Positions 1 through 53,708 of a stretch of DNA of 53,708 bases are shown one piece after another (the first letter of the stretch is position 1; each line of letters begins with the position of its first letter). Below the pieces are notes generated by a model, which did not search any database, had not been told where the DNA came from, and saw only the letters and a list, made by a program, of their open reading frames with translations. The position numbers and the translations under genes were made by a program. The DNA comes from Bacillota bacterium (GTDB taxonomy: Bacteria > Bacillota_I > Bacilli_A > RF39 > UBA660): assembly GCA_015059375.1 (NCBI GenBank), contig SVAN01000006.1:1-53708 (forward strand), read 5' to 3'.

Positions 1-117
1 GAACTGTCAATTTGTTAGATTCTATGACCTCTGTAATTTGCCGTTCTCACTTAAACTCTTGGTAAATAATTTAACATAAAAAAATAAGATATAAATATTA
101 AATTATTTACATCTTAA

Positions 118-621
118 AGTATACTTGCTAATATATATGAATCCTTTATACAAGGTTTTGGTGATGGAATTACAATAAGCGTAGGAATAGCTACTGGTAA
201 AAAAGATAATAAATATATATTAAAAGTAAAAGATATTGCTAAAAAACTGATTAGATATGGTTCGTTAGTATTACCAATTGTAGTTTTAATCATTTCTATT
301 ATAATAATGAATATTTCTTTAAGAGATGATGAATTACAGAAAATATTTTTTAAAGTATTGCCGTTATTTTTAATAGGCTGTTATATAACAATGTCAGCTA
401 CATATTATTTTGCTATATTAAGAGGATTTAGAGATTTTAAATTCTTGGCAAAAAGAAATATAATTAGTTCTATAATAAAAATATTGGTAGCAACGTTATT
501 ATCATTTACTCCACTTGGTATTGTTGGCGTATGGATAGGTTATCTTGTTTATGGAATAATGCAAAAATATTTATCAAAAACAAGATATAAAAAGTTAACC
601 TTAGAAAGTGAGAAATTATGA
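118..621 (+). pseudogene. Truncated MATE-family efflux transporter (C-terminal half only)
   Basis: The frame of ORF 307..621 stays open upstream to a TAA at 115-117, with no usable start or RBS. It reads ILANIYESFIQGFGDGITISVGIATGKKD...AILRGFRD...LGIVGVWIGY, which is typical of the second half of MATE proteins. Confidence 0.7.
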
Positions 622-1103
622 AAGATTTAAATGATATAAAAATTATTCAATATAACAAAAAATATAAAGATTTAATAAACAATTTTATAAATGAATCTAT
701 GTTTACTTTTATAAATAGACCTTATAAAAAAAGAGAAGATGTATTAAACATAGAAGAATATTATTTAAATAATAACAGAAATTTTTGGATTGCATTGTAT
801 AACAATAAAATAATAGGATCTATTGCTCTTGAAAACAGAGGAAATGTTGGAATACTAAAAAGGTTTTACGTGGATAGACATTATCAAAATTTAGGTATAG
901 AAACATCTTTATATAATACGTTTGAAACATATGTAAAAAATTAAACTAATATTAATACATTATATCTTGCATGTGGTCAAATATTGAATAATGCCCATAA
1001 GTTTTATATAAAAAATGGATGGATACAAATTCCAAAATTAGAAGTTGAAATGCATATAGCAAGTGATGATGACTTTTTAAAAAGAATATTTAATGTTATA
1101 TAA
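618..1103 (+). pseudogene. GNAT N-acetyltransferase interrupted by an in-frame stop
   Basis: Motif A-like LKRFYVDRHYQNLGIE, then TAA at 942-944. The same frame continues TNINTLYLAC...NAHKFYIKNGW (motif B) to TAA at 1101-1103. Confidence 0.8.
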
Positions 1104-1107
1104 ACTT

Positions 1108-1216
<109 letters not shown>

Positions 1217-1268
1217 TTACACGACTAAATAAACCAATATCTGTGGGAGTATATAAACTCTCAATTAA

Positions 1269-1511
1269 TTAATGCCTTGCTATGTAGTCTGATAAATCAG
1301 CAATAGGAATTTTCTTCTTTAAATTCCCAATATAAAAATGTTTTTGTTCATTGAAGAATAAATATAGTGTTTCTCCAATAATTACTTTGTGTGGCTCAAC
1401 ATACGCCAGATTTGTATGTTCCACAATTCTTAGGTGACCCTCAATAATCTGGTAGGGTCTGTTATTAAATTTGCAAGACCAATTAATTTTACTCCTAAGT
1501 TCATCACTCAT
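1269..1511 (-). CDS. Hypothetical protein (~80 aa)
   Basis: Likely start is MSDELRSK at 1511, with an AAAGGA RBS upstream; globular composition. Confidence 0.7.
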   Translation of the reverse strand: MSDELRSKINWSCKFNNRPYQIIEGHLRIVEHTNLAYVEPHKVIIGETLYLFFNEQKHFYIGNLKKKIPIADLSDYIARH

Positions 1512-1639
1512 ATTGATTTCCTTTTTGATTATTTTAATCATATCACATCACACCTTTCTTTGCAATAACGCACAAAAAAATCAATCTTTTCAGATTGATT
1601 TAATCATTAACGTCACATTGGTGCGACGATTTTACCTTA

Positions 1640-1714
1640 TGGAGCAAGTGAGCGGAATCGAACCGCCGTCTCAGCCTTGGCAAGGCCGCATACTAACCGC
1701 TGTACTACACCTGC
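1640..1714 (-). tRNA. tRNA-Gly (GCC)
   Basis: Reverse complement GCAGGTGTAGTACAGCGGTTAGTATGCGGCCTTGCCAAGGCTGAGACGGCGGTTCGATTCCGCTCACTTGCTCCA folds into a cloverleaf with anticodon loop TT-GCC-AA, a GTTCGA T-loop and encoded CCA. Confidence 0.96.
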
Positions 1715-1760
1715 ATGTGTATTCATTTTAACATAATTCGGTTATTTAATGCAACAATAA

Positions 1761-1789
1761 TTGATAAAAAAATAATATATTGATATAAT
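1761..1789 (+). promoter_or_regulatory. SigA-type promoter of the ltaS operon
   Basis: TTGATA-17 bp-TATAAT with an extended TG. Confidence 0.65.
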
Positions 1790-1811
1790 GTACCTGTAAG
1801 AAGGGAACAAA

Positions 1812-3839
1812 TTGAAGAAGTTTTTAAATGTATTTCATAAAAGTAAAAGAAAAGTTATTGAATATATAATCTCAAATAGATTATTTCTTTCTTATGTAAT
1901 ATTATCAGTAATAGGAACATTTCTTGTAAGACATCTTACATTGGGGCGAGTAACAACTCTTTTCCCTTTTTTTACTGATCTAGGTATTATATTACTAGTT
2001 GGCGGTATTGGTTACATTATTAGAGCTAAAAACCAATTTAAATACTTTTTTACTTGGATATGTATTTTTACTTTAATAGAGATTGTTAATTCTATATATT
2101 ATGTTTTTTATACTTCTTTTGCCTCTTTTGGGGAGCTATCGTCGTTGTCTCAGGCTGAGACGGTAACTGGTTCAATTTTTGAAAAACTTAGTTTAAGTTA
2201 TTTTATTTATTTAATTTTCCCTGCAATATTTTATTTAGTTCATAAAAAATTGAATGCCTCAGCGTACTATAATTTTATAGGTAAAGTTGAAAAGGGGAAA
2301 ATTATGTGTTTAATTACGCTGGCGGCAGGATTTGGTTTACTAAGCTTTAGTTTTGCAAAAGCAGAAAGACAAGATTATTCACGTTTGGCTAAGTTATGGA
2401 ATAGAAACTTTATAGTTGAAAGATGGGGCATTTTAATGTATGAAGCAAATGACTTATTTCAAACATTAAGACCTAGATTAAGTAGCTTATTTGGTTTAGA
2501 AGAAGCTCAAGAATTATTTAATGAATATTTCGGAGCTGAAGACAGAAATGAGTACAAAAGCGAAAATAAATATACTGGTATTTTAGAGGGAAAGAACATT
2601 GTTTTTGTGCATATGGAAAGCATGCAATCATTCTTAATGGATTTGGTATTCAACGGAGTAGAATTGACTCCGAACTTAAATAAACTAGCTAAAGAAGGTA
2701 TGTTTTTTTCTAATTTTTATCCTCAAGTATCAACTGGAACATCTTCGGATACAGAATTTACTTTGCTATCTAGTTTGATGCCTGCGGCTTCGGGGCCAGT
2801 TTTTACAAGCTATTATGATCGAAATTATAATACTATCCCTAAATATTTAACAGAAATGGGGTATTATACTTATAGCATGCATGGTAATTTATCTTCGATG
2901 TGGAATCGTAATAAAGCACATCCATCTTTAGGGTACCAAGGTATGTATTTTGAAGAAACTTTTGAATATGGAGAAGAAGATGTAATTAATCTTGGAATTA
3001 ATGATAAATTGTTTTATAAGCAAGCGGTTCCTGTTTTAGAACAGATTGAAAGAAGTTATCCAAATTATATGGGGACGATTATAACATTATCTAATCATTC
3101 GCCTTTTACATTTATCGAACAATATGGAGAATTTGATTTTTCAGTAACTTATCAAGAGTTAAATCAGGAAACTGGAATCGTTGAAACGAAAATTTCAAAT
3201 TATTTGGAGGGTACGGCAGTGGGAAACTATATGAATAGTGTTCACTATGCTGATGAAGCTTTAGGCGATTTTATCCAATACATAAAATCATCTGATTATT
3301 TTGACAATACAATTTTTGTTTTTTATGGCGATCATGATGCCAAGCTAACTAGAAAAGAATTAAATTATTTATTTAATTATGATTATCGTACAGGAAAATT
3401 ATATGATGAAGAAGATGAACATTATGTAACATATGATTCATTTGCTCATGATTTAAATAAAAAGACCCCGCTTATTATATGGACTAAAAATGATAAACTA
3501 AAATACACTTTCCGTGGTGAAATTGATTATTATATGGGAATGATAGATGTTGCTCCAACTATTTTAAATATGTTTGGCCTTTCAAATGATTACGCTCTAG
3601 GACATGATATATTTAACATAAGAGATAATAATGTAATTGCTTTTCCAAATGGAAACTTTATAACAAATATGATGTATTATAATAATTCAACTGGGGACTA
3701 TAAAATAATAAATGAAAATATTATAATTGATGAAAATTATATCGAAAATCGAAAAAAAGATGTTGAAAATTTGTTAGATGTATCAAATGCAATTATTGTT
3801 TACAATCTTTTAGATGCTAAGGAGAAATTTGATGAGTAA
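1812..3839 (+). CDS. ltaS: LTA synthase family protein (sulfatase/alkaline phosphatase fold)
   Basis: About 5 N-terminal TM helices, then NIVFVHMES, TPNLN, GTSSDTEF (catalytic Thr), SNHSPF and YGDH motifs. Confidence 0.88.
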   Translation: MKKFLNVFHKSKRKVIEYIISNRLFLSYVILSVIGTFLVRHLTLGRVTTLFPFFTDLGIILLVGGIGYIIRAKNQFKYFFTWICIFTLIEIVNSIYYVFYTSFASFGELSSLSQAETVTGSIFEKLSLSYFIYLIFPAIFYLVHKKLNASAYYNFIGKVEKGKIMCLITLAAGFGLLSFSFAKAERQDYSRLAKLWNRNFIVERWGILMYEANDLFQTLRPRLSSLFGLEEAQELFNEYFGAEDRNEYKSENKYTGILEGKNIVFVHMESMQSFLMDLVFNGVELTPNLNKLAKEGMFFSNFYPQVSTGTSSDTEFTLLSSLMPAASGPVFTSYYDRNYNTIPKYLTEMGYYTYSMHGNLSSMWNRNKAHPSLGYQGMYFEETFEYGEEDVINLGINDKLFYKQAVPVLEQIERSYPNYMGTIITLSNHSPFTFIEQYGEFDFSVTYQELNQETGIVETKISNYLEGTAVGNYMNSVHYADEALGDFIQYIKSSDYFDNTIFVFYGDHDAKLTRKELNYLFNYDYRTGKLYDEEDEHYVTYDSFAHDLNKKTPLIIWTKNDKLKYTFRGEIDYYMGMIDVAPTILNMFGLSNDYALGHDIFNIRDNNVIAFPNGNFITNMMYYNNSTGDYKIINENIIIDENYIENRKKDVENLLDVSNAIIVYNLLDAKEKFDE

Positions 3840-4443
3840 AAAAAGAAAGAAAGGGGTTTTAGTGTTAATAACATTACTTTTGATTGTTATTATACTTATC
3901 CTTATAAGTACTTTTTGGTTTGGAAAAAATGAAATGAAAATTGTTGATGAAATTTCAAAGTATGGATATACACTTGATGAAAGAGATACTCAGTTAATGA
4001 AAGATATTTTTAATAAACTAAAAAGTGAATTAGACAAAAAAGAAATTAATTTTGAAAAGTATGCTGAATATTTATCAGAATTGTTTATTATTGATTTATA
4101 TACTTTAGATAATAAGGTGAATAAATATGATGTAGGAGGAGTAGAATATATTCATCCAAATCATGTTCAAAATTATCAATTAAAAGTTGGTGATACACTT
4201 TATCGTTATCTAGAGGATTCATCTAGCCGTAAGGCTAAAATGCCCCAAGTAAGCGAAATAGCATTAATAGATATACTACCGACAAGGTATACTTATTTAG
4301 AAAAGGAATATGAAGCATTTTCGGTAAAACTAAGATGGGATTATGTAGAGGATTTAGGCTATGATGAGACTGGAACTGTTATAGTTATGAACATTGAAGG
4401 AAAACTATATGTTTCAGAGTATTCAACTGAGGTGGAAGAATGA
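3832..4443 (+). CDS. Membrane-anchored hypothetical protein
   Basis: AAGGAG RBS, basic N-terminus plus one TM helix; overlaps the ltaS stop and the LCP start. Confidence 0.8.
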   Translation: MSKKRKKGVLVLITLLLIVIILILISTFWFGKNEMKIVDEISKYGYTLDERDTQLMKDIFNKLKSELDKKEINFEKYAEYLSELFIIDLYTLDNKVNKYDVGGVEYIHPNHVQNYQLKVGDTLYRYLEDSSSRKAKMPQVSEIALIDILPTRYTYLEKEYEAFSVKLRWDYVEDLGYDETGTVIVMNIEGKLYVSEYSTEVEE

Positions 4444-6329
4444 AAAAAATAATCCGCAAATTAAAACGGACTAATCGATTTGCTCGGTATACGTACTATT
4501 TACTTAGTGTTTTATATTTAATAAGCTATGTTTTATTTGCTAAAAATATCATTTCTTTAGTAGGAATCGAGACTTTTATTAGATACCTAGCATTATTCTT
4601 TTTTGGTAGTTATTTCCTAATATATGTGTATTTTGGTTTATACAATTTGTTAACAAAGAAACATTTAAAATTGTATTTGTTATCAACTTTAAGTTTTGTT
4701 TTTATAGTATTATTTATTATTGGAGCATTTTTTCTTGATTTGATTTATAATAAGTTAGCAAGTTTTAACGAAAACGAAAAAGTAATATATACTTCTTATT
4801 TAGTTACTTTAAACGATACAACGCTAAACACTAAAAGTTTGCTCGGTATGATCGATGACAAAAGTGATATTGAAGGAAATATTTTAGCTAACGATATTAT
4901 AAAAGAACAAAAATTATCACAGAAAATAAAAATGTTTGCCAGTAATGATACGGATGCTTATTTAGATATGTTGTATGCACTTTATGAAAAAGAAGTTGAT
5001 GGAATTTTTGTTTCAAGCAACTACATCACATTGTATAGTGGTGAAACTGATTTTGAGTCAATTGCTAGTGAAACAAAAGTGATTTATCAAGCGAGTGGTG
5101 AATATAATAATGCAGATTTAAATATTACAAGTGATAAATCATTGACAGAACCATTTACTGCTTTAATTATGGGGGTAGATTCTGAATATGATGGACTAAA
5201 TGCAAATGCTGCATTTAATGGCGATACATTAATACTAGCATCATTTAATCCTACAACGTTATCTGCCACTCTGTTAAGTATACCAAGAGATACGTTTGTG
5301 CCTATTGCGTGTAGAAATAATAAATATGCAAAAATCAATTCTTCAGCGGCTGCTGGTACGTCATGTGTTATCAATACAATTGAAAATTTAATGGACCTAA
5401 AAATTGATTATTACGCTAAAATCAATTTTAAAGGAGTCGTAGAATTGGTTGAAGCAGTTGGTGGTATTGAAGTAGAAGTTGAAGCTCCGGATTATCAATT
5501 TAATCATGGATTCAATTGTAAAGGAATGGTATGTGAACAAAATTCTGATCGACAATGGGGGAAACATACTATTTTTATTGAACCTGGTTGGCAAACTTTA
5601 AATGGTGAGGAAGCATTAGCTTACGCAAGATGTCGAGGATTATATTTAGAAAGTGACTTAGCTAGAAATCGCCATCAACAAGACATTATTATGGCTTTAG
5701 CAAATAAAATGCTTCAAATTGATAGTTACAATAATTTTAAAGAAATTTTAGATGCAATTAGCGATAACATAGCCACTAACATGAGTGTTAACCAAATTTT
5801 ATCATCTTATAACATTTTTAAAGACATGATTGGTAACATGATTAACGATATAGAATTTATTAATATTCAAAAAGCAACTTTAGAAACTTATGATTTAAAC
5901 GTATATTTACCAAGCTCAGGTAGAACAACAGCTGCTTTAGGATATTATAGAGATAGCTTAGAAGACATAATCCAAACGATGAAAATTAATCTTGAATTAG
6001 AAGAACCTCAACATATTAAGACATTTAATTATTCAATTAATGAAAATTATGAACCTAAAATTGCAGGCAAGGGATTAAGGACAGGCGTGTCAAATACAGT
6101 ATTGGAAAGTTTTATTGGGAAAACCAAATCGGCAGCGGAAAAATATTGCATTCAAAAAGACATAAATTGTTCGGTGAAATATGTTGATAAGAATAGTGAA
6201 TATTATAATTCTGATATCGCAACAGATTTAATTGCAGCTCAAGAGCCACATCAAGGTACATTGATGGAAGATGTTAGTAGTGTGATTTTCTACGTAAATG
6301 GAGCGACCAGTTCTGATTTGGAGGATTAA
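4440..6329 (+). CDS. LCP (LytR-CpsA-Psr) glycopolymer-peptidoglycan ligase with accessory domain and C-terminal PASTA-like domain
   Basis: 3 TM helices; LIMGVDS, GDTLILA, LLSIPRDT, KINS, IDYYAKINF, LNGEEALAYAR, SDLARNRHQQ; C-terminal FIGKTKSAAEKYC...QEP. Confidence 0.9.
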   Translation: MKKIIRKLKRTNRFARYTYYLLSVLYLISYVLFAKNIISLVGIETFIRYLALFFFGSYFLIYVYFGLYNLLTKKHLKLYLLSTLSFVFIVLFIIGAFFLDLIYNKLASFNENEKVIYTSYLVTLNDTTLNTKSLLGMIDDKSDIEGNILANDIIKEQKLSQKIKMFASNDTDAYLDMLYALYEKEVDGIFVSSNYITLYSGETDFESIASETKVIYQASGEYNNADLNITSDKSLTEPFTALIMGVDSEYDGLNANAAFNGDTLILASFNPTTLSATLLSIPRDTFVPIACRNNKYAKINSSAAAGTSCVINTIENLMDLKIDYYAKINFKGVVELVEAVGGIEVEVEAPDYQFNHGFNCKGMVCEQNSDRQWGKHTIFIEPGWQTLNGEEALAYARCRGLYLESDLARNRHQQDIIMALANKMLQIDSYNNFKEILDAISDNIATNMSVNQILSSYNIFKDMIGNMINDIEFINIQKATLETYDLNVYLPSSGRTTAALGYYRDSLEDIIQTMKINLELEEPQHIKTFNYSINENYEPKIAGKGLRTGVSNTVLESFIGKTKSAAEKYCIQKDINCSVKYVDKNSEYYNSDIATDLIAAQEPHQGTLMEDVSSVIFYVNGATSSDLED

Positions 6330-6360
6330 AAAAAGGAAATTATTATTTTTTCCTTTTTTT
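6329..6360. terminator. Bidirectional terminator between convergent genes
   Basis: AAAAAAAGGAAA...TTTCCTTTTTT inverted repeat. Confidence 0.55.
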
Positions 6361-6681
6361 GTTGATTCCATTAGTCTTAGGCTTTTTCTTGCGGGCTGGA
6401 GTCTTCTTTTTGGTAGCAGATTTCTTTGTGTATCTAGCGTTTGTACTTTGAGGCTTTTTATTATTTGTTTTTTTCTTTGTATTTTCTTTATTTGTAGAAG
6501 CAATCTTTTTTCGTCTCCGCTTAGGTTTTTTAATAACTTCTATTACTTTATAACGAGTGATTTTTGGTGTTTCTTTTTTTCCGTATACTAAAATTAAAAT
6601 AATTACAAACAAAGTTAGTAAATAAATACCAATTAAAACAATGAATACAATATCTATAGGATCGAAAATGCGCTCTGTCAT
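6343..6681 (-). CDS. Small membrane protein with Lys-rich tail
   Basis: AAGGA RBS, one TM helix, then a highly basic low-complexity tail. Confidence 0.65.
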   Translation of the reverse strand: MTERIFDPIDIVFIVLIGIYLLTLFVIILILVYGKKETPKITRYKVIEVIKKPKRRRKKIASTNKENTKKKTNNKKPQSTNARYTKKSATKKKTPARKKKPKTNGINKKRKK

Positions 6682-6850
6682 ATTATTCCTTTCTAGTAAT
6701 CCGTACTAATATTATTTTATTATATAAAAAAATTTAGTCAAGCGTTTGTTAATAAATATGTTAATTATACACAAAATGTTAACAAATTGTTCGCAAAATA
6801 TATCTTTATCAAAATGCTTTATCGTGATAAAATAAGCCTAGGTGACGTTT

Positions 6851-7603
6851 ATGCTAAAAATTAGTAACTTAACAGCAAAAATTGAAAATAAAGTAGTTAT
6901 AAACAATATGAATTTACAAATTAACGATGGTGAAATTCATGTAATAATGGGGCGCAATGGAATTGGTAAATCAACTTTATGTAAAGTTATTATGCAAGAT
7001 AAAAATTATGAGGTTGTTGGCGGTGACATTACATATAATGGAAAGAATTTGCTTGACTTGCAAACATATGAAATTGCTCGTGAAAAAATAATGCTAATTG
7101 CTCAAAATCCAATTGCAATTGAAGGGGTAACTAACGCTGAACTGTTGAGAACCTCATTAAGAGAAATAAAAAATGAGAATATTAATATTTTTGATTTTAA
7201 TAAGAAAATGGAAGATGCTTGCCAAGCTTTAGATTTAGATTCAAAATTTATTCATCGTGAAGTAAATGTTGGCGCTTCCGGTGGTGAAAGAAAAAAGATT
7301 GAACTTTTGCATGCAGCTTTGCTAGAACCTAGTTTTTTAATACTAGATGAGATTGATTCGGGATTGGATGTAGATGCTTTAAAAGTGGTATGTAATTTTA
7401 TTAATGATTATCATCACAAATCTAATTGTAGCATTTTGATGATTACTCATCATCCGCATCTTATTGAGTATATTAAACCAAATTTTGTGCATATTTTGGA
7501 TGAAGGAAAAATAACGAAAACCGGAGACTATCATTTGGCTTATGAAATAGAAAAAGCTGGTTACGGGGCGAATATTATGGTTGAAGATGGTAATGATGAA
7601 TAA
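6851..7603 (+). CDS. sufC: Fe-S assembly ABC ATPase SufC
   Basis: GRNGIGKST, REVNVGASGGERKK, LDEIDSGLDVDAL, ITH. Confidence 0.93.
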   Translation: MLKISNLTAKIENKVVINNMNLQINDGEIHVIMGRNGIGKSTLCKVIMQDKNYEVVGGDITYNGKNLLDLQTYEIAREKIMLIAQNPIAIEGVTNAELLRTSLREIKNENINIFDFNKKMEDACQALDLDSKFIHREVNVGASGGERKKIELLHAALLEPSFLILDEIDSGLDVDALKVVCNFINDYHHKSNCSILMITHHPHLIEYIKPNFVHILDEGKITKTGDYHLAYEIEKAGYGANIMVEDGNDE

Positions 7604-8183
7604 GATACTAACGAATAAAAAAGTTGTTAATATTGTTAATGAATCTAGTGATTTATATTATCAAGTAAATGATAATGAAATGTTAGTTATCAATTATTAT
7701 AATGATAATCAAAAGAAGATTAATATCGAATTAAGACAAAGTGCTAATAGTTATGTTGTTTTAAATGTTTCGTCTATAATAAAAAATGACGCCTTAGTTA
7801 ATATATCAAGTTATGTGACAGGAAATGATAATCGAACAATTATTAATGTAAGAACAATCTGCGAAGCGAACGAAGGAACTTTTAATGTAATAGTAAAGGC
7901 TAATGAAAATACTAAGAATAATGAAATTATTGAGGATCTTAAGGGCATAAATGAAAATGGTAATATAATCTTTAATCCAATTTTAGAGGTTGATACAAAT
8001 GAAATTGATGCACAGCATTTTGCCACCATAGGTAGTTTCGATAAAAATGAACTTTTTTATTTACAAACAAAAGGAATTAGTTTAAAATCGGCTTATAATT
8101 TACTTAAAAAAAGTTTTATATATAACTTATTTAGTGATGAATTTATTGATTTGCTGAATAAGGGAAAGGAAAAAGATGAATAG
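7596..8183 (+). CDS. sufD: Short SufD-like (SufBD family) protein
   Basis: PILEVDTNEIDAQHFATIG and LFYLQTKGI match the SufBD C-terminus; lies between sufC and sufS. Start is uncertain (7587, 7593 or 7596). Confidence 0.78.
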   Translation: MNKILTNKKVVNIVNESSDLYYQVNDNEMLVINYYNDNQKKINIELRQSANSYVVLNVSSIIKNDALVNISSYVTGNDNRTIINVRTICEANEGTFNVIVKANENTKNNEIIEDLKGINENGNIIFNPILEVDTNEIDAQHFATIGSFDKNELFYLQTKGISLKSAYNLLKKSFIYNLFSDEFIDLLNKGKEKDE

Positions 8184-9372
8184 AGAAGATTTTCCAATGC
8201 TTGCTAACGATATTATCTATTTAGATAATAGTGCGACTAGTTTGAAACCAAAATGTGTTATTGATAAAATGGTCGATTATTATGAGAATTATAGCGCTAA
8301 TGCTCATCGAGGCGATTATGATATATCCTATAAAGTTGATTTGGAATTTGAAGAAACACGTGATTTAGTAGCTAATTTTATTAACGCTAAAGACAAGGAT
8401 GAAATTATTTTTACCAGTGGGACTACTGAGTCACTTAATATGATAGCTACTGGTTTTTTTGCTAATTTAGTTGATGAAAATGATGAAATTTTGATAACAT
8501 CTTCCGAACACGCTTCAAATGTGTTGCCTTGGTTTAGATTAGAAAATGAGTTTGGTTGTAAAGTGAGGTATATTCCGCTGGATAGCAGTTATCATGTAAC
8601 ATTAGATAATTTGAAAAAATCTGTTACACCACACACCAAAATAATTGCTCTTGCTCAAGTGACAAATGTGATAGGTGATGTTCGCCCAATAAAAGAAATT
8701 TGTAAGTTTGCACACGAACGAAATATTTTTGTTGTTGTAGATGGTGCTCAAAGTTTACCACATATGAAAGTGGATGTTCAGGATTTAGATTGCGATTTTC
8801 TAGCTTTTTCTGCTCATAAAATGTATGGACCAACAGGATTAGGAATTTTATATGGTAAAAAAGAACTTCTAGAAAATTTAGAACCAATTAATTTGGGCGG
8901 GGGAATGAATGAATCCTTTGATACGCCTCAACAAATTTTGCTTAAAGAACTTCCAACAAGATTGGAGGCGGGTACGCCAAATATCGCTTCAGTCATTGCT
9001 TTTAAGGAATCAATAAAGTATCTTGAAAAGCTTGGGATGGAAAATATAAGCAATCGTGAACACTATTTAAGAAAATATTTAATTGATAAATTATTAAGAA
9101 TACCTCATATTGATATCATTAATTTGGAAGCAGACAGTGGTATAGTAACATTTAATGTTAGTGATGTTTTTTCACAGGATGTAGCATTTTATCTTAATAA
9201 ATATCAAATTTGCGTTCGTGCTGGCAACCATTGTGCTAAAATTCTAAAAAATGCCACTAAAGTAACAAATACGATACGAATTAGTTTGGCGTTTTATAAT
9301 ACTGAGTCAGAGATTGATACTTTAGTTGACCTATTAAGTAATAAAGATAAAATTATAGGAGAGATGTTCTAA
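8176..9372 (+). CDS. sufS: Cysteine desulfurase SufS
   Basis: YLDNSATS, EHASN, DGAQS, SAHKMYGP (PLP Lys), RAGNHCA. Confidence 0.95.
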   Translation: MNREDFPMLANDIIYLDNSATSLKPKCVIDKMVDYYENYSANAHRGDYDISYKVDLEFEETRDLVANFINAKDKDEIIFTSGTTESLNMIATGFFANLVDENDEILITSSEHASNVLPWFRLENEFGCKVRYIPLDSSYHVTLDNLKKSVTPHTKIIALAQVTNVIGDVRPIKEICKFAHERNIFVVVDGAQSLPHMKVDVQDLDCDFLAFSAHKMYGPTGLGILYGKKELLENLEPINLGGGMNESFDTPQQILLKELPTRLEAGTPNIASVIAFKESIKYLEKLGMENISNREHYLRKYLIDKLLRIPHIDIINLEADSGIVTFNVSDVFSQDVAFYLNKYQICVRAGNHCAKILKNATKVTNTIRISLAFYNTESEIDTLVDLLSNKDKIIGEMF

Positions 9373-9839
9373 TGGATGAAAATATTAAAAGAGAGATTAT
9401 TATGGAGCATTATCAAAATCCGTTACACCGATATGTTGTGGAAGACGATAATTATATAAAGGTTAACACTAGTAATTCCTCTTGCATAGACAATCTAGAT
9501 TTGTTTTTAAAAATTAATAATAATATAATTGAAGATATTGCTTTTTTCGGTGAAGCTTGTGCAATAAGTATTTCTTCAACTTCGATTATGATTGAAAATT
9601 TAATAGGTAAAACTGTGGAAGAAGCTGCAATAATTATTCAAAATTTTGATAACATGATTAACGAAAAAGATTATGATAAAAATGTTTTAAATAATGCCAT
9701 AGTATATAATGAAATTTATAAACAAAATAGTCGTAAAACTTGCGCATTTTTACCGTATCGAGGAATTTTGGAAGCACTTGCTAAATATCAAAAGCAGTGT
9801 TATAATCTATGTTGTAAAAACGAAGAACAAGAGGAGTAG
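9372..9839 (+). CDS. sufU: SufU sulfur-transfer/scaffold protein
   Basis: EHYQNP, SCID, GEACAIS, RKTCA. Confidence 0.92.
   Translation: MDENIKREIIMEHYQNPLHRYVVEDDNYIKVNTSNSSCIDNLDLFLKINNNIIEDIAFFGEACAISISSTSIMIENLIGKTVEEAAIIIQNFDNMINEKDYDKNVLNNAIVYNEIYKQNSRKTCAFLPYRGILEALAKYQKQCYNLCCKNEEQEE
9778..9806 (+). promoter_or_regulatory. SigA promoter of the T-box/HD/valS transcript, located inside sufU
   Basis: TTGCTA-17 bp-TATAAT with an extended TG. Confidence 0.65.
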
Positions 9840-10025
9840 TTTAATTAAATTAATAGAGATGAAAAGTTAATAAGCTGGAAGCTTTTCTTAAAGAGATTAA
9901 ATGAAGGTAGCTTGTGAGTTGTGAATCTAAGTAAATAGGATTTGCTGTTAGTCGCATTAAGACAAAAAGAGATAAAATAAGGTGGTACCGCGGAATTTCG
10001 CCCTTAGGTAACCATCTTTTATTTT
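9813..10025 (+). ncRNA. T-box riboswitch, Val specifier
   Basis: T-box AATAAGGTGGTACCGCGG (9976-9993); antiterminator AAGG-[TGGTACC]-GCGG-AATT-TCGC-CCTT; stem I AGAGA/GCTGGAA elements; specifier GTA (Val) at 9907-9909; upstream of valS. Confidence 0.9.
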
Positions 10026-10034
10026 GGAGGAAAA

Positions 10035-10736
10035 ATGGATCTTTTTGAAGAATATGTTAAAGGATATGATTTTAACAATGACAAGATTGTTAGAAAATAT
10101 AAGCATACTTTGCGAGTCAAGGCTTTGTGTGAGGTAATTGCTGAGGATTTAAATTTAAATAATGAACAAAAAAAGATTGCTAGTTTATGTGGATTGTATC
10201 ATGACATAGCTAGATTTGAACAAGCGACAAGATATAATAGCTTTGATGATGATAAAACTATTGACCACGGGGATTTAGGATATGAAATTTTTTTAAATGA
10301 ATTTGCTGATAAATTGCAGTTAAATCAAAAAGATCGCATGATAATTGCTAAAAGTATTTTATATCACAATAAATATGATGTTGAGGCGGTTAGTGAAGAA
10401 GAACTTTTATTTATAAAAATTGTTCGTGATGCGGATAAGATTGACATTTTATATCAGTATGCTAATGTTCCCGGGATGCTTCGAGATGGAAAAAGTGCAA
10501 TTAGCATAAAGTGTCATGAAGAGTTTATGAAGCATCATCCTTTAAAATGGGGCGATATAATTAATAAAAGAGATGGGATTTTGTTGTCTTTAGCATTTGT
10601 TTGGGATTTGAATTTCCCATGTTCTTTCAAAATAATTAAAGAAAATAAATACTATGAAAAAATGGAAAAGGTTTTAAATAATGAAGTATTTAGTCAATAC
10701 TTTGCGATTATAAAATCTTATTTAAAGGAGAAGTAA
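10035..10736 (+). CDS. HD-domain metal-dependent phosphohydrolase
   Basis: KHTLRV...LYHDIARFEQ...DHGDLG...YHNKY...RDADKIDI. Confidence 0.88.
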   Translation: MDLFEEYVKGYDFNNDKIVRKYKHTLRVKALCEVIAEDLNLNNEQKKIASLCGLYHDIARFEQATRYNSFDDDKTIDHGDLGYEIFLNEFADKLQLNQKDRMIIAKSILYHNKYDVEAVSEEELLFIKIVRDADKIDILYQYANVPGMLRDGKSAISIKCHEEFMKHHPLKWGDIINKRDGILLSLAFVWDLNFPCSFKIIKENKYYEKMEKVLNNEVFSQYFAIIKSYLKEK

Positions 10737-10739
10737 TAA

Positions 10740-13241
10740 ATGGAAATAAAATATAATTTTAAAACAGTTGAAGAAAATAAATATGATTATTGGTTAAAGA
10801 ATGATTTATTTAAAAGTGGTAAGGATAAGAGGAAAGATGCGTTTGCAATAGTTATTCCCCCTCCGAATGTAACAGGTAATTTACATATTGGGCATGCTTG
10901 GAATACCACAATTCAGGACATTATAATTCGATATAAAAAACTAAATGGATATGATGTTTTGTGGCTTCCAGGAATGGACCATGCTGGAATTGCTACTCAA
11001 GCGAAAGTAGATAAAAAATTAAAGGAAATGGGGATAAATCCACGTGAACTGTCTAGAGAAAAATGGCTAGAATATGCTTGGGACTGGAAAAAAGAATATT
11101 CAGAAAATATTCATCGTCAATGGGCTAAAATGGGTTTAGCTTTGGATTATTCAAAAGAAAGGTTTACTCTTGATGAGGGCCTTTCAAATGCTGTAAAAAA
11201 AGTATTTGTTGATTTATATAACAAGGGTTTAATTTATCAAGGATATCGCATTATTAATTGGGACCCTTATGCGATGACAGCTCTTTCGAATGAGGAGGTA
11301 ATATATAAAGATGTTAAAGGAGCATTTTATCATCTGAAATATTATATTGAAGGAACTGATAAATATTTAGACGTAGCGACTACAAGACCAGAAACTTTAT
11401 TTGGAGATACTGCTGTTGCTGTAAATCCAGATGATGATCGATATAAAGAATTAATTGGGAAAAAAGTTATTTTACCTATTGTAAATCGTTTAATTCCAAT
11501 TATTGGTGATGAGCATGCTGATCCAGAATTTGGAACGGGCTGTGTAAAAATTACTCCGGCACATGACCCAAATGATTATGAAGTTGGATTGCGTCATAAC
11601 TTAGAGCAAATAATTTGTATGAATCCGGACGCAACGATGAATGAAAAATGTGGTAAATATCAGGGATTGTCTAGAGAAGAATGCCGTGAAGCGTTACTTG
11701 AAGATTTACAAAATGATAAACTATTAATTAGCGTAGAAGAAATAACCCACAATGTAGGCCATAGCGAAAGAAGTGGGGTTATGGTTGAGCCTTATCTTTC
11801 AAAACAATGGTTTGTAAAAATGCGTCCTTTAGCGGACAGAGTGTTAGATAATCAAAAAAATAAAAATACGAAAGTAAATTTTGTTCCAAGAAGATTTGAA
11901 AAAATTATGAATCACTGGATGGAGATTACTTATGATTGGTGTATTTCTCGTCAGTTATGGTGGGGACATAGAATTCCGGCTTGGTATAAAGATGGAGAAG
12001 TTTACGTGGGAGTTGATGCTCCGAAAGAAGATGGTTGGGTACAAGATTCTGATGTGTTAGACACCTGGTTTTCATCAGCATTATGGCCTTTTTCAACGTT
12101 GGGATGGCCTGAAAATACCGAAGATATAAAAAGGTACTTTCCTAATAGCGTTTTAGTAACTGGTTATGATATTATTCCGTTTTGGGTAAATCGTATGACT
12201 TTTCAATCCCTAGAGTTTACTGGTCAAAGGCCGTTTAAAGACTGTTTGATTCATGGACTTATTCGTGATAAGCAAGGGCGTAAAATGAGTAAATCCTTAG
12301 GTAATGGTGTAGATCCTATTGAAGTTATCAACAATTATGGTGCTGATTCGTTAAGACTTTTTTTGACTACCAATAGTGCTCCGGGTATGGATTTAAGATA
12401 TGATGAAGATAAAGTTAAATCTTCGTGGAATTTTATTAATAAAATATGGAATGCATCAAGGTTTGTCTTAATGAATTGCGAAGGATTAACCAATCTTACT
12501 TTTGATAATCTTTTGGATCGAGATAAATGGATTTTAACTAAATATAATGAAACAATTAAAGCTGTAAGTAAATATATGGAAAGATATGAATTCCATAATG
12601 CATATGCTGTTTTATACAAATTTATTTGGGAAGAGTTTTGTGATTGGTATATCGAACTTGCTAAAATTAATCCTACAGAAACTACAAAAAGTGTTTTAAT
12701 TAAGGTTTTAACCGGAATTGTTAAGATGTTGCATCCGTTTATACCTTTTGTTACTGAAGAAATTTATCAAAATTTACCATTCAAAGAAGCTATATCAATC
12801 ATGGAAAGCAGTTACCCTAATTTTAATAAAAAAGAAATTTTTGATATTAGTTTATTCGATGCTGTCTTAGATGATATTGTAAAAATAAGAAATTTTAAAG
12901 CAGAAAATAACATTACCAATTCGGATGAAGTTAGGGTTGTAAAGACTACTGATGAAGCCTTATATAAGGGAATGTTAAGATTTAAAAATATTTCTGATGA
13001 AGATAAAGAGGGCTTAGTTTATGAGTCAAATTTATCGAAACTTGTATTCTATGTTGAAGTAAAACAAGAGGATGAAAGCGCAAAACAAAAAGAAATTGAA
13101 TTTTTGGAAAATTCAATTAAAAGAAGACAGAGCTTATTAGCTAACGAAGGATATATAAAGAAAGCGCCAATAAATATTGTTGAAGCAGAAAGAAATAAGT
13201 TAGCTGAAGAATTAGAAAAATTAACAAAATTAAGAGGATAA
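10740..13241 (+). CDS. valS: Valine--tRNA ligase
   Basis: [42 protein letters not shown]-terminal coiled coil. Confidence 0.98.
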
Positions 13242-13254
13242 AAGCCTCTTTTTT
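13232..13254 (+). terminator. Intrinsic terminator after valS
   Basis: AAGAGG-ataaaag-CCTCTT followed by a T-run. Confidence 0.7.
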
Positions 13255-13332
13255 AGTGTAATAAAAGGCAATAGTCATTGACTTGTAAGATAAATTATAG
13301 TACCATAATGTTAGTTAAGTGGGTGGAAAATT

Positions 13333-14985
13333 ATGAATATTAGCGAAGAAATAAAAAATGCTGTTTTAGATATTGAAACGAGGAGCCAAGAAGCTTTACG
13401 CGGGGCTTTTATTTTATCTTCGAATGGTAAATTTATTATTAAAGATGAAGCCGAAAGATATGAAGAACTTTTAAAAGATTTAGCTGCTGTTAAGGAATAT
13501 GAAAAATATGTATCAGCACATCGTCGACTTGTAAAAAAGTATGAATATTTGAAATCTCGGGCAAATGATCGTAATGCCTTGGGAGTAGCTCCTGAAAAAG
13601 ACACCGATAAAAAAATTGTTCAAGAAAATGGCGCTACTATTTCAGATTCTGAAGAAAGAATTATTCAAGGTCCGAGTGCTCCTCAAACTGGGGTATCTTC
13701 TCCGCTAAATGATATGGAACACGGTGCGATTAAAGAGGAACTTGAAGATGATACCGTAAAAAAAGAAGATGATAAAAAAATCGTTCAAGAAAATGGCGCT
13801 ACTGTTTCCGATCCTGAAGAAAGAATTATTCAAGGCTCAGGTGCTCCTCGGACAGGAGTATCTTCTCCACTAGTTGATATGGAACGCGGTGCGATTAAAG
13901 AGGAACTTGAAGATGATACCGTAAAAAAAGAAGATGATAAAAAAATCGTTCAAGAAAATGGCGCTACTGTTTCCGATCCTGAAGAAAGAATTATTCAAGG
14001 CTCAGGTGATCCTCGGACAGGAGTATCTTCTCCGCTAGTTGATATGGAACGTGGTGCAATTACTGTAAACTTTAATGATGAAAAAAAAGCGCTAGTTGAT
14101 GAGTCTGAACAAACTAATAATAAAAGTGATGAACAATTATTTCAAGATTCATCTATATATAGTTTTAGAAGAGATCAAATTATTCAAGATATTCCTTTTA
14201 GAGATAAGACACCACAAATTTTTGAAACCCCTGGAATGCCTCTTGATATGATAATAGAGTCACAAAATAAGATTAATTCGGTTCCAGAAATCGATTACAA
14301 AACTTATGTTGATCCATTACAAGCGGAAATAGATCGTCGTATGGCGGAAGCTGATAAAGCGAAGAAGAAAAATGAAGGAGGATCAACTCACGAAATGACC
14401 CCAGAAGAAATCGAAGAAGCAAGAAAGAGAATTGCCCAATCTGATCCTAAAAAAGATGATAACAGTCGTCCAATGACAGAAGAGGAAATTGAAGAATCTC
14501 GCCGTAAAATTTCTGGAAGTGATTCGGAAACGTTTATAATTGATGACGCCGATTTACAACAACCTAAGGAAGATAAAAAAGAAAAGAAAACAGGTAAAAA
14601 AAGAAAAGTAACTAATCGTAAAAAATTTGATTGGAAAAATAATATTATTACGCAAGGATTTGGTAAAGCTTATGTAGTTATTAAAGGCTTAGTATTTGGT
14701 GAAAATGTAACTGGAAGAACTAAAGACTATGCTATGATTAGTTCACAAATTGGTAATTTTAGAGCAAATTATAAAACGAGAACTCCAGAAGTAAATAATA
14801 TAGGATTAGAGGCAATTGATAAAAAAATTGTTGAATCTAGTCAGTTAACTTTTGAGGAAAAGAAATTGCTTTATAAAAAATTAGCTAAAATGGCTCGCAA
14901 AGTTGTTAGATTAAATAGAAAACAACAAGCTGATGCTATTAAAAATAGTAATAGTATAGCTGAAGAATTATCTAAAGCAAGATAG
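13333..14985 (+). CDS. Hypothetical acidic/charged protein with internal tandem repeats
   Basis: 550-aa ORF with its own promoter-like TTGACT-17-TACCAT (13278-13306); no recognisable domain. Confidence 0.8.
   Translation: MNISEEIKNAVLDIETRSQEALRGAFILSSNGKFIIKDEAERYEELLKDLAAVKEYEKYVSAHRRLVKKYEYLKSRANDRNALGVAPEKDTDKKIVQENGATISDSEERIIQGPSAPQTGVSSPLNDMEHGAIKEELEDDTVKKEDDKKIVQENGATVSDPEERIIQGSGAPRTGVSSPLVDMERGAIKEELEDDTVKKEDDKKIVQENGATVSDPEERIIQGSGDPRTGVSSPLVDMERGAITVNFNDEKKALVDESEQTNNKSDEQLFQDSSIYSFRRDQIIQDIPFRDKTPQIFETPGMPLDMIIESQNKINSVPEIDYKTYVDPLQAEIDRRMAEADKAKKKNEGGSTHEMTPEEIEEARKRIAQSDPKKDDNSRPMTEEEIEESRRKISGSDSETFIIDDADLQQPKEDKKEKKTGKKRKVTNRKKFDWKNNIITQGFGKAYVVIKGLVFGENVTGRTKDYAMISSQIGNFRANYKTRTPEVNNIGLEAIDKKIVESSQLTFEEKKLLYKKLAKMARKVVRLNRKQQADAIKNSNSIAEELSKAR
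13606..14061 (+). repeat. Intragenic 165-bp (55-aa) tandem repeat, about 2.75 copies
   Basis: Units start at 13606, 13771 and 13936 (DKKIVQENGATVSDPEERIIQGSGAPRTGVSSPLVDMERGAIKEELEDDTVKKED); copies 2 and 3 are nearly identical at the DNA level. Confidence 0.95.
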
Positions 14986-14994
14986 GAGAAATAT

Positions 14995-15249
14995 ATGGGT
15001 GTTGACGAAATAATTACATTAGAAGATGGTAAAGAATATGTTTTGTTGATAGAAACTTTACATGAAGGTGAAAAGTATTTTCTAGCTGTTGAAGCAATTA
15101 ATAATGTTCCAAGTGATAATTATGAATTATTTAAGGAAATAAATGAAAATGGTGAATTATCTGTAGAAGAGGTTGTAGACGAAAAATTACGTTTACAACT
15201 AATCGACAAATTAGAAGATTTGTATGATGCTATGGACGAAGAAGATTAA
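14995..15249 (+). CDS. Small acidic protein, DUF1292-like
   Basis: IITLEDGKEYVLL...EGEKYFLAV pattern; AGGAG RBS. Confidence 0.65.
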   Translation: MGVDEIITLEDGKEYVLLIETLHEGEKYFLAVEAINNVPSDNYELFKEINENGELSVEEVVDEKLRLQLIDKLEDLYDAMDEED

Positions 15250-15318
15250 GAAGTTTTAAACTTTTTAATCTTTTTTTAGATAAAATACTATTAATGAGGG
15301 TATTATATAGATAAGGAG

Positions 15319-15705
15319 ATGATAATAATGATACCAGGACGAATATTTGATGATTTACTAGGAGTGGAAAAAACGCCAGCTTCTCGCAGTATGCTATGTG
15401 ATATTAGCGAGGACGATAATGCATATTATTTGGAGCTTGAGATTCCTGGCTTTGCTAAGGATGATATCAAAATTGAGTATGATAAAGGAATTTTGAAAAT
15501 TGTTGCTGAAAAAACAATTTCTTCGACAGATGATAAAAATTATATACATCGCGAGAGACGCAGTTATTCTAAATGTGAAAGGGCCTTTTCTTTAACAGAT
15601 GTTGACGAAGATGCAATAAAAGCTATTTTTAATAATGGTATACTTCAGATTAATGTTCCAAAATTAGAGAAGCAAGAAACTAAAAAAATAGTTAATATCG
15701 ATTAA
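15319..15705 (+). CDS. Hsp20/alpha-crystallin small heat-shock protein
   Basis: DISEDDNAYYLELEIPGF, ERAFSL, AIFNNGILQINVPK. Confidence 0.93.
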   Translation: MIIMIPGRIFDDLLGVEKTPASRSMLCDISEDDNAYYLELEIPGFAKDDIKIEYDKGILKIVAEKTISSTDDKNYIHRERRSYSKCERAFSLTDVDEDAIKAIFNNGILQINVPKLEKQETKKIVNID

Positions 15706-15728
15706 AAACCAATTTTTATTGGTTTTTT
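15704..15728 (+). terminator. Intrinsic terminator after hsp20
   Basis: AAAAACCAAT-tttt-ATTGGTTTTT. Confidence 0.7.
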
Positions 15729-15766
15729 GTTTGGAATTAGATATAATTGAACAAAGAAGGAAAAAA

Positions 15767-16018
15767 ATGAACGAGGAATTGTCAAAATATTTGCCAAAGG
15801 AAGATTCTTGGTTAGTTCTAAGAGAAAATGGACTTTTATTGAGTGATTATCATGTTGAAGTATTGTTAAGAAATGGTATAAATTATCAAAACTATACTAG
15901 TATCAAAGAAATTCTATTTGCAATCAACGATATTTTAGACGAAGATTATGATGAAGAATTGGATTTAATCGCTAAGCAAATTGATGAAAGAAATTATTAT
16001 AATAGCAAAAAGAACTAA
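15767..16018 (+). CDS. Hypothetical protein (~83 aa)
   Basis: ATG at 15767 after an AAGG RBS; acidic and helical. Confidence 0.7.
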   Translation: MNEELSKYLPKEDSWLVLRENGLLLSDYHVEVLLRNGINYQNYTSIKEILFAINDILDEDYDEELDLIAKQIDERNYYNSKKN

Positions 16019-16055
16019 TTATTATTTGGCAATTATAATATTATAGTAGGTGTTT

Positions 16056-16787
16056 ATGAAGAAACTTGTATGTTTTATTTTAATGTTTTTTGTAGGAATC
16101 ATGGTCATCAGTGCTGATACGGATGTTCAAAAAGTAGATTTTGTTCGGTGCGTTGATGGCGATACTGCGGTATTTAAAGTTGATGGTGAAGAAATAAAAT
16201 TCCGTTTTTTGGCAATTGATACTCCAGAGACGGTTCATCCTACTCAAGAGGCAGAAGCTTTTGGGAAAAATGCTAGTGAATATACTTGTAACAAATTGTC
16301 GAACGCCAATAGCATTGTTGTTGAGTATGAAAATTCCAACAAAAAAGATAAGTATGGTCGTTATTTAGGCTGGATTTGGGTTGATGGTATTTTGCTTCAA
16401 AAGGAATTAATTAGTGTAGGATATGCGCAAGTAGCATATATATATGGAACGTATCGATACACAGAGAGCTTATGCTTAGTGCAAAAAAAAGCGAAAGCGG
16501 CAAATTTGGGGTTGTGGCAGGATAATTATGAAGAAGGATATTGCTCTACCATTGATTTAACTAATGTTGAAGATATTATTAATTATGATAACATAACAAA
16601 TAATTCTGGTGAGACTATAACGGAAGAAGAAAAAGAACTTATTGGGGTTTTAGAATCCTTAGATAATATAACTAAAAAAGTTTCAAGCTTTAGTCGTAAT
16701 AATAATGATTTGATTTCCAATATTTATTTATATTTAATGCTAGGAGCAGCAGTTATTTCTATTATTTTTAAAAGTATCAAAAAATAA
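16056..16787 (+). CDS. Thermonuclease (SNase) family secreted nuclease with C-terminal membrane anchor
   Basis: Signal peptide; VDGDT, RFLAIDTPE, DKYGRYLG; C-terminal TM followed by KSIKK. Confidence 0.9.
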   Translation: MKKLVCFILMFFVGIMVISADTDVQKVDFVRCVDGDTAVFKVDGEEIKFRFLAIDTPETVHPTQEAEAFGKNASEYTCNKLSNANSIVVEYENSNKKDKYGRYLGWIWVDGILLQKELISVGYAQVAYIYGTYRYTESLCLVQKKAKAANLGLWQDNYEEGYCSTIDLTNVEDIINYDNITNNSGETITEEEKELIGVLESLDNITKKVSSFSRNNNDLISNIYLYLMLGAAVISIIFKSIKK

Positions 16788-16904
16788 TTAGAGTCATTGA
16801 GGTAAGTAATGTAAATTGACATGCACATCGTTGCGTGTTTTTTATATAATCTAAAGCCCAAGCCATTTTATGTTTTCTTAATAAAATATAAATAGGGTGA
16901 AATA

Positions 16905-17696
16905 ATGTTATCATATTTTTTTAGTTTAAGTTATCCGGTTCAAGCTTTTATTGCGTGTATGGTGACCTGGGGAATAACATCTCTAGGTGCGGCAATAGTT
17001 TTTTTCTTTAAAAAGGTAAATAAAAATCTTTTGGATGGAATGTTGGGGTTAGCTGCGGGTGTAATGATTGCTGCTTCATTTTTTTCGCTTTTAAATCCGG
17101 CCTTATCCTTATCTGAAGAATTAGACATGATTCCGTGGTTGGTGGCTTTTATAGGCTTTTTTTCCGGCGGATTATTACTGTTTATTGGGGATAAAGTGTT
17201 TCCTAAAATTATTAATCATGCCAAAGAAAATAAAAGTAAACGCGCTTTAATGTTGGTTTTATCGATTACGTTGCATAATATTCCCGAAGGGTTAGCTATC
17301 GGGGTTGCATTTGGTTCGATTGCTTATGGAATAAAGGGGGCCACTGCGTTATCTGCTTTGCTTCTTGCAATTGGAATTGGAATTCAAAATTTTCCTGAAG
17401 GTACAGCTGTGAGCTTGCCGCTTCGACGTGAAGGCTTTTCTCGAAAAAAAGCTTTCGTAATTGGCAGTTTAACTGGCGTTGTTGAGCCAATATGCGGCTT
17501 AATTGGCGCACTACTAGTGTTAAAAGTACGAATGGTTTTGCCATTTTTACTAGCCTTTGCCGCGGGCGCAATGATATATGTAGTAGTCGAGGAGTTAATA
17601 CCTGAAAGTCAATCAAATAAATCAAAAGATGTAATGGCTTTATTTACAATTCTTGGATTTTCTATAATGATGATATTAGATGTCGCTTTAGGATAA
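16905..17696 (+). CDS. ZIP-family metal transporter (ZupT/GufA-like)
   Basis: ITLHNIPEGLAIG, IQNFPEG, AAGAMIYVVVEELIPE; about 8 TM helices. Confidence 0.92.
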   Translation: MLSYFFSLSYPVQAFIACMVTWGITSLGAAIVFFFKKVNKNLLDGMLGLAAGVMIAASFFSLLNPALSLSEELDMIPWLVAFIGFFSGGLLLFIGDKVFPKIINHAKENKSKRALMLVLSITLHNIPEGLAIGVAFGSIAYGIKGATALSALLLAIGIGIQNFPEGTAVSLPLRREGFSRKKAFVIGSLTGVVEPICGLIGALLVLKVRMVLPFLLAFAAGAMIYVVVEELIPESQSNKSKDVMALFTILGFSIMMILDVALG

Positions 17697-17790
17697 TTGA
17701 CGATTGTTTTACAAAATATTAGTGCAAATCTAGAGTATTTTTATCAGTTATAGTATAATTTAGGGTGAAGAATAGGAAGGAGGGATAGCG

Positions 17791-19737
17791 ATGAAGAAGT
17801 TTTTTATAAATTTTTTCTTAGTTATTACCTCTTTCTTTTGTTTTTCTTTGAATCTTGATGCTGCAACTATAAAAGCTAAAATTACTTATAATGATGTTAA
17901 TTTAAGAACTGGTCCGGGAACAAATCATACTTATTTGAAAAAGCTTGCAATTAATTCAGAATTTGATTTTGTAAGTACAGAAAAATATGCTGATGAAAGT
18001 GGTTGTAGTGCGGGTTGGTATAAAATATATTATTCGAAAAGCGAAGAAGGGTATATATGTTCAGACTATGTAACAATTTTAACAATTGAAGAAATCCATG
18101 ATACACCAACTACAGAGTGTGAAATTGCTTTGGTAGAGGCAGGATTTCCTAAATCATATTGGCCAGCGTTATGTGGTTTAAAAAGTAAATATCCCAATTG
18201 GACTTTTGAGGCTGATGTTAATGGTTTAGACTTTGCTACTGCGGTATCCAAAGAAGCTGTTGGTAAGAAATCATTAATTCAAACTTCAAATCAAGGATAT
18301 TTATCTACAAGTACAGATTCGTATGATTACTTAAGTGATCTTTTTGTCGTTAAAGAAGGTAGTAATTGGTATTCTGCGAATGAAGAAGTAGTAGCATATT
18401 ATATGGATCCTCGTAATTTTTTTGATGAAAAATACATTTTTATGTTTGAAAAATTGTCTTTTGATGAAAATTATCAAACTGTAGAAGCAGTACAAAGTGT
18501 TTTGCATGGTCGCGATTTATTTCCTAATTCACAAATTATTTTTGATTCTGCAAAGGCTAACAACATTAATGCTATTTATTTAGCCAGTCGAATTCGTCAA
18601 GAAACTGGTGCAAATTTTTCTAGTTATTCTTTAGCTGGGCATACTATAACTTATAATGGGGTTACTTTTGATCATGTGTATAATCCATATAATATTGGTG
18701 CAAATACTGGGGCATATGATGGCCTTGTGTGGGCTGTAGCCGGTAATACCTATTTACGTCCGTGGACCACTGTTGATAATGCTATCAGTGGAGGGGCAGA
18801 GCTAATATCAGCTACTTATATTTCTCAAGGGCAAGATTCTGGTTATTTTCAAAAATTTAATACCAGTTCTTATTCTGCTTACTCAGCATATTCTCATCAG
18901 TATATGGCTAACATCAAAGCTGCATATAGCGAAGCTAGTATAGCTTACGATGGTTATTCAGAAATGAATTTGTTAGATAGTACGAACTTTACTTTTGTAA
19001 TACCGGTATATAGTAATATGGAAGAAACCAATTATTCTTTACCAAATGCTGGAAATCCAAATAATCATTTAAAATCTCTTAAAATTAATGGAAATGATTT
19101 AAAGGGATTTTCACATGATGTTTTTGAATATACTCATTACGTTGCTGTATCCAGTAATGAGATTATGCTTGATGCATCTACAATTAATTCTAATGCAGAA
19201 GTAGATGGAATCGGTAAAGTTATTTTAACGGAAAATGAAACTACTATTGAAATAATTGTTACGGCTCAAAACCAAAAAGTCCAAAAATATATTGTAAAAG
19301 TAATTAAAACTGATGGTATAGAAATGAGTGTAAAAGATATTGTGTTAAATATGAGTTTGCCAACCAGTGAAAATTATATGTTACTTGGTGCTGGTTATAG
19401 TGTTGATAGTTTTACTTCACTAGCTCAAAAAGCTGCAGCTACTGCTAAAGTTTCGGTTTCAGGAAAAACTACGGGAAATCTAGTAACTGGTGATATTGTA
19501 ACAATTGTAAATGGAAGTGATAGTTTAACCTACAATATTGTAATTAAGGGCGATTCAACTGGTGATGGAAATATAAATATTCAGGATTTACTAAGAGTCC
19601 AAAAATATATTTTAGGATATGCGGATATGAATGGTAGTTATTTAAAAGCTGGTGACACTAATCAGGATGGAATTGTTGATATCGTTGATTTGTTAAGAAT
19701 CCAAAAACATATTTTAGGTTATTTAACGATAAATTAA
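17791..19737 (+). CDS. Secreted peptidoglycan hydrolase: SH3b + glucosaminidase-like + cadherin-like beta-sandwich + C-terminal dockerin
   Basis: Signal peptide; VNLRTGPGT...WYKI...GYICSDYV (SH3b); YYMDPRNF, SRIRQETG, YNPYNIGA, HQYMANI (glucosaminidase-like); NNHLKSLKING; duplicated Ca-binding dockerin repeats GDSTGDGNINIQDLL and GDTNQDGIVDIVDLL (19549-19734). Confidence 0.85.
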   Translation: MKKFFINFFLVITSFFCFSLNLDAATIKAKITYNDVNLRTGPGTNHTYLKKLAINSEFDFVSTEKYADESGCSAGWYKIYYSKSEEGYICSDYVTILTIEEIHDTPTTECEIALVEAGFPKSYWPALCGLKSKYPNWTFEADVNGLDFATAVSKEAVGKKSLIQTSNQGYLSTSTDSYDYLSDLFVVKEGSNWYSANEEVVAYYMDPRNFFDEKYIFMFEKLSFDENYQTVEAVQSVLHGRDLFPNSQIIFDSAKANNINAIYLASRIRQETGANFSSYSLAGHTITYNGVTFDHVYNPYNIGANTGAYDGLVWAVAGNTYLRPWTTVDNAISGGAELISATYISQGQDSGYFQKFNTSSYSAYSAYSHQYMANIKAAYSEASIAYDGYSEMNLLDSTNFTFVIPVYSNMEETNYSLPNAGNPNNHLKSLKINGNDLKGFSHDVFEYTHYVAVSSNEIMLDASTINSNAEVDGIGKVILTENETTIEIIVTAQNQKVQKYIVKVIKTDGIEMSVKDIVLNMSLPTSENYMLLGAGYSVDSFTSLAQKAAATAKVSVSGKTTGNLVTGDIVTIVNGSDSLTYNIVIKGDSTGDGNINIQDLLRVQKYILGYADMNGSYLKAGDTNQDGIVDIVDLLRIQKHILGYLTIN

Positions 19738-19747
19738 GGAGGTTATA

Positions 19748-21166
19748 ATGAAAAAAGGATTATGTAAATTATTAATTTTAATCGCACCCTTTATTCTAAT
19801 GCTTAACGTAAATGCTGCAAGTGCTACAGTAGCAGTTAGTAGTAGTGCTAATCAAGTTATTGTGGGAAAAGATGTTACAATCTATGTTAAGATATCTTCG
19901 GCTGCTGCGTTAGGATCATGGGAATACACTTTGAACTATGATACTTCAGTTTTTAAATTAATAAGTTCGGATGTTGGTCTGCACTATGCTTCTTATGCAA
20001 GTAATGGTAGTACAAAATCAGTTACTTATAAGTATGTTTTTCGGGCGTTAAAAAGTGCTACGTCTAAGTTTTATGTTGACTCTTCAATGGCAGTTGCTTG
20101 GGATGAAAGTATTTTAACAGTCACTAATGGATCTAAGTCAGTTAAAGCTTGGACTTATTCAGAATATCAAGCCAGTCTTTCTAGTAACAATAATTTAAAA
20201 AGTTTATCAGTAAGTGGATATGAAATAACGCCAATTTTTAGCAAAGATATATTGGAATACAATGTTAAAGTAAATGAAGATGAAACAAAGATTAAGGTTA
20301 GTGCAATGGCTGAAGATAGTACGGCTACTATTAGTGGAGTTGGAGAACTAGAAGTTTCTGCAGGAAATAATATATTTGATATAATTGTTATTGCTCAAAA
20401 TGGAAGTGAGAAAACATACAAACTAAGTGTTGATGTCATTGATAAAAATCCAATAAATGTTGAGATTGACAATCGAGAATATACAGTTGTAAAATTGGCC
20501 AGTAATTTAACTAAGCCAGAGAGTTATATTGAAAAAACAGTGATAATTAATGAGTATGAAATTCCAGCATTTTATAGTGAAGTAACAGAATTTACATTAG
20601 TTGGTTTAAAAGACGAAGAAGGTAATATTGAATTATTTATTTATGAAGATGATAAATACACTAAATATAATGAATTAAATTTTGGAAATATTACGATTTA
20701 TCCTTTAGCAATGAAAACTATATTAAAAGATTATCATAAAACAAGAATTACTCTTCAAAATATTGAATTAGAATCTTTGACAATTTCTGACGATTCACGT
20801 TTTAATTTAATATACGGATTAAACGTTGAAACGAAAGAGGAAGGATTATATTTATATGATTCAAAAGATAATACAATTGTTAAATATAATGATGAACATA
20901 TTGTGATTTTAGAGGAAAAGATAAAAACGTTGACTTATTCTACTATTGCTTTTATTGCCTCAACGGTATTAGCGTTATTCGGAATTATTGCTTTATCAAA
21001 GAAAAAGAAAAGAAGTAGTAAAAATAAAAAGAATGTAAATCAGATGAAACAAAATAAGGAAAATAATGAAACCGCGGATCCTAATCAAATAATTGATAAA
21101 TCTAATGAAGTCTACAATATTTATGAAGATGATAAAAAGAAGAAGAAACGGCAACGAAAAAAATAA
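19748..21166 (+). CDS. Membrane-anchored protein with N-terminal cohesin-like domain and cadherin-like beta-sandwich
   Basis: Signal peptide; VIVGKDVTIYVKISS...EYTLNYDTSVFKLIS...YVFRALKSATSKF (cohesin pattern); SSNNNLKSLSVSG (cadherin-like); C-terminal TM plus KKKKR tail. Confidence 0.75.
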   Translation: MKKGLCKLLILIAPFILMLNVNAASATVAVSSSANQVIVGKDVTIYVKISSAAALGSWEYTLNYDTSVFKLISSDVGLHYASYASNGSTKSVTYKYVFRALKSATSKFYVDSSMAVAWDESILTVTNGSKSVKAWTYSEYQASLSSNNNLKSLSVSGYEITPIFSKDILEYNVKVNEDETKIKVSAMAEDSTATISGVGELEVSAGNNIFDIIVIAQNGSEKTYKLSVDVIDKNPINVEIDNREYTVVKLASNLTKPESYIEKTVIINEYEIPAFYSEVTEFTLVGLKDEEGNIELFIYEDDKYTKYNELNFGNITIYPLAMKTILKDYHKTRITLQNIELESLTISDDSRFNLIYGLNVETKEEGLYLYDSKDNTIVKYNDEHIVILEEKIKTLTYSTIAFIASTVLALFGIIALSKKKKRSSKNKKNVNQMKQNKENNETADPNQIIDKSNEVYNIYEDDKKKKKRQRKK

Positions 21167-21249
21167 TCAGCATTTAACGAATAAATTGTTATGAAAAGTT
21201 TCACACTATTTATTGTACAAGCTAGATTATTTAGAAAGGATAGAAGCAA

Positions 21250-22407
21250 ATGAATAAAGAAGATTATTATATTAATTTGATATTAAACAAGTGTGTTTCT
21301 TTTGAAAAAAGTGATAGTTTGTTTATTTCATATTATGTTTATAATGAAAATTTTGTTCAAAAATTAATAAAAAAAATTGAAAAGACACATATTAAAGATA
21401 TTTACTTAGAATGTATTGACCCTTTTTATGAACATGAATTATTATCTAAGTTGACTTTAAAAGAAATAGAAAAATCTGAATATTTTGATTGTAGTATTTA
21501 CAATGATTACGCCAAGAAAAAAGCTGCATTTATTTTTTTTACTAGCCCAATTCCTGGCTTAATGAATGATATAGATGAAGAAAAACTAGCTTTAGTTTCA
21601 AAGATAAAAAGTAGTACTAAACAATATTTTATAAAGCAAGAAACTCAATATAATATTTCTTGGACAATTGTTCCTTTATATAATATGCATTGGGAAAAAT
21701 CTTTAGGTATTAATAATTTAGAAGACGTTCTTTATGATATATGTCTAGTAAATAAAAATGCTATAAAAAATTGGGAAAAACAAATCAAAAAAAGTATTGA
21801 ATGTGTAAAAAAATTGAATGATTTAAAACTGGATTTTTTACATTTTGAAAATTCATTGGGAACTGATTTAACTGTAGGACTGCCTGAGAATTATGCCTTT
21901 GAGGGAGTGGGTAATGAAAAAATTCTTATGAATTTACCAAGCTATGAAGTATTTACTAGTCCTAATCGACAATTAATAAATGGTAGGGTATATAACTCGC
22001 GGCCCCTTTATTTTAACGATGCTTTAATAGATAATTTTTATTTAGAATTTAAGGATGGCAAAATATCAAAATTTGGTGCTAAAAAAGGCAAAAAAGTCTT
22101 ACAAAGCATTATGAATACAGATGAAGGTGCATCTTATCTTGGCGAAGTAGCATTGGTAGAAAAAGATAGTCCAATAAGTAAAACAGGAATAGTTTTTAAA
22201 AATACATTACTAGATGAGAACGCAGCTTGTCATTTAGCTTTAGGAAGAGGTTTTGGCGATGGCACAGATGAGGAATTAAGGCAACGCGGAATTAATCTTT
22301 CACAAATACATGTTGATTTTATGATTGGTACTAGTGATATGAAAGTAACAGGTATTAAAGGCGATAAAAAAATAGTTATTATGAAAAATGGCAAATTTGT
22401 TTTATAA
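21250..22407 (+). CDS. M29-family aminopeptidase (AmpS/PepS-like)
   Basis: NLPSYEVFTSP, LGEVALV, LLDENAACHLALG, IHVDFMIG. Confidence 0.9.
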   Translation: MNKEDYYINLILNKCVSFEKSDSLFISYYVYNENFVQKLIKKIEKTHIKDIYLECIDPFYEHELLSKLTLKEIEKSEYFDCSIYNDYAKKKAAFIFFTSPIPGLMNDIDEEKLALVSKIKSSTKQYFIKQETQYNISWTIVPLYNMHWEKSLGINNLEDVLYDICLVNKNAIKNWEKQIKKSIECVKKLNDLKLDFLHFENSLGTDLTVGLPENYAFEGVGNEKILMNLPSYEVFTSPNRQLINGRVYNSRPLYFNDALIDNFYLEFKDGKISKFGAKKGKKVLQSIMNTDEGASYLGEVALVEKDSPISKTGIVFKNTLLDENAACHLALGRGFGDGTDEELRQRGINLSQIHVDFMIGTSDMKVTGIKGDKKIVIMKNGKFVL

Positions 22408-22411
22408 ATTA

Positions 22412-22440
22412 TAGACAAAATGAGATTCTTATGTTATCTT
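22412..22440 (+). promoter_or_regulatory. Promoter of tRNA-Glu
   Basis: TAGACA-17 bp-TATCTT with an extended TG, 11 nt before the tRNA. Confidence 0.55.
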
Positions 22441-22451
22441 ATTAATGTCTT

Positions 22452-22528
22452 AGCCCGTTGGTGAAGCGGCCGAACACACCACTTTCTCAAGGTGGCATTC
22501 AGGGGTTCGAACCCCCTACGGGTTACCA
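22452..22528 (+). tRNA. tRNA-Glu (CTC)
   Basis: AGCCCGT/ACGGGTT acceptor stem, anticodon arm CCACT-TTCTCAA-GGTGG, GGTTCGAA T-loop, ACCA end. Confidence 0.94.
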
Positions 22529-22539
22529 TATATAAATAG

Positions 22540-22568
22540 AAAGGCTTTGCGCTTTGCAAGGTCTTTTT
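22540..22568 (+). terminator. Intrinsic terminator after tRNA-Glu
   Basis: AAAGGCTTTGC-gcttt-GCAAGGTCTTTTT. Confidence 0.65.
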
Positions 22569-22580
22569 GTTTACATAATT

Positions 22581-22609
22581 TTGACATATACTGTTTTTTG
22601 TGATATAAT
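22581..22609 (+). promoter_or_regulatory. Perfect-consensus SigA promoter
   Basis: TTGACA-17 bp-TATAAT with an extended TG. Confidence 0.8.
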
Positions 22610-22632
22610 TAAAATATCTTTAGGGGGAAAAG

Positions 22633-23148
22633 GTGAAAAATTTAAATAATTTAGAAAAAACGTTATATAAAGATATTTTTATGACAGTTTTTTTAGTTCT
22701 TGTTTCAATACCAATATGGTTAAATTTTAGCGTATCAGCTTTAGCGGCTGAGGCTAATTACTATGACAATTACAATTATGTTAAGTATGAGTTTTTAAAT
22801 GAAGCTAGCAAGACGCTACTTACTTATACAGATAGTGAAGCGTTAAGAAAGTGTGAAACGCAAGATATTTTAATTTATAATTATTCTAATACTCTGGACA
22901 ATTATTCTTTGCTATTAAAGATTCGCAAGAATTCATCTGTTAACTTAGATCAAATTAAAATTAATGTTAATTATCAAATTGATTACTTAAATAACTATCA
23001 TGTTTATGAAGATGCAGAAAATTATTACTTTGTTATTGATTCAAATGATATAGTTGCATCTTCACAAAAATATATTATCAGCATGTGGAATATTGATAAT
23101 AATCTAACATATAACAATGAACTGGATTATGAATTTATTATTGTTTAA
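22633..23148 (+). CDS. Membrane-anchored or secreted hypothetical protein
   Basis: GGGGG RBS, GTG start, N-terminal hydrophobic helix, beta-rich domain; own promoter and terminator. Confidence 0.75.
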   Translation: MKNLNNLEKTLYKDIFMTVFLVLVSIPIWLNFSVSALAAEANYYDNYNYVKYEFLNEASKTLLTYTDSEALRKCETQDILIYNYSNTLDNYSLLLKIRKNSSVNLDQIKINVNYQIDYLNNYHVYEDAENYYFVIDSNDIVASSQKYIISMWNIDNNLTYNNELDYEFIIV

Positions 23149-23170
23149 AGTAGGAAAATCCTACTTTTTT
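23147..23170 (+). terminator. Intrinsic terminator
   Basis: AAAGTAGG-aaaat-CCTACTTTTTT. Confidence 0.75.
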
Positions 23171-23270
23171 CATTTGGTTATCATAATTGTTTAATATAAT
23201 AAGGTTTTAGAAATATTGCATAGAATTAAATTAAGAATTATAATGTAAGAACGAACAGAAAGGATTAACT

Positions 23271-25028
23271 ATGATTAAATTGTTTAAAAATTTGACTAAA
23301 AAAGAAATGATATATGCGTTTATTTGTATTGTTTTAATAACAGGACATGTATACTTAGAATTAAAGGTTCCTGATTATATGAGTTCGATTACGCGTTTAG
23401 TTAAAACTGAAGGAAGTGAACTTTCTGAAATTTTAGTTCAAGGTAGTTATATGCTTTCCTGCGCCTTTTTAAGTTTATTATGTACAATTGTCATTGGGTA
23501 TTTTTCTTCGCGCGTAGCATCAAGCTTTTCGGCTACGATTCGTAAGAAAATTTTTGAAAAAGTAGAAAATATGGGAATTGCTGAAATCAAAAAATTTTCA
23601 ACAAGTAGTTTAATAACGAGAACTACAAATGATGTTATGCAAGTTGAAATGTTAATTGGAATGGGATTGCAAGCAATGGTGAAAGCGCCGATTATGGCTG
23701 TTTGGGCTATTATGAAAATTTTAAATAAGGGTTTTGAATGGTCTATTCTTACAGCTTGTTGTGTAGCTGTATTGCTTTTTGTAGTATCGACAATAATGAT
23801 TATTGTACTGCCTAGATTTGCTAAGGTTCAAAAATTAATTGACAAAATAAATGGTTTAACAAGAGAAAACTTAACAGGAATACGAGTAATTCGTGCTTTT
23901 AATGCGGAAAAGTACCAAAATAATAAGTTTAAAGAGGTAAATGATGAATTAACGAATGTTCAATTGTTTAATCAACGATGTTTTTCTGTTATGAATCCAA
24001 TGATGAGTTTGGTGATGAATGGACTTACTTTGGGAATATATATAATAGGCGCTATTTTAATTAGCCAAGCTGGAATGCTGGAAAAAATATCATTATTTAG
24101 CAATATGGTTGTTTTCTCAAGTTATGGAATGCAAGTGATTATGTCTTTTTTAATGTTGGTAATGATATTTATGATGGTGCCTCGAGCCCAAATCTCTGCT
24201 AAAAGAATTAATGAAGTACTTGATGAAGAAATTTCTGTTATTAGTGGAACCTTTAATGGAAAAACTGATGAAACTGGTACTGTTGAGTTTAAAAATGTAT
24301 CTTTTAAATATCCTGATGCAGACGAGTACATTTTGAGAAATATTTCATTTAAAGTTGACAAAGGAGAAACGATTGCTTTTATTGGGTCGACTGGTAGTGG
24401 GAAATCTACTCTTATAAACTTAGTTCCTCGGTTTTATGATGCAACTGAAGGAGAAGTATTAGTTGATGGTATCAACGTTAAGGAGTATACTTTAGAAGCT
24501 CTTTATAATAAATTAGGATATGTTCCACAGAAAGCGGTAATGTTTACAGGTAATGTAAGTAGTAATGTTTCATATGGAGATAGTGGTCAGAAAATAAGTG
24601 AAAATAAAATTAAAGAAGCATTAAAGGTTGCTCAAGCCAAAGATTTTGTAGAAAAGATGGAAGAACAATATGAGAGTCATATAGCAAGGGGAGGAACTAA
24701 TGTATCTGGGGGTCAAAAGCAAAGATTAGCAATTGCTAGAGCTGTTGCGAGAAATCCTGAAATATACATTTTTGATGATTCGTTTTCTGCTCTTGATTAT
24801 AAAACAGATATAACTCTTAGAAAAGAGTTAAAAAAATATACTAAAGATGCAACAAATATGATTGTAGCTCAAAGAATTGGTACCATTATGAATGCGGATA
24901 AAATTGTTGTGTTAGAAAATGGCGAATGTGTTGGAATCGGAAAACACGAAGAGCTTCTTAAAAACTGTGAAGTTTATCAAGAAATAGCTTTATCGCAATT
25001 ATCAAAGGAGGAGTTAGAAGATGCCTAG
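23271..25028 (+). CDS. Heterodimeric ABC exporter, subunit 1 (permease + ATPase)
   Basis: 6 TM helices, GSTGSGKST, SGGQKQR, degenerate Walker B FDDSFSALD, AQR switch. Confidence 0.93.
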   Translation: MIKLFKNLTKKEMIYAFICIVLITGHVYLELKVPDYMSSITRLVKTEGSELSEILVQGSYMLSCAFLSLLCTIVIGYFSSRVASSFSATIRKKIFEKVENMGIAEIKKFSTSSLITRTTNDVMQVEMLIGMGLQAMVKAPIMAVWAIMKILNKGFEWSILTACCVAVLLFVVSTIMIIVLPRFAKVQKLIDKINGLTRENLTGIRVIRAFNAEKYQNNKFKEVNDELTNVQLFNQRCFSVMNPMMSLVMNGLTLGIYIIGAILISQAGMLEKISLFSNMVVFSSYGMQVIMSFLMLVMIFMMVPRAQISAKRINEVLDEEISVISGTFNGKTDETGTVEFKNVSFKYPDADEYILRNISFKVDKGETIAFIGSTGSGKSTLINLVPRFYDATEGEVLVDGINVKEYTLEALYNKLGYVPQKAVMFTGNVSSNVSYGDSGQKISENKIKEALKVAQAKDFVEKMEEQYESHIARGGTNVSGGQKQRLAIARAVARNPEIYIFDDSFSALDYKTDITLRKELKKYTKDATNMIVAQRIGTIMNADKIVVLENGECVGIGKHEELLKNCEVYQEIALSQLSKEELEDA

Positions 25029-27174
25029 ACCAGGTGCGATGCGTGTGCAAGAAAAATCAAAAGATTTTAAAAAGTCATTTTTAAGATTATTAAAAAATTT
25101 AAAGCCATGGAAATATTTGATGTTAATGTCTTTGTTTTTAGCACTGGTTAGTTCACTCTTAACATTATTATGTCCTAATAAATTATCTGAATTGACTGAT
25201 AGTATTTCTAAGGGGATTTATCCTAGTGAATCGCGTTTAGAATTAGTAATGCAGCAAGCAAGTCAAAACTTAAAAAGTGGTAATATTATCAACAAAATGC
25301 AAGAATTATTAATTAATTCATCTTTGTCGGAGACGGAAACAACGCAGATTAAAGCTGTTTTAGATAAAATCCAGAGTTCTTCGAATCCTAATGAATTCCA
25401 AATGGATATTTTAAATTTACCAGATAGCGTTTTAATACAACTTTTTGAAGAAATAAAGATTGACGATATTACTATTAGTGTTATAGATCAATTAAGTATG
25501 ATAAAGTTATTTGCTTCGAATGAAAATAACGATGTTTTAGCAAAGTTTAATCAATTACCAGATTCAATAAAAACTGTGATAATTCCAGAAGTAGATATGA
25601 ATAAAGTAAAATCTATTTCACTTATTGTGGGAACAATCTTGATTTTTGGAGCAATAAGTGGTTTTATTCAAGGTTATAGTTTAACAACTGTTTCAAATCG
25701 TTTTGCTAATAAATTGCGTGATAGCATTTGTAAAAAAATAAATCGATTGCCACTTAAATATTTCGATATTCATGAAACTGGTGATGTTTTATCAAGAGTT
25801 ACAAACGACGTTGACACTGTATCACACAATTTAAACAATAGCTTGTCTACATTAGTTAGTAGTATTACCTTATTTTTGGGTTCAATTCTTATGATGTTTG
25901 CAACCGATTGGATAATGGCATTAACAGCAATTCTATCTAGTGTTTTGGGTTTTGTTGTTATGTTTGCTATTTTGGGAAAATCTCAAAAGTATTTTAACGC
26001 TCGCCAAGCTGAATTAGGAAATATGAATGGATATATTGAAGAAATGTATTCCGGCCATAATGTCGTAAAGGCATATAATGGGACAAAGGATGCTATTGAA
26101 AAGTTTGCAGAATTAAATGATAAATTATATGTAGCTAATCAAAAAAGCCAATTTTTATCTGGATTAATGCATCCTATTATGGGATTCGTTGGAAATTTAG
26201 GATATGTTGCGGTTTGTATTGTTGGGGCTTTATTAACTATGAATAATATTATTACATTTGGAGTTATTGTCGCCTTTATGCTTTATGTTCGATTGTTTAC
26301 AAATAATTTATCTCAAATAGCACAAGCGATGGGTAATTTACAATTTACCGTAGCGGCCGCGGAAAGAGTCTTTGAATTTTTAGATGAAAAAGAAATGTCG
26401 TTGCAAGACGATACAAAAAAACACTTAAGTAAGAGTAAAGTTAAAGGGGAAATAGAATTTCAGAATGTTCGATTTGGATATGATGCTGGAAAAACAATTA
26501 TTAACGATTTCAGTATTAAAGTAAATCCAGGACAAAAAGTAGCGATCGTTGGTCCTACGGGGGCTGGAAAAACAACGTTGGTAAACTTATTAATGAAATT
26601 TTACGATATCAATCATGGGCAAATTTTGATTGATGGAGTATCTACGAGTGAATTAACGCGCGAAAATATTCACGAATTATTTATTATGGTATTGCAAGAT
26701 ACATGGCTATTTGAAGGAACCATTGCTGAAAATATTCGCTTTAATAAAGATGATGTATCTGATCGTGAAATTTGGAAGGCTTTAAAAACAGTGGGTGTTC
26801 ATCATTTTGTTAAAACATTACCCGAGGGTATTAATTATCAAATTGGTGATAACGATGCTATCAGCCAAGGCCAAAAACAACTTTTAACCATTGCTAGGGG
26901 AATGATAGAGGATGCGCCATTTTTAATTTTAGATGAAGCGACGAGCAACGTCGATACGCGTACAGAGGAACTAGTTCAGAAAGCTATGGATAAGCTTACG
27001 GAAGGACGCACATCTTTTATAATTGCTCACCGATTGTCCACTATTAAAAATGCTGATCTGATTTTAGTTATGAATGAAGGAAATATTATTGAGCAAGGAA
27101 CTCATGATGAATTAATCAAAAAAGGGGGTTTTTACGAAAACCTATATAATAGTCAATTTGAAAAAATAGTATAA
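25021..27174 (+). CDS. Heterodimeric ABC exporter, subunit 2, with enlarged extracellular loop
   Basis: GPTGAGKTT, SQGQKQ, LDEATSNVD, AHRLSTI. Confidence 0.93.
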   Translation: MPRPGAMRVQEKSKDFKKSFLRLLKNLKPWKYLMLMSLFLALVSSLLTLLCPNKLSELTDSISKGIYPSESRLELVMQQASQNLKSGNIINKMQELLINSSLSETETTQIKAVLDKIQSSSNPNEFQMDILNLPDSVLIQLFEEIKIDDITISVIDQLSMIKLFASNENNDVLAKFNQLPDSIKTVIIPEVDMNKVKSISLIVGTILIFGAISGFIQGYSLTTVSNRFANKLRDSICKKINRLPLKYFDIHETGDVLSRVTNDVDTVSHNLNNSLSTLVSSITLFLGSILMMFATDWIMALTAILSSVLGFVVMFAILGKSQKYFNARQAELGNMNGYIEEMYSGHNVVKAYNGTKDAIEKFAELNDKLYVANQKSQFLSGLMHPIMGFVGNLGYVAVCIVGALLTMNNIITFGVIVAFMLYVRLFTNNLSQIAQAMGNLQFTVAAAERVFEFLDEKEMSLQDDTKKHLSKSKVKGEIEFQNVRFGYDAGKTIINDFSIKVNPGQKVAIVGPTGAGKTTLVNLLMKFYDINHGQILIDGVSTSELTRENIHELFIMVLQDTWLFEGTIAENIRFNKDDVSDREIWKALKTVGVHHFVKTLPEGINYQIGDNDAISQGQKQLLTIARGMIEDAPFLILDEATSNVDTRTEELVQKAMDKLTEGRTSFIIAHRLSTIKNADLILVMNEGNIIEQGTHDELIKKGGFYENLYNSQFEKIV

Positions 27175-27186
27175 AAAAATATGATT

Positions 27187-28995
27187 CTATTTTCTAGAGT
27201 CATATTTTTTTCTTGCTTCAGTATTCAAGATTTTCTTTCTCATTCGAATATTGTTTGGAGTAACCTCGACAAGTTCATCCTGATTAATGTAATCTAACGC
27301 ATATTCTAAAGAAATAATTCTAGGTCGTTTTAAGACAACAGTTTTGTCAGAAAAAGCTGAACGAGTATTAGTAAGTTCCTTTCCTTTAACAACGTTGATT
27401 GCTAAATCTAAATCTTTATTACATTCGCCGACAATCATGCCTTCATAAACATCTGTATTTGGTTCAATAAACATTATTCCGCGATCTTCAAGGCCTCCTA
27501 ATGAATAAGCAGTAGCTTTACCGGTTTCGCTAGATACAAGTACTCCAAGTTTTCTTTCACCAAGGTTAATATTAGCACATGGTCTATATTCTTTGAATGT
27601 ATGATTCATAATGCCATACCCCTTGGTTAATGTCATGAAGTTTGTTGAAAAACCGATTAAACCTCTTGATGGAATAGTGTAATTAATTCGCAAATTATTT
27701 TCTAAATGTATCATGTTTTCCATAACTGCTCCGCGAGAAGATAGCTCTTCGATAACCCCGCCCATATAATCGTCAGTTATTTCAATTTGTAAGTCTTCAT
27801 ATGGTTCACATTTTACACCATTTATTTCTTTGATTATTACTTTGGGCTTTGATACTTCAAGTTCAAAGCCTTCGCGACGCATATTTTCAAGTAAAATAGA
27901 TAAATGAAGTTCCCCGCGACCAAGAACCATAAAATTTTCACTATCAATTTGTTCAACTTTTAAACTTACATCTCGTTGAGTTTCTTTGAACAGTCTTTCA
28001 CCAATTTTACGAGAAGTAAGAATTTTACCATCTTGTCCTGAAAATGGTGAAGTATTAACTCCGAAAGTCATTTGTAAAGTAGGTTCATCAATGTGTAAAA
28101 TCGGTAAGCGCTCGTGGTTACCAACTTCAGTAATTGTTTCCCCAACTGAAATGTCTTCGAGTCCAGCAATTGCAATAATATCTCCAACAGACGCACTTTC
28201 GATTTCTAATCGCTTTAACCCAGAATATCCAAATAATTTTTGGACTCTGAATTGTTTTTCACTGCCATCTAAGCGTAAACAGTTTACCATTTGTCCGGTT
28301 TTGATTTTTCCGTTAAATACTTTTCCGATAGCAATTCTTCCTACATAATCGTTGTAGTCTAGCAATGCTGGCTGAAATTGGAATGGTGTACTTTCATCTC
28401 CGCTAGGATCTTTTATTTCCGATATAATTAAATCAAGAAGACCTTTAAAATTGGGTTCTTGAGTACTTAAATCATCTGATAGAGAAGAGGTCCCGTTAAC
28501 CGCGGAAGCATAAACTACTTTGAAATCAAGTTGGTCATCTGACGCTCCTAAATCTAAGAATAGTTCTAATACTTCGTCAACAACTTGTTTTACCCGAGCT
28601 GTAGGTTTGTCAACTTTGTTAATTACAACAATAGGCTTACATCCAGATTCTAATGCCTTTTTTAAAACAAATTTAGTTTGGGGCATTGGCCCTTCATATG
28701 CATCAACTACTAATAAGACTCCGTCAACCATTTTCATGATTCTTTCTACTTCGCCACCAAAATCGGCGTGTCCCGGAGTATCAACAATATTAATTCGATA
28801 GTCGCCATAAAAAACCGCCGTTGTTTTGGCTAGGATTGTAATGCCTCTTTCTCTTTCAATATCATTTGAATCCATTGATAAATCAGCCACATTTTCGTTT
28901 TCTCTAAATGTTCCTGTATACTTTAATATTTCATCTACTAAAGTGGTTTTACCATGGTCTACGTGCGCAATTATTGCTACATTTTTAATTTTCAT
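27187..28995 (-). CDS. typA: Translational GTPase TypA/BipA
   Basis: AHVDHGKTT, RGITILAK, DTPGHADFGGEVER, NKVD, GRGELHL, LVEVTP. True start is MKIKNVAII at 28995. Confidence 0.97.
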   Translation of the reverse strand: MKIKNVAIIAHVDHGKTTLVDEILKYTGTFRENENVADLSMDSNDIERERGITILAKTTAVFYGDYRINIVDTPGHADFGGEVERIMKMVDGVLLVVDAYEGPMPQTKFVLKKALESGCKPIVVINKVDKPTARVKQVVDEVLELFLDLGASDDQLDFKVVYASAVNGTSSLSDDLSTQEPNFKGLLDLIISEIKDPSGDESTPFQFQPALLDYNDYVGRIAIGKVFNGKIKTGQMVNCLRLDGSEKQFRVQKLFGYSGLKRLEIESASVGDIIAIAGLEDISVGETITEVGNHERLPILHIDEPTLQMTFGVNTSPFSGQDGKILTSRKIGERLFKETQRDVSLKVEQIDSENFMVLGRGELHLSILLENMRREGFELEVSKPKVIIKEINGVKCEPYEDLQIEITDDYMGGVIEELSSRGAVMENMIHLENNLRINYTIPSRGLIGFSTNFMTLTKGYGIMNHTFKEYRPCANINLGERKLGVLVSSETGKATAYSLGGLEDRGIMFIEPNTDVYEGMIVGECNKDLDLAINVVKGKELTNTRSAFSDKTVVLKRPRIISLEYALDYINQDELVEVTPNNIRMRKKILNTEARKKYDSRK

Positions 28996-29162
28996 ATTTA
29001 TCACCCGTTTTTTCCTTTTGGTATTATAGCACAAAATATATAATATGTTTAAAAAATTTAAAAAATAAAGTATAAAATTTTGAAATTTTCCAAATTAAAC
29101 TAATTAATTTGCAACTTTATATTTTTGATGCAATAATGTATAATAAATCATAGGAGTCAAAT

Positions 29163-30215
29163 ATGAATTTTGTAATTAATGATCATAATATAGTTGAAAT
29201 TTTAATCGTAACTTATTTAGTAAGTTTTTTACTGGTTTTTTTAAGCAAAAAATTGGCTTTTCATATTGGGGCAATTGATATGCCAAATGAACGCAAAGTT
29301 CATCAGCGCCCAATGCCAAGACTGGGGGGAATTGCTGTATACGGAGCCTTTTTGTTTGGTTATATAATGTATGGGAGTTTAACAACACAAATGCTTTCAA
29401 TTCTGATTGCTTCTTTTATTATCGTTATGCTTGGCTTAATTGATGACATTAAACCACTAAGAGCTAAAGATAAACTATTAGTACAATTAATCGCAGCATC
29501 CATTGTGGTCTTTTATGGCAAACTTTATTTTTCAGAAATTACACTCTTAGGCTTAACTTTAGTTTTTCCACCAATAGTAAATCAACTGATAGCACTTTTC
29601 TTTATCGTCGGATCAGTTAATGCCATTAATTTAATTGATGGGTTAGACGGTTTGTCTTCTGGAATAAGTTCTATATACTTTACGACAATTTCAATTATCG
29701 CATTTATTTTAAATCAGCAACAAGGATTAGATATCATTCTTTGCTTAATTATGCTTGGTTCTACTTTAGGGTTTTTAACTCATAACTTTCCTCCGGCAAA
29801 AACATTTATTGGGGACTGTGGCAGCACTTTTCTTGGTTTTATGATTGCGGTAATTGCGCTTTTGGGATTTAAGGTGACTACGATTACTTCGTTAGTAATT
29901 CCGCTATTAATATTGGCTATTCCAATTTTTGACACAGCATTTGCTATATTACGTAGACTTCTTAATCACAAAAAAATTGGCGAACCAGATAAACAACATT
30001 TTCATCATCAATTATTAAAAATGAAATTTTCTCCGAGAGTTTCAATTTTAATTATTTATGGAATTAATATTCTGTTTTCAGCGGTATCAATTTTCTATGT
30101 GCTAGGAGATAATAAAGTTGCAATGGTCATTTATATCATATTGATGATTCTATTATTGTATATCGTTATAAATACGGATATTTTGTTTGAACATAAGAAT
30201 AATAAGAGAAAATAG
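29163..30215 (+). CDS. tagO: Undecaprenyl-phosphate GlcNAc-1-phosphate transferase (TagO/WecA/MraY family)
   Basis: RKVH..PMPRLGG, GLIDD, NAINLIDGLDGL, FIGDCGS, DKQHFHH. Confidence 0.9.
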   Translation: MNFVINDHNIVEILIVTYLVSFLLVFLSKKLAFHIGAIDMPNERKVHQRPMPRLGGIAVYGAFLFGYIMYGSLTTQMLSILIASFIIVMLGLIDDIKPLRAKDKLLVQLIAASIVVFYGKLYFSEITLLGLTLVFPPIVNQLIALFFIVGSVNAINLIDGLDGLSSGISSIYFTTISIIAFILNQQQGLDIILCLIMLGSTLGFLTHNFPPAKTFIGDCGSTFLGFMIAVIALLGFKVTTITSLVIPLLILAIPIFDTAFAILRRLLNHKKIGEPDKQHFHHQLLKMKFSPRVSILIIYGINILFSAVSIFYVLGDNKVAMVIYIILMILLLYIVINTDILFEHKNNKRK

Positions 30216-30258
30216 ACAATTAAAAAACGATTTGATAAAATAAAAAACGGTGAAGGCA

Positions 30259-32406
30259 ATGAAGAAATTACTTGAAAAACAAAACTTAATAAAAACAATG
30301 CTGATATTATATACTTTTTCGATTGTTTTAGATTTACATGTTTTTTATAATCGGATTTCAACCCTAATACGGGTGCTTATAATATCGATTTTTTTTGTGA
30401 TTGTTTTTGTTAGGTATGCTACGAGGAAAGAAAGAAAATATTTATTACTATATTTTTTTATGTTGCTCATATATCTTGTTATGCATTTGCTTAATTTAAG
30501 AAATAATAATTTGCTATCAGAATGTTTATATTTTTTGAAAATGCTAATGCCATTAATGTTAGTTTTTACAATTTATAAGTTAGATATTAAATTTGATTGT
30601 TTAAAAAAAGTTGTAAATCCATGTATTCTTTTTATTAGTGGTTCAATAGTTTTATGCAATTTATTTAAACTAGGGTTTTCTTCTTATAGTTTTGGTGCTC
30701 TTCAGGGAAATATTTTTTCATGGTTTCAAGACTCATCATTTGAGTATTATCAAGTTTCTGGCAAAGGATATTTTCATTTAGCTAATCAGATTGTAGCGAT
30801 TATACTTTTATATTTACCAATTATATTGGTTATTTTAAAAGAAAAGTTTAATGGTTATAATTTATTTGTTTTATGTATTGCATTGCTTTCATTACTAATA
30901 ATTGGTAATCGAATATCTTCTTGGGCACCTATAATAGTTATAGTAATAGCTATTTTTTTAGATTTTTTTATTACATTGCTTAAGAAGAATAAAATTGACT
31001 ATAGATTTTTATTGGGTTTGTTATTTTTGGTTTTATGTTATGGATTAATTTTTTCTCAATCTCCAATAATAAAAAGAGAGGGATATTATAATGATTTAGT
31101 ATTTGATGCTCAAAATAACGAATCTAATGAGATAGATGAACAACTTGAAACAATATTATCCGGAACGGTAATTAATATTAATTTTCCTCGTTATTACTAT
31201 CCATATGAAAACGATCCGGAATTTTGGAATAATCTTATTCAATTGCCTGATGAAAGATTGGTTGATTCTCGTTTTATTGAAATTAAAATTGTTCAAAGAA
31301 TTATTGAATTAAATAACAATTATTTTAAAGATCGTTTTTTAGGAATTGGCTATGATCGAATTATTAATATTCAAAATATTGAAAGAGATTATGTGATGCA
31401 ATATTATTCTATAGGGATTATAGGGTGCGTTTTATTTTTAGGTGGTTATTTTGCTTTGTTGTTATATTTAGGATTTAAAATTTTCATTAATTTAGAAAAG
31501 AAGTTTACTTATCGAAACCTAATGCTTTTGATGGGAATTTGCTTAGTTTTATTAGCGGCCTATTTCAGTGGAAATTTATTAAATTCTATTAGTGTAATGA
31601 TTCCACTTTGCTTTGTTTTAGGTGTTACTTTAAATGAAGTCCGAAGAAAAGAACAGTGCTATAATCGGATCCTTGGTTTCAAAGTTTGTTCACTTAGCGA
31701 AGAAGAAATTATTAAAAAATTGGATGGCGAAATATCGCAAGGTAAACAAAATATTATTTTTAATATTAATCCGTTGATTGTTGCCAACTTTTATAAAGAT
31801 TACAAGATTGTTGAAGAGTTTAATAAGGAAAAGTATAATATTCCTGATGGTATTGGTACCGTTTTTGCTTTGAAAATGAAAGATGGTGATGTAACGCAAA
31901 GGATTGCTGGCGTAGATTTAGTAGATAACATAGTGGCTATGGCTGAAAAGCGTAAATATAAGATTTATTTATATGGTTCTAAAGATGGAGTAGCAGTTAA
32001 AGCTAAAGAAGAATTAGAAAAAAAGTATCCGAAAATTAAAATTGTAGGAACATTAAGTGGCTATGAAAAGGAAGCTAAAGCTCTTAAAGATATTGTACAA
32101 AAACAACCTGATATTTTATTTGTAGCTTTAGGTAGTCCTAAACAAGAATTATTTATTATTAATAATAAACGTAAATTAAAAAATATTAAAGTAATTATGC
32201 CCGTTGGTGGTTCTTTAGATGTAATTAGCAATACAGTAAAAAGGGCACCAGAGCAGTATAGTAAATGGCACCTTGAATGGTTATATCGAATGGTAAAAGA
32301 ACCGAAAAGAATTAAGAAAAACCTTAATTTGTTTAAATTTGTTTTTCTAGTATTATTTAGAAATAGTTGGTATAATGAGAAAAAGAATGGAGAAGTTAAT
32401 GATTAA
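30259..32406 (+). CDS. Fusion: O-antigen ligase/Wzy-like polytopic domain + TagA/WecG/CpsF glycosyltransferase
   Basis: About 460-aa multi-TM N-terminus (GYFHLANQI, FLGIGY, ERDY...GIIG) in frame with a TagA-type domain (INP, IPDGIG, RIAGVDL, FVALGSPKQE, VGGSLDV, RAP, LEWLYR). Confidence 0.85.
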   Translation: MKKLLEKQNLIKTMLILYTFSIVLDLHVFYNRISTLIRVLIISIFFVIVFVRYATRKERKYLLLYFFMLLIYLVMHLLNLRNNNLLSECLYFLKMLMPLMLVFTIYKLDIKFDCLKKVVNPCILFISGSIVLCNLFKLGFSSYSFGALQGNIFSWFQDSSFEYYQVSGKGYFHLANQIVAIILLYLPIILVILKEKFNGYNLFVLCIALLSLLIIGNRISSWAPIIVIVIAIFLDFFITLLKKNKIDYRFLLGLLFLVLCYGLIFSQSPIIKREGYYNDLVFDAQNNESNEIDEQLETILSGTVININFPRYYYPYENDPEFWNNLIQLPDERLVDSRFIEIKIVQRIIELNNNYFKDRFLGIGYDRIINIQNIERDYVMQYYSIGIIGCVLFLGGYFALLLYLGFKIFINLEKKFTYRNLMLLMGICLVLLAAYFSGNLLNSISVMIPLCFVLGVTLNEVRRKEQCYNRILGFKVCSLSEEEIIKKLDGEISQGKQNIIFNINPLIVANFYKDYKIVEEFNKEKYNIPDGIGTVFALKMKDGDVTQRIAGVDLVDNIVAMAEKRKYKIYLYGSKDGVAVKAKEELEKKYPKIKIVGTLSGYEKEAKALKDIVQKQPDILFVALGSPKQELFIINNKRKLKNIKVIMPVGGSLDVISNTVKRAPEQYSKWHLEWLYRMVKEPKRIKKNLNLFKFVFLVLFRNSWYNEKKNGEVND

Positions 32407-33184
32407 GAATATACTAATAAATTTTAAGAAATATCAATTTTTGTTATTACAGTTAGTGTCTCGTGACTTTAAAGTGAAATATAAACGAAGCTTTTTAGGA
32501 ATTATTTGGAGTTTGCTTTATCCAATATTAACGATGACCGTAATGGCTTTGGTTTTTACTAATATGTTTAAAATGAGTATGCCTGGTATCAATTATTTGG
32601 TTTATTTAATGTCTGGCTTGGTAATTTTTAACTATTTTAGTGAAGCTTCGAATTTGGCGATGAGCAGTGTAGTTAGTAATTTTTCTTTGATTAATAAGGT
32701 TTATATTCCTAAATATATTTTCCCTTTATCAAAGTGTCTTTTTGTCGGAATTAATTTTCTTTTAACTTTAATTCCTTTGTATGGACTTATCATCATAACA
32801 GGTACAGGCGTAAATGTTTATCATTTATTGCTCCCATTTGTTATCGTATGCTTGTTTTTGTTTACTGTGGGAGTGGGTTTTATCTTATCGACTATTTCAG
32901 TATTTTTAAGAGATGTGTTTTATATATATGGAGTAGTTACAACACTATTACAATATATGACTCCTATTATCTATGATTTTTCGATAATTCCCGAGCATCT
33001 GCAAATAATCTTTAAATGTAACCCATTATATTGGTTTATTTATTTTGCTAGAGATATTATTTTATACAGTAAGGCTCCTAGTATAAATATTTGGTTTTAT
33101 TGTTTTGTTTTTGCTTTGGGAACTTTATTAATAGGAATTCTAGTATTTAAGAAGAATCAAGATAAATTTATTTATTATGTATAG
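32399..33184 (+). CDS. Polysaccharide/teichoic acid ABC exporter permease (TagG/Wzm)
   Basis: RDFKVKYKRSFLGIIWSLLYP, LINKVYIP, TPIIY, NPLY. Confidence 0.92.
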   Translation: MIKNILINFKKYQFLLLQLVSRDFKVKYKRSFLGIIWSLLYPILTMTVMALVFTNMFKMSMPGINYLVYLMSGLVIFNYFSEASNLAMSSVVSNFSLINKVYIPKYIFPLSKCLFVGINFLLTLIPLYGLIIITGTGVNVYHLLLPFVIVCLFLFTVGVGFILSTISVFLRDVFYIYGVVTTLLQYMTPIIYDFSIIPEHLQIIFKCNPLYWFIYFARDIILYSKAPSINIWFYCFVFALGTLLIGILVFKKNQDKFIYYV

Positions 33185-33192
33185 GTGATGTT

Positions 33193-33957
33193 ATGAAGCA
33201 AGAGAATGTAATGATTAAAATTAATGATGTATCGATGAGATTTAATTTAGGTATTGAAAAGGGTTTTTCACTAAAACAAGGATTTGTTGACTTTTTTGAT
33301 TTTAAAAGACGAAAAGAAAAGAAATCTCGTAAAAATGAATTTTGGGCCCTTAGTAATGTGTCTTTCAAAGTGAAAAAGGGTGAGGTTATTGGCTTTATTG
33401 GTAGTAATGGCGCTGGTAAGTCCACTCTTTTGAAAATCGTAGCTGGAGTGATGAAACCCACGCAAGGGAAAATCGATGTGTATGGAAATATTTGTCCAAT
33501 GATTGAACTTGGTGCTGGTTTTGATATGGATTTAACTGCGCGAGAAAATATCTATTTAAATGGCGCTGTAATGGGGTACTCAAAAGATTTTATTGATTCA
33601 AAGTTTGAAGAAATTGTGGATTTTTCAGAACTTAGAGAGTTTCTCGATGTTCCAGTAAAAAATTTTTCTTCGGGAATGGTTGCTAGACTAGCTTTTAGTG
33701 TAGCAACGGTAGTTGATCCAGAAATTTTAATTGTTGATGAAATATTATCAGTTGGTGATATTGCATTCCAAGGCAAAAGTGAACAAAAAATGTTAAGTAT
33801 GATAAATGGAGGAACGACGGTTCTATTTGTGTCGCATAGTATTGAACAAATTAAAAAACTATGTGATAAAGTTGTTTGGTTAGATCATGGGGTAGTTCAA
33901 AAAATTGGTGGTAAAGAAGTTTGCGATGAATATTTACGATCTGTGGGAGCAGTGTAA
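33193..33957 (+). CDS. Polysaccharide ABC exporter ATPase (TagH/Wzt, no C-terminal glycan-binding domain)
   Basis: FWALSNVSF, GSNGAGKST, FSSGMVARLAF, VDEILSVGD. Confidence 0.93.
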   Translation: MKQENVMIKINDVSMRFNLGIEKGFSLKQGFVDFFDFKRRKEKKSRKNEFWALSNVSFKVKKGEVIGFIGSNGAGKSTLLKIVAGVMKPTQGKIDVYGNICPMIELGAGFDMDLTARENIYLNGAVMGYSKDFIDSKFEEIVDFSELREFLDVPVKNFSSGMVARLAFSVATVVDPEILIVDEILSVGDIAFQGKSEQKMLSMINGGTTVLFVSHSIEQIKKLCDKVVWLDHGVVQKIGGKEVCDEYLRSVGAV

Positions 33958-33960
33958 TTA

Positions 33961-35055
33961 GTGAAAAAACTATTGTTTACCGCTAAAAATATGCATATTG
34001 GCGGAATGGAAAAAGCTCTAGTAATATTATTAAATAATTTAGTTAAAGAATATCGAATAACTCTTTTGCTTGAAGAAAATGATGGTGTATTAAAAAAAAT
34101 GCTTAATTCCAAAATTAAAATTGAGGAATATAAAGTATCTAATAATAAAAATATTATTATTCGAAAGGGATGTAATTTTTTAAAAAGATTTTGTTGGACT
34201 CTACGGAACTATCATCGCTATGATTTTAGTTGTTCTTATGCTACTTATTCTGTTATTGGTGCTCGTTTAGCTCTTAAGGGTTCTAAAAATTCTACACTAT
34301 ATGTTCATAGTAATTATTATGGTTATTATGATGGCGATAAAGAACGAATATTAGATTTTTTTAAAATGCTTAATTACCAAAGTTTTAAAAAAATGATTTT
34401 TGTCTCTAATGAAAGTTTTAATTTAGTGAAAGAAATTCTGGATATTGATGATAAGAAAGGTGCAGTAATAAATAATTTAGTTAATGTAAAAGAAATATTA
34501 GATGCTACCTTAGAAAAAAGTGATTTAACAATTTTTGAATCGAGCAATATTAATGTGTTATTTGTAGGAAGGTTAGACAATACCTCTAAAAATTTTGATT
34601 TGTTACTTGATAGTTTTGCCAAAGTAAAGAATAATTCGGTAAGATTATTTATATTAGGTGATGGCGATTATAAAACTAATATTATTTCGAAAATTAAACA
34701 ATTGAACTTAGAAAATAAAGTCACTTTATTAGGAGAAAAAATAAACCCTTATCCATATATGAAGTATTGTGATGCTCTAATTTTAACTTCGAAATATGAA
34801 GGCTTTCCACTTGTTTATACCGAAGCGTTAGTTTTAAATAAAAAGCTTATTACAACTGTTCCTGTTAGTGATTCTCTTCTGGATATTAAAAAGTACTTTG
34901 AATGTGTTGATGCCAATAGCGAAGATATAAGTATTGCTATCGACAATTTAACAAAGGAAAAAATTGACTACTACGTTGATTTTGACCAAATTAACAAAGC
35001 AAATTTGCAGAAATTGAAAAAATTGATTGAGGGAGACGGCAAAAATGAAAAATAA
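33961..35055 (+). CDS. GT4-type glycosyltransferase
   Basis: GGMEKAL, FVGRL...KNFD, NPYPYM, SKYEGFPLVYTEA. Confidence 0.88.
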   Translation: MKKLLFTAKNMHIGGMEKALVILLNNLVKEYRITLLLEENDGVLKKMLNSKIKIEEYKVSNNKNIIIRKGCNFLKRFCWTLRNYHRYDFSCSYATYSVIGARLALKGSKNSTLYVHSNYYGYYDGDKERILDFFKMLNYQSFKKMIFVSNESFNLVKEILDIDDKKGAVINNLVNVKEILDATLEKSDLTIFESSNINVLFVGRLDNTSKNFDLLLDSFAKVKNNSVRLFILGDGDYKTNIISKIKQLNLENKVTLLGEKINPYPYMKYCDALILTSKYEGFPLVYTEALVLNKKLITTVPVSDSLLDIKKYFECVDANSEDISIAIDNLTKEKIDYYVDFDQINKANLQKLKKLIEGDGKNEK

Positions 35056-36574
35056 TCTAAACAATTCATACTTAAAAGTTATTGCAGGCTATATTAGTGA
35101 AATGTATTTACCTAGTATAAGTGCTATGGAAATATTTGAAATAGCTTCTACACTGGAACAAACAAGCATGCAGGATATATTTGAAAAGATATATATAATA
35201 TATAAGAATGATATAAAGGTACCTAAGAACGACTATTTAAATATGATTAATAAAATATATTTTTATTTAGCCGATAACAATATAAGTGTTTTCGAAGAAG
35301 ATTTAGATAATAAAAAGGTATTGAGTTTAATTAATAATGAAATCCGGCAAAAAGATTGTTATTTATTCGAAAAAATAACTTATCCATTATTCTTATTTAC
35401 GAAAAATTTATATTTTGAACTTATAAAAAACGGTGCTCAAAAAGTTTATTTTTTTTCTAGAGAAGGTCAATTTATGAAAAAAATTTTTGAAGCATTTCAA
35501 GAACAGATGTGTGGTCCTAAAGTAAAAACCGAATATTTATATGTTTCTAGAGCGTCAACCTTTTTAGGAACATTGAATTCAATTGATAAAGAGAACTTTC
35601 AGGCATTATTTAATCAATATCCCAAAATGTCTATTAAAACTTTTTTACAAAATCTAGATTTTACAGATGATGAAATTACTAATTTGAACAAAAAAATAGA
35701 TCTTGATTTTTGTTTGAAAATTGAGAATATACAGAAATCTGAAGCTCTGAAAAAAGTGAAATCTGATAAAACTTTTGTGGAGTTATATAATACTAAAAGG
35801 AAGAATGCTAAAAATTCTTTTATCAAATATCTTTCCAGCTTTGGTGAAGATTATCAAAAAGAACTGTATGTAGTTGATGTTGGCTGGAAAGGGACTATTC
35901 AAAATAATCTTCAGAAAATATTAACTAAAACAAAAATTCATGGTTATTATTTAGGTTTAGTTCATTATGATAAAATTGAAGATTATGAATTCAAAAATAG
36001 TTGTTTATTTGAATATAGCATAGAAAATAAAACAAATAATGGAATTTTATATAATAGTAATCGATCAATATTTGAGGTTCTTTTATCTGCAGATCATGGT
36101 AGTACAAAAAATTATGAAATCCATAATGATAAAGCAGTACCAGTTTTAAATAATCAAGTTAAGGAACAAGAACTATATGTAGAAAAAATAAAACCAATTC
36201 AAGAGAACATCTACGAAAAGTTTGTAAAAATTTCTGAAATACTAAAATATGGTTATTTTGATAAAATGTATGTTGAGAAACTAATGAATAAACAATTTTT
36301 TAAGTTAATGTTTAAGCCTTCGAAAGCAGAGGTTAATGAATATAATTCGTTTTATCATTTTGAAAACTTTGGCGTAATGAATTATTCGCGTTTTAATACT
36401 GCCAAAAAAGTTACATTAAAACAAAAAATCAAAAATTATCGTCATTTTCGTACTTTTATTCAAAATGATGATTCGTGGCAGTATTTAAAATTACATAATA
36501 ATAAAATGGTTTTAGGTAAAATAGTGTTATATTTTTATAAAAAAGCACGATTTAAAAAAATGGGAGTTATTTAA
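35045..36574 (+). CDS. Glycan phosphoribosyltransferase-like protein lacking the HAD phosphatase domain
   Basis: FFSREG, YLYVSR, VDVGWKGTIQ, GYYLG and FEVLLSADHGS parallel the C-terminal domain of 37828..39849; no DxD HAD motif. Confidence 0.65.
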   Translation: MKNNLNNSYLKVIAGYISEMYLPSISAMEIFEIASTLEQTSMQDIFEKIYIIYKNDIKVPKNDYLNMINKIYFYLADNNISVFEEDLDNKKVLSLINNEIRQKDCYLFEKITYPLFLFTKNLYFELIKNGAQKVYFFSREGQFMKKIFEAFQEQMCGPKVKTEYLYVSRASTFLGTLNSIDKENFQALFNQYPKMSIKTFLQNLDFTDDEITNLNKKIDLDFCLKIENIQKSEALKKVKSDKTFVELYNTKRKNAKNSFIKYLSSFGEDYQKELYVVDVGWKGTIQNNLQKILTKTKIHGYYLGLVHYDKIEDYEFKNSCLFEYSIENKTNNGILYNSNRSIFEVLLSADHGSTKNYEIHNDKAVPVLNNQVKEQELYVEKIKPIQENIYEKFVKISEILKYGYFDKMYVEKLMNKQFFKLMFKPSKAEVNEYNSFYHFENFGVMNYSRFNTAKKVTLKQKIKNYRHFRTFIQNDDSWQYLKLHNNKMVLGKIVLYFYKKARFKKMGVI

Positions 36575-36588
36575 AAAGAGAGGTATAA

Positions 36589-37755
36589 ATGAAGATAGTT
36601 TTTTTACTTGGAAATCCGGATATAGGTGGGGGAACATATGTAATATACCAGCATGCATTAAAATGCTTGGATGAAAATAATGAAGTTACAATAGTTACAG
36701 ATGAGGTCGTTACTCCCAAAAGAATTGCATGGCATAAAGGTGCAGAAAGATTAACTTTTAAAAAATATAAAGATGTTGAAAATGAAGAGTTTGATGTAGC
36801 GATAGCAACCTGGTGGAGAACAATTTATGAACTTCCCAAAATAAAAGCCAAGTCATATATATACTTTGTTCAATCGATTGAATCAAAATTTTATGAAGAG
36901 CAGGAATTAAAATGGTTAGTCGAAGCAACGTATACTTTGCCTTTATCGATTATAACGGAAGCAACTTGGATTAAAAAATATCTAGAAACTAATTATGCCC
37001 TCGACGTTAAATTAGTAAGAAATGGAATTCGCAAAGATATCTATTTAAAACAAGGCGAAGTCTATCCAAAACCGAAAGAAAACTTTCGCGTTTTAATCGA
37101 AGGCCCAGTCGACGTGCCTTTCAAAAATGTGCCATCAACAGTAAATCTTGTTAAAAAGAGCAAAGCTGATGAAATTTGGCTTTTAACGTCATCTGACATA
37201 AAGGAATATCCAGGCGTAGACAAAGTTTTTTCAAGAATGCCAATTAGTGAGTGTGCCAAAATTTATCGTTCATGTGATGTTATTGTAAAATTAAGTTATG
37301 TAGAGGGAATGTTTGGACCACCTTTAGAAATGTTTCATTGCGGGGGAACTGCAATTACCTATGATGTAACGGGCCATGATGAGTATCTAAAAAGTGAATA
37401 TAACTCTTTAATTGTAGCTACGGACGATGAAGACGGGGTAATTAAGTCAATTAATAGATTATATGATAATCGCCAATTATTAGAAAAATTAAAAGCAAAT
37501 GCTCAAAAAACAGCAGACAAGTGGCCAGATTGGGATGATTCTTCGTCAGAGTTTTATGAAGCTGTTAAAAAATATAGTAAGATAAAGATAAATTCTAAAT
37601 GGCTAAATGCGAATATTATTTTTCACGGAAAAACATATCAAAGATATCAGGAAATGAATATTTCTACTAAAACTAAAATTGGCAATTTTCTGCGAAATAA
37701 GCTTCCATTCTTATATAAAATATATCGGCTTTTAAGGTATGGAAAAGTCAGGTGA
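36589..37755 (+). CDS. GT4-type glycosyltransferase (WsaF-like)
   Basis: GGGTYVIYQHA, IATWWRT, YFVQSIE, EGMFGPPLEMFHCG. Confidence 0.82.
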   Translation: MKIVFLLGNPDIGGGTYVIYQHALKCLDENNEVTIVTDEVVTPKRIAWHKGAERLTFKKYKDVENEEFDVAIATWWRTIYELPKIKAKSYIYFVQSIESKFYEEQELKWLVEATYTLPLSIITEATWIKKYLETNYALDVKLVRNGIRKDIYLKQGEVYPKPKENFRVLIEGPVDVPFKNVPSTVNLVKKSKADEIWLLTSSDIKEYPGVDKVFSRMPISECAKIYRSCDVIVKLSYVEGMFGPPLEMFHCGGTAITYDVTGHDEYLKSEYNSLIVATDDEDGVIKSINRLYDNRQLLEKLKANAQKTADKWPDWDDSSSEFYEAVKKYSKIKINSKWLNANIIFHGKTYQRYQEMNISTKTKIGNFLRNKLPFLYKIYRLLRYGKVR

Positions 37756-37827
37756 AATCAGAGCTGAAAAAATTACGTTGATTTTGTGAAGATACGTGAT
37801 ATAATTAAAAGCAGCGAGGGAAGAAGT

Positions 37828-39849
37828 ATGAAAGAATACGATAAATTAATAAAACTTATTGATGAAAAGGATATTGTTTCGTTTGATATTTTTGATACAT
37901 TATTACTTAGAAATGTCCAAAGACCAGTTGATATATTTAGAATTTTAGAAAAATTAGTCAAGGAAAAATATGGAATTGACGATTTTTTTGTGACAAGAAC
38001 TACATGTGAAAACGAATCACGAACAATTGAAAATAATTATGAAACAACATTAGATGAAATATATAACCATATTCCTATTAAAAGCAAAAAGATTAAAAAT
38101 GAAATAAAAGAATTAGAGTTGAAATTAGAAGATGATTTTTTAATAGCTAATCCTTTTATGCAAAAAGTATATAATTATTGCAAGAAAAAAGGGAAGAATA
38201 TAGTATGTATTTCTGATATGTATTTACCATTATCTTTTATTGAATCTGTTTTGGAAAAAAATGGTTATAAAGGCGTTAAAGTTTATCTTTCTTGTGTTCA
38301 TAAAAAATACAAAGGAAATGGATCTTTATATGAGGAAGTTTGCAAACTTGAAAATTTTGATAAAAGCAAATGGATTCATATAGGAGATAATTATGATTCT
38401 GATTATGTTCAAGCAACGTTGTTTGGAATTAGTGCCTTTCATTATCCAAAAGTATTAGAGCGAAGTGATGTTAATGGTGAAATGACTTCGATTGCAAGTA
38501 CAATTATTAACGCAATTCGTAATAATGAAGTAAATAATGGTCTTGAAGTTTCATATTGGAAAAAGTTTGGAGTATTAAATGCTTCAGGAATTTATTTTGC
38601 TTTTGCCAATTGGATATATCAAAGATCAATTGATCATGATAATGTTTATTTCTTATCTAGAGATGGATATATTGTTAAAAAAGTATTTGATTTAATTGCT
38701 AAAAAAGAAAAATTTGCGATTGATTCTAGATATTTGTATACATCACGTCGAGCAATTCAATTACCAATGCTTACATTCGAAAAAAAGACATATGCCATTG
38801 ATACTTTAGCTTCTATTAATCGTGGTTTAAATGAAAAGATGAAGATTAAGAATGTATTCAAATATTTTGATATGGATACAAAAAAGTATGAGGGTTTAAT
38901 TAAAAAATATGGTTTTAAATCTTTTGATCAAGAGATTGAAGACTATAATTTCTTAACATTTAAACAAATGCTTTCTGAGATTTATAGCGATTTTCAATAC
39001 GAAATGGATAAAAGAGTTAATTTAATAAAAAAATATTTAAAACAAGAGAATATTAATGATTATAAAAAAGTGTTTATGGTTGACATCGGTTGGCGTGGTA
39101 GCGTTCAATATGCATTGGATAAAGTAATTGATCAAGAAGTATTTGGCTATTATTTCTGCACAAATCCATTTGTATATCCTGATATTTTTTATAATACACA
39201 AGGCTTTATGATTAATTATGGGAATCCAGCTTGGTTAGAACAAGATGTATTTAGAAATATTATGTTATATGAATTTTTATTTTCTGCACCTGAGGGTTCA
39301 TTAAAGGGATTTGAAGAAAAGAATAAAAAAATAGTTCCAGTTTTAGATAACAAGAATGACTATTTAAAAGAAATTGCTGAATTACAAGACTCCGCTTTAG
39401 AAGTTGTTGATAAATTTATGCAATATTATGATTATGTTAAAGACATTTCTGCAGAAGAAGCCGTATGGCCATATCGCAATTTCATTATGAATAAAAAATA
39501 TGAAGATTTAGTAATGTTTAGTAAATTAGAAACAAACGTAGGTTATGCTGGAGACAGTTATAGTTTTATTCCAACTTTTACTAAACAAGAAATTGAAGAA
39601 AATGTGCCAAGATTTATGGATGAAATTAATCGGGCAATGTGGAATGGGACTTTCCTAGTTAAAGAAATTAATAGTGCTGAAGATTATGAAGAATATAAGA
39701 AAAAAATATTTAGTACTTTTAATAAAATAACACTGCATGATATATGTACATATCCGAACTTTAAAAAAGCAGTAAAACATCCTAGAAAAGCTGTAAGAAA
39801 ATTAAAGGAAATAGCAGATTATAATAAAACTGGTGGTTTCATTAAATAA
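37828..39849 (+). CDS. HAD phosphatase + phosphoribosyltransferase-like dual-domain protein (probable ribofuranosyltransferase)
   Basis: SFDIFDTLLLR, ISDMYL, K, HIGDNYDSD (HAD motifs I-IV), then FLSRDG, YLYTSR, VDIGWRGSVQ, EFLFSAPEGS. Confidence 0.75.
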   Translation: MKEYDKLIKLIDEKDIVSFDIFDTLLLRNVQRPVDIFRILEKLVKEKYGIDDFFVTRTTCENESRTIENNYETTLDEIYNHIPIKSKKIKNEIKELELKLEDDFLIANPFMQKVYNYCKKKGKNIVCISDMYLPLSFIESVLEKNGYKGVKVYLSCVHKKYKGNGSLYEEVCKLENFDKSKWIHIGDNYDSDYVQATLFGISAFHYPKVLERSDVNGEMTSIASTIINAIRNNEVNNGLEVSYWKKFGVLNASGIYFAFANWIYQRSIDHDNVYFLSRDGYIVKKVFDLIAKKEKFAIDSRYLYTSRRAIQLPMLTFEKKTYAIDTLASINRGLNEKMKIKNVFKYFDMDTKKYEGLIKKYGFKSFDQEIEDYNFLTFKQMLSEIYSDFQYEMDKRVNLIKKYLKQENINDYKKVFMVDIGWRGSVQYALDKVIDQEVFGYYFCTNPFVYPDIFYNTQGFMINYGNPAWLEQDVFRNIMLYEFLFSAPEGSLKGFEEKNKKIVPVLDNKNDYLKEIAELQDSALEVVDKFMQYYDYVKDISAEEAVWPYRNFIMNKKYEDLVMFSKLETNVGYAGDSYSFIPTFTKQEIEENVPRFMDEINRAMWNGTFLVKEINSAEDYEEYKKKIFSTFNKITLHDICTYPNFKKAVKHPRKAVRKLKEIADYNKTGGFIK

Positions 39850-39853
39850 GAAT

Positions 39854-39879
39854 GGGGTGATTTAAATCATCCTTTTTTT
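39854..39879 (+). terminator. Intrinsic terminator
   Basis: GGGTGA-tttaaa-TCATCC followed by a T-run. Confidence 0.65.
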
Positions 39880-39957
39880 AATAAAACTTTTCAGTTTTTA
39901 AAAAGTAATATATAATTATGTTTATAAAATATTTAAAATGGCAATTATGGAGGAATA

Positions 39958-41073
39958 ATGAAAACAATAAAAGTAATGAGTATCTTTGGTACTAGACCGG
40001 AAGCAATTAAAATGGCTCCAGTAGTTAAGGAATTAGAAAAAAATGCCCAAATTGAAAGTATTGTTTGTGTAACAGCTCAACATCGTGAAATGTTAGACCA
40101 AGTATTGGAAACTTTTAAAATCACAGCAGATTATGATTTAAATATCATGAAATCAGGCCAAACATTAAGCGAAATCACCACTCGTGCTTTGACTGGTTTA
40201 GAAGATGTGATAAAAAAAAGCAATCCAGATATTATTCTGGTTCATGGCGATACAACGACAGCTTTTGTTGGTGCTTTAGCTGCTTTTTATAATGGGGTCA
40301 TAATTGGCCATGTTGAAGCAGGATTAAGAACGTATGACAAGAATTCGCCGTTTCCTGAGGAAATGAATCGTCAAATGATTGATTGTATGGCTGATATTTA
40401 TTTTGCTCCAACAATGCTAAGTAAACATAATTTGTTGAATGAAGGAAAGAGTGAAAATAAAATTTTAGTTACCGGTAATACCGCTATTGATGCAATGAGT
40501 ACGACAATTGCCAAAGATTACCACCATAAAGAGTTAGATTGGATTAAAGCTGGTGAGCGATTAATTTTATTAACTGCTCATCGTCGGGAAAACCTTGGTG
40601 ATCCAATGCGTAATATTTTTAAAGCTATTAAGCGGATTGTTAATGAGAATAATGATGTTAAAGTAATATATCCAATTCATATGAATCCTAAGGTTCGGGA
40701 AGTAGCAAATGAAATTTTTGAAGGTTGTGATCGCGTAAAATTGATTGAACCACTTGAAGTTTTTGATTTTCATAATTTCTTAAATAAAAGTTATATTATC
40801 TTGACTGATAGTGGGGGAATTCAAGAAGAAGCTCCATCCTTAGGAAAACCGGTATTGGTTTTACGTGATACAACAGAAAGGCCAGAAGGAATTGAAGCTG
40901 GAACATTAAAATTAGTAGGAACAGATGAAAAGCTTATTTATGAAGAAACTATGACTTTATTAAATGATTTAGGAGCTTATGAAAAAATGAGTAAATCATC
41001 CAATCCTTATGGTGATGGCAAAGCTAGCCAAAGAATTGTCGAAGCCATTATTCAAAGATTTAGAGAAGACTAA
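39958..41073 (+). CDS. wecB: UDP-N-acetylglucosamine 2-epimerase, non-hydrolysing (MnaA/WecB)
   Basis: FGTRPEAIKMAP, HGDTTT, HVEAGLRT, TDSGGIQEEAP, TERPEG, NPYGDG. Confidence 0.96.
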   Translation: MKTIKVMSIFGTRPEAIKMAPVVKELEKNAQIESIVCVTAQHREMLDQVLETFKITADYDLNIMKSGQTLSEITTRALTGLEDVIKKSNPDIILVHGDTTTAFVGALAAFYNGVIIGHVEAGLRTYDKNSPFPEEMNRQMIDCMADIYFAPTMLSKHNLLNEGKSENKILVTGNTAIDAMSTTIAKDYHHKELDWIKAGERLILLTAHRRENLGDPMRNIFKAIKRIVNENNDVKVIYPIHMNPKVREVANEIFEGCDRVKLIEPLEVFDFHNFLNKSYIILTDSGGIQEEAPSLGKPVLVLRDTTERPEGIEAGTLKLVGTDEKLIYEETMTLLNDLGAYEKMSKSSNPYGDGKASQRIVEAIIQRFRED

Positions 41074-41125
41074 ATCTTTCTTTATTTTTATGATATAATA
41101 GTATTATCTAAAAAAGCGAGGACTT

Positions 41126-42394
41126 ATGAAAGAAAAAATATCAAAACTGGTTAACGTGTATAAGAAATATGGATTTAAGGATTTTTGTAAAAAACTTTAT
41201 GCTTATATTAAAGCTAATTATTTAGATAAGATAAGTTTTAAAGTTTTATTCAATAAAAAGAAGTACGTTCAAGAGATTCAAAAAATATTAAATGGAAAAT
41301 ATGATCGAATCATTTTATGGCGAAGCAGTTTTGGGTATAATGTACCTCTTTTTCAAAGGCCTCAGCATATTGCCAATAATTTATCGAAAAATAATTGTTT
41401 AGTTCTTTATGAAGTTACTACAATGACTGATAAAGTTAAAACATTAAAAAAGCAAAGCCAAAATATTTATTTATTTAATTTTAATAACATCTTGTTAAAT
41501 AAAATTTTAATGAAAGAACTAGAAAAAAACAGTAAACCAAAATATATTCAGCTATATTCAACGGACTGGAAGTTGACTGTTCAAAATATTAAGGATTATA
41601 TTACTAAAGGTTTTAGATTTATATATGAATATATTGATCATCTCAGTCCTGAATTAGCAGGAACAAAAGATTTACCACAAAATATTATTGATAAGTATGA
41701 ATATGCAATGAATAATAAAGAAGTTTACGTTGTTGTGACAGCAGATGAATTAAAAAAAGATGTTGTATCAAAAAGAGGAGAAGTAAATCTTATTGAATCT
41801 AGCAATGGAGTTGATTATCAATTTTTTAAAAAAATGGATTCTAAATATCAAGTTGAAGAAGAATTTTTAAATATTATTCAAAATGGGAAAATTAACATTT
41901 GCTATTATGGTGCACTTGCTAAATGGTTCGATTATGATTTAGTTAAAAGCGTAGCTGATACGAATAAATATAATATTATATTGTTTGGAATTAAGTATGA
42001 TGAATCATATGATGAAAAAATGGGGGAAGTACCTAATGTCTATTTTATGGGACCAAGAGATTATAAAGTATTGAAAAATTATGCATCTTTATGCGATATT
42101 TTAACAATTCCTTTTGTATTGAATGATATTACTAAGTCTACAAGTCCCGTAAAAATATTTGAATATATGGCTCTTCATAAGCCAATTGTAACAACCGATA
42201 TGTTAGAATGTCGAAAGTATCAATCAGTTATGATTGGTAAAGGAAAAAAAGATTTTTTAAAAAAGCTTGAAGAAGCGTATCAAAAAAAAGATAATAAGTC
42301 ATATATTCAGTTGTTAGATAAAGAGGCCAAAGAAAATGATTGGAGTATGAAAGCAGAAGCAATTATTAATGTGATTCAAAAAGATGAAAAATAG
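41126..42394 (+). CDS. GT-B glycosyltransferase (TuaH-like)
   Basis: FQRPQHIA, NGVDY..F, YYGALAKWFD, SPVKIFEYMALHKPIV. Confidence 0.82.
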   Translation: MKEKISKLVNVYKKYGFKDFCKKLYAYIKANYLDKISFKVLFNKKKYVQEIQKILNGKYDRIILWRSSFGYNVPLFQRPQHIANNLSKNNCLVLYEVTTMTDKVKTLKKQSQNIYLFNFNNILLNKILMKELEKNSKPKYIQLYSTDWKLTVQNIKDYITKGFRFIYEYIDHLSPELAGTKDLPQNIIDKYEYAMNNKEVYVVVTADELKKDVVSKRGEVNLIESSNGVDYQFFKKMDSKYQVEEEFLNIIQNGKINICYYGALAKWFDYDLVKSVADTNKYNIILFGIKYDESYDEKMGEVPNVYFMGPRDYKVLKNYASLCDILTIPFVLNDITKSTSPVKIFEYMALHKPIVTTDMLECRKYQSVMIGKGKKDFLKKLEEAYQKKDNKSYIQLLDKEAKENDWSMKAEAIINVIQKDEK

Positions 42395-42443
42395 TTGATT
42401 GAAGATATATTAAATGTTAAGATGGATTTAGAAAAGAGGAAGT

Positions 42444-43370
42444 ATGGATAAAATAGCAGTATTAATACCTTGTTATAATGAAGCACAAACAATAGCAAAG
42501 GTTGTAAAAGATTATAAAAAAGCCTTACCGGAGGCCACAATTTATGTATATGATAATAACTCCAGTGATAACACAGCGCAAATAGCTCAAAAAGCAGGGG
42601 CGGTTGTTCGACATGAATATAAGCAAGGAAAAGGTAATGTTGTTCGAAGCATGTTTAGACAAATTAAAGCAGAATGTTATTTAATGATTGATGGCGATGA
42701 TACATATCCTGCTGAAAATGCTCGTGAAATGTGTGATCTAGTTTTAGAAAAGAAAGCTGATATGGTAATTGGTGATCGTTTATCATCAACGTATTTTACA
42801 GAAAACAAAAGACCATTTCATAACTTAGGAAATAAACTAGTACGTTTTTCAATTAATACCTTATTTAAAAATAAAGTAAAAGATATTATGACTGGTTATC
42901 GAGCATTTAGTTATGAATTTGTTAAAGGTTTTCCTGTGTTATCAAAAGGTTTTGAGATTGAAACAGAAATGACAATTCATGCGGTTGATAAGAATTATCG
43001 ATTAGTTGAAGTTCCTGTCAATTATAAAGATCGCCCTGAAGGTAGTGTATCAAAGTTAAATACATATAAAGATGGAGCAAAGGTATTAAAAACCATAGCA
43101 GTTCTTTTTAAAGAATATAAGCCATCAGCATTTTTTAATATTATTTCATGTATCTTTTTAATTTTAGCTTTGTGTTTCGGAATGCCTGTAGTTATTGAAT
43201 TTTATAAAACGGGATTAGTTCCTCGTTTTCCAACATTAATAGTAGCATCAATATTCTTGGTTATTTCTTTATTACTTTGGATATGTGGCGTTATTTTACA
43301 AGTTATAGTAAAAAAACATAAACAACTATATGAGATTTTAATGAATATGATGAATAAGGAATATGAATAA
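42444..43370 (+). CDS. GT2 polyprenol-phosphate glycosyltransferase (GtrB/DPM-synthase-like)
   Basis: IPCYNE, DNNSSD, DGDDTY, FEIETEM; two C-terminal TM helices. Confidence 0.9.
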   Translation: MDKIAVLIPCYNEAQTIAKVVKDYKKALPEATIYVYDNNSSDNTAQIAQKAGAVVRHEYKQGKGNVVRSMFRQIKAECYLMIDGDDTYPAENAREMCDLVLEKKADMVIGDRLSSTYFTENKRPFHNLGNKLVRFSINTLFKNKVKDIMTGYRAFSYEFVKGFPVLSKGFEIETEMTIHAVDKNYRLVEVPVNYKDRPEGSVSKLNTYKDGAKVLKTIAVLFKEYKPSAFFNIISCIFLILALCFGMPVVIEFYKTGLVPRFPTLIVASIFLVISLLLWICGVILQVIVKKHKQLYEILMNMMNKEYE

Positions 43371-43743
43371 GTTAATTAAACAGATATTAAAATTTGGGAT
43401 TGTCGGAGGCATTGCTTTTGTAATCGATTATGGCATATTTGCCTTGCTTACATCTTTTAATTTGCATTATTTATGGGCTCAAGTCATATCTTTTACTGTT
43501 GCATTGGCATTCAATTATTTAGCGAGTATTAAGTGGGTATTCGATGCTAAAAGACAAACTCCAAAAGAGATTATTATTTTTATTGTATTAAGTGTAGTAG
43601 GCTTAGGAATTAACGAGTTATTACTATTTATAGGTGTTGATAAAATGAATTATCATGAGTTGATTGTTAAACTAGTTTCAACAATTATTGTAATGATATA
43701 TAATTTTATTACACGTAAGTTAATTGTTGAAAAGCATAGTTAA
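43363..43743 (+). CDS. GtrA-family flippase
   Basis: KFGIVGG...DY, FNY...KWVF, YNFITRK; 4 TM helices. Confidence 0.9.
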   Translation: MNKLIKQILKFGIVGGIAFVIDYGIFALLTSFNLHYLWAQVISFTVALAFNYLASIKWVFDAKRQTPKEIIIFIVLSVVGLGINELLLFIGVDKMNYHELIVKLVSTIIVMIYNFITRKLIVEKHS

Positions 43744-43770
43744 AAGGTGGTAGTAAATACTGCCTTTTTT
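43742..43770 (+). terminator. Intrinsic terminator ending the glycopolymer cluster
   Basis: AAAAGGTGGTA-gtaaa-TACTGCCTTTTTT. Confidence 0.7.
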
Positions 43771-43840
43771 CTATAAAAGTCGTTTGTTTACTAAAACGAG
43801 GCTGTATGATATAATCTGTAAAGAAAAGGAAGTGAAAGGT

Positions 43841-44557
43841 ATGGGAAGAGCATACGAAGTAAGAAAAGCTAGTATCCAAAAAAACGGAATGGCTAAAGCC
43901 AAATTATATTCAACATTTGCAAAAGAAATTTATTTAGCAGCAAAGAAGGGTGTCCCTGATCCTGAGGCAAATATTGTATTAAAAAGATTAATTGAAAAGG
44001 CAAAAAGATCACAAGTTCCTAATGATATTGTGACTAGGGCGATTGATAAAGCTAAAGGAGCGGGACAAGATGAGTATACGGAAGTAACATATGAAGGATT
44101 TGGTCCTGGTGCGTCAACTTTAATTATTAAAACTTTAACTGACAATGTAAATCGTACAGTTGGTTATATTCGCGCTGCGTTTAACAAAGTTAATAAAAAT
44201 TTAGGTGTAACAAACAGCGTTTCTTATAATTATGATTATTTAGGTGTGGTATCATTTAAGTGCGATAATGAAGAAGCAGTATTGGACAAATTAATTGAGG
44301 CTGAAGTAGAGCCCATTGACTTTGAAAATGAAGAAGGAGTTTTGACTATTTCAGTCAATCCAAGTGATGAAAATAAGTTAAAAGATGCAATCGAAAGTCT
44401 ATATCCAGAAGTAGAGTATTTATTTGATGAAGTTGGAATGTTTGCAAAAGATAAAATAACATTGGAAGGCGAAGATAAAGAAGTTTTTGAACGTTTGTTA
44501 GCTCTTTTAGAAGATGTTGAGGATGTATCAAATATTTATCATAATGTAGAGTTATAG
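43841..44557 (+). CDS. YebC/PmpR family protein
   Basis: MGRA, PDPEAN, YEGFGPG, LTDNVNRT, EDVSNIYHN; promoter TTTACT-17-TATAAT at 43787-43815. Confidence 0.93.
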   Translation: MGRAYEVRKASIQKNGMAKAKLYSTFAKEIYLAAKKGVPDPEANIVLKRLIEKAKRSQVPNDIVTRAIDKAKGAGQDEYTEVTYEGFGPGASTLIIKTLTDNVNRTVGYIRAAFNKVNKNLGVTNSVSYNYDYLGVVSFKCDNEEAVLDKLIEAEVEPIDFENEEGVLTISVNPSDENKLKDAIESLYPEVEYLFDEVGMFAKDKITLEGEDKEVFERLLALLEDVEDVSNIYHNVEL

Positions 44558-44558
44558 T

Positions 44559-45542
44559 ATGTCGTTATTTAGTAAGATTAAAGAAAAGTTTAAAAAAAAT
44601 GATAATAAAATCGAAGAAAGTACGCAAACATACGAAAAGGGATTAGAAAAAACTCGTGAAGAATTTGTATCTAAGCTATCTTTGTTAGGAATTAAGTATA
44701 CTAAAGTTAGCGAAGATTATTTTGAAGAATTAGAAAATTTACTTATTATGGCAGATATTGGTGTTAATACGGTGTTTTCTTTCATGGATAGGATTCGCGA
44801 TCGTGTCAAAAAAGAAAATATAACTGATACAGCATATTTAAATGAAGTAATTGTCGATGAACTTTTTATTATATATGTCAATAATGAGAGTTTAACTGAC
44901 AAAATCAATATTGCTTCTGTAGGACCTACTGTTATATTAGTAGTGGGAGTTAATGGAGTAGGAAAGACAACGACCATTGCGAAGTTAGCTCATAAATATC
45001 AAACACTAGGAAAAAAAGTGATGATGGTGGCTGCTGATACTTTTAGAGCAGGAGCTGTTGCTCAACTTAAATTGTGGAGCGAAAGAGTTAATTGTGACTT
45101 TTTTGGTAAAGAAGAGACTGACCCAGCGGGAGTAGTTTTTGATGGCCTTACGAAAGCTAAAGAACTAGGTAGTGATATTGTTTTAATTGATACGGCCGGA
45201 AGGTTACATAATAAAGTTAATTTAATGGCAGAACTAGAAAAAATTAATAAGGTTATAGGTCGCATTATTCCAAGTGCTCCACATGAGACTTTGTTGGTTA
45301 TTGATGCTACAACTGGGCAAAATGGAATTATGCAGGCTAAGGCTTTTAAAGAAATTACAAATATCACCGGAATCGTTTTAACTAAACTGGATAGTACGGC
45401 TAAAGGGGGAATAGTCCTAGCGATTAAAGAAGATGTTGGTATTCCTGTTAAGTTTATTGGCCTAGGGGAAAAAATGACTGATTTAGAAACTTTTGACATT
45501 GAAAACTATATCTATGGATTATTTAAGGATTTGCTTAAATGA
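44559..45542 (+). CDS. ftsY: SRP receptor GTPase FtsY
   Basis: GVNGVGKTTT, DTFRAGA, DTAGRL, DATTGQN, TKLDSTAKGG. Confidence 0.97.
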   Translation: MSLFSKIKEKFKKNDNKIEESTQTYEKGLEKTREEFVSKLSLLGIKYTKVSEDYFEELENLLIMADIGVNTVFSFMDRIRDRVKKENITDTAYLNEVIVDELFIIYVNNESLTDKINIASVGPTVILVVGVNGVGKTTTIAKLAHKYQTLGKKVMMVAADTFRAGAVAQLKLWSERVNCDFFGKEETDPAGVVFDGLTKAKELGSDIVLIDTAGRLHNKVNLMAELEKINKVIGRIIPSAPHETLLVIDATTGQNGIMQAKAFKEITNITGIVLTKLDSTAKGGIVLAIKEDVGIPVKFIGLGEKMTDLETFDIENYIYGLFKDLLK

Positions 45543-45796
45543 AAAATTTTGTATATTATGGTGAACTATATAGTATTTATGGATTTTTATTAACTGATAA
45601 GCAAAAAGAAATCTTTAGTTTATATTACGAGGAAAACTTATCTCTAAGTGAAATAGCGGAATATAAAAAAGTTTCAAAAAGTTACGTTGGTAAATTAATT
45701 TCAGATGTTGAAAAAAAATTGAATTATTATGAAGATAATCTTCATCACTATGAGTTATTAGAAAAAACAGCAAAAAAAAATATCAATTTTCATTGA
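45539..45796 (+). CDS. ylxM: YlxM-like HTH protein
   Basis: YGFLLTDKQ...YYEENLSLSEIAE; follows ftsY. Confidence 0.85.
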   Translation: MKNFVYYGELYSIYGFLLTDKQKEIFSLYYEENLSLSEIAEYKKVSKSYVGKLISDVEKKLNYYEDNLHHYELLEKTAKKNINFH

Positions 45797-47333
45797 TATT
45801 TTTTTTGTTTAAAGCTTCGTTATACGAGTTTATTATTTCCTGCCTTTTTTCGTCGGTAAAAGCTTCATTTTTAGCATAAACCCGGTATCCATCTTTATCG
45901 TATATAACGAAGTATCCATCTATGTTATACATTTCGTTATATAAGGAGTCGGTATTGGCAATAAGCATAACATCAAAATTATATTTTTTAATAAAACTAG
46001 CTTTATCAATTTGGTTATGTTGTAATTCATAAAATTCTTTGAATAAATCAGCTTTTTTATTATTCTTTTTTAAGAAAAGTTCTGCTCGGGGATCCATGTA
46101 TGGTTTAAACCCTCGAAATTCAACGTATCCACCATCGTTAAAGGAAGCATATACTTTAGTAGTATCAGGATTAAAAACTTTTGCAATAATATCCATTGCT
46201 TCATTAGCTTTATTTTCCATTAAGTTAGTTTGAAACTTTTGAATAAATAAATAACTAAAACCCACTAAGCAAACGACACCAACAATTAAATATAGTGTAT
46301 TAAATCCTTTTCGTAGGTCTCCGGTTATTTCGCTGAAGTCTTTCGGGAACAAATCTTTAAAAAAGTATGCTAAAGGAAATATAGACACTAATATGAAATG
46401 GCTGAACCCTTTAACAGACATAAATCCTAATAAGAGGGTTCCACAGAAAAGGCAGATATATCTAACTCTGATTCTTCCTTCGCGAAAGTAAGTGTAAATT
46501 AATCCAATCATCAACATTAATCCAAACATATGCCTTCCAAGATTTTTCTCTAATGAAAAAGGCAGTAGTTCATTAATGAAGATATGCATATAATGGTCCC
46601 CATAACTAGTAAAAATGAACGTTATGGCTTTGTATCCATATGGATTAATTAAGCCTACTAAGAAGGCTATAGCTATTGCAATAAAAAATGGCTTTTTCTT
46701 AAATCCCTGTAACTGCAGCATATCGCATTTAAATGAATCAATAACATAAGGAAGCATAAATAGAAATAACATCCACCATAGTGAGGCATGCATATTAACT
46801 TCAATTAATGAGAGAATCGGTAACCAAATTAAATACTTTTTATTTTCAGTTTTAATATATAACTCTAGGACATAAATTAAAGATAATAATACAATGAAAC
46901 TAATAATCTGCGGCCTTGATACTATAAAGTGGGAGATAAGAGTAATATCTGTAGCAAACATAACAATTAAAGATAGAATATAATTACGATCGCTTATTAA
47001 CATGCATATTTTATAAAGTAAAAAACAAATAAAAAAATTGCATACAAGAATCATAATCATTAATCCCATTTGTCCAAACAAATCATATATTATCCAAAAT
47101 GATGTGGCTGAAAGCCAATTTTGAACAACTACGTTAAGTCCTTCGTGCATTGATAAAGGATCAATATGGTAAATGCCATTTTCAAAGATATACCTTCCTT
47201 CGCTAAGCAAATACCATATATCATTATCAAGATGTTTATTTAATAGTAGACAAAAAATAAACGGTATTGTAAATATAATTATAAAAATCCATTTACTGGG
47301 TTTATAAATTTCTTTCTTTTTTTTCTTTGTCAT
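45783..47333 (-). CDS. Polytopic membrane protein, GT-C-like
   Basis: Acidic DNDIWY loop after TM1, DPLS, RPQ, NMH, INPYG, DPRAELF; more than 10 TM helices plus a C-terminal soluble domain. Confidence 0.6.
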   Translation of the reverse strand: MTKKKKKEIYKPSKWIFIIIFTIPFIFCLLLNKHLDNDIWYLLSEGRYIFENGIYHIDPLSMHEGLNVVVQNWLSATSFWIIYDLFGQMGLMIMILVCNFFICFLLYKICMLISDRNYILSLIVMFATDITLISHFIVSRPQIISFIVLLSLIYVLELYIKTENKKYLIWLPILSLIEVNMHASLWWMLFLFMLPYVIDSFKCDMLQLQGFKKKPFFIAIAIAFLVGLINPYGYKAITFIFTSYGDHYMHIFINELLPFSLEKNLGRHMFGLMLMIGLIYTYFREGRIRVRYICLFCGTLLLGFMSVKGFSHFILVSIFPLAYFFKDLFPKDFSEITGDLRKGFNTLYLIVGVVCLVGFSYLFIQKFQTNLMENKANEAMDIIAKVFNPDTTKVYASFNDGGYVEFRGFKPYMDPRAELFLKKNNKKADLFKEFYELQHNQIDKASFIKKYNFDVMLIANTDSLYNEMYNIDGYFVIYDKDGYRVYAKNEAFTDEKRQEIINSYNEALNKKNINEN

Positions 47334-47436
47334 TTTAACCTTCTTTCCATTAAAATTATATCAAAAACTAAGGGAGATAGTAAACATTTAGTTAAGTTTG
47401 CTTTGCTTGTTAACTAATGGTATAATACACCCATAA

Positions 47437-48867
47437 ATGGGTGTGATAAAATTGAATAATTGGAGTTTATCTTTAATAAAAGAAATAATTGATATTAAGC
47501 AAATTAATAATGTAGATGAAGATATTGTTTTTGATTATTTAAAAATAGTAGATTTAAATAAAGTTTTATATGAAAATAATGCTAAAAATGTTTTGTATTT
47601 TTTTACTTATTCGGAAGAAAAAGATTTAACAGATGAATTTATAATTGATGCTTTTGATTTGCGAAAAAATGCTAATTCGGTTATCAGTAAACATCCTGAA
47701 TATGTCTATGTTTTAGATAAGCAGACTTATGATAATTTAGAGAAAGAAAATAAAAATGCTAAATTAATAATCGTAGATAACATATTAAAGGCAATTGATC
47801 AATTATATAATTATGTAATTGAACGGAAAAGGGCTAAAGTAATAGCTGTTACAGGCAGTGTCGGTAAAACAACCGCGGTTGGGTTAATTGAAACTGTTTT
47901 AAAAAAAGAATTTAACATTTGGCGGATTTATAGCAAGAGAATCACTCCAATAATATTGAAAGCCAATGTAATAAACTTTATTACTCCAGATGTAGACTAT
48001 ATTGTTTTGGAAATGAGTATTTATCATCACGATCATGTCGAAATATTAAGTGATTTATTAAAACCTAACATCGCTGCGTTAATAGGTGTAGATTCTTCTC
48101 ATTTGGAATTTTTTAATAGTATAGATGATATATGTAAGTATAAAGCCGCAATTTTTAGAAGTTGTGAAGTAGGATTTTATAATAATTTAGATAATAGAGT
48201 AAATCTGTTATCAGTTAAAGAAGAAAATTTGTTATTTGATGATGAAAAAATATATAAAACTCAAATGTCTAATTTTATTCCCATAGCGGATAGTTATCAA
48301 ATCAAAGACAATAAACTTATTGTAGATAAAGAGGAGATGGCGTTGTTTTTTAATTCTGAATTATCTGTTATTCAAACGTTACTTGCATATAAAATTGGCA
48401 TTTTAGTAGGAATGAATAAAAAACATATCGTTCAAGCAATAAATAGTTATGTACCAGTGGAAAATCGCATTGGCCAGAAAATCATATTTGGTAAAAATGT
48501 AATCTTTGATGGGGATATTACAACTCACGAAAGGATTAAACAATTAGCTAATCATCAGTATCCGGAAAGCTATTTAATTATTCGTAAATTTGGTTCCGCG
48601 GAAAATAATAAACGTTTTGAAAATGTATTAAATAGTTTAAATCGATTTACTAAAGTATTTGTCTTTAATGATATTGAATATTTAGAAATGCTGAAATCTC
48701 ACAAAAAAGTACAAGTTGTTGATAATCATGATTTTATGAAAGAACTAAATGGTCAAATAATATATCATTATAGTGGATATTATCGAAGTTTTGAGAAATT
48801 TAACGAAGATAATTTAATAGTATTAGAAAATGAAAGATATAAAGTTTTAAAACCGGAGGACGAATGA
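47437..48867 (+). CDS. Divergent Mur-ligase family (MurF-like) protein
   Basis: AVTGSVGKTT P-loop, VLEM, SHLEFF..IDD...K, ENR; promoter TTGCTT-17-TATAAT at 47398-47426. Confidence 0.78.
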   Translation: MGVIKLNNWSLSLIKEIIDIKQINNVDEDIVFDYLKIVDLNKVLYENNAKNVLYFFTYSEEKDLTDEFIIDAFDLRKNANSVISKHPEYVYVLDKQTYDNLEKENKNAKLIIVDNILKAIDQLYNYVIERKRAKVIAVTGSVGKTTAVGLIETVLKKEFNIWRIYSKRITPIILKANVINFITPDVDYIVLEMSIYHHDHVEILSDLLKPNIAALIGVDSSHLEFFNSIDDICKYKAAIFRSCEVGFYNNLDNRVNLLSVKEENLLFDDEKIYKTQMSNFIPIADSYQIKDNKLIVDKEEMALFFNSELSVIQTLLAYKIGILVGMNKKHIVQAINSYVPVENRIGQKIIFGKNVIFDGDITTHERIKQLANHQYPESYLIIRKFGSAENNKRFENVLNSLNRFTKVFVFNDIEYLEMLKSHKKVQVVDNHDFMKELNGQIIYHYSGYYRSFEKFNEDNLIVLENERYKVLKPEDE

Positions 48868-49571
48868 AAAAAATTTTATTGATTCATGGTTGGAATTATC
48901 GTAATTATACAACTCAAACAAATGAAAAAGATGCATGGCATAATCGAATGGAACTAGTGCGAGAATTAAGTAAAGATTATGAAGTTTACCGTTTAAACTT
49001 GCCTGGCTTTTGCGGTCAAAAAGAGCCTGAAAAAGCATGGAATTTAGATGATTATGCAAAATATATCCATGATTATTTAAAGTCAAAAAAATTAAGTGTA
49101 AACTATATTTTAGGATATTCTTTTGGTGGGGCAGTAGCAATTAATTATTATTTAAAATATGGTCATGAAGAAAAAATTATTTTGGTATCTCCGGCAATAA
49201 TTCGTAACCAAGAAAAGTCTAAGAAATTTATAAAAACCCCAGCTTGTATTCAAACACTACGTAATTTTTTAAGAAATCAATATATTGTTCGGATTGTTAA
49301 AACCCCCGAAATGGTTTATGGAACAAAGTTTTTGCGAAATACTTATCAAATTATAGCCCGAATTGATTTACGTAATTTACTTTTGCAAATCCCAGCTAAT
49401 AATTTGCTGCTTATTTACGGTGAAAAAGATAATATGGTAAATCCCAAAGCTGTTTTTAATTTTTTACCGACAAATTATCAAAATAAAGTAAAGTTTATAC
49501 CTGATGGAGACCATAATATTGGTAAAACGCATTATAAAGACATTATTAATTTAATTAAAAATAATATTTAG
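48864..49571 (+). CDS. Alpha/beta-fold hydrolase
   Basis: HGW oxyanion motif, LPGF, GYSFGG nucleophile elbow, GEKD, DH. Confidence 0.9.
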   Translation: MKKILLIHGWNYRNYTTQTNEKDAWHNRMELVRELSKDYEVYRLNLPGFCGQKEPEKAWNLDDYAKYIHDYLKSKKLSVNYILGYSFGGAVAINYYLKYGHEEKIILVSPAIIRNQEKSKKFIKTPACIQTLRNFLRNQYIVRIVKTPEMVYGTKFLRNTYQIIARIDLRNLLLQIPANNLLLIYGEKDNMVNPKAVFNFLPTNYQNKVKFIPDGDHNIGKTHYKDIINLIKNNI

Positions 49572-49597
49572 AACTATCATTAACTTGATAGTTTTTG
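49572..49597 (+). terminator. Intrinsic terminator
   Basis: AACTATCA-ttaact-TGATAGTT followed by a T-run. Confidence 0.65.
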
Positions 49598-49646
49598 TTT
49601 GGAATTTTTTTCTTTTCTTGAAATATTAATTATTATAGAGGTGAAT

Positions 49647-50786
49647 ATGAAAAAATTTCTTTTATTGATATTAATGTATTTTATGTTAATTCCTAGTGTT
49701 GGAGCATTAGAAATGGAAACTGCAGCGAAAAGTGCTATTTTAATTGATCAAAACACTGGGACTATTTTATATAAAAAAAATGAAAATGAAAGACTTCCAA
49801 TGGCATCTATGACGAAAATAATGAGTTTACTTTTAATAATGGAGAAAATTAATGATGGTTCGTTATCGTATGATGATGAAGTTCAAATTTCAGAAGAAAG
49901 TTCATCGATGGGTGGTTCTCAAATTTTTTTACAAACTGGTGATCAATATAAGGTGCGCGAACTTTTGAAAAGTGTTGCCATGGCCTCAGCAAATGATGCA
50001 GTAGTGGCTTTAGCAGAAAAAACCTATGGATCAAAAGAAGCTTTTATTGAAGCGATGAATAAGAAGGCTAAAAATTTAGGCCTTACGAATACTAATTTTG
50101 TTAATGTTCATGGTTTGGATGAAGACAATCATTACTCATCAGCATCAGATATGGCATTTATGGCCAGAGAATTACTTAAATACGAAGATATTTTAACATT
50201 TACTTCCGTTTATGAGGAATATTTACAAAAACCTGATGGTTCCCAAATTTGGCTTGTAAATACCAATAAATTAGTAAGATTTTATGAAGGCGTTGATGGC
50301 TTAAAAACGGGATATACGCAAGGAGCAGGTTATTGTTTGACTGCTACAGGGAAAAGAAATAATCTGAGACTAATTAGTGTTGTTATGGGCGAAGAAAGTA
50401 TTGAAATGCGTAGCCAAGATACGGTCAAACTTTTAAACTATGGTTTTAACACTTACAAAGTTAATTTGATTAAAAGTAAAGAAGAAGTACTTGGCAAAAT
50501 TTCTGTAAAAAAAGGTAAAAAAGAATATGCTGAAGTAGTTTTAGTCAATGATGCAATAGAATTATTAAATGTTAATGATAAAATTAGTAACTACCAATTT
50601 GAATTGTCCTTGGATAAAGTTGTTGCTCCGGTAAAAAAAGGCGAAATTATTGGTAAAGTAAAGATTTTTGATAGCAATAAAAAATTAATTAATGAAGTTG
50701 AAATTACAGTTAAAGAAAACATCGAAAAAGCAAATATATGGGATTTGTTTATAAGAAATTTGCGATTAGTTATGGCATTTAAGTAA
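49647..50786 (+). CDS. D-alanyl-D-alanine carboxypeptidase (peptidase S11, DacF/DacA-like)
   Basis: Signal peptide; SMTK, SAN and KTG penicillin-binding motifs; C-terminal amphipathic helix. Confidence 0.93.
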   Translation: MKKFLLLILMYFMLIPSVGALEMETAAKSAILIDQNTGTILYKKNENERLPMASMTKIMSLLLIMEKINDGSLSYDDEVQISEESSSMGGSQIFLQTGDQYKVRELLKSVAMASANDAVVALAEKTYGSKEAFIEAMNKKAKNLGLTNTNFVNVHGLDEDNHYSSASDMAFMARELLKYEDILTFTSVYEEYLQKPDGSQIWLVNTNKLVRFYEGVDGLKTGYTQGAGYCLTATGKRNNLRLISVVMGEESIEMRSQDTVKLLNYGFNTYKVNLIKSKEEVLGKISVKKGKKEYAEVVLVNDAIELLNVNDKISNYQFELSLDKVVAPVKKGEIIGKVKIFDSNKKLINEVEITVKENIEKANIWDLFIRNLRLVMAFK

Positions 50787-50789
50787 AAA

Positions 50790-51629
50790 TTATTGTCTTT
50801 TTTCTCTTTTTATTAATTTAGCGTGCAGCACTACTTTTTCTGTATTATTATAACAAGTAGACAAAGTTAAAACATTATCATTTGCTGATATTGATGTATT
50901 AAAATTATGAACGCTTCTATTAATTAACATTTCCGTCCAGGCTTTGAATGTATTATTGTTTGCAAAATTAACTTTAATATAATCGTTGGTTGTGGGAATT
51001 CGATAAATGCTAAATACTTGCCATAAAGTATTTTCGTTTTCAGTAGATAGCTTAACGATATGATTGTTAGTATCATTTAACCAGGAAGGTTCTAAAGTAT
51101 TTTTTAATGATCCAAACATTGTGTTGTCAATTCGGCCATGAGCATAAATAATTGTATTTTGACTTAAATTATTTATATTATTTCGGTAATCAAGAAAAAC
51201 CCATCCCGCGCTATTATAACTTTTATCAAACGAGTGATTTAAATAGTAGGCATTATCATCGCTTTGAACAAATGGGTAATTAATATTTGTGCCGCTTACT
51301 TGAATCCATCCTCGAGTACTAGAATTAATTTGTTTTAAATTAGTAAAATCAACATTAATTAAATTCATATTTATATAATCCCAGTATGGATTTGTTTTAG
51401 GAATTTCAATTTCAGGTGCAATTATTTGCGTTATATTTTCAGTGGTTTCAACAATCTGTTCGATAATGGTTATTTGTTGAACCTTTTTTATTTGGGTTGA
51501 AGTTTTCAAAGAATGAAATTTCCAAATGAGAAGATTAATAATTGAGGCAAATAAAAAAATAAAACAAAGTAATAAAATAATTAGTACAATTAAATTTTTC
51601 CATTTTAGCTTTCTTTTTTTGACCTTCAT
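50790..51629 (-). CDS. srtB: Class B sortase
   Basis: N-terminal TM; GWI...TNINYP..Q..DN.YYL.H, G.VFLD, IIYAH, MFGSL, LTLSTC. Confidence 0.88.
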   Translation of the reverse strand: MKVKKRKLKWKNLIVLIILLLCFIFLFASIINLLIWKFHSLKTSTQIKKVQQITIIEQIVETTENITQIIAPEIEIPKTNPYWDYINMNLINVDFTNLKQINSSTRGWIQVSGTNINYPFVQSDDNAYYLNHSFDKSYNSAGWVFLDYRNNINNLSQNTIIYAHGRIDNTMFGSLKNTLEPSWLNDTNNHIVKLSTENENTLWQVFSIYRIPTTNDYIKVNFANNNTFKAWTEMLINRSVHNFNTSISANDNVLTLSTCYNNTEKVVLHAKLIKREKRQ

Positions 51630-51745
51630 GGTAAACTCCTAAAATAATCATATCATAAAAGAATGTGAAGTTGATGACAATCGTAAAAAAAACATCTAAA
51701 ATTAACAAAAATATGTTATTCTTATAATAAGAGGAGAATAATAGA

Positions 51746-53575
51746 ATGAAGACATTCAAAAAAATTGTTAATGTATTTTTATTAGTAGTTTCAATGTTTC
51801 TTATGACTGTAGATGTATTTGCAAATACCGAATTTACAGACGTAAGTACAGCTGAGGAGCTTAAGGAAGCAATTACTGCTGGGGAAAATGTTAAATTAGT
51901 AGAAAGTTTTGAGTTATCTGAAGAGATAAAGATGTCACAGCAAAATATTACTTTAGATTTAAACGGTAATACAATTACCGGAAAAGATGCTGGAAAAGTA
52001 AATTTTACGCTTTTTTATGTTTTTAAAGGTGAATTTACAGTAATAGATTCTCAAGGTAATGGCAAAATTACTTTAGAAGCCGAAAATAATCGTGGTTGGG
52101 GTTCAATGTCGGTTGTTATAGGTATAAGAGCAGGAATTGTTAACATTAAGGGAGGAAGTTTTGAACATCTTGGTGGTACTGATATGGCGTATGCAATAGA
52201 TGTTAGTTCTAATTCATATGGTGATGTAACATTAAATGTTGAAGATGGTAAATTACGTTCAACGTATACTGCGATTCGTCTTTATATGTCACCGGCGGGA
52301 ACTTGTTACGTAAATATTAAAGACGGAGATATTGATGGAAGCACAAGCGCAATATGGGCGCAAGCACCATCTGATAATGCTGGGCAAAAAGGCGAAATTA
52401 AAATTTCGGGTGGTAATATTGGTGTAATTAATACTGCTCGTAATACGGCATCTGATGTTAGTGTAGAAATTTTAGGTGGAACATTTAAAAATTTTAAAAC
52501 TGAAAATGGGGAACTTAAAATAAAAGGTGGTCACGTTGCAGGCACTTTGAACATTTTAAATGCAAATGGTGAAACAGTAACTAGTGATTCAATTGTCAGT
52601 GGCGGAACATTTACTATTTATCCCGAAGGCTATGTAGATGCAGATGCAATCGAAGCAACAATCACTAAGGAAGATGAATCGGTTTTATATGTATTTGGCC
52701 TAGAAAATGTTAAAGAAATAGTTCATTCATTAGTTAAAGGCGATGTCATTTTAGTAAATGGTGATGCTGAACTTGTTGAAGTACCAATTGGGGTTACTGT
52801 AAAAGCTAAAGACGGAAGCCAAGTTACGGCCAATGGCAAAGAAGTTACTAAAGATGGGTTAACTATTGAGTCAACAGTTAAAGTAGAAATTTCTGTTTTA
52901 GAACCAACCGAAGAAGTTAAGAAAGTGGAAGTTGGTGTCAGTAACGCTGAAGCTACTGAGGAAGTATTAAATGAGACTTTAGAATTAATCAAAAATGATG
53001 AGAATAATAAAGCCTTAGCGGATATTATTAAAAATAACCATGTTAAGATTCAAGTAAGTATTGATGTAATTGATGAAAATTCTAATGAAACAATTGATGA
53101 AAAGATTATTAAAGAAATGAAAGATTCATTCAATGATGTAACATTAGCTACTTTCTTTGACATTGATATTGAAATAACGAATGCTAAAACTGATGAAGTT
53201 CTTGGGACTGTAAGTTCACTTTCAAAAGATATTGAATTAAAAGTTTTATTGCCGGAAGCTTTACAAAATTCTAGTGATAACGTAACAAGAACATACTATA
53301 TAATTCGTCGTCATGTAACAGATGATGGTGTAAAGATTGAAAAATTAGATGCAACCTTATCGGAAGACGGAAAATCATTAAGTTTTAAGTCAGCAGATTT
53401 CTCTGAATATGCAATTGCGTATAGCGATACTTTAGTAAAAGTAGAGGAAACCCCAGATACTTATGATGGATTAGGTAAGATTGCAATTTTAGGAACAATT
53501 TCACTAATCGGACTTGTAGTTTCAGCAATTTATATTAAAAAAGAAATGAATAAAAAAGTAACACCTTATAAATAG
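51746..53575 (+). CDS. Cell-surface protein with C-terminal sorting signal
   Basis: Signal peptide; GG-rich beta-helix-like N-terminal region; YYIIRRH...FSEYAIAY domain; TPDTYD followed by a TM helix and KKEMNKK tail. Confidence 0.82.
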   Translation: MKTFKKIVNVFLLVVSMFLMTVDVFANTEFTDVSTAEELKEAITAGENVKLVESFELSEEIKMSQQNITLDLNGNTITGKDAGKVNFTLFYVFKGEFTVIDSQGNGKITLEAENNRGWGSMSVVIGIRAGIVNIKGGSFEHLGGTDMAYAIDVSSNSYGDVTLNVEDGKLRSTYTAIRLYMSPAGTCYVNIKDGDIDGSTSAIWAQAPSDNAGQKGEIKISGGNIGVINTARNTASDVSVEILGGTFKNFKTENGELKIKGGHVAGTLNILNANGETVTSDSIVSGGTFTIYPEGYVDADAIEATITKEDESVLYVFGLENVKEIVHSLVKGDVILVNGDAELVEVPIGVTVKAKDGSQVTANGKEVTKDGLTIESTVKVEISVLEPTEEVKKVEVGVSNAEATEEVLNETLELIKNDENNKALADIIKNNHVKIQVSIDVIDENSNETIDEKIIKEMKDSFNDVTLATFFDIDIEITNAKTDEVLGTVSSLSKDIELKVLLPEALQNSSDNVTRTYYIIRRHVTDDGVKIEKLDATLSEDGKSLSFKSADFSEYAIAYSDTLVKVEETPDTYDGLGKIAILGTISLIGLVVSAIYIKKEMNKKVTPYK

Positions 53576-53587
53576 GTGTTATTTTTT
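53560..53587 (+). terminator. Intrinsic terminator
   Basis: AACACCT-tataaat-AGGTGTT followed by ATTTTTT. Confidence 0.65.
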
Positions 53588-53594
53588 ATTGTAT

Positions 53595-53708
53595 GAAGAA
53601 AACCCCCAGATAGTCTGGGGGTTCGGTAAAGCTTTAGCGTTGAGTTGAAAATAAAAACTCCTTCTAATATAATATTTACTGCGACCGCCAGGAAGCAGAA
53701 ATAATATT
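53595..53708 (+). mobile_element. Probable left end of an IS200/IS605-family element, cut by the window edge
   Basis: GC-rich subterminal hairpin AACCCCCAGA-tag-TCTGGGGGTT (53601-53623) without a U-tract; promoter TTGAAA-17-TATAAT (53645-53673); anti-RBS CTCCTTCT and a further stem TATTT(A)CTGC...GCAGAAATA. No transposase is visible. Confidence 0.6.

Follow-up and report, generated by a model that had tools for sequence, protein, structure and literature searches.

A putative three-gene ribofuranosylation cassette in a Gram-positive wall-polysaccharide cluster, with one phosphatase that may serve two transferases

How does a ribofuranosyltransferase manage without the phosphatase that its relatives carry? 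The question is raised by a 53,708-nucleotide stretch of DNA from a Bacillota bacterium (contig SVAN01000006.1, hereafter the window), in which the gene for a dual-domain enzyme and that for a shorter relative stand on either side of a glycosyltransferase gene (Table 1). A preliminary description of this DNA offered two readings of the short enzyme: it leaves ribofuranose-5-phosphate (Ribf-5-P) in its product, or it relies on the partner's phosphatase in trans. We believe the comparative evidence, which is drawn from sequences, favours the second. The names type A, type B and GT4mid were coined in this analysis. The host is a small gut-type Gram-positive bacterium, and the genes sit in a wall-sugar cluster.

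Table 1. Predicted features of the cluster, with the residues or searches on which each assignment is based
Feature	Coordinates	Strand	Basis
TagO-like GT4/MraY-family initiator	29163..30215	+	Pfam
O-antigen-ligase-like + WecG/TagA fusion	30250..32406	+	Pfam
ABC-2 permease	32375..33184	+	Pfam
ABC ATPase, 254 aa, without carbohydrate-binding domain	33193..33957	+	Pfam
Upstream GT4	33961..35055	+	Pfam
Short enzyme, 509 aa, type-A gPRT (glycan phosphoribosyltransferase) without phosphatase core	35045..36574	+	phmmer, AF2 model
Short enzyme, residues 1-105, all-helical N-terminal region, probable vestigial HAD/PRP cap	35045..35359	+	hhalign, AF2 model
Short enzyme, gPRT catalytic domain	35360..36574	+	S138-R139-E140-G141, S168-R169, D278-x-G280-W281-K282-G283, E344, S353
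GT4mid, GT4 glycosyltransferase, 388 aa, conserved partner of type-A gPRTs	36589..37755	+	Pfam Glycos_transf_1
Long enzyme, 673 aa, type-B dual-domain ribofuranosyltransferase (PRP-gPRT), Bcs3 CrpP-CriT-like	37828..39849	+	phmmer, AF2 model
Long enzyme, PRP (HAD phosphatase) domain, residues 1-235	37828..38532	+	D20 (nucleophile), D23, T24, S129-D130, K162, G186-D187, D192
Long enzyme, gPRT domain	38554..39849	+	S277-R278-D279-G280, S306-R307, D419-x-G421-W422-R423-G424, E482, S491
UDP-GlcNAc 2-epimerase	39958..41073	+	Pfam, NCBIfam
TuaH-like GT4	41126..42394	+	Pfam, NCBIfam
GT2	42444..43370	+	Pfam, NCBIfam
GtrA-like	43363..43743	+	Pfam, NCBIfam

The short frame is open over 35027..36574 from a TTG and the long one over 37786..39849 from a GTG; the lengths in Table 1 count from the ATGs at 35045 and 37828. 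A Shine-Dalgarno-like word (GAGGGAG or GAGGGAAG) lies 6-10 nt before each ATG, so the starts first proposed are the likely ones. The long protein had been described as an N-terminal HAD domain followed by a ribofuranosyltransferase domain, and this stands. Its translation contains SFDIFDT, CISDMY, HIGDNYDSD, FLSRDG, YTSRRA and VDIGWRGSVQ. Residues 14-594 match 383-990 of Bcs3 (phmmer E 3.3e-22) and 7SHG is also matched (E 1.8e-19); Pfam and NCBIfam give only a sub-threshold HAD match (PF00702, which scores 21.7 bits where 26.4 are required). The AF2 model (pLDDT 88.4) aligns with CrpP and CriT of Bcs3 (8a0c_A) at a VIA Z of 27.0 (rmsd 4.9, 590 residues, 13-635 on 379-1021), and HAD phosphatases match its residues 1-240 at Z 14-16. 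D20 aligns with Bcs3 D386, the PRP residues of Table 1 are invariant or nearly so among 18 type-B enzymes (alignment A3), and so are the gPRT residues, which align to CriT. Besides this domain, no further PRP-like domain was found in the window's 72%-complete assembly.

The short protein carries FFSREG, YVSRAS and VDVGWKGTIQ and no HAD motif, just as first described, and a PRP HMM built here finds nothing in it. It has zero matches in Pfam and NCBIfam; phmmer aligns residues 106-462 with 288-648 of the 7SHG chain, a 'ribofuranosyl transferase' (E 2.8e-56). Its AF2 model (pLDDT 79.4, pTM 0.85) aligns with 7SHG at Z 33.4 (rmsd 3.9, 432 residues), with Bcs3 CriT at Z 20.1 and with classical HPRT-type PRTases at Z 7-8, so the C-terminal domains of both proteins have the phosphoribosyltransferase fold. 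Full-length relatives (P0002-P0011, 498-514 aa) are 47-56% identical to it. Its motif residues are invariant or nearly so in alignments A1 and A2, and by transitive alignment they correspond to Bcs3 S678/R679/D680, S707/R708, E818, E874 and S884, which are named as PRPP-site and catalytic residues (PMC10299916). As far as sequence can tell, the short enzyme retains every PRPP-site motif and the phosphatase core is missing; both enzymes would be expected to use PRPP.

What had been called simply a short N-terminus does lack HAD motifs, but it is probably more than that. When the region in 9 short-clade proteins is set against the PRP domains of 25 dual enzymes, hhalign returns E 1.6e-4, with columns 8-77 placed on PRP cap columns 35-121. 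Twelve controls (shuffled, reversed, other-domain) gave E 0.068-0.82, and a thirteenth comparison, with a type-B PRP profile, gave E 0.02 over 14 columns elsewhere. The N-terminal helices are modelled at pLDDT about 85-95, and VIA aligns model residues 1-436 with 7SHG 16-597. Mean pairwise identity in the short clade is 25% in this region versus 58% in the gPRT part. We suggest that the phosphatase of a dual-domain ancestor was stripped of its Rossmann core and that its helical cap survived as a structural relic, so that the first ~105 residues are probably a leftover of the lost HAD domain. A degenerate remnant of this kind might suit a protein that is no longer catalytic and now only scaffolds or activates the dual-domain enzyme. 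There is a precedent in STM0725, which binds STM0726 and is required for polymerisation, with no required GT catalytic activity assignable to it (PMC11294581). We consider this very improbable for the short protein, however, for its catalytic residues are invariant in the short clade, whose gPRT part averages 58% identity, and the PRPP-site and catalytic motifs are kept in PRP-less type-A domains generally (DVGWKG in 51/51, x-SR in 51/51, [SA]REG in 45/51).

The two proteins were first called paralogues. Their homology is far from accidental (BLASTP E 8e-14, with 27% identity across 270 columns), but they are not recent duplicates; they belong to two old subfamilies, type A and type B, that co-occur across phyla. 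Within type A the sister of the Bacillota short clade is the dual enzyme P0007 (support 100/99), followed by the duals P0012 and L005 (100/100), and the Pseudomonadota PRP-less clade is nested among other duals (100/99). An AU test rejects a tree that unites the two PRP-less groups in one clade (delta lnL 309.5, p-AU 6e-78); the group was chosen after the tree was seen, and amino-acid composition is heterogeneous. Across 201 domains the PRP state must have changed at least 6 times. Type A thus lost its phosphatase at least twice, independently. The tree of GT4mid parallels that of type A, with the window's gene grouping with that of L005, a dual-A locus, so type A and GT4mid were inherited together and type B was added.

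GT4mid shares 65-68% identity with its counterparts in 3 Bacillota loci and 47-49% with those in 8 Pseudomonadota loci, and locus L006 repeats the window's order of permease, ATPase, GT4, short gPRT, GT4mid and dual enzyme. The best explanation of the window is a three-gene ribofuranosylation cassette within an ABC-transporter-dependent wall-polysaccharide cluster. Homology points to ribofuranose in the wall polymer, and the identities given here to its sugars are predicted ones.

How general is this arrangement? We surveyed 161 loci, comprising the window, the best 80 of 166 confirmed genome matches and the best 80 of 163 metagenome matches, both samples drawn with type-A sequence patterns. 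Among these best matches 45 loci have two gPRT genes, and 41 of the 45 have one PRP, 4 have two (L067, L085, L089, L099) and none has zero, although only 5-6 independent evolutionary events lie behind these counts (sign test on independent pairs, median p 0.125). The order PRP-less A, GT4mid, PRP-bearing B occurs in 35 of the 161, across Bacillota and Pseudomonadota; the reverse case, B without PRP beside A with one, occurs in 5 of these best-match loci (L008, L013, L020, L083, L150). A GT4mid homologue, mostly directly 3' of the type-A gene, is present in 43/43 two-gPRT loci as counted with a type-A-derived gPRT HMM and in 84 of the other 118 loci of the set, and the type-A plus GT4mid layout is seen in 127/161. 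In 5 cassette genomes, and likewise in the window's own assembly, whole-genome searches brought up the two cassette genes alone, with no extra PRP-like domain. The same three-gene arrangement in such distant bacteria suggests that one phosphatase serves both enzymes.

The 5-phosphate might instead be removed by an unrelated housekeeping phosphatase, with the dual-domain partner reflecting only the need for a second ribose. Sugar phosphatases, those of the HAD type among them, are common and promiscuous, and one relative, P0048, has an HD-domain phosphohydrolase where PRP normally stands, which indicates that a non-HAD replacement can occur. Such a phosphatase would predict solitary PRP-less gPRTs, but of the 40 PRP-less domains in the surveyed best matches that have adequate flanks, none is without a PRP-bearing partner, and each of the 12 lone PRP-less genes sits at a contig end. 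Every whole single-gPRT gene in the same samples retains its PRP (101/101), and 3 further single-gPRT loci have PRP and gPRT as adjacent split ORFs. We regard this explanation as improbable.

We think instead, with some reservation, that the short enzyme and the GT4 probably polymerise while the partner's phosphatase acts in trans. The short enzyme would transfer Ribf-5-P from PRPP to the growing glycan and the adjacent GT4 would put a hexose or HexNAc on that ribose, the two being the ancestral polymerase pair, comparable to ORF5 and ORF6 of Klebsiella pneumoniae O4. The long enzyme would then add a second kind of ribose, and its HAD phosphatase, common to both transferases, would strip the 5-phosphate from what each of them makes. 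Both the order of these steps and the trans dephosphorylation are proposals. The latter leans on the trans action of related phosphatases seen experimentally (PMC10299916, PMC11294581). Bcs3 constructs with one active domain each are reported to complement one another in trans, and each of its reaction centres brings together the CriT of one protomer and the CrpP of its partner (PMC10299916); wild-type STM0726 fully dephosphorylates the isolated Ribf-5-P product (PMC11294581).

The other reading, that Ribf-5-P stays, either in every repeat as an anionic group or as a single non-reducing-end block setting chain length, is in our judgement unlikely, but it deserves a hearing. The core is gone and the transferase motifs are intact; phosphatase-dead STM0726 (D14A) adds a single Ribf-5-P and then stops (PMC11294581), and dephosphorylation by PRP is described as a step 'to facilitate chain extension' (PMC11231755). 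Neither a TagB/TagF-type glycerophosphotransferase nor a UDP-sugar dehydrogenase above cut-off was found as a source of negative charge in the 72%-complete assembly. On the other hand, PRP was lost by either subfamily (A in 35 loci, B in 5, among the window and best matches), which fits redundancy better than a specific new product. In relatives the PRP works in trans on free products, so one that is co-expressed ought to take the phosphate off. In favour of a retained phosphate, methyltransferases often adjoin or are fused with PRP-less type-A enzymes in loci where Wzt has a terminator-reading C-terminal domain. Such fusions also occur on complete PRP-gPRT enzymes (P0085, P0087, P0113), so they are no pointer to a methyl-phosphate cap; moreover, the window's ATPase has no carbohydrate-binding domain and Pfam finds no methyltransferase in its cluster.

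Burkholderia bears on both readings. Bmul_2508, Bmul_2509 and Bmul_2510 of B. multivorans ATCC 17616, whose gPRT genes were published as of 'unknown function' (PMC5462993), are this cassette again. The type-A gPRT without PRP is Bmul_2508 (P0462), 30% identical to the window's short enzyme (E 8e-60), a group-1 GT lies between, and the Bmul_2510-type protein IST4116A_01722 (P0321) is a type-B PRP-gPRT, the Burkholderia type-B protein being only 21% identical to the long enzyme; both are thus distant from their counterparts in the window. Unlike the window, this locus belongs to a Gram-negative O-antigen and includes Wzm/Wzt and a methyltransferase, and in its PRP-less enzyme the gPRT domain follows after only about 30-50 residues, with no trace of the cap. 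B. cenocepacia IST439 has homologues of all three genes and makes the O-antigen [2)-beta-D-Ribf-(1-4)-alpha-D-GalpNAc-(1], in which linkage analysis found ribofuranose substituted at O2 only (PMC5462993), so there is no 5-substituent. With A and GT4mid co-inherited as a polymerase pair, this product, the only one known for a cassette strain, has ribose O5 free in the repeat and argues against a retained phosphate. Yet two gPRTs for one ribose per repeat imply that one acts outside the repeat. If that is the PRP-less enzyme, the published analysis would have missed a rare phosphorylated residue; the available part of that account (PMC5462993) makes no mention of a 31P experiment.

Comparison with known systems places both enzymes. 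The prototype PRP-gPRT structure is said to be 7SHG, the dual-domain polysaccharide ribofuranosyltransferase of Thermobacillus composti (reportedly Kelly et al. 2022). It shares the gPRT domain with the short enzyme, whose N-terminal helices align from 7SHG residue 16; it has a complete HAD phosphatase, whereas the short enzyme lacks the nucleophile strand and has no part of the Rossmann core (motifs II-IV). Both domains of CrpP-CriT in Haemophilus influenzae type b Bcs3 (8A0C/8A0M) have their match in the long enzyme, in the same arrangement, and the nucleophile Asp and the named CriT residues are conserved (PMC10299916). Unlike Bcs3 it stands alone, without the TagF-like CroT or an SH3b domain, and is paired with a phosphatase-less gPRT and a GT4 rather than a ribitol-phosphate transferase. 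In K. pneumoniae O4 the PRP-gPRT ORF5 and the adjacent retaining GT4 alpha-galactosyltransferase ORF6 are a polymerase pair that makes an alternating ribose-hexose polymer, also ABC-transporter-dependent (PMC11231755). We liken type A and GT4mid to this pair by layout; ORF5 keeps its own phosphatase, and the available account describes no second gPRT for O4 (PMC11231755). In Salmonella T1 the partner STM0725 is GT-A-like and not a gPRT homologue, but the likeness is that there, too, a dual-domain Ribf-transferase needs a second protein encoded by its neighbour (PMC11294581).

Both open reading frames of the preliminary description are real on translation, and the ATG start noted for each is preceded by a Shine-Dalgarno-like word (GAGGGAG/GAGGGAAG). 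The long protein carries the HAD phosphatase motifs SFDIFDT, CISDMY and HIGDNYDSD (the PRP domain) and the transferase motifs FLSRDG, YTSRRA and VDIGWRGSVQ (the glycan phosphoribosyltransferase, or gPRT, domain). The short protein has FFSREG, YVSRAS and VDVGWKGTIQ, and the HAD motif is absent, as had been described. They share 27% identity across 270 aligned columns (E 8e-14). The transferase domain is invisible to Pfam and NCBIfam; the short protein has zero matches in either, and the long protein has just a sub-threshold HAD match.

Features of the window and of the surveyed loci
Locus	Position	Strand	Length (aa)	Feature
Window	13333-14985	+	550	ORF, no Pfam family at E<=1e-5
Window	17791-19737	+	648	SH3_3 domain and C-terminal type I dockerin
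Window	19748-21166	+	472	Cadherin-like beta-sandwich, next after the dockerin protein
Window	30250-32406	+	718	O-antigen-ligase-like membrane domain (PF13425, 19-459) fused to WecG/TagA-type transferase (PF03808, 529-690)
Window	35045-36574		509	Short enzyme, type-A gPRT
Window	36589-37755			Middle GT4 (GT4mid), between short and long
Window	37828-39849		673	Long enzyme, type-B PRP-gPRT
Window	45783-47333	-	516	ORF, no Pfam family at E<=1e-5
Window	51746-53575	+	609	ORF, no Pfam family at E<=1e-5
L016	9341-13120		~1250	PRP, gPRT and GT4mid homologue in one polypeptide
L046	9212-12958		~1250	PRP, gPRT and GT4mid homologue in one polypeptide
L020	3595-6189		865	PRP-less type-B-like gPRT with C-terminal WsaF-like glycosyltransferase (Eubacterium MAG)
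L048	8807-11227			Methyltransferase-fused PRP-less type A
L058	8960-11302			Methyltransferase-fused PRP-less type A
L064	8903-11245			Methyltransferase-fused PRP-less type A
L076	7229-11242			Methyltransferase-fused PRP-less type A
L159	1755-4007			Methyltransferase-fused PRP-less type A
L085	10448-12346			Third gene after dual A and GT4mid, PRP-like N-terminus
L089	10448-12334			Third gene after dual A and GT4mid, PRP-like N-terminus

The preliminary description also held that the C-terminal domains have a phosphoribosyltransferase fold, and structure comparison finds that match for both proteins. The short protein matches the dual-domain enzyme 7SHG of Thermobacillus composti at E 2.8e-56, residues 106-462 aligning with chain residues 288-648, the C-terminal transferase domain. 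Its AF2 model (pLDDT 79.4, pTM 0.85) aligns with 7SHG at Z 33.4 (rmsd 3.9, 432 residues), with Bcs3 CriT of H. influenzae type b at Z 20.1, and with hypoxanthine/xanthine (HPRT-type) phosphoribosyltransferases at Z 7-8. A Foldseek search with it gives E 6e-22. The long protein matches Bcs3 at E 3.3e-22 across phosphatase and transferase parts and 7SHG at E 1.8e-19; its model (pLDDT 88.4) superposes on Bcs3 residues 379-1021 with Z 27.0 (rmsd 4.9, 590 residues), on 7SHG with Z 25.9 and on many HAD phosphatases with Z 14-16. Both models have the PRTase-like alpha/beta core and flanking helical bundles of the gPRT/CriT fold.

Excerpts of PMC10299916 name S678/R679/D680, S707/R708, E818, E874 and S884 as the PRPP-binding or catalytic residues of Bcs3 CriT, and D386 as the CrpP nucleophile. 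D680 and E818 are described there as an acidic pair holding the PRPP ribose, 'conserved in all homologs'; S678/R679, S707/R708, the loop 821-825 and S884 bind phosphate, and E874 is the proposed base. By alignment the acidic pair maps to E140 (in SREG, the same as 7SHG) and D278 of the short enzyme and to D279 and D419 of the long one, columns that are invariant or nearly so in our alignments A1, A2 and A3 (the last of 18 type-B enzymes). The phosphate site maps to S138/R139, S168/R169, G280-W281-K282-G283-T284 and S353 in the short enzyme, with E344 as base, and to S277/R278, S306/R307, G421-W422-R423-G424 and S491 in the long one, with E482 as base. The counterparts of the named CriT residues are invariant or nearly invariant among the relatives of both; Bcs3 R712 is not kept in short, long or 7SHG in these alignments. 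D20, S129-D130, K162 and G186-D187...D192 of the long phosphatase are invariant or nearly so in the 18 type-B enzymes. Because the named residues have conserved counterparts, both transferase domains and the long enzyme's phosphatase look competent. The organism's assembly has a PRPP synthetase gene. A HAD phosphatase with its nucleophilic Asp and motifs II-IV on the same chain is found in the long enzyme only. The short enzyme has no PRP HMM match and no Pfam or NCBIfam HAD match, only cap-like helices; it is therefore a gPRT and not a bipartite Ribf-GT.

The HAD cap is an insert between motif I and motif II. In A1 the opening ~80 residues of the short enzyme's clade align with the cap helices of its closest dual relatives (PRP and gPRT on one chain), and the clade is without the first strand, which bears the nucleophile, and without the block carrying motifs II-IV. 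A profile of this N-terminal region (9 proteins) matches the phosphatase domain of 25 duals at E 1.6e-4 over 70 columns, against E 0.068-0.82 for the controls (reversed, gPRT-profile and 10 column-shuffled); against the type-B phosphatase profile it gives E 0.02 over 14 unrelated columns. The AF2 model shows confident helices here, and VIA aligns model residues 1-436 with 7SHG 16-597. Mean identity inside the clade is 25% in this region versus 58% in the transferase domain. That the region is a vestigial cap, retained for structural reasons, is moderately supported. A frameshifted or unannotated HAD core 5' of the short gene is ruled out: the upstream GT4 gene ends at 35055, overlapping the start, and the 498-514 aa form is found in at least 10 protein clusters.

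To our knowledge PRPP-dependent ribofuranosyltransferases were described only in 2022-2023, as fused transferase-phosphatase enzymes. HMMER over 1.84 billion representatives finds 3022 clusters at E<=1e-3, of which 354 reach E<=1e-30. We fetched 197 relatives; 148 match the PRP HMM and 49, roughly a quarter, do not. The 49 divide into 11 short-clade members, some 20 bare transferases (400-455 aa), roughly a dozen that carry N-terminal methyltransferases, one that carries an HD domain, and a few fragments. The 2024 screen excerpted in PMC11127046 sought bipartite Ribf-GTs and would miss phosphatase-less members because its marker was the phosphatase domain; the 2022 study, according to excerpts of PMC11194591, used the gPRT domain sequence. 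PRP-less gPRTs go unmentioned in the excerpts of PMC11127046, PMC11294581, PMC11231755, PMC11194591, PMC10299916 and PMC13171606.

The gPRT P0048 (552 aa, metagenomic, on a long branch of the tree) has an N-terminal HD-domain phosphohydrolase (PF01966) instead of the HAD phosphatase; an unrelated domain may here have taken over the dephosphorylation step. One or two SAM methyltransferase domains precede the gPRT in the PRP-less type-A proteins P0023, P0026, P0031, P0103 and P0123, and in P0023 the stretch between the two parts looks coiled-coil by eye. Complete methyltransferase-PRP-gPRT fusions exist as well (P0085, P0087 and P0113), which rules out such fusions as a specific sign of a methyl-phosphate cap.

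The sample has 161 loci: the window, the best 80 of 166 confirmed matches in a set of one genome per species, and the best 80 of 163 in metagenomes. HMMs built in this analysis class the genes as type A (7SHG-like) or type B (Bcs3-like). A single type-A gene with its phosphatase occupies 101 of the 161, and in three more, type A and its phosphatase are encoded by two neighbouring ORFs. The window's arrangement, PRP-less A, GT4 and PRP-bearing B in the same order and strand, is found in 35: four Bacillota and 11 Pseudomonadota in the genome set and 20 metagenomic. Five show the reverse (A with PRP, B without), one has a dual A adjoining a PRP-less A (L084), four keep PRP in both gPRT genes, and 12 have a lone PRP-less gene, all at contig ends with flanks too short to judge. 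In this sample, drawn from the best 80 of 166 and the best 80 of 163, 41 of 45 two-transferase loci have one phosphatase, four have two and none has zero; a PRP-less domain with adequate flanks has a PRP-bearing partner in 40 of 40 cases. The PRP-less type-A domains keep DVGWKG and x-SR (51/51 each) and HAD motif I is in none (0/51). In the type-B partners HAD motifs I and IV are retained in 40/40 and DIGWRG in 35/40. In five cassette-bearing genomes searched in full, the two cassette genes were the only hits, and the window organism's assembly (72% complete) has two gPRTs and one PRP. Cultured, non-clinical carriers of the cassette include Pseudomonas sp. ANT_H12B, Nitrosomonas communis Nm44, Caballeronia fortuita LMG 29320 and Janthinobacterium sp. 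GB4P2. The context of the Bacillota short clade comes from four loci (the window, L003, L004 and L006); a metagenome scan with the single protein found no relative, and one with an alignment found no Bacillota short-clade member.

One might argue that a transferase without a phosphatase leaves the 5-phosphate on its ribose, as charge or as a chain-stopping cap. We consider this unlikely, and the first argument against it is that the losses are reciprocal: in the loci examined either partner, A or B, can be the phosphatase loser.

Two kinds of locus add further variants. The third gene of L085 and L089 has a C-terminal part too divergent for the type-A-derived gPRT HMM or Pfam; it may represent another gPRT subfamily or another kind of transferase. 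In L020, beside the WsaF-like fusion, the type-A enzyme keeps its PRP.

The phosphatase was lost more than once. In a tree of 36 transferase domains the dual P0007 is the sister of the Bacillota short clade (100/99), with the duals P0012 and L005 joining next (100/100), and the Pseudomonadota PRP-less clade falls within a group that also contains seven duals (100/99). A single change of PRP state is compatible with none of the 200 bootstrap trees. A tree constrained to unite both PRP-less groups is worse by 309.5 log-likelihood units (p-AU 6e-78), a test on a subset of our choosing from a 115-row tree (21 of 86 duals, 15 of 29 PRP-less rows), with a group named after the tree was seen and uneven amino-acid composition. 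On 201 domains at least 6 changes of PRP state are needed. There are 5-6 independent contrasts, all in one direction (sign test, median p 0.125). The one-phosphatase pattern is clean, yet it rests on few events. A recent tandem duplication of short and long is ruled out, their gPRT domains being 27% identical and in different deep clades.

Wherever the type-A-derived gPRT HMM detected two gPRT genes (43 of 43 loci), a homologue of the middle GT4 comes after type A, as it does in 84 of the remaining 118, within the same 161 loci (best 80 of 166 and best 80 of 163 included). The GT4mid tree mirrors the type-A tree, therefore type A and GT4 are an inherited pair. In this tree the window's copy clusters first with those of the other three Bacillota cassettes (95) and next with the GT4 of L005, a dual-A locus with a single gPRT gene (100), and not with the Pseudomonadota cassette copies. 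Type B joined the pair independently in the two phyla, after which type A lost its phosphatase. The gene fusions in L016 and L046 support functional coupling of the type-A transferase with the GT4. This co-inheritance is a second argument against a retained phosphate.

A published glycan is available for one cassette. Excerpts of PMC5462993 give the O-antigen of B. cenocepacia IST439 as [2)-beta-D-Ribf-(1-4)-alpha-D-GalpNAc-(1], with 2-substituted ribofuranose by linkage analysis. The cluster is of the ABC-transporter type; besides a methyltransferase, wzt and wzm it contains homologues of bmul_2508 (hypothetical), bmul_2509 (group 1 glycosyltransferase) and bmul_2510 (hypothetical, band near 75 kDa). 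There 2508 and 2510 are called proteins of unknown function. A literature search for bmul2508/bmul2510 found only this paper, whose excerpts do not mention a 31P experiment. Our entry point was L079, a cassette-bearing Burkholderia chromosome. A protein 82% identical to its PRP-less type A shares a 90%-identity cluster with ABX16192.1 ('hypothetical protein Bmul_2508 [B. multivorans ATCC 17616]'), and clusters 84-89% identical to its type B contain IST4116A_01722/IST4129_01722 (B. cenocepacia, 700 aa) and ABX16194.1 and ABX16197.1 (ATCC 17616). From the consecutive accession numbers we infer that ABX16194.1 is Bmul_2510. HMM searches find a transferase domain but not a phosphatase in Bmul_2508, and both domains in the 700-aa protein. 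In ATCC 17616 the type-B enzyme is annotated in two pieces, ABX16194.1 (470 aa) and ABX16197.1 (232 aa), our P0332 and P0333, which correspond to profile positions 2-456 and 468-677; the 700-aa protein is present in other records of B. multivorans and B. cenocepacia.

The window's short enzyme and Bmul_2508 share 30% identity (E 8e-60), the long enzyme and the Burkholderia type B only 21%. The window's wall-glycan locus, from an uncultured gut-type Gram-positive, shares its cassette with the O-antigen genes Bmul_2508-2510. Since a Bmul_2508-type cassette occurs in a strain of known O-antigen, a cassette strain makes a polymer whose repeat-unit ribose is bare at O5. The free O5 is a third argument against a retained phosphate, although two transferases are encoded there for one repeat ribose, which speaks for it. 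So does the phosphatase-dead STM0726, which stops after one Ribf-5-P (excerpts of PMC11294581), and so does the lack of alternative charge sources, TagB/F and a UDP-sugar dehydrogenase, in the window's 72%-complete assembly.

We believe that a shared phosphatase, the simplest account, is probably the better reading. The short enzyme and the GT4 would build an alternating ribose-sugar backbone, the long enzyme would add another ribose (outside the repeat in Burkholderia), and its phosphatase would serve both transferases. Excerpts of PMC10299916 and PMC11294581 establish in vitro that the PRP phosphatase of relatives acts in trans. A complex prediction of the short enzyme with long residues 1-235 scored 0.00 and 0.01, controls not being folded, and bears neither way on binding. 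It is doubtful that a PRP-less gPRT is instead a built-in phosphate installer, providing the anionic group of a teichoic-acid-free wall polysaccharide in this small-genome Gram-positive or a length-setting cap in ABC-transporter pathways. Such an enzyme would add ribose-5-phosphate in one step because PRPP already bears the 5-phosphate, and the methyltransferase-fused Proteobacterial forms could methylate the cap to give a methyl-phosphate terminator, no kinase being required.

The cluster around the window's cassette has a TagO-like initiator, the O-antigen-ligase-like/TagA fusion, MnaA, further GT4 and GT2 genes, GtrA and a TagGH-like exporter whose ATPase is without a carbohydrate-binding domain. 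Of the genes of a wall teichoic acid pathway, TagO-like, TagA-like (WecG), ABC-2/ABC and MnaA genes are present, and a search of the 72%-complete assembly gave no match to PF04464 (TagB/TagF-type CDP-glycerol/ribitol phosphotransferase). Elsewhere the window encodes an LCP ligase, an LtaS-like protein, a sortase and PBPs, from which it follows that the organism has a wall. A search of 40 relatives, 21 of them congeneric, found no gPRT; the module is sporadic, in keeping with a variable surface-glycan determinant. A literature search on ribofuranose in teichoic acids and Gram-positive walls returned nothing bearing on the window's polymer. In the related locus L006 a gene of its own (475 aa) encodes the ligase-like protein. 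The window's dockerin is unusual for a genome of roughly 1.0-1.4 Mb.

One phosphatase per locus is a testable annotation rule for ribose-containing glycans. Burkholderia offers a cultured system with a known polymer for testing phosphatase sharing, and the cassette is a candidate enzyme set for glyco-engineering ribose-containing polymers. The cassette of a Pseudomonas locus (L029) is accompanied by wzm, a GT2-GT4 protein, a methyltransferase and a wzt that carries the Wzt C-terminal domain. The methyltransferase-gPRT layout recalls the coiled-coil terminator/polymerase proteins of ABC-transporter O-antigen systems (compare excerpts of PMC11231755). The type A and GT4 pair resembles K. pneumoniae O4 ORF5 and the GT4 ORF6, which according to the same excerpts jointly polymerise Galp-Ribf.
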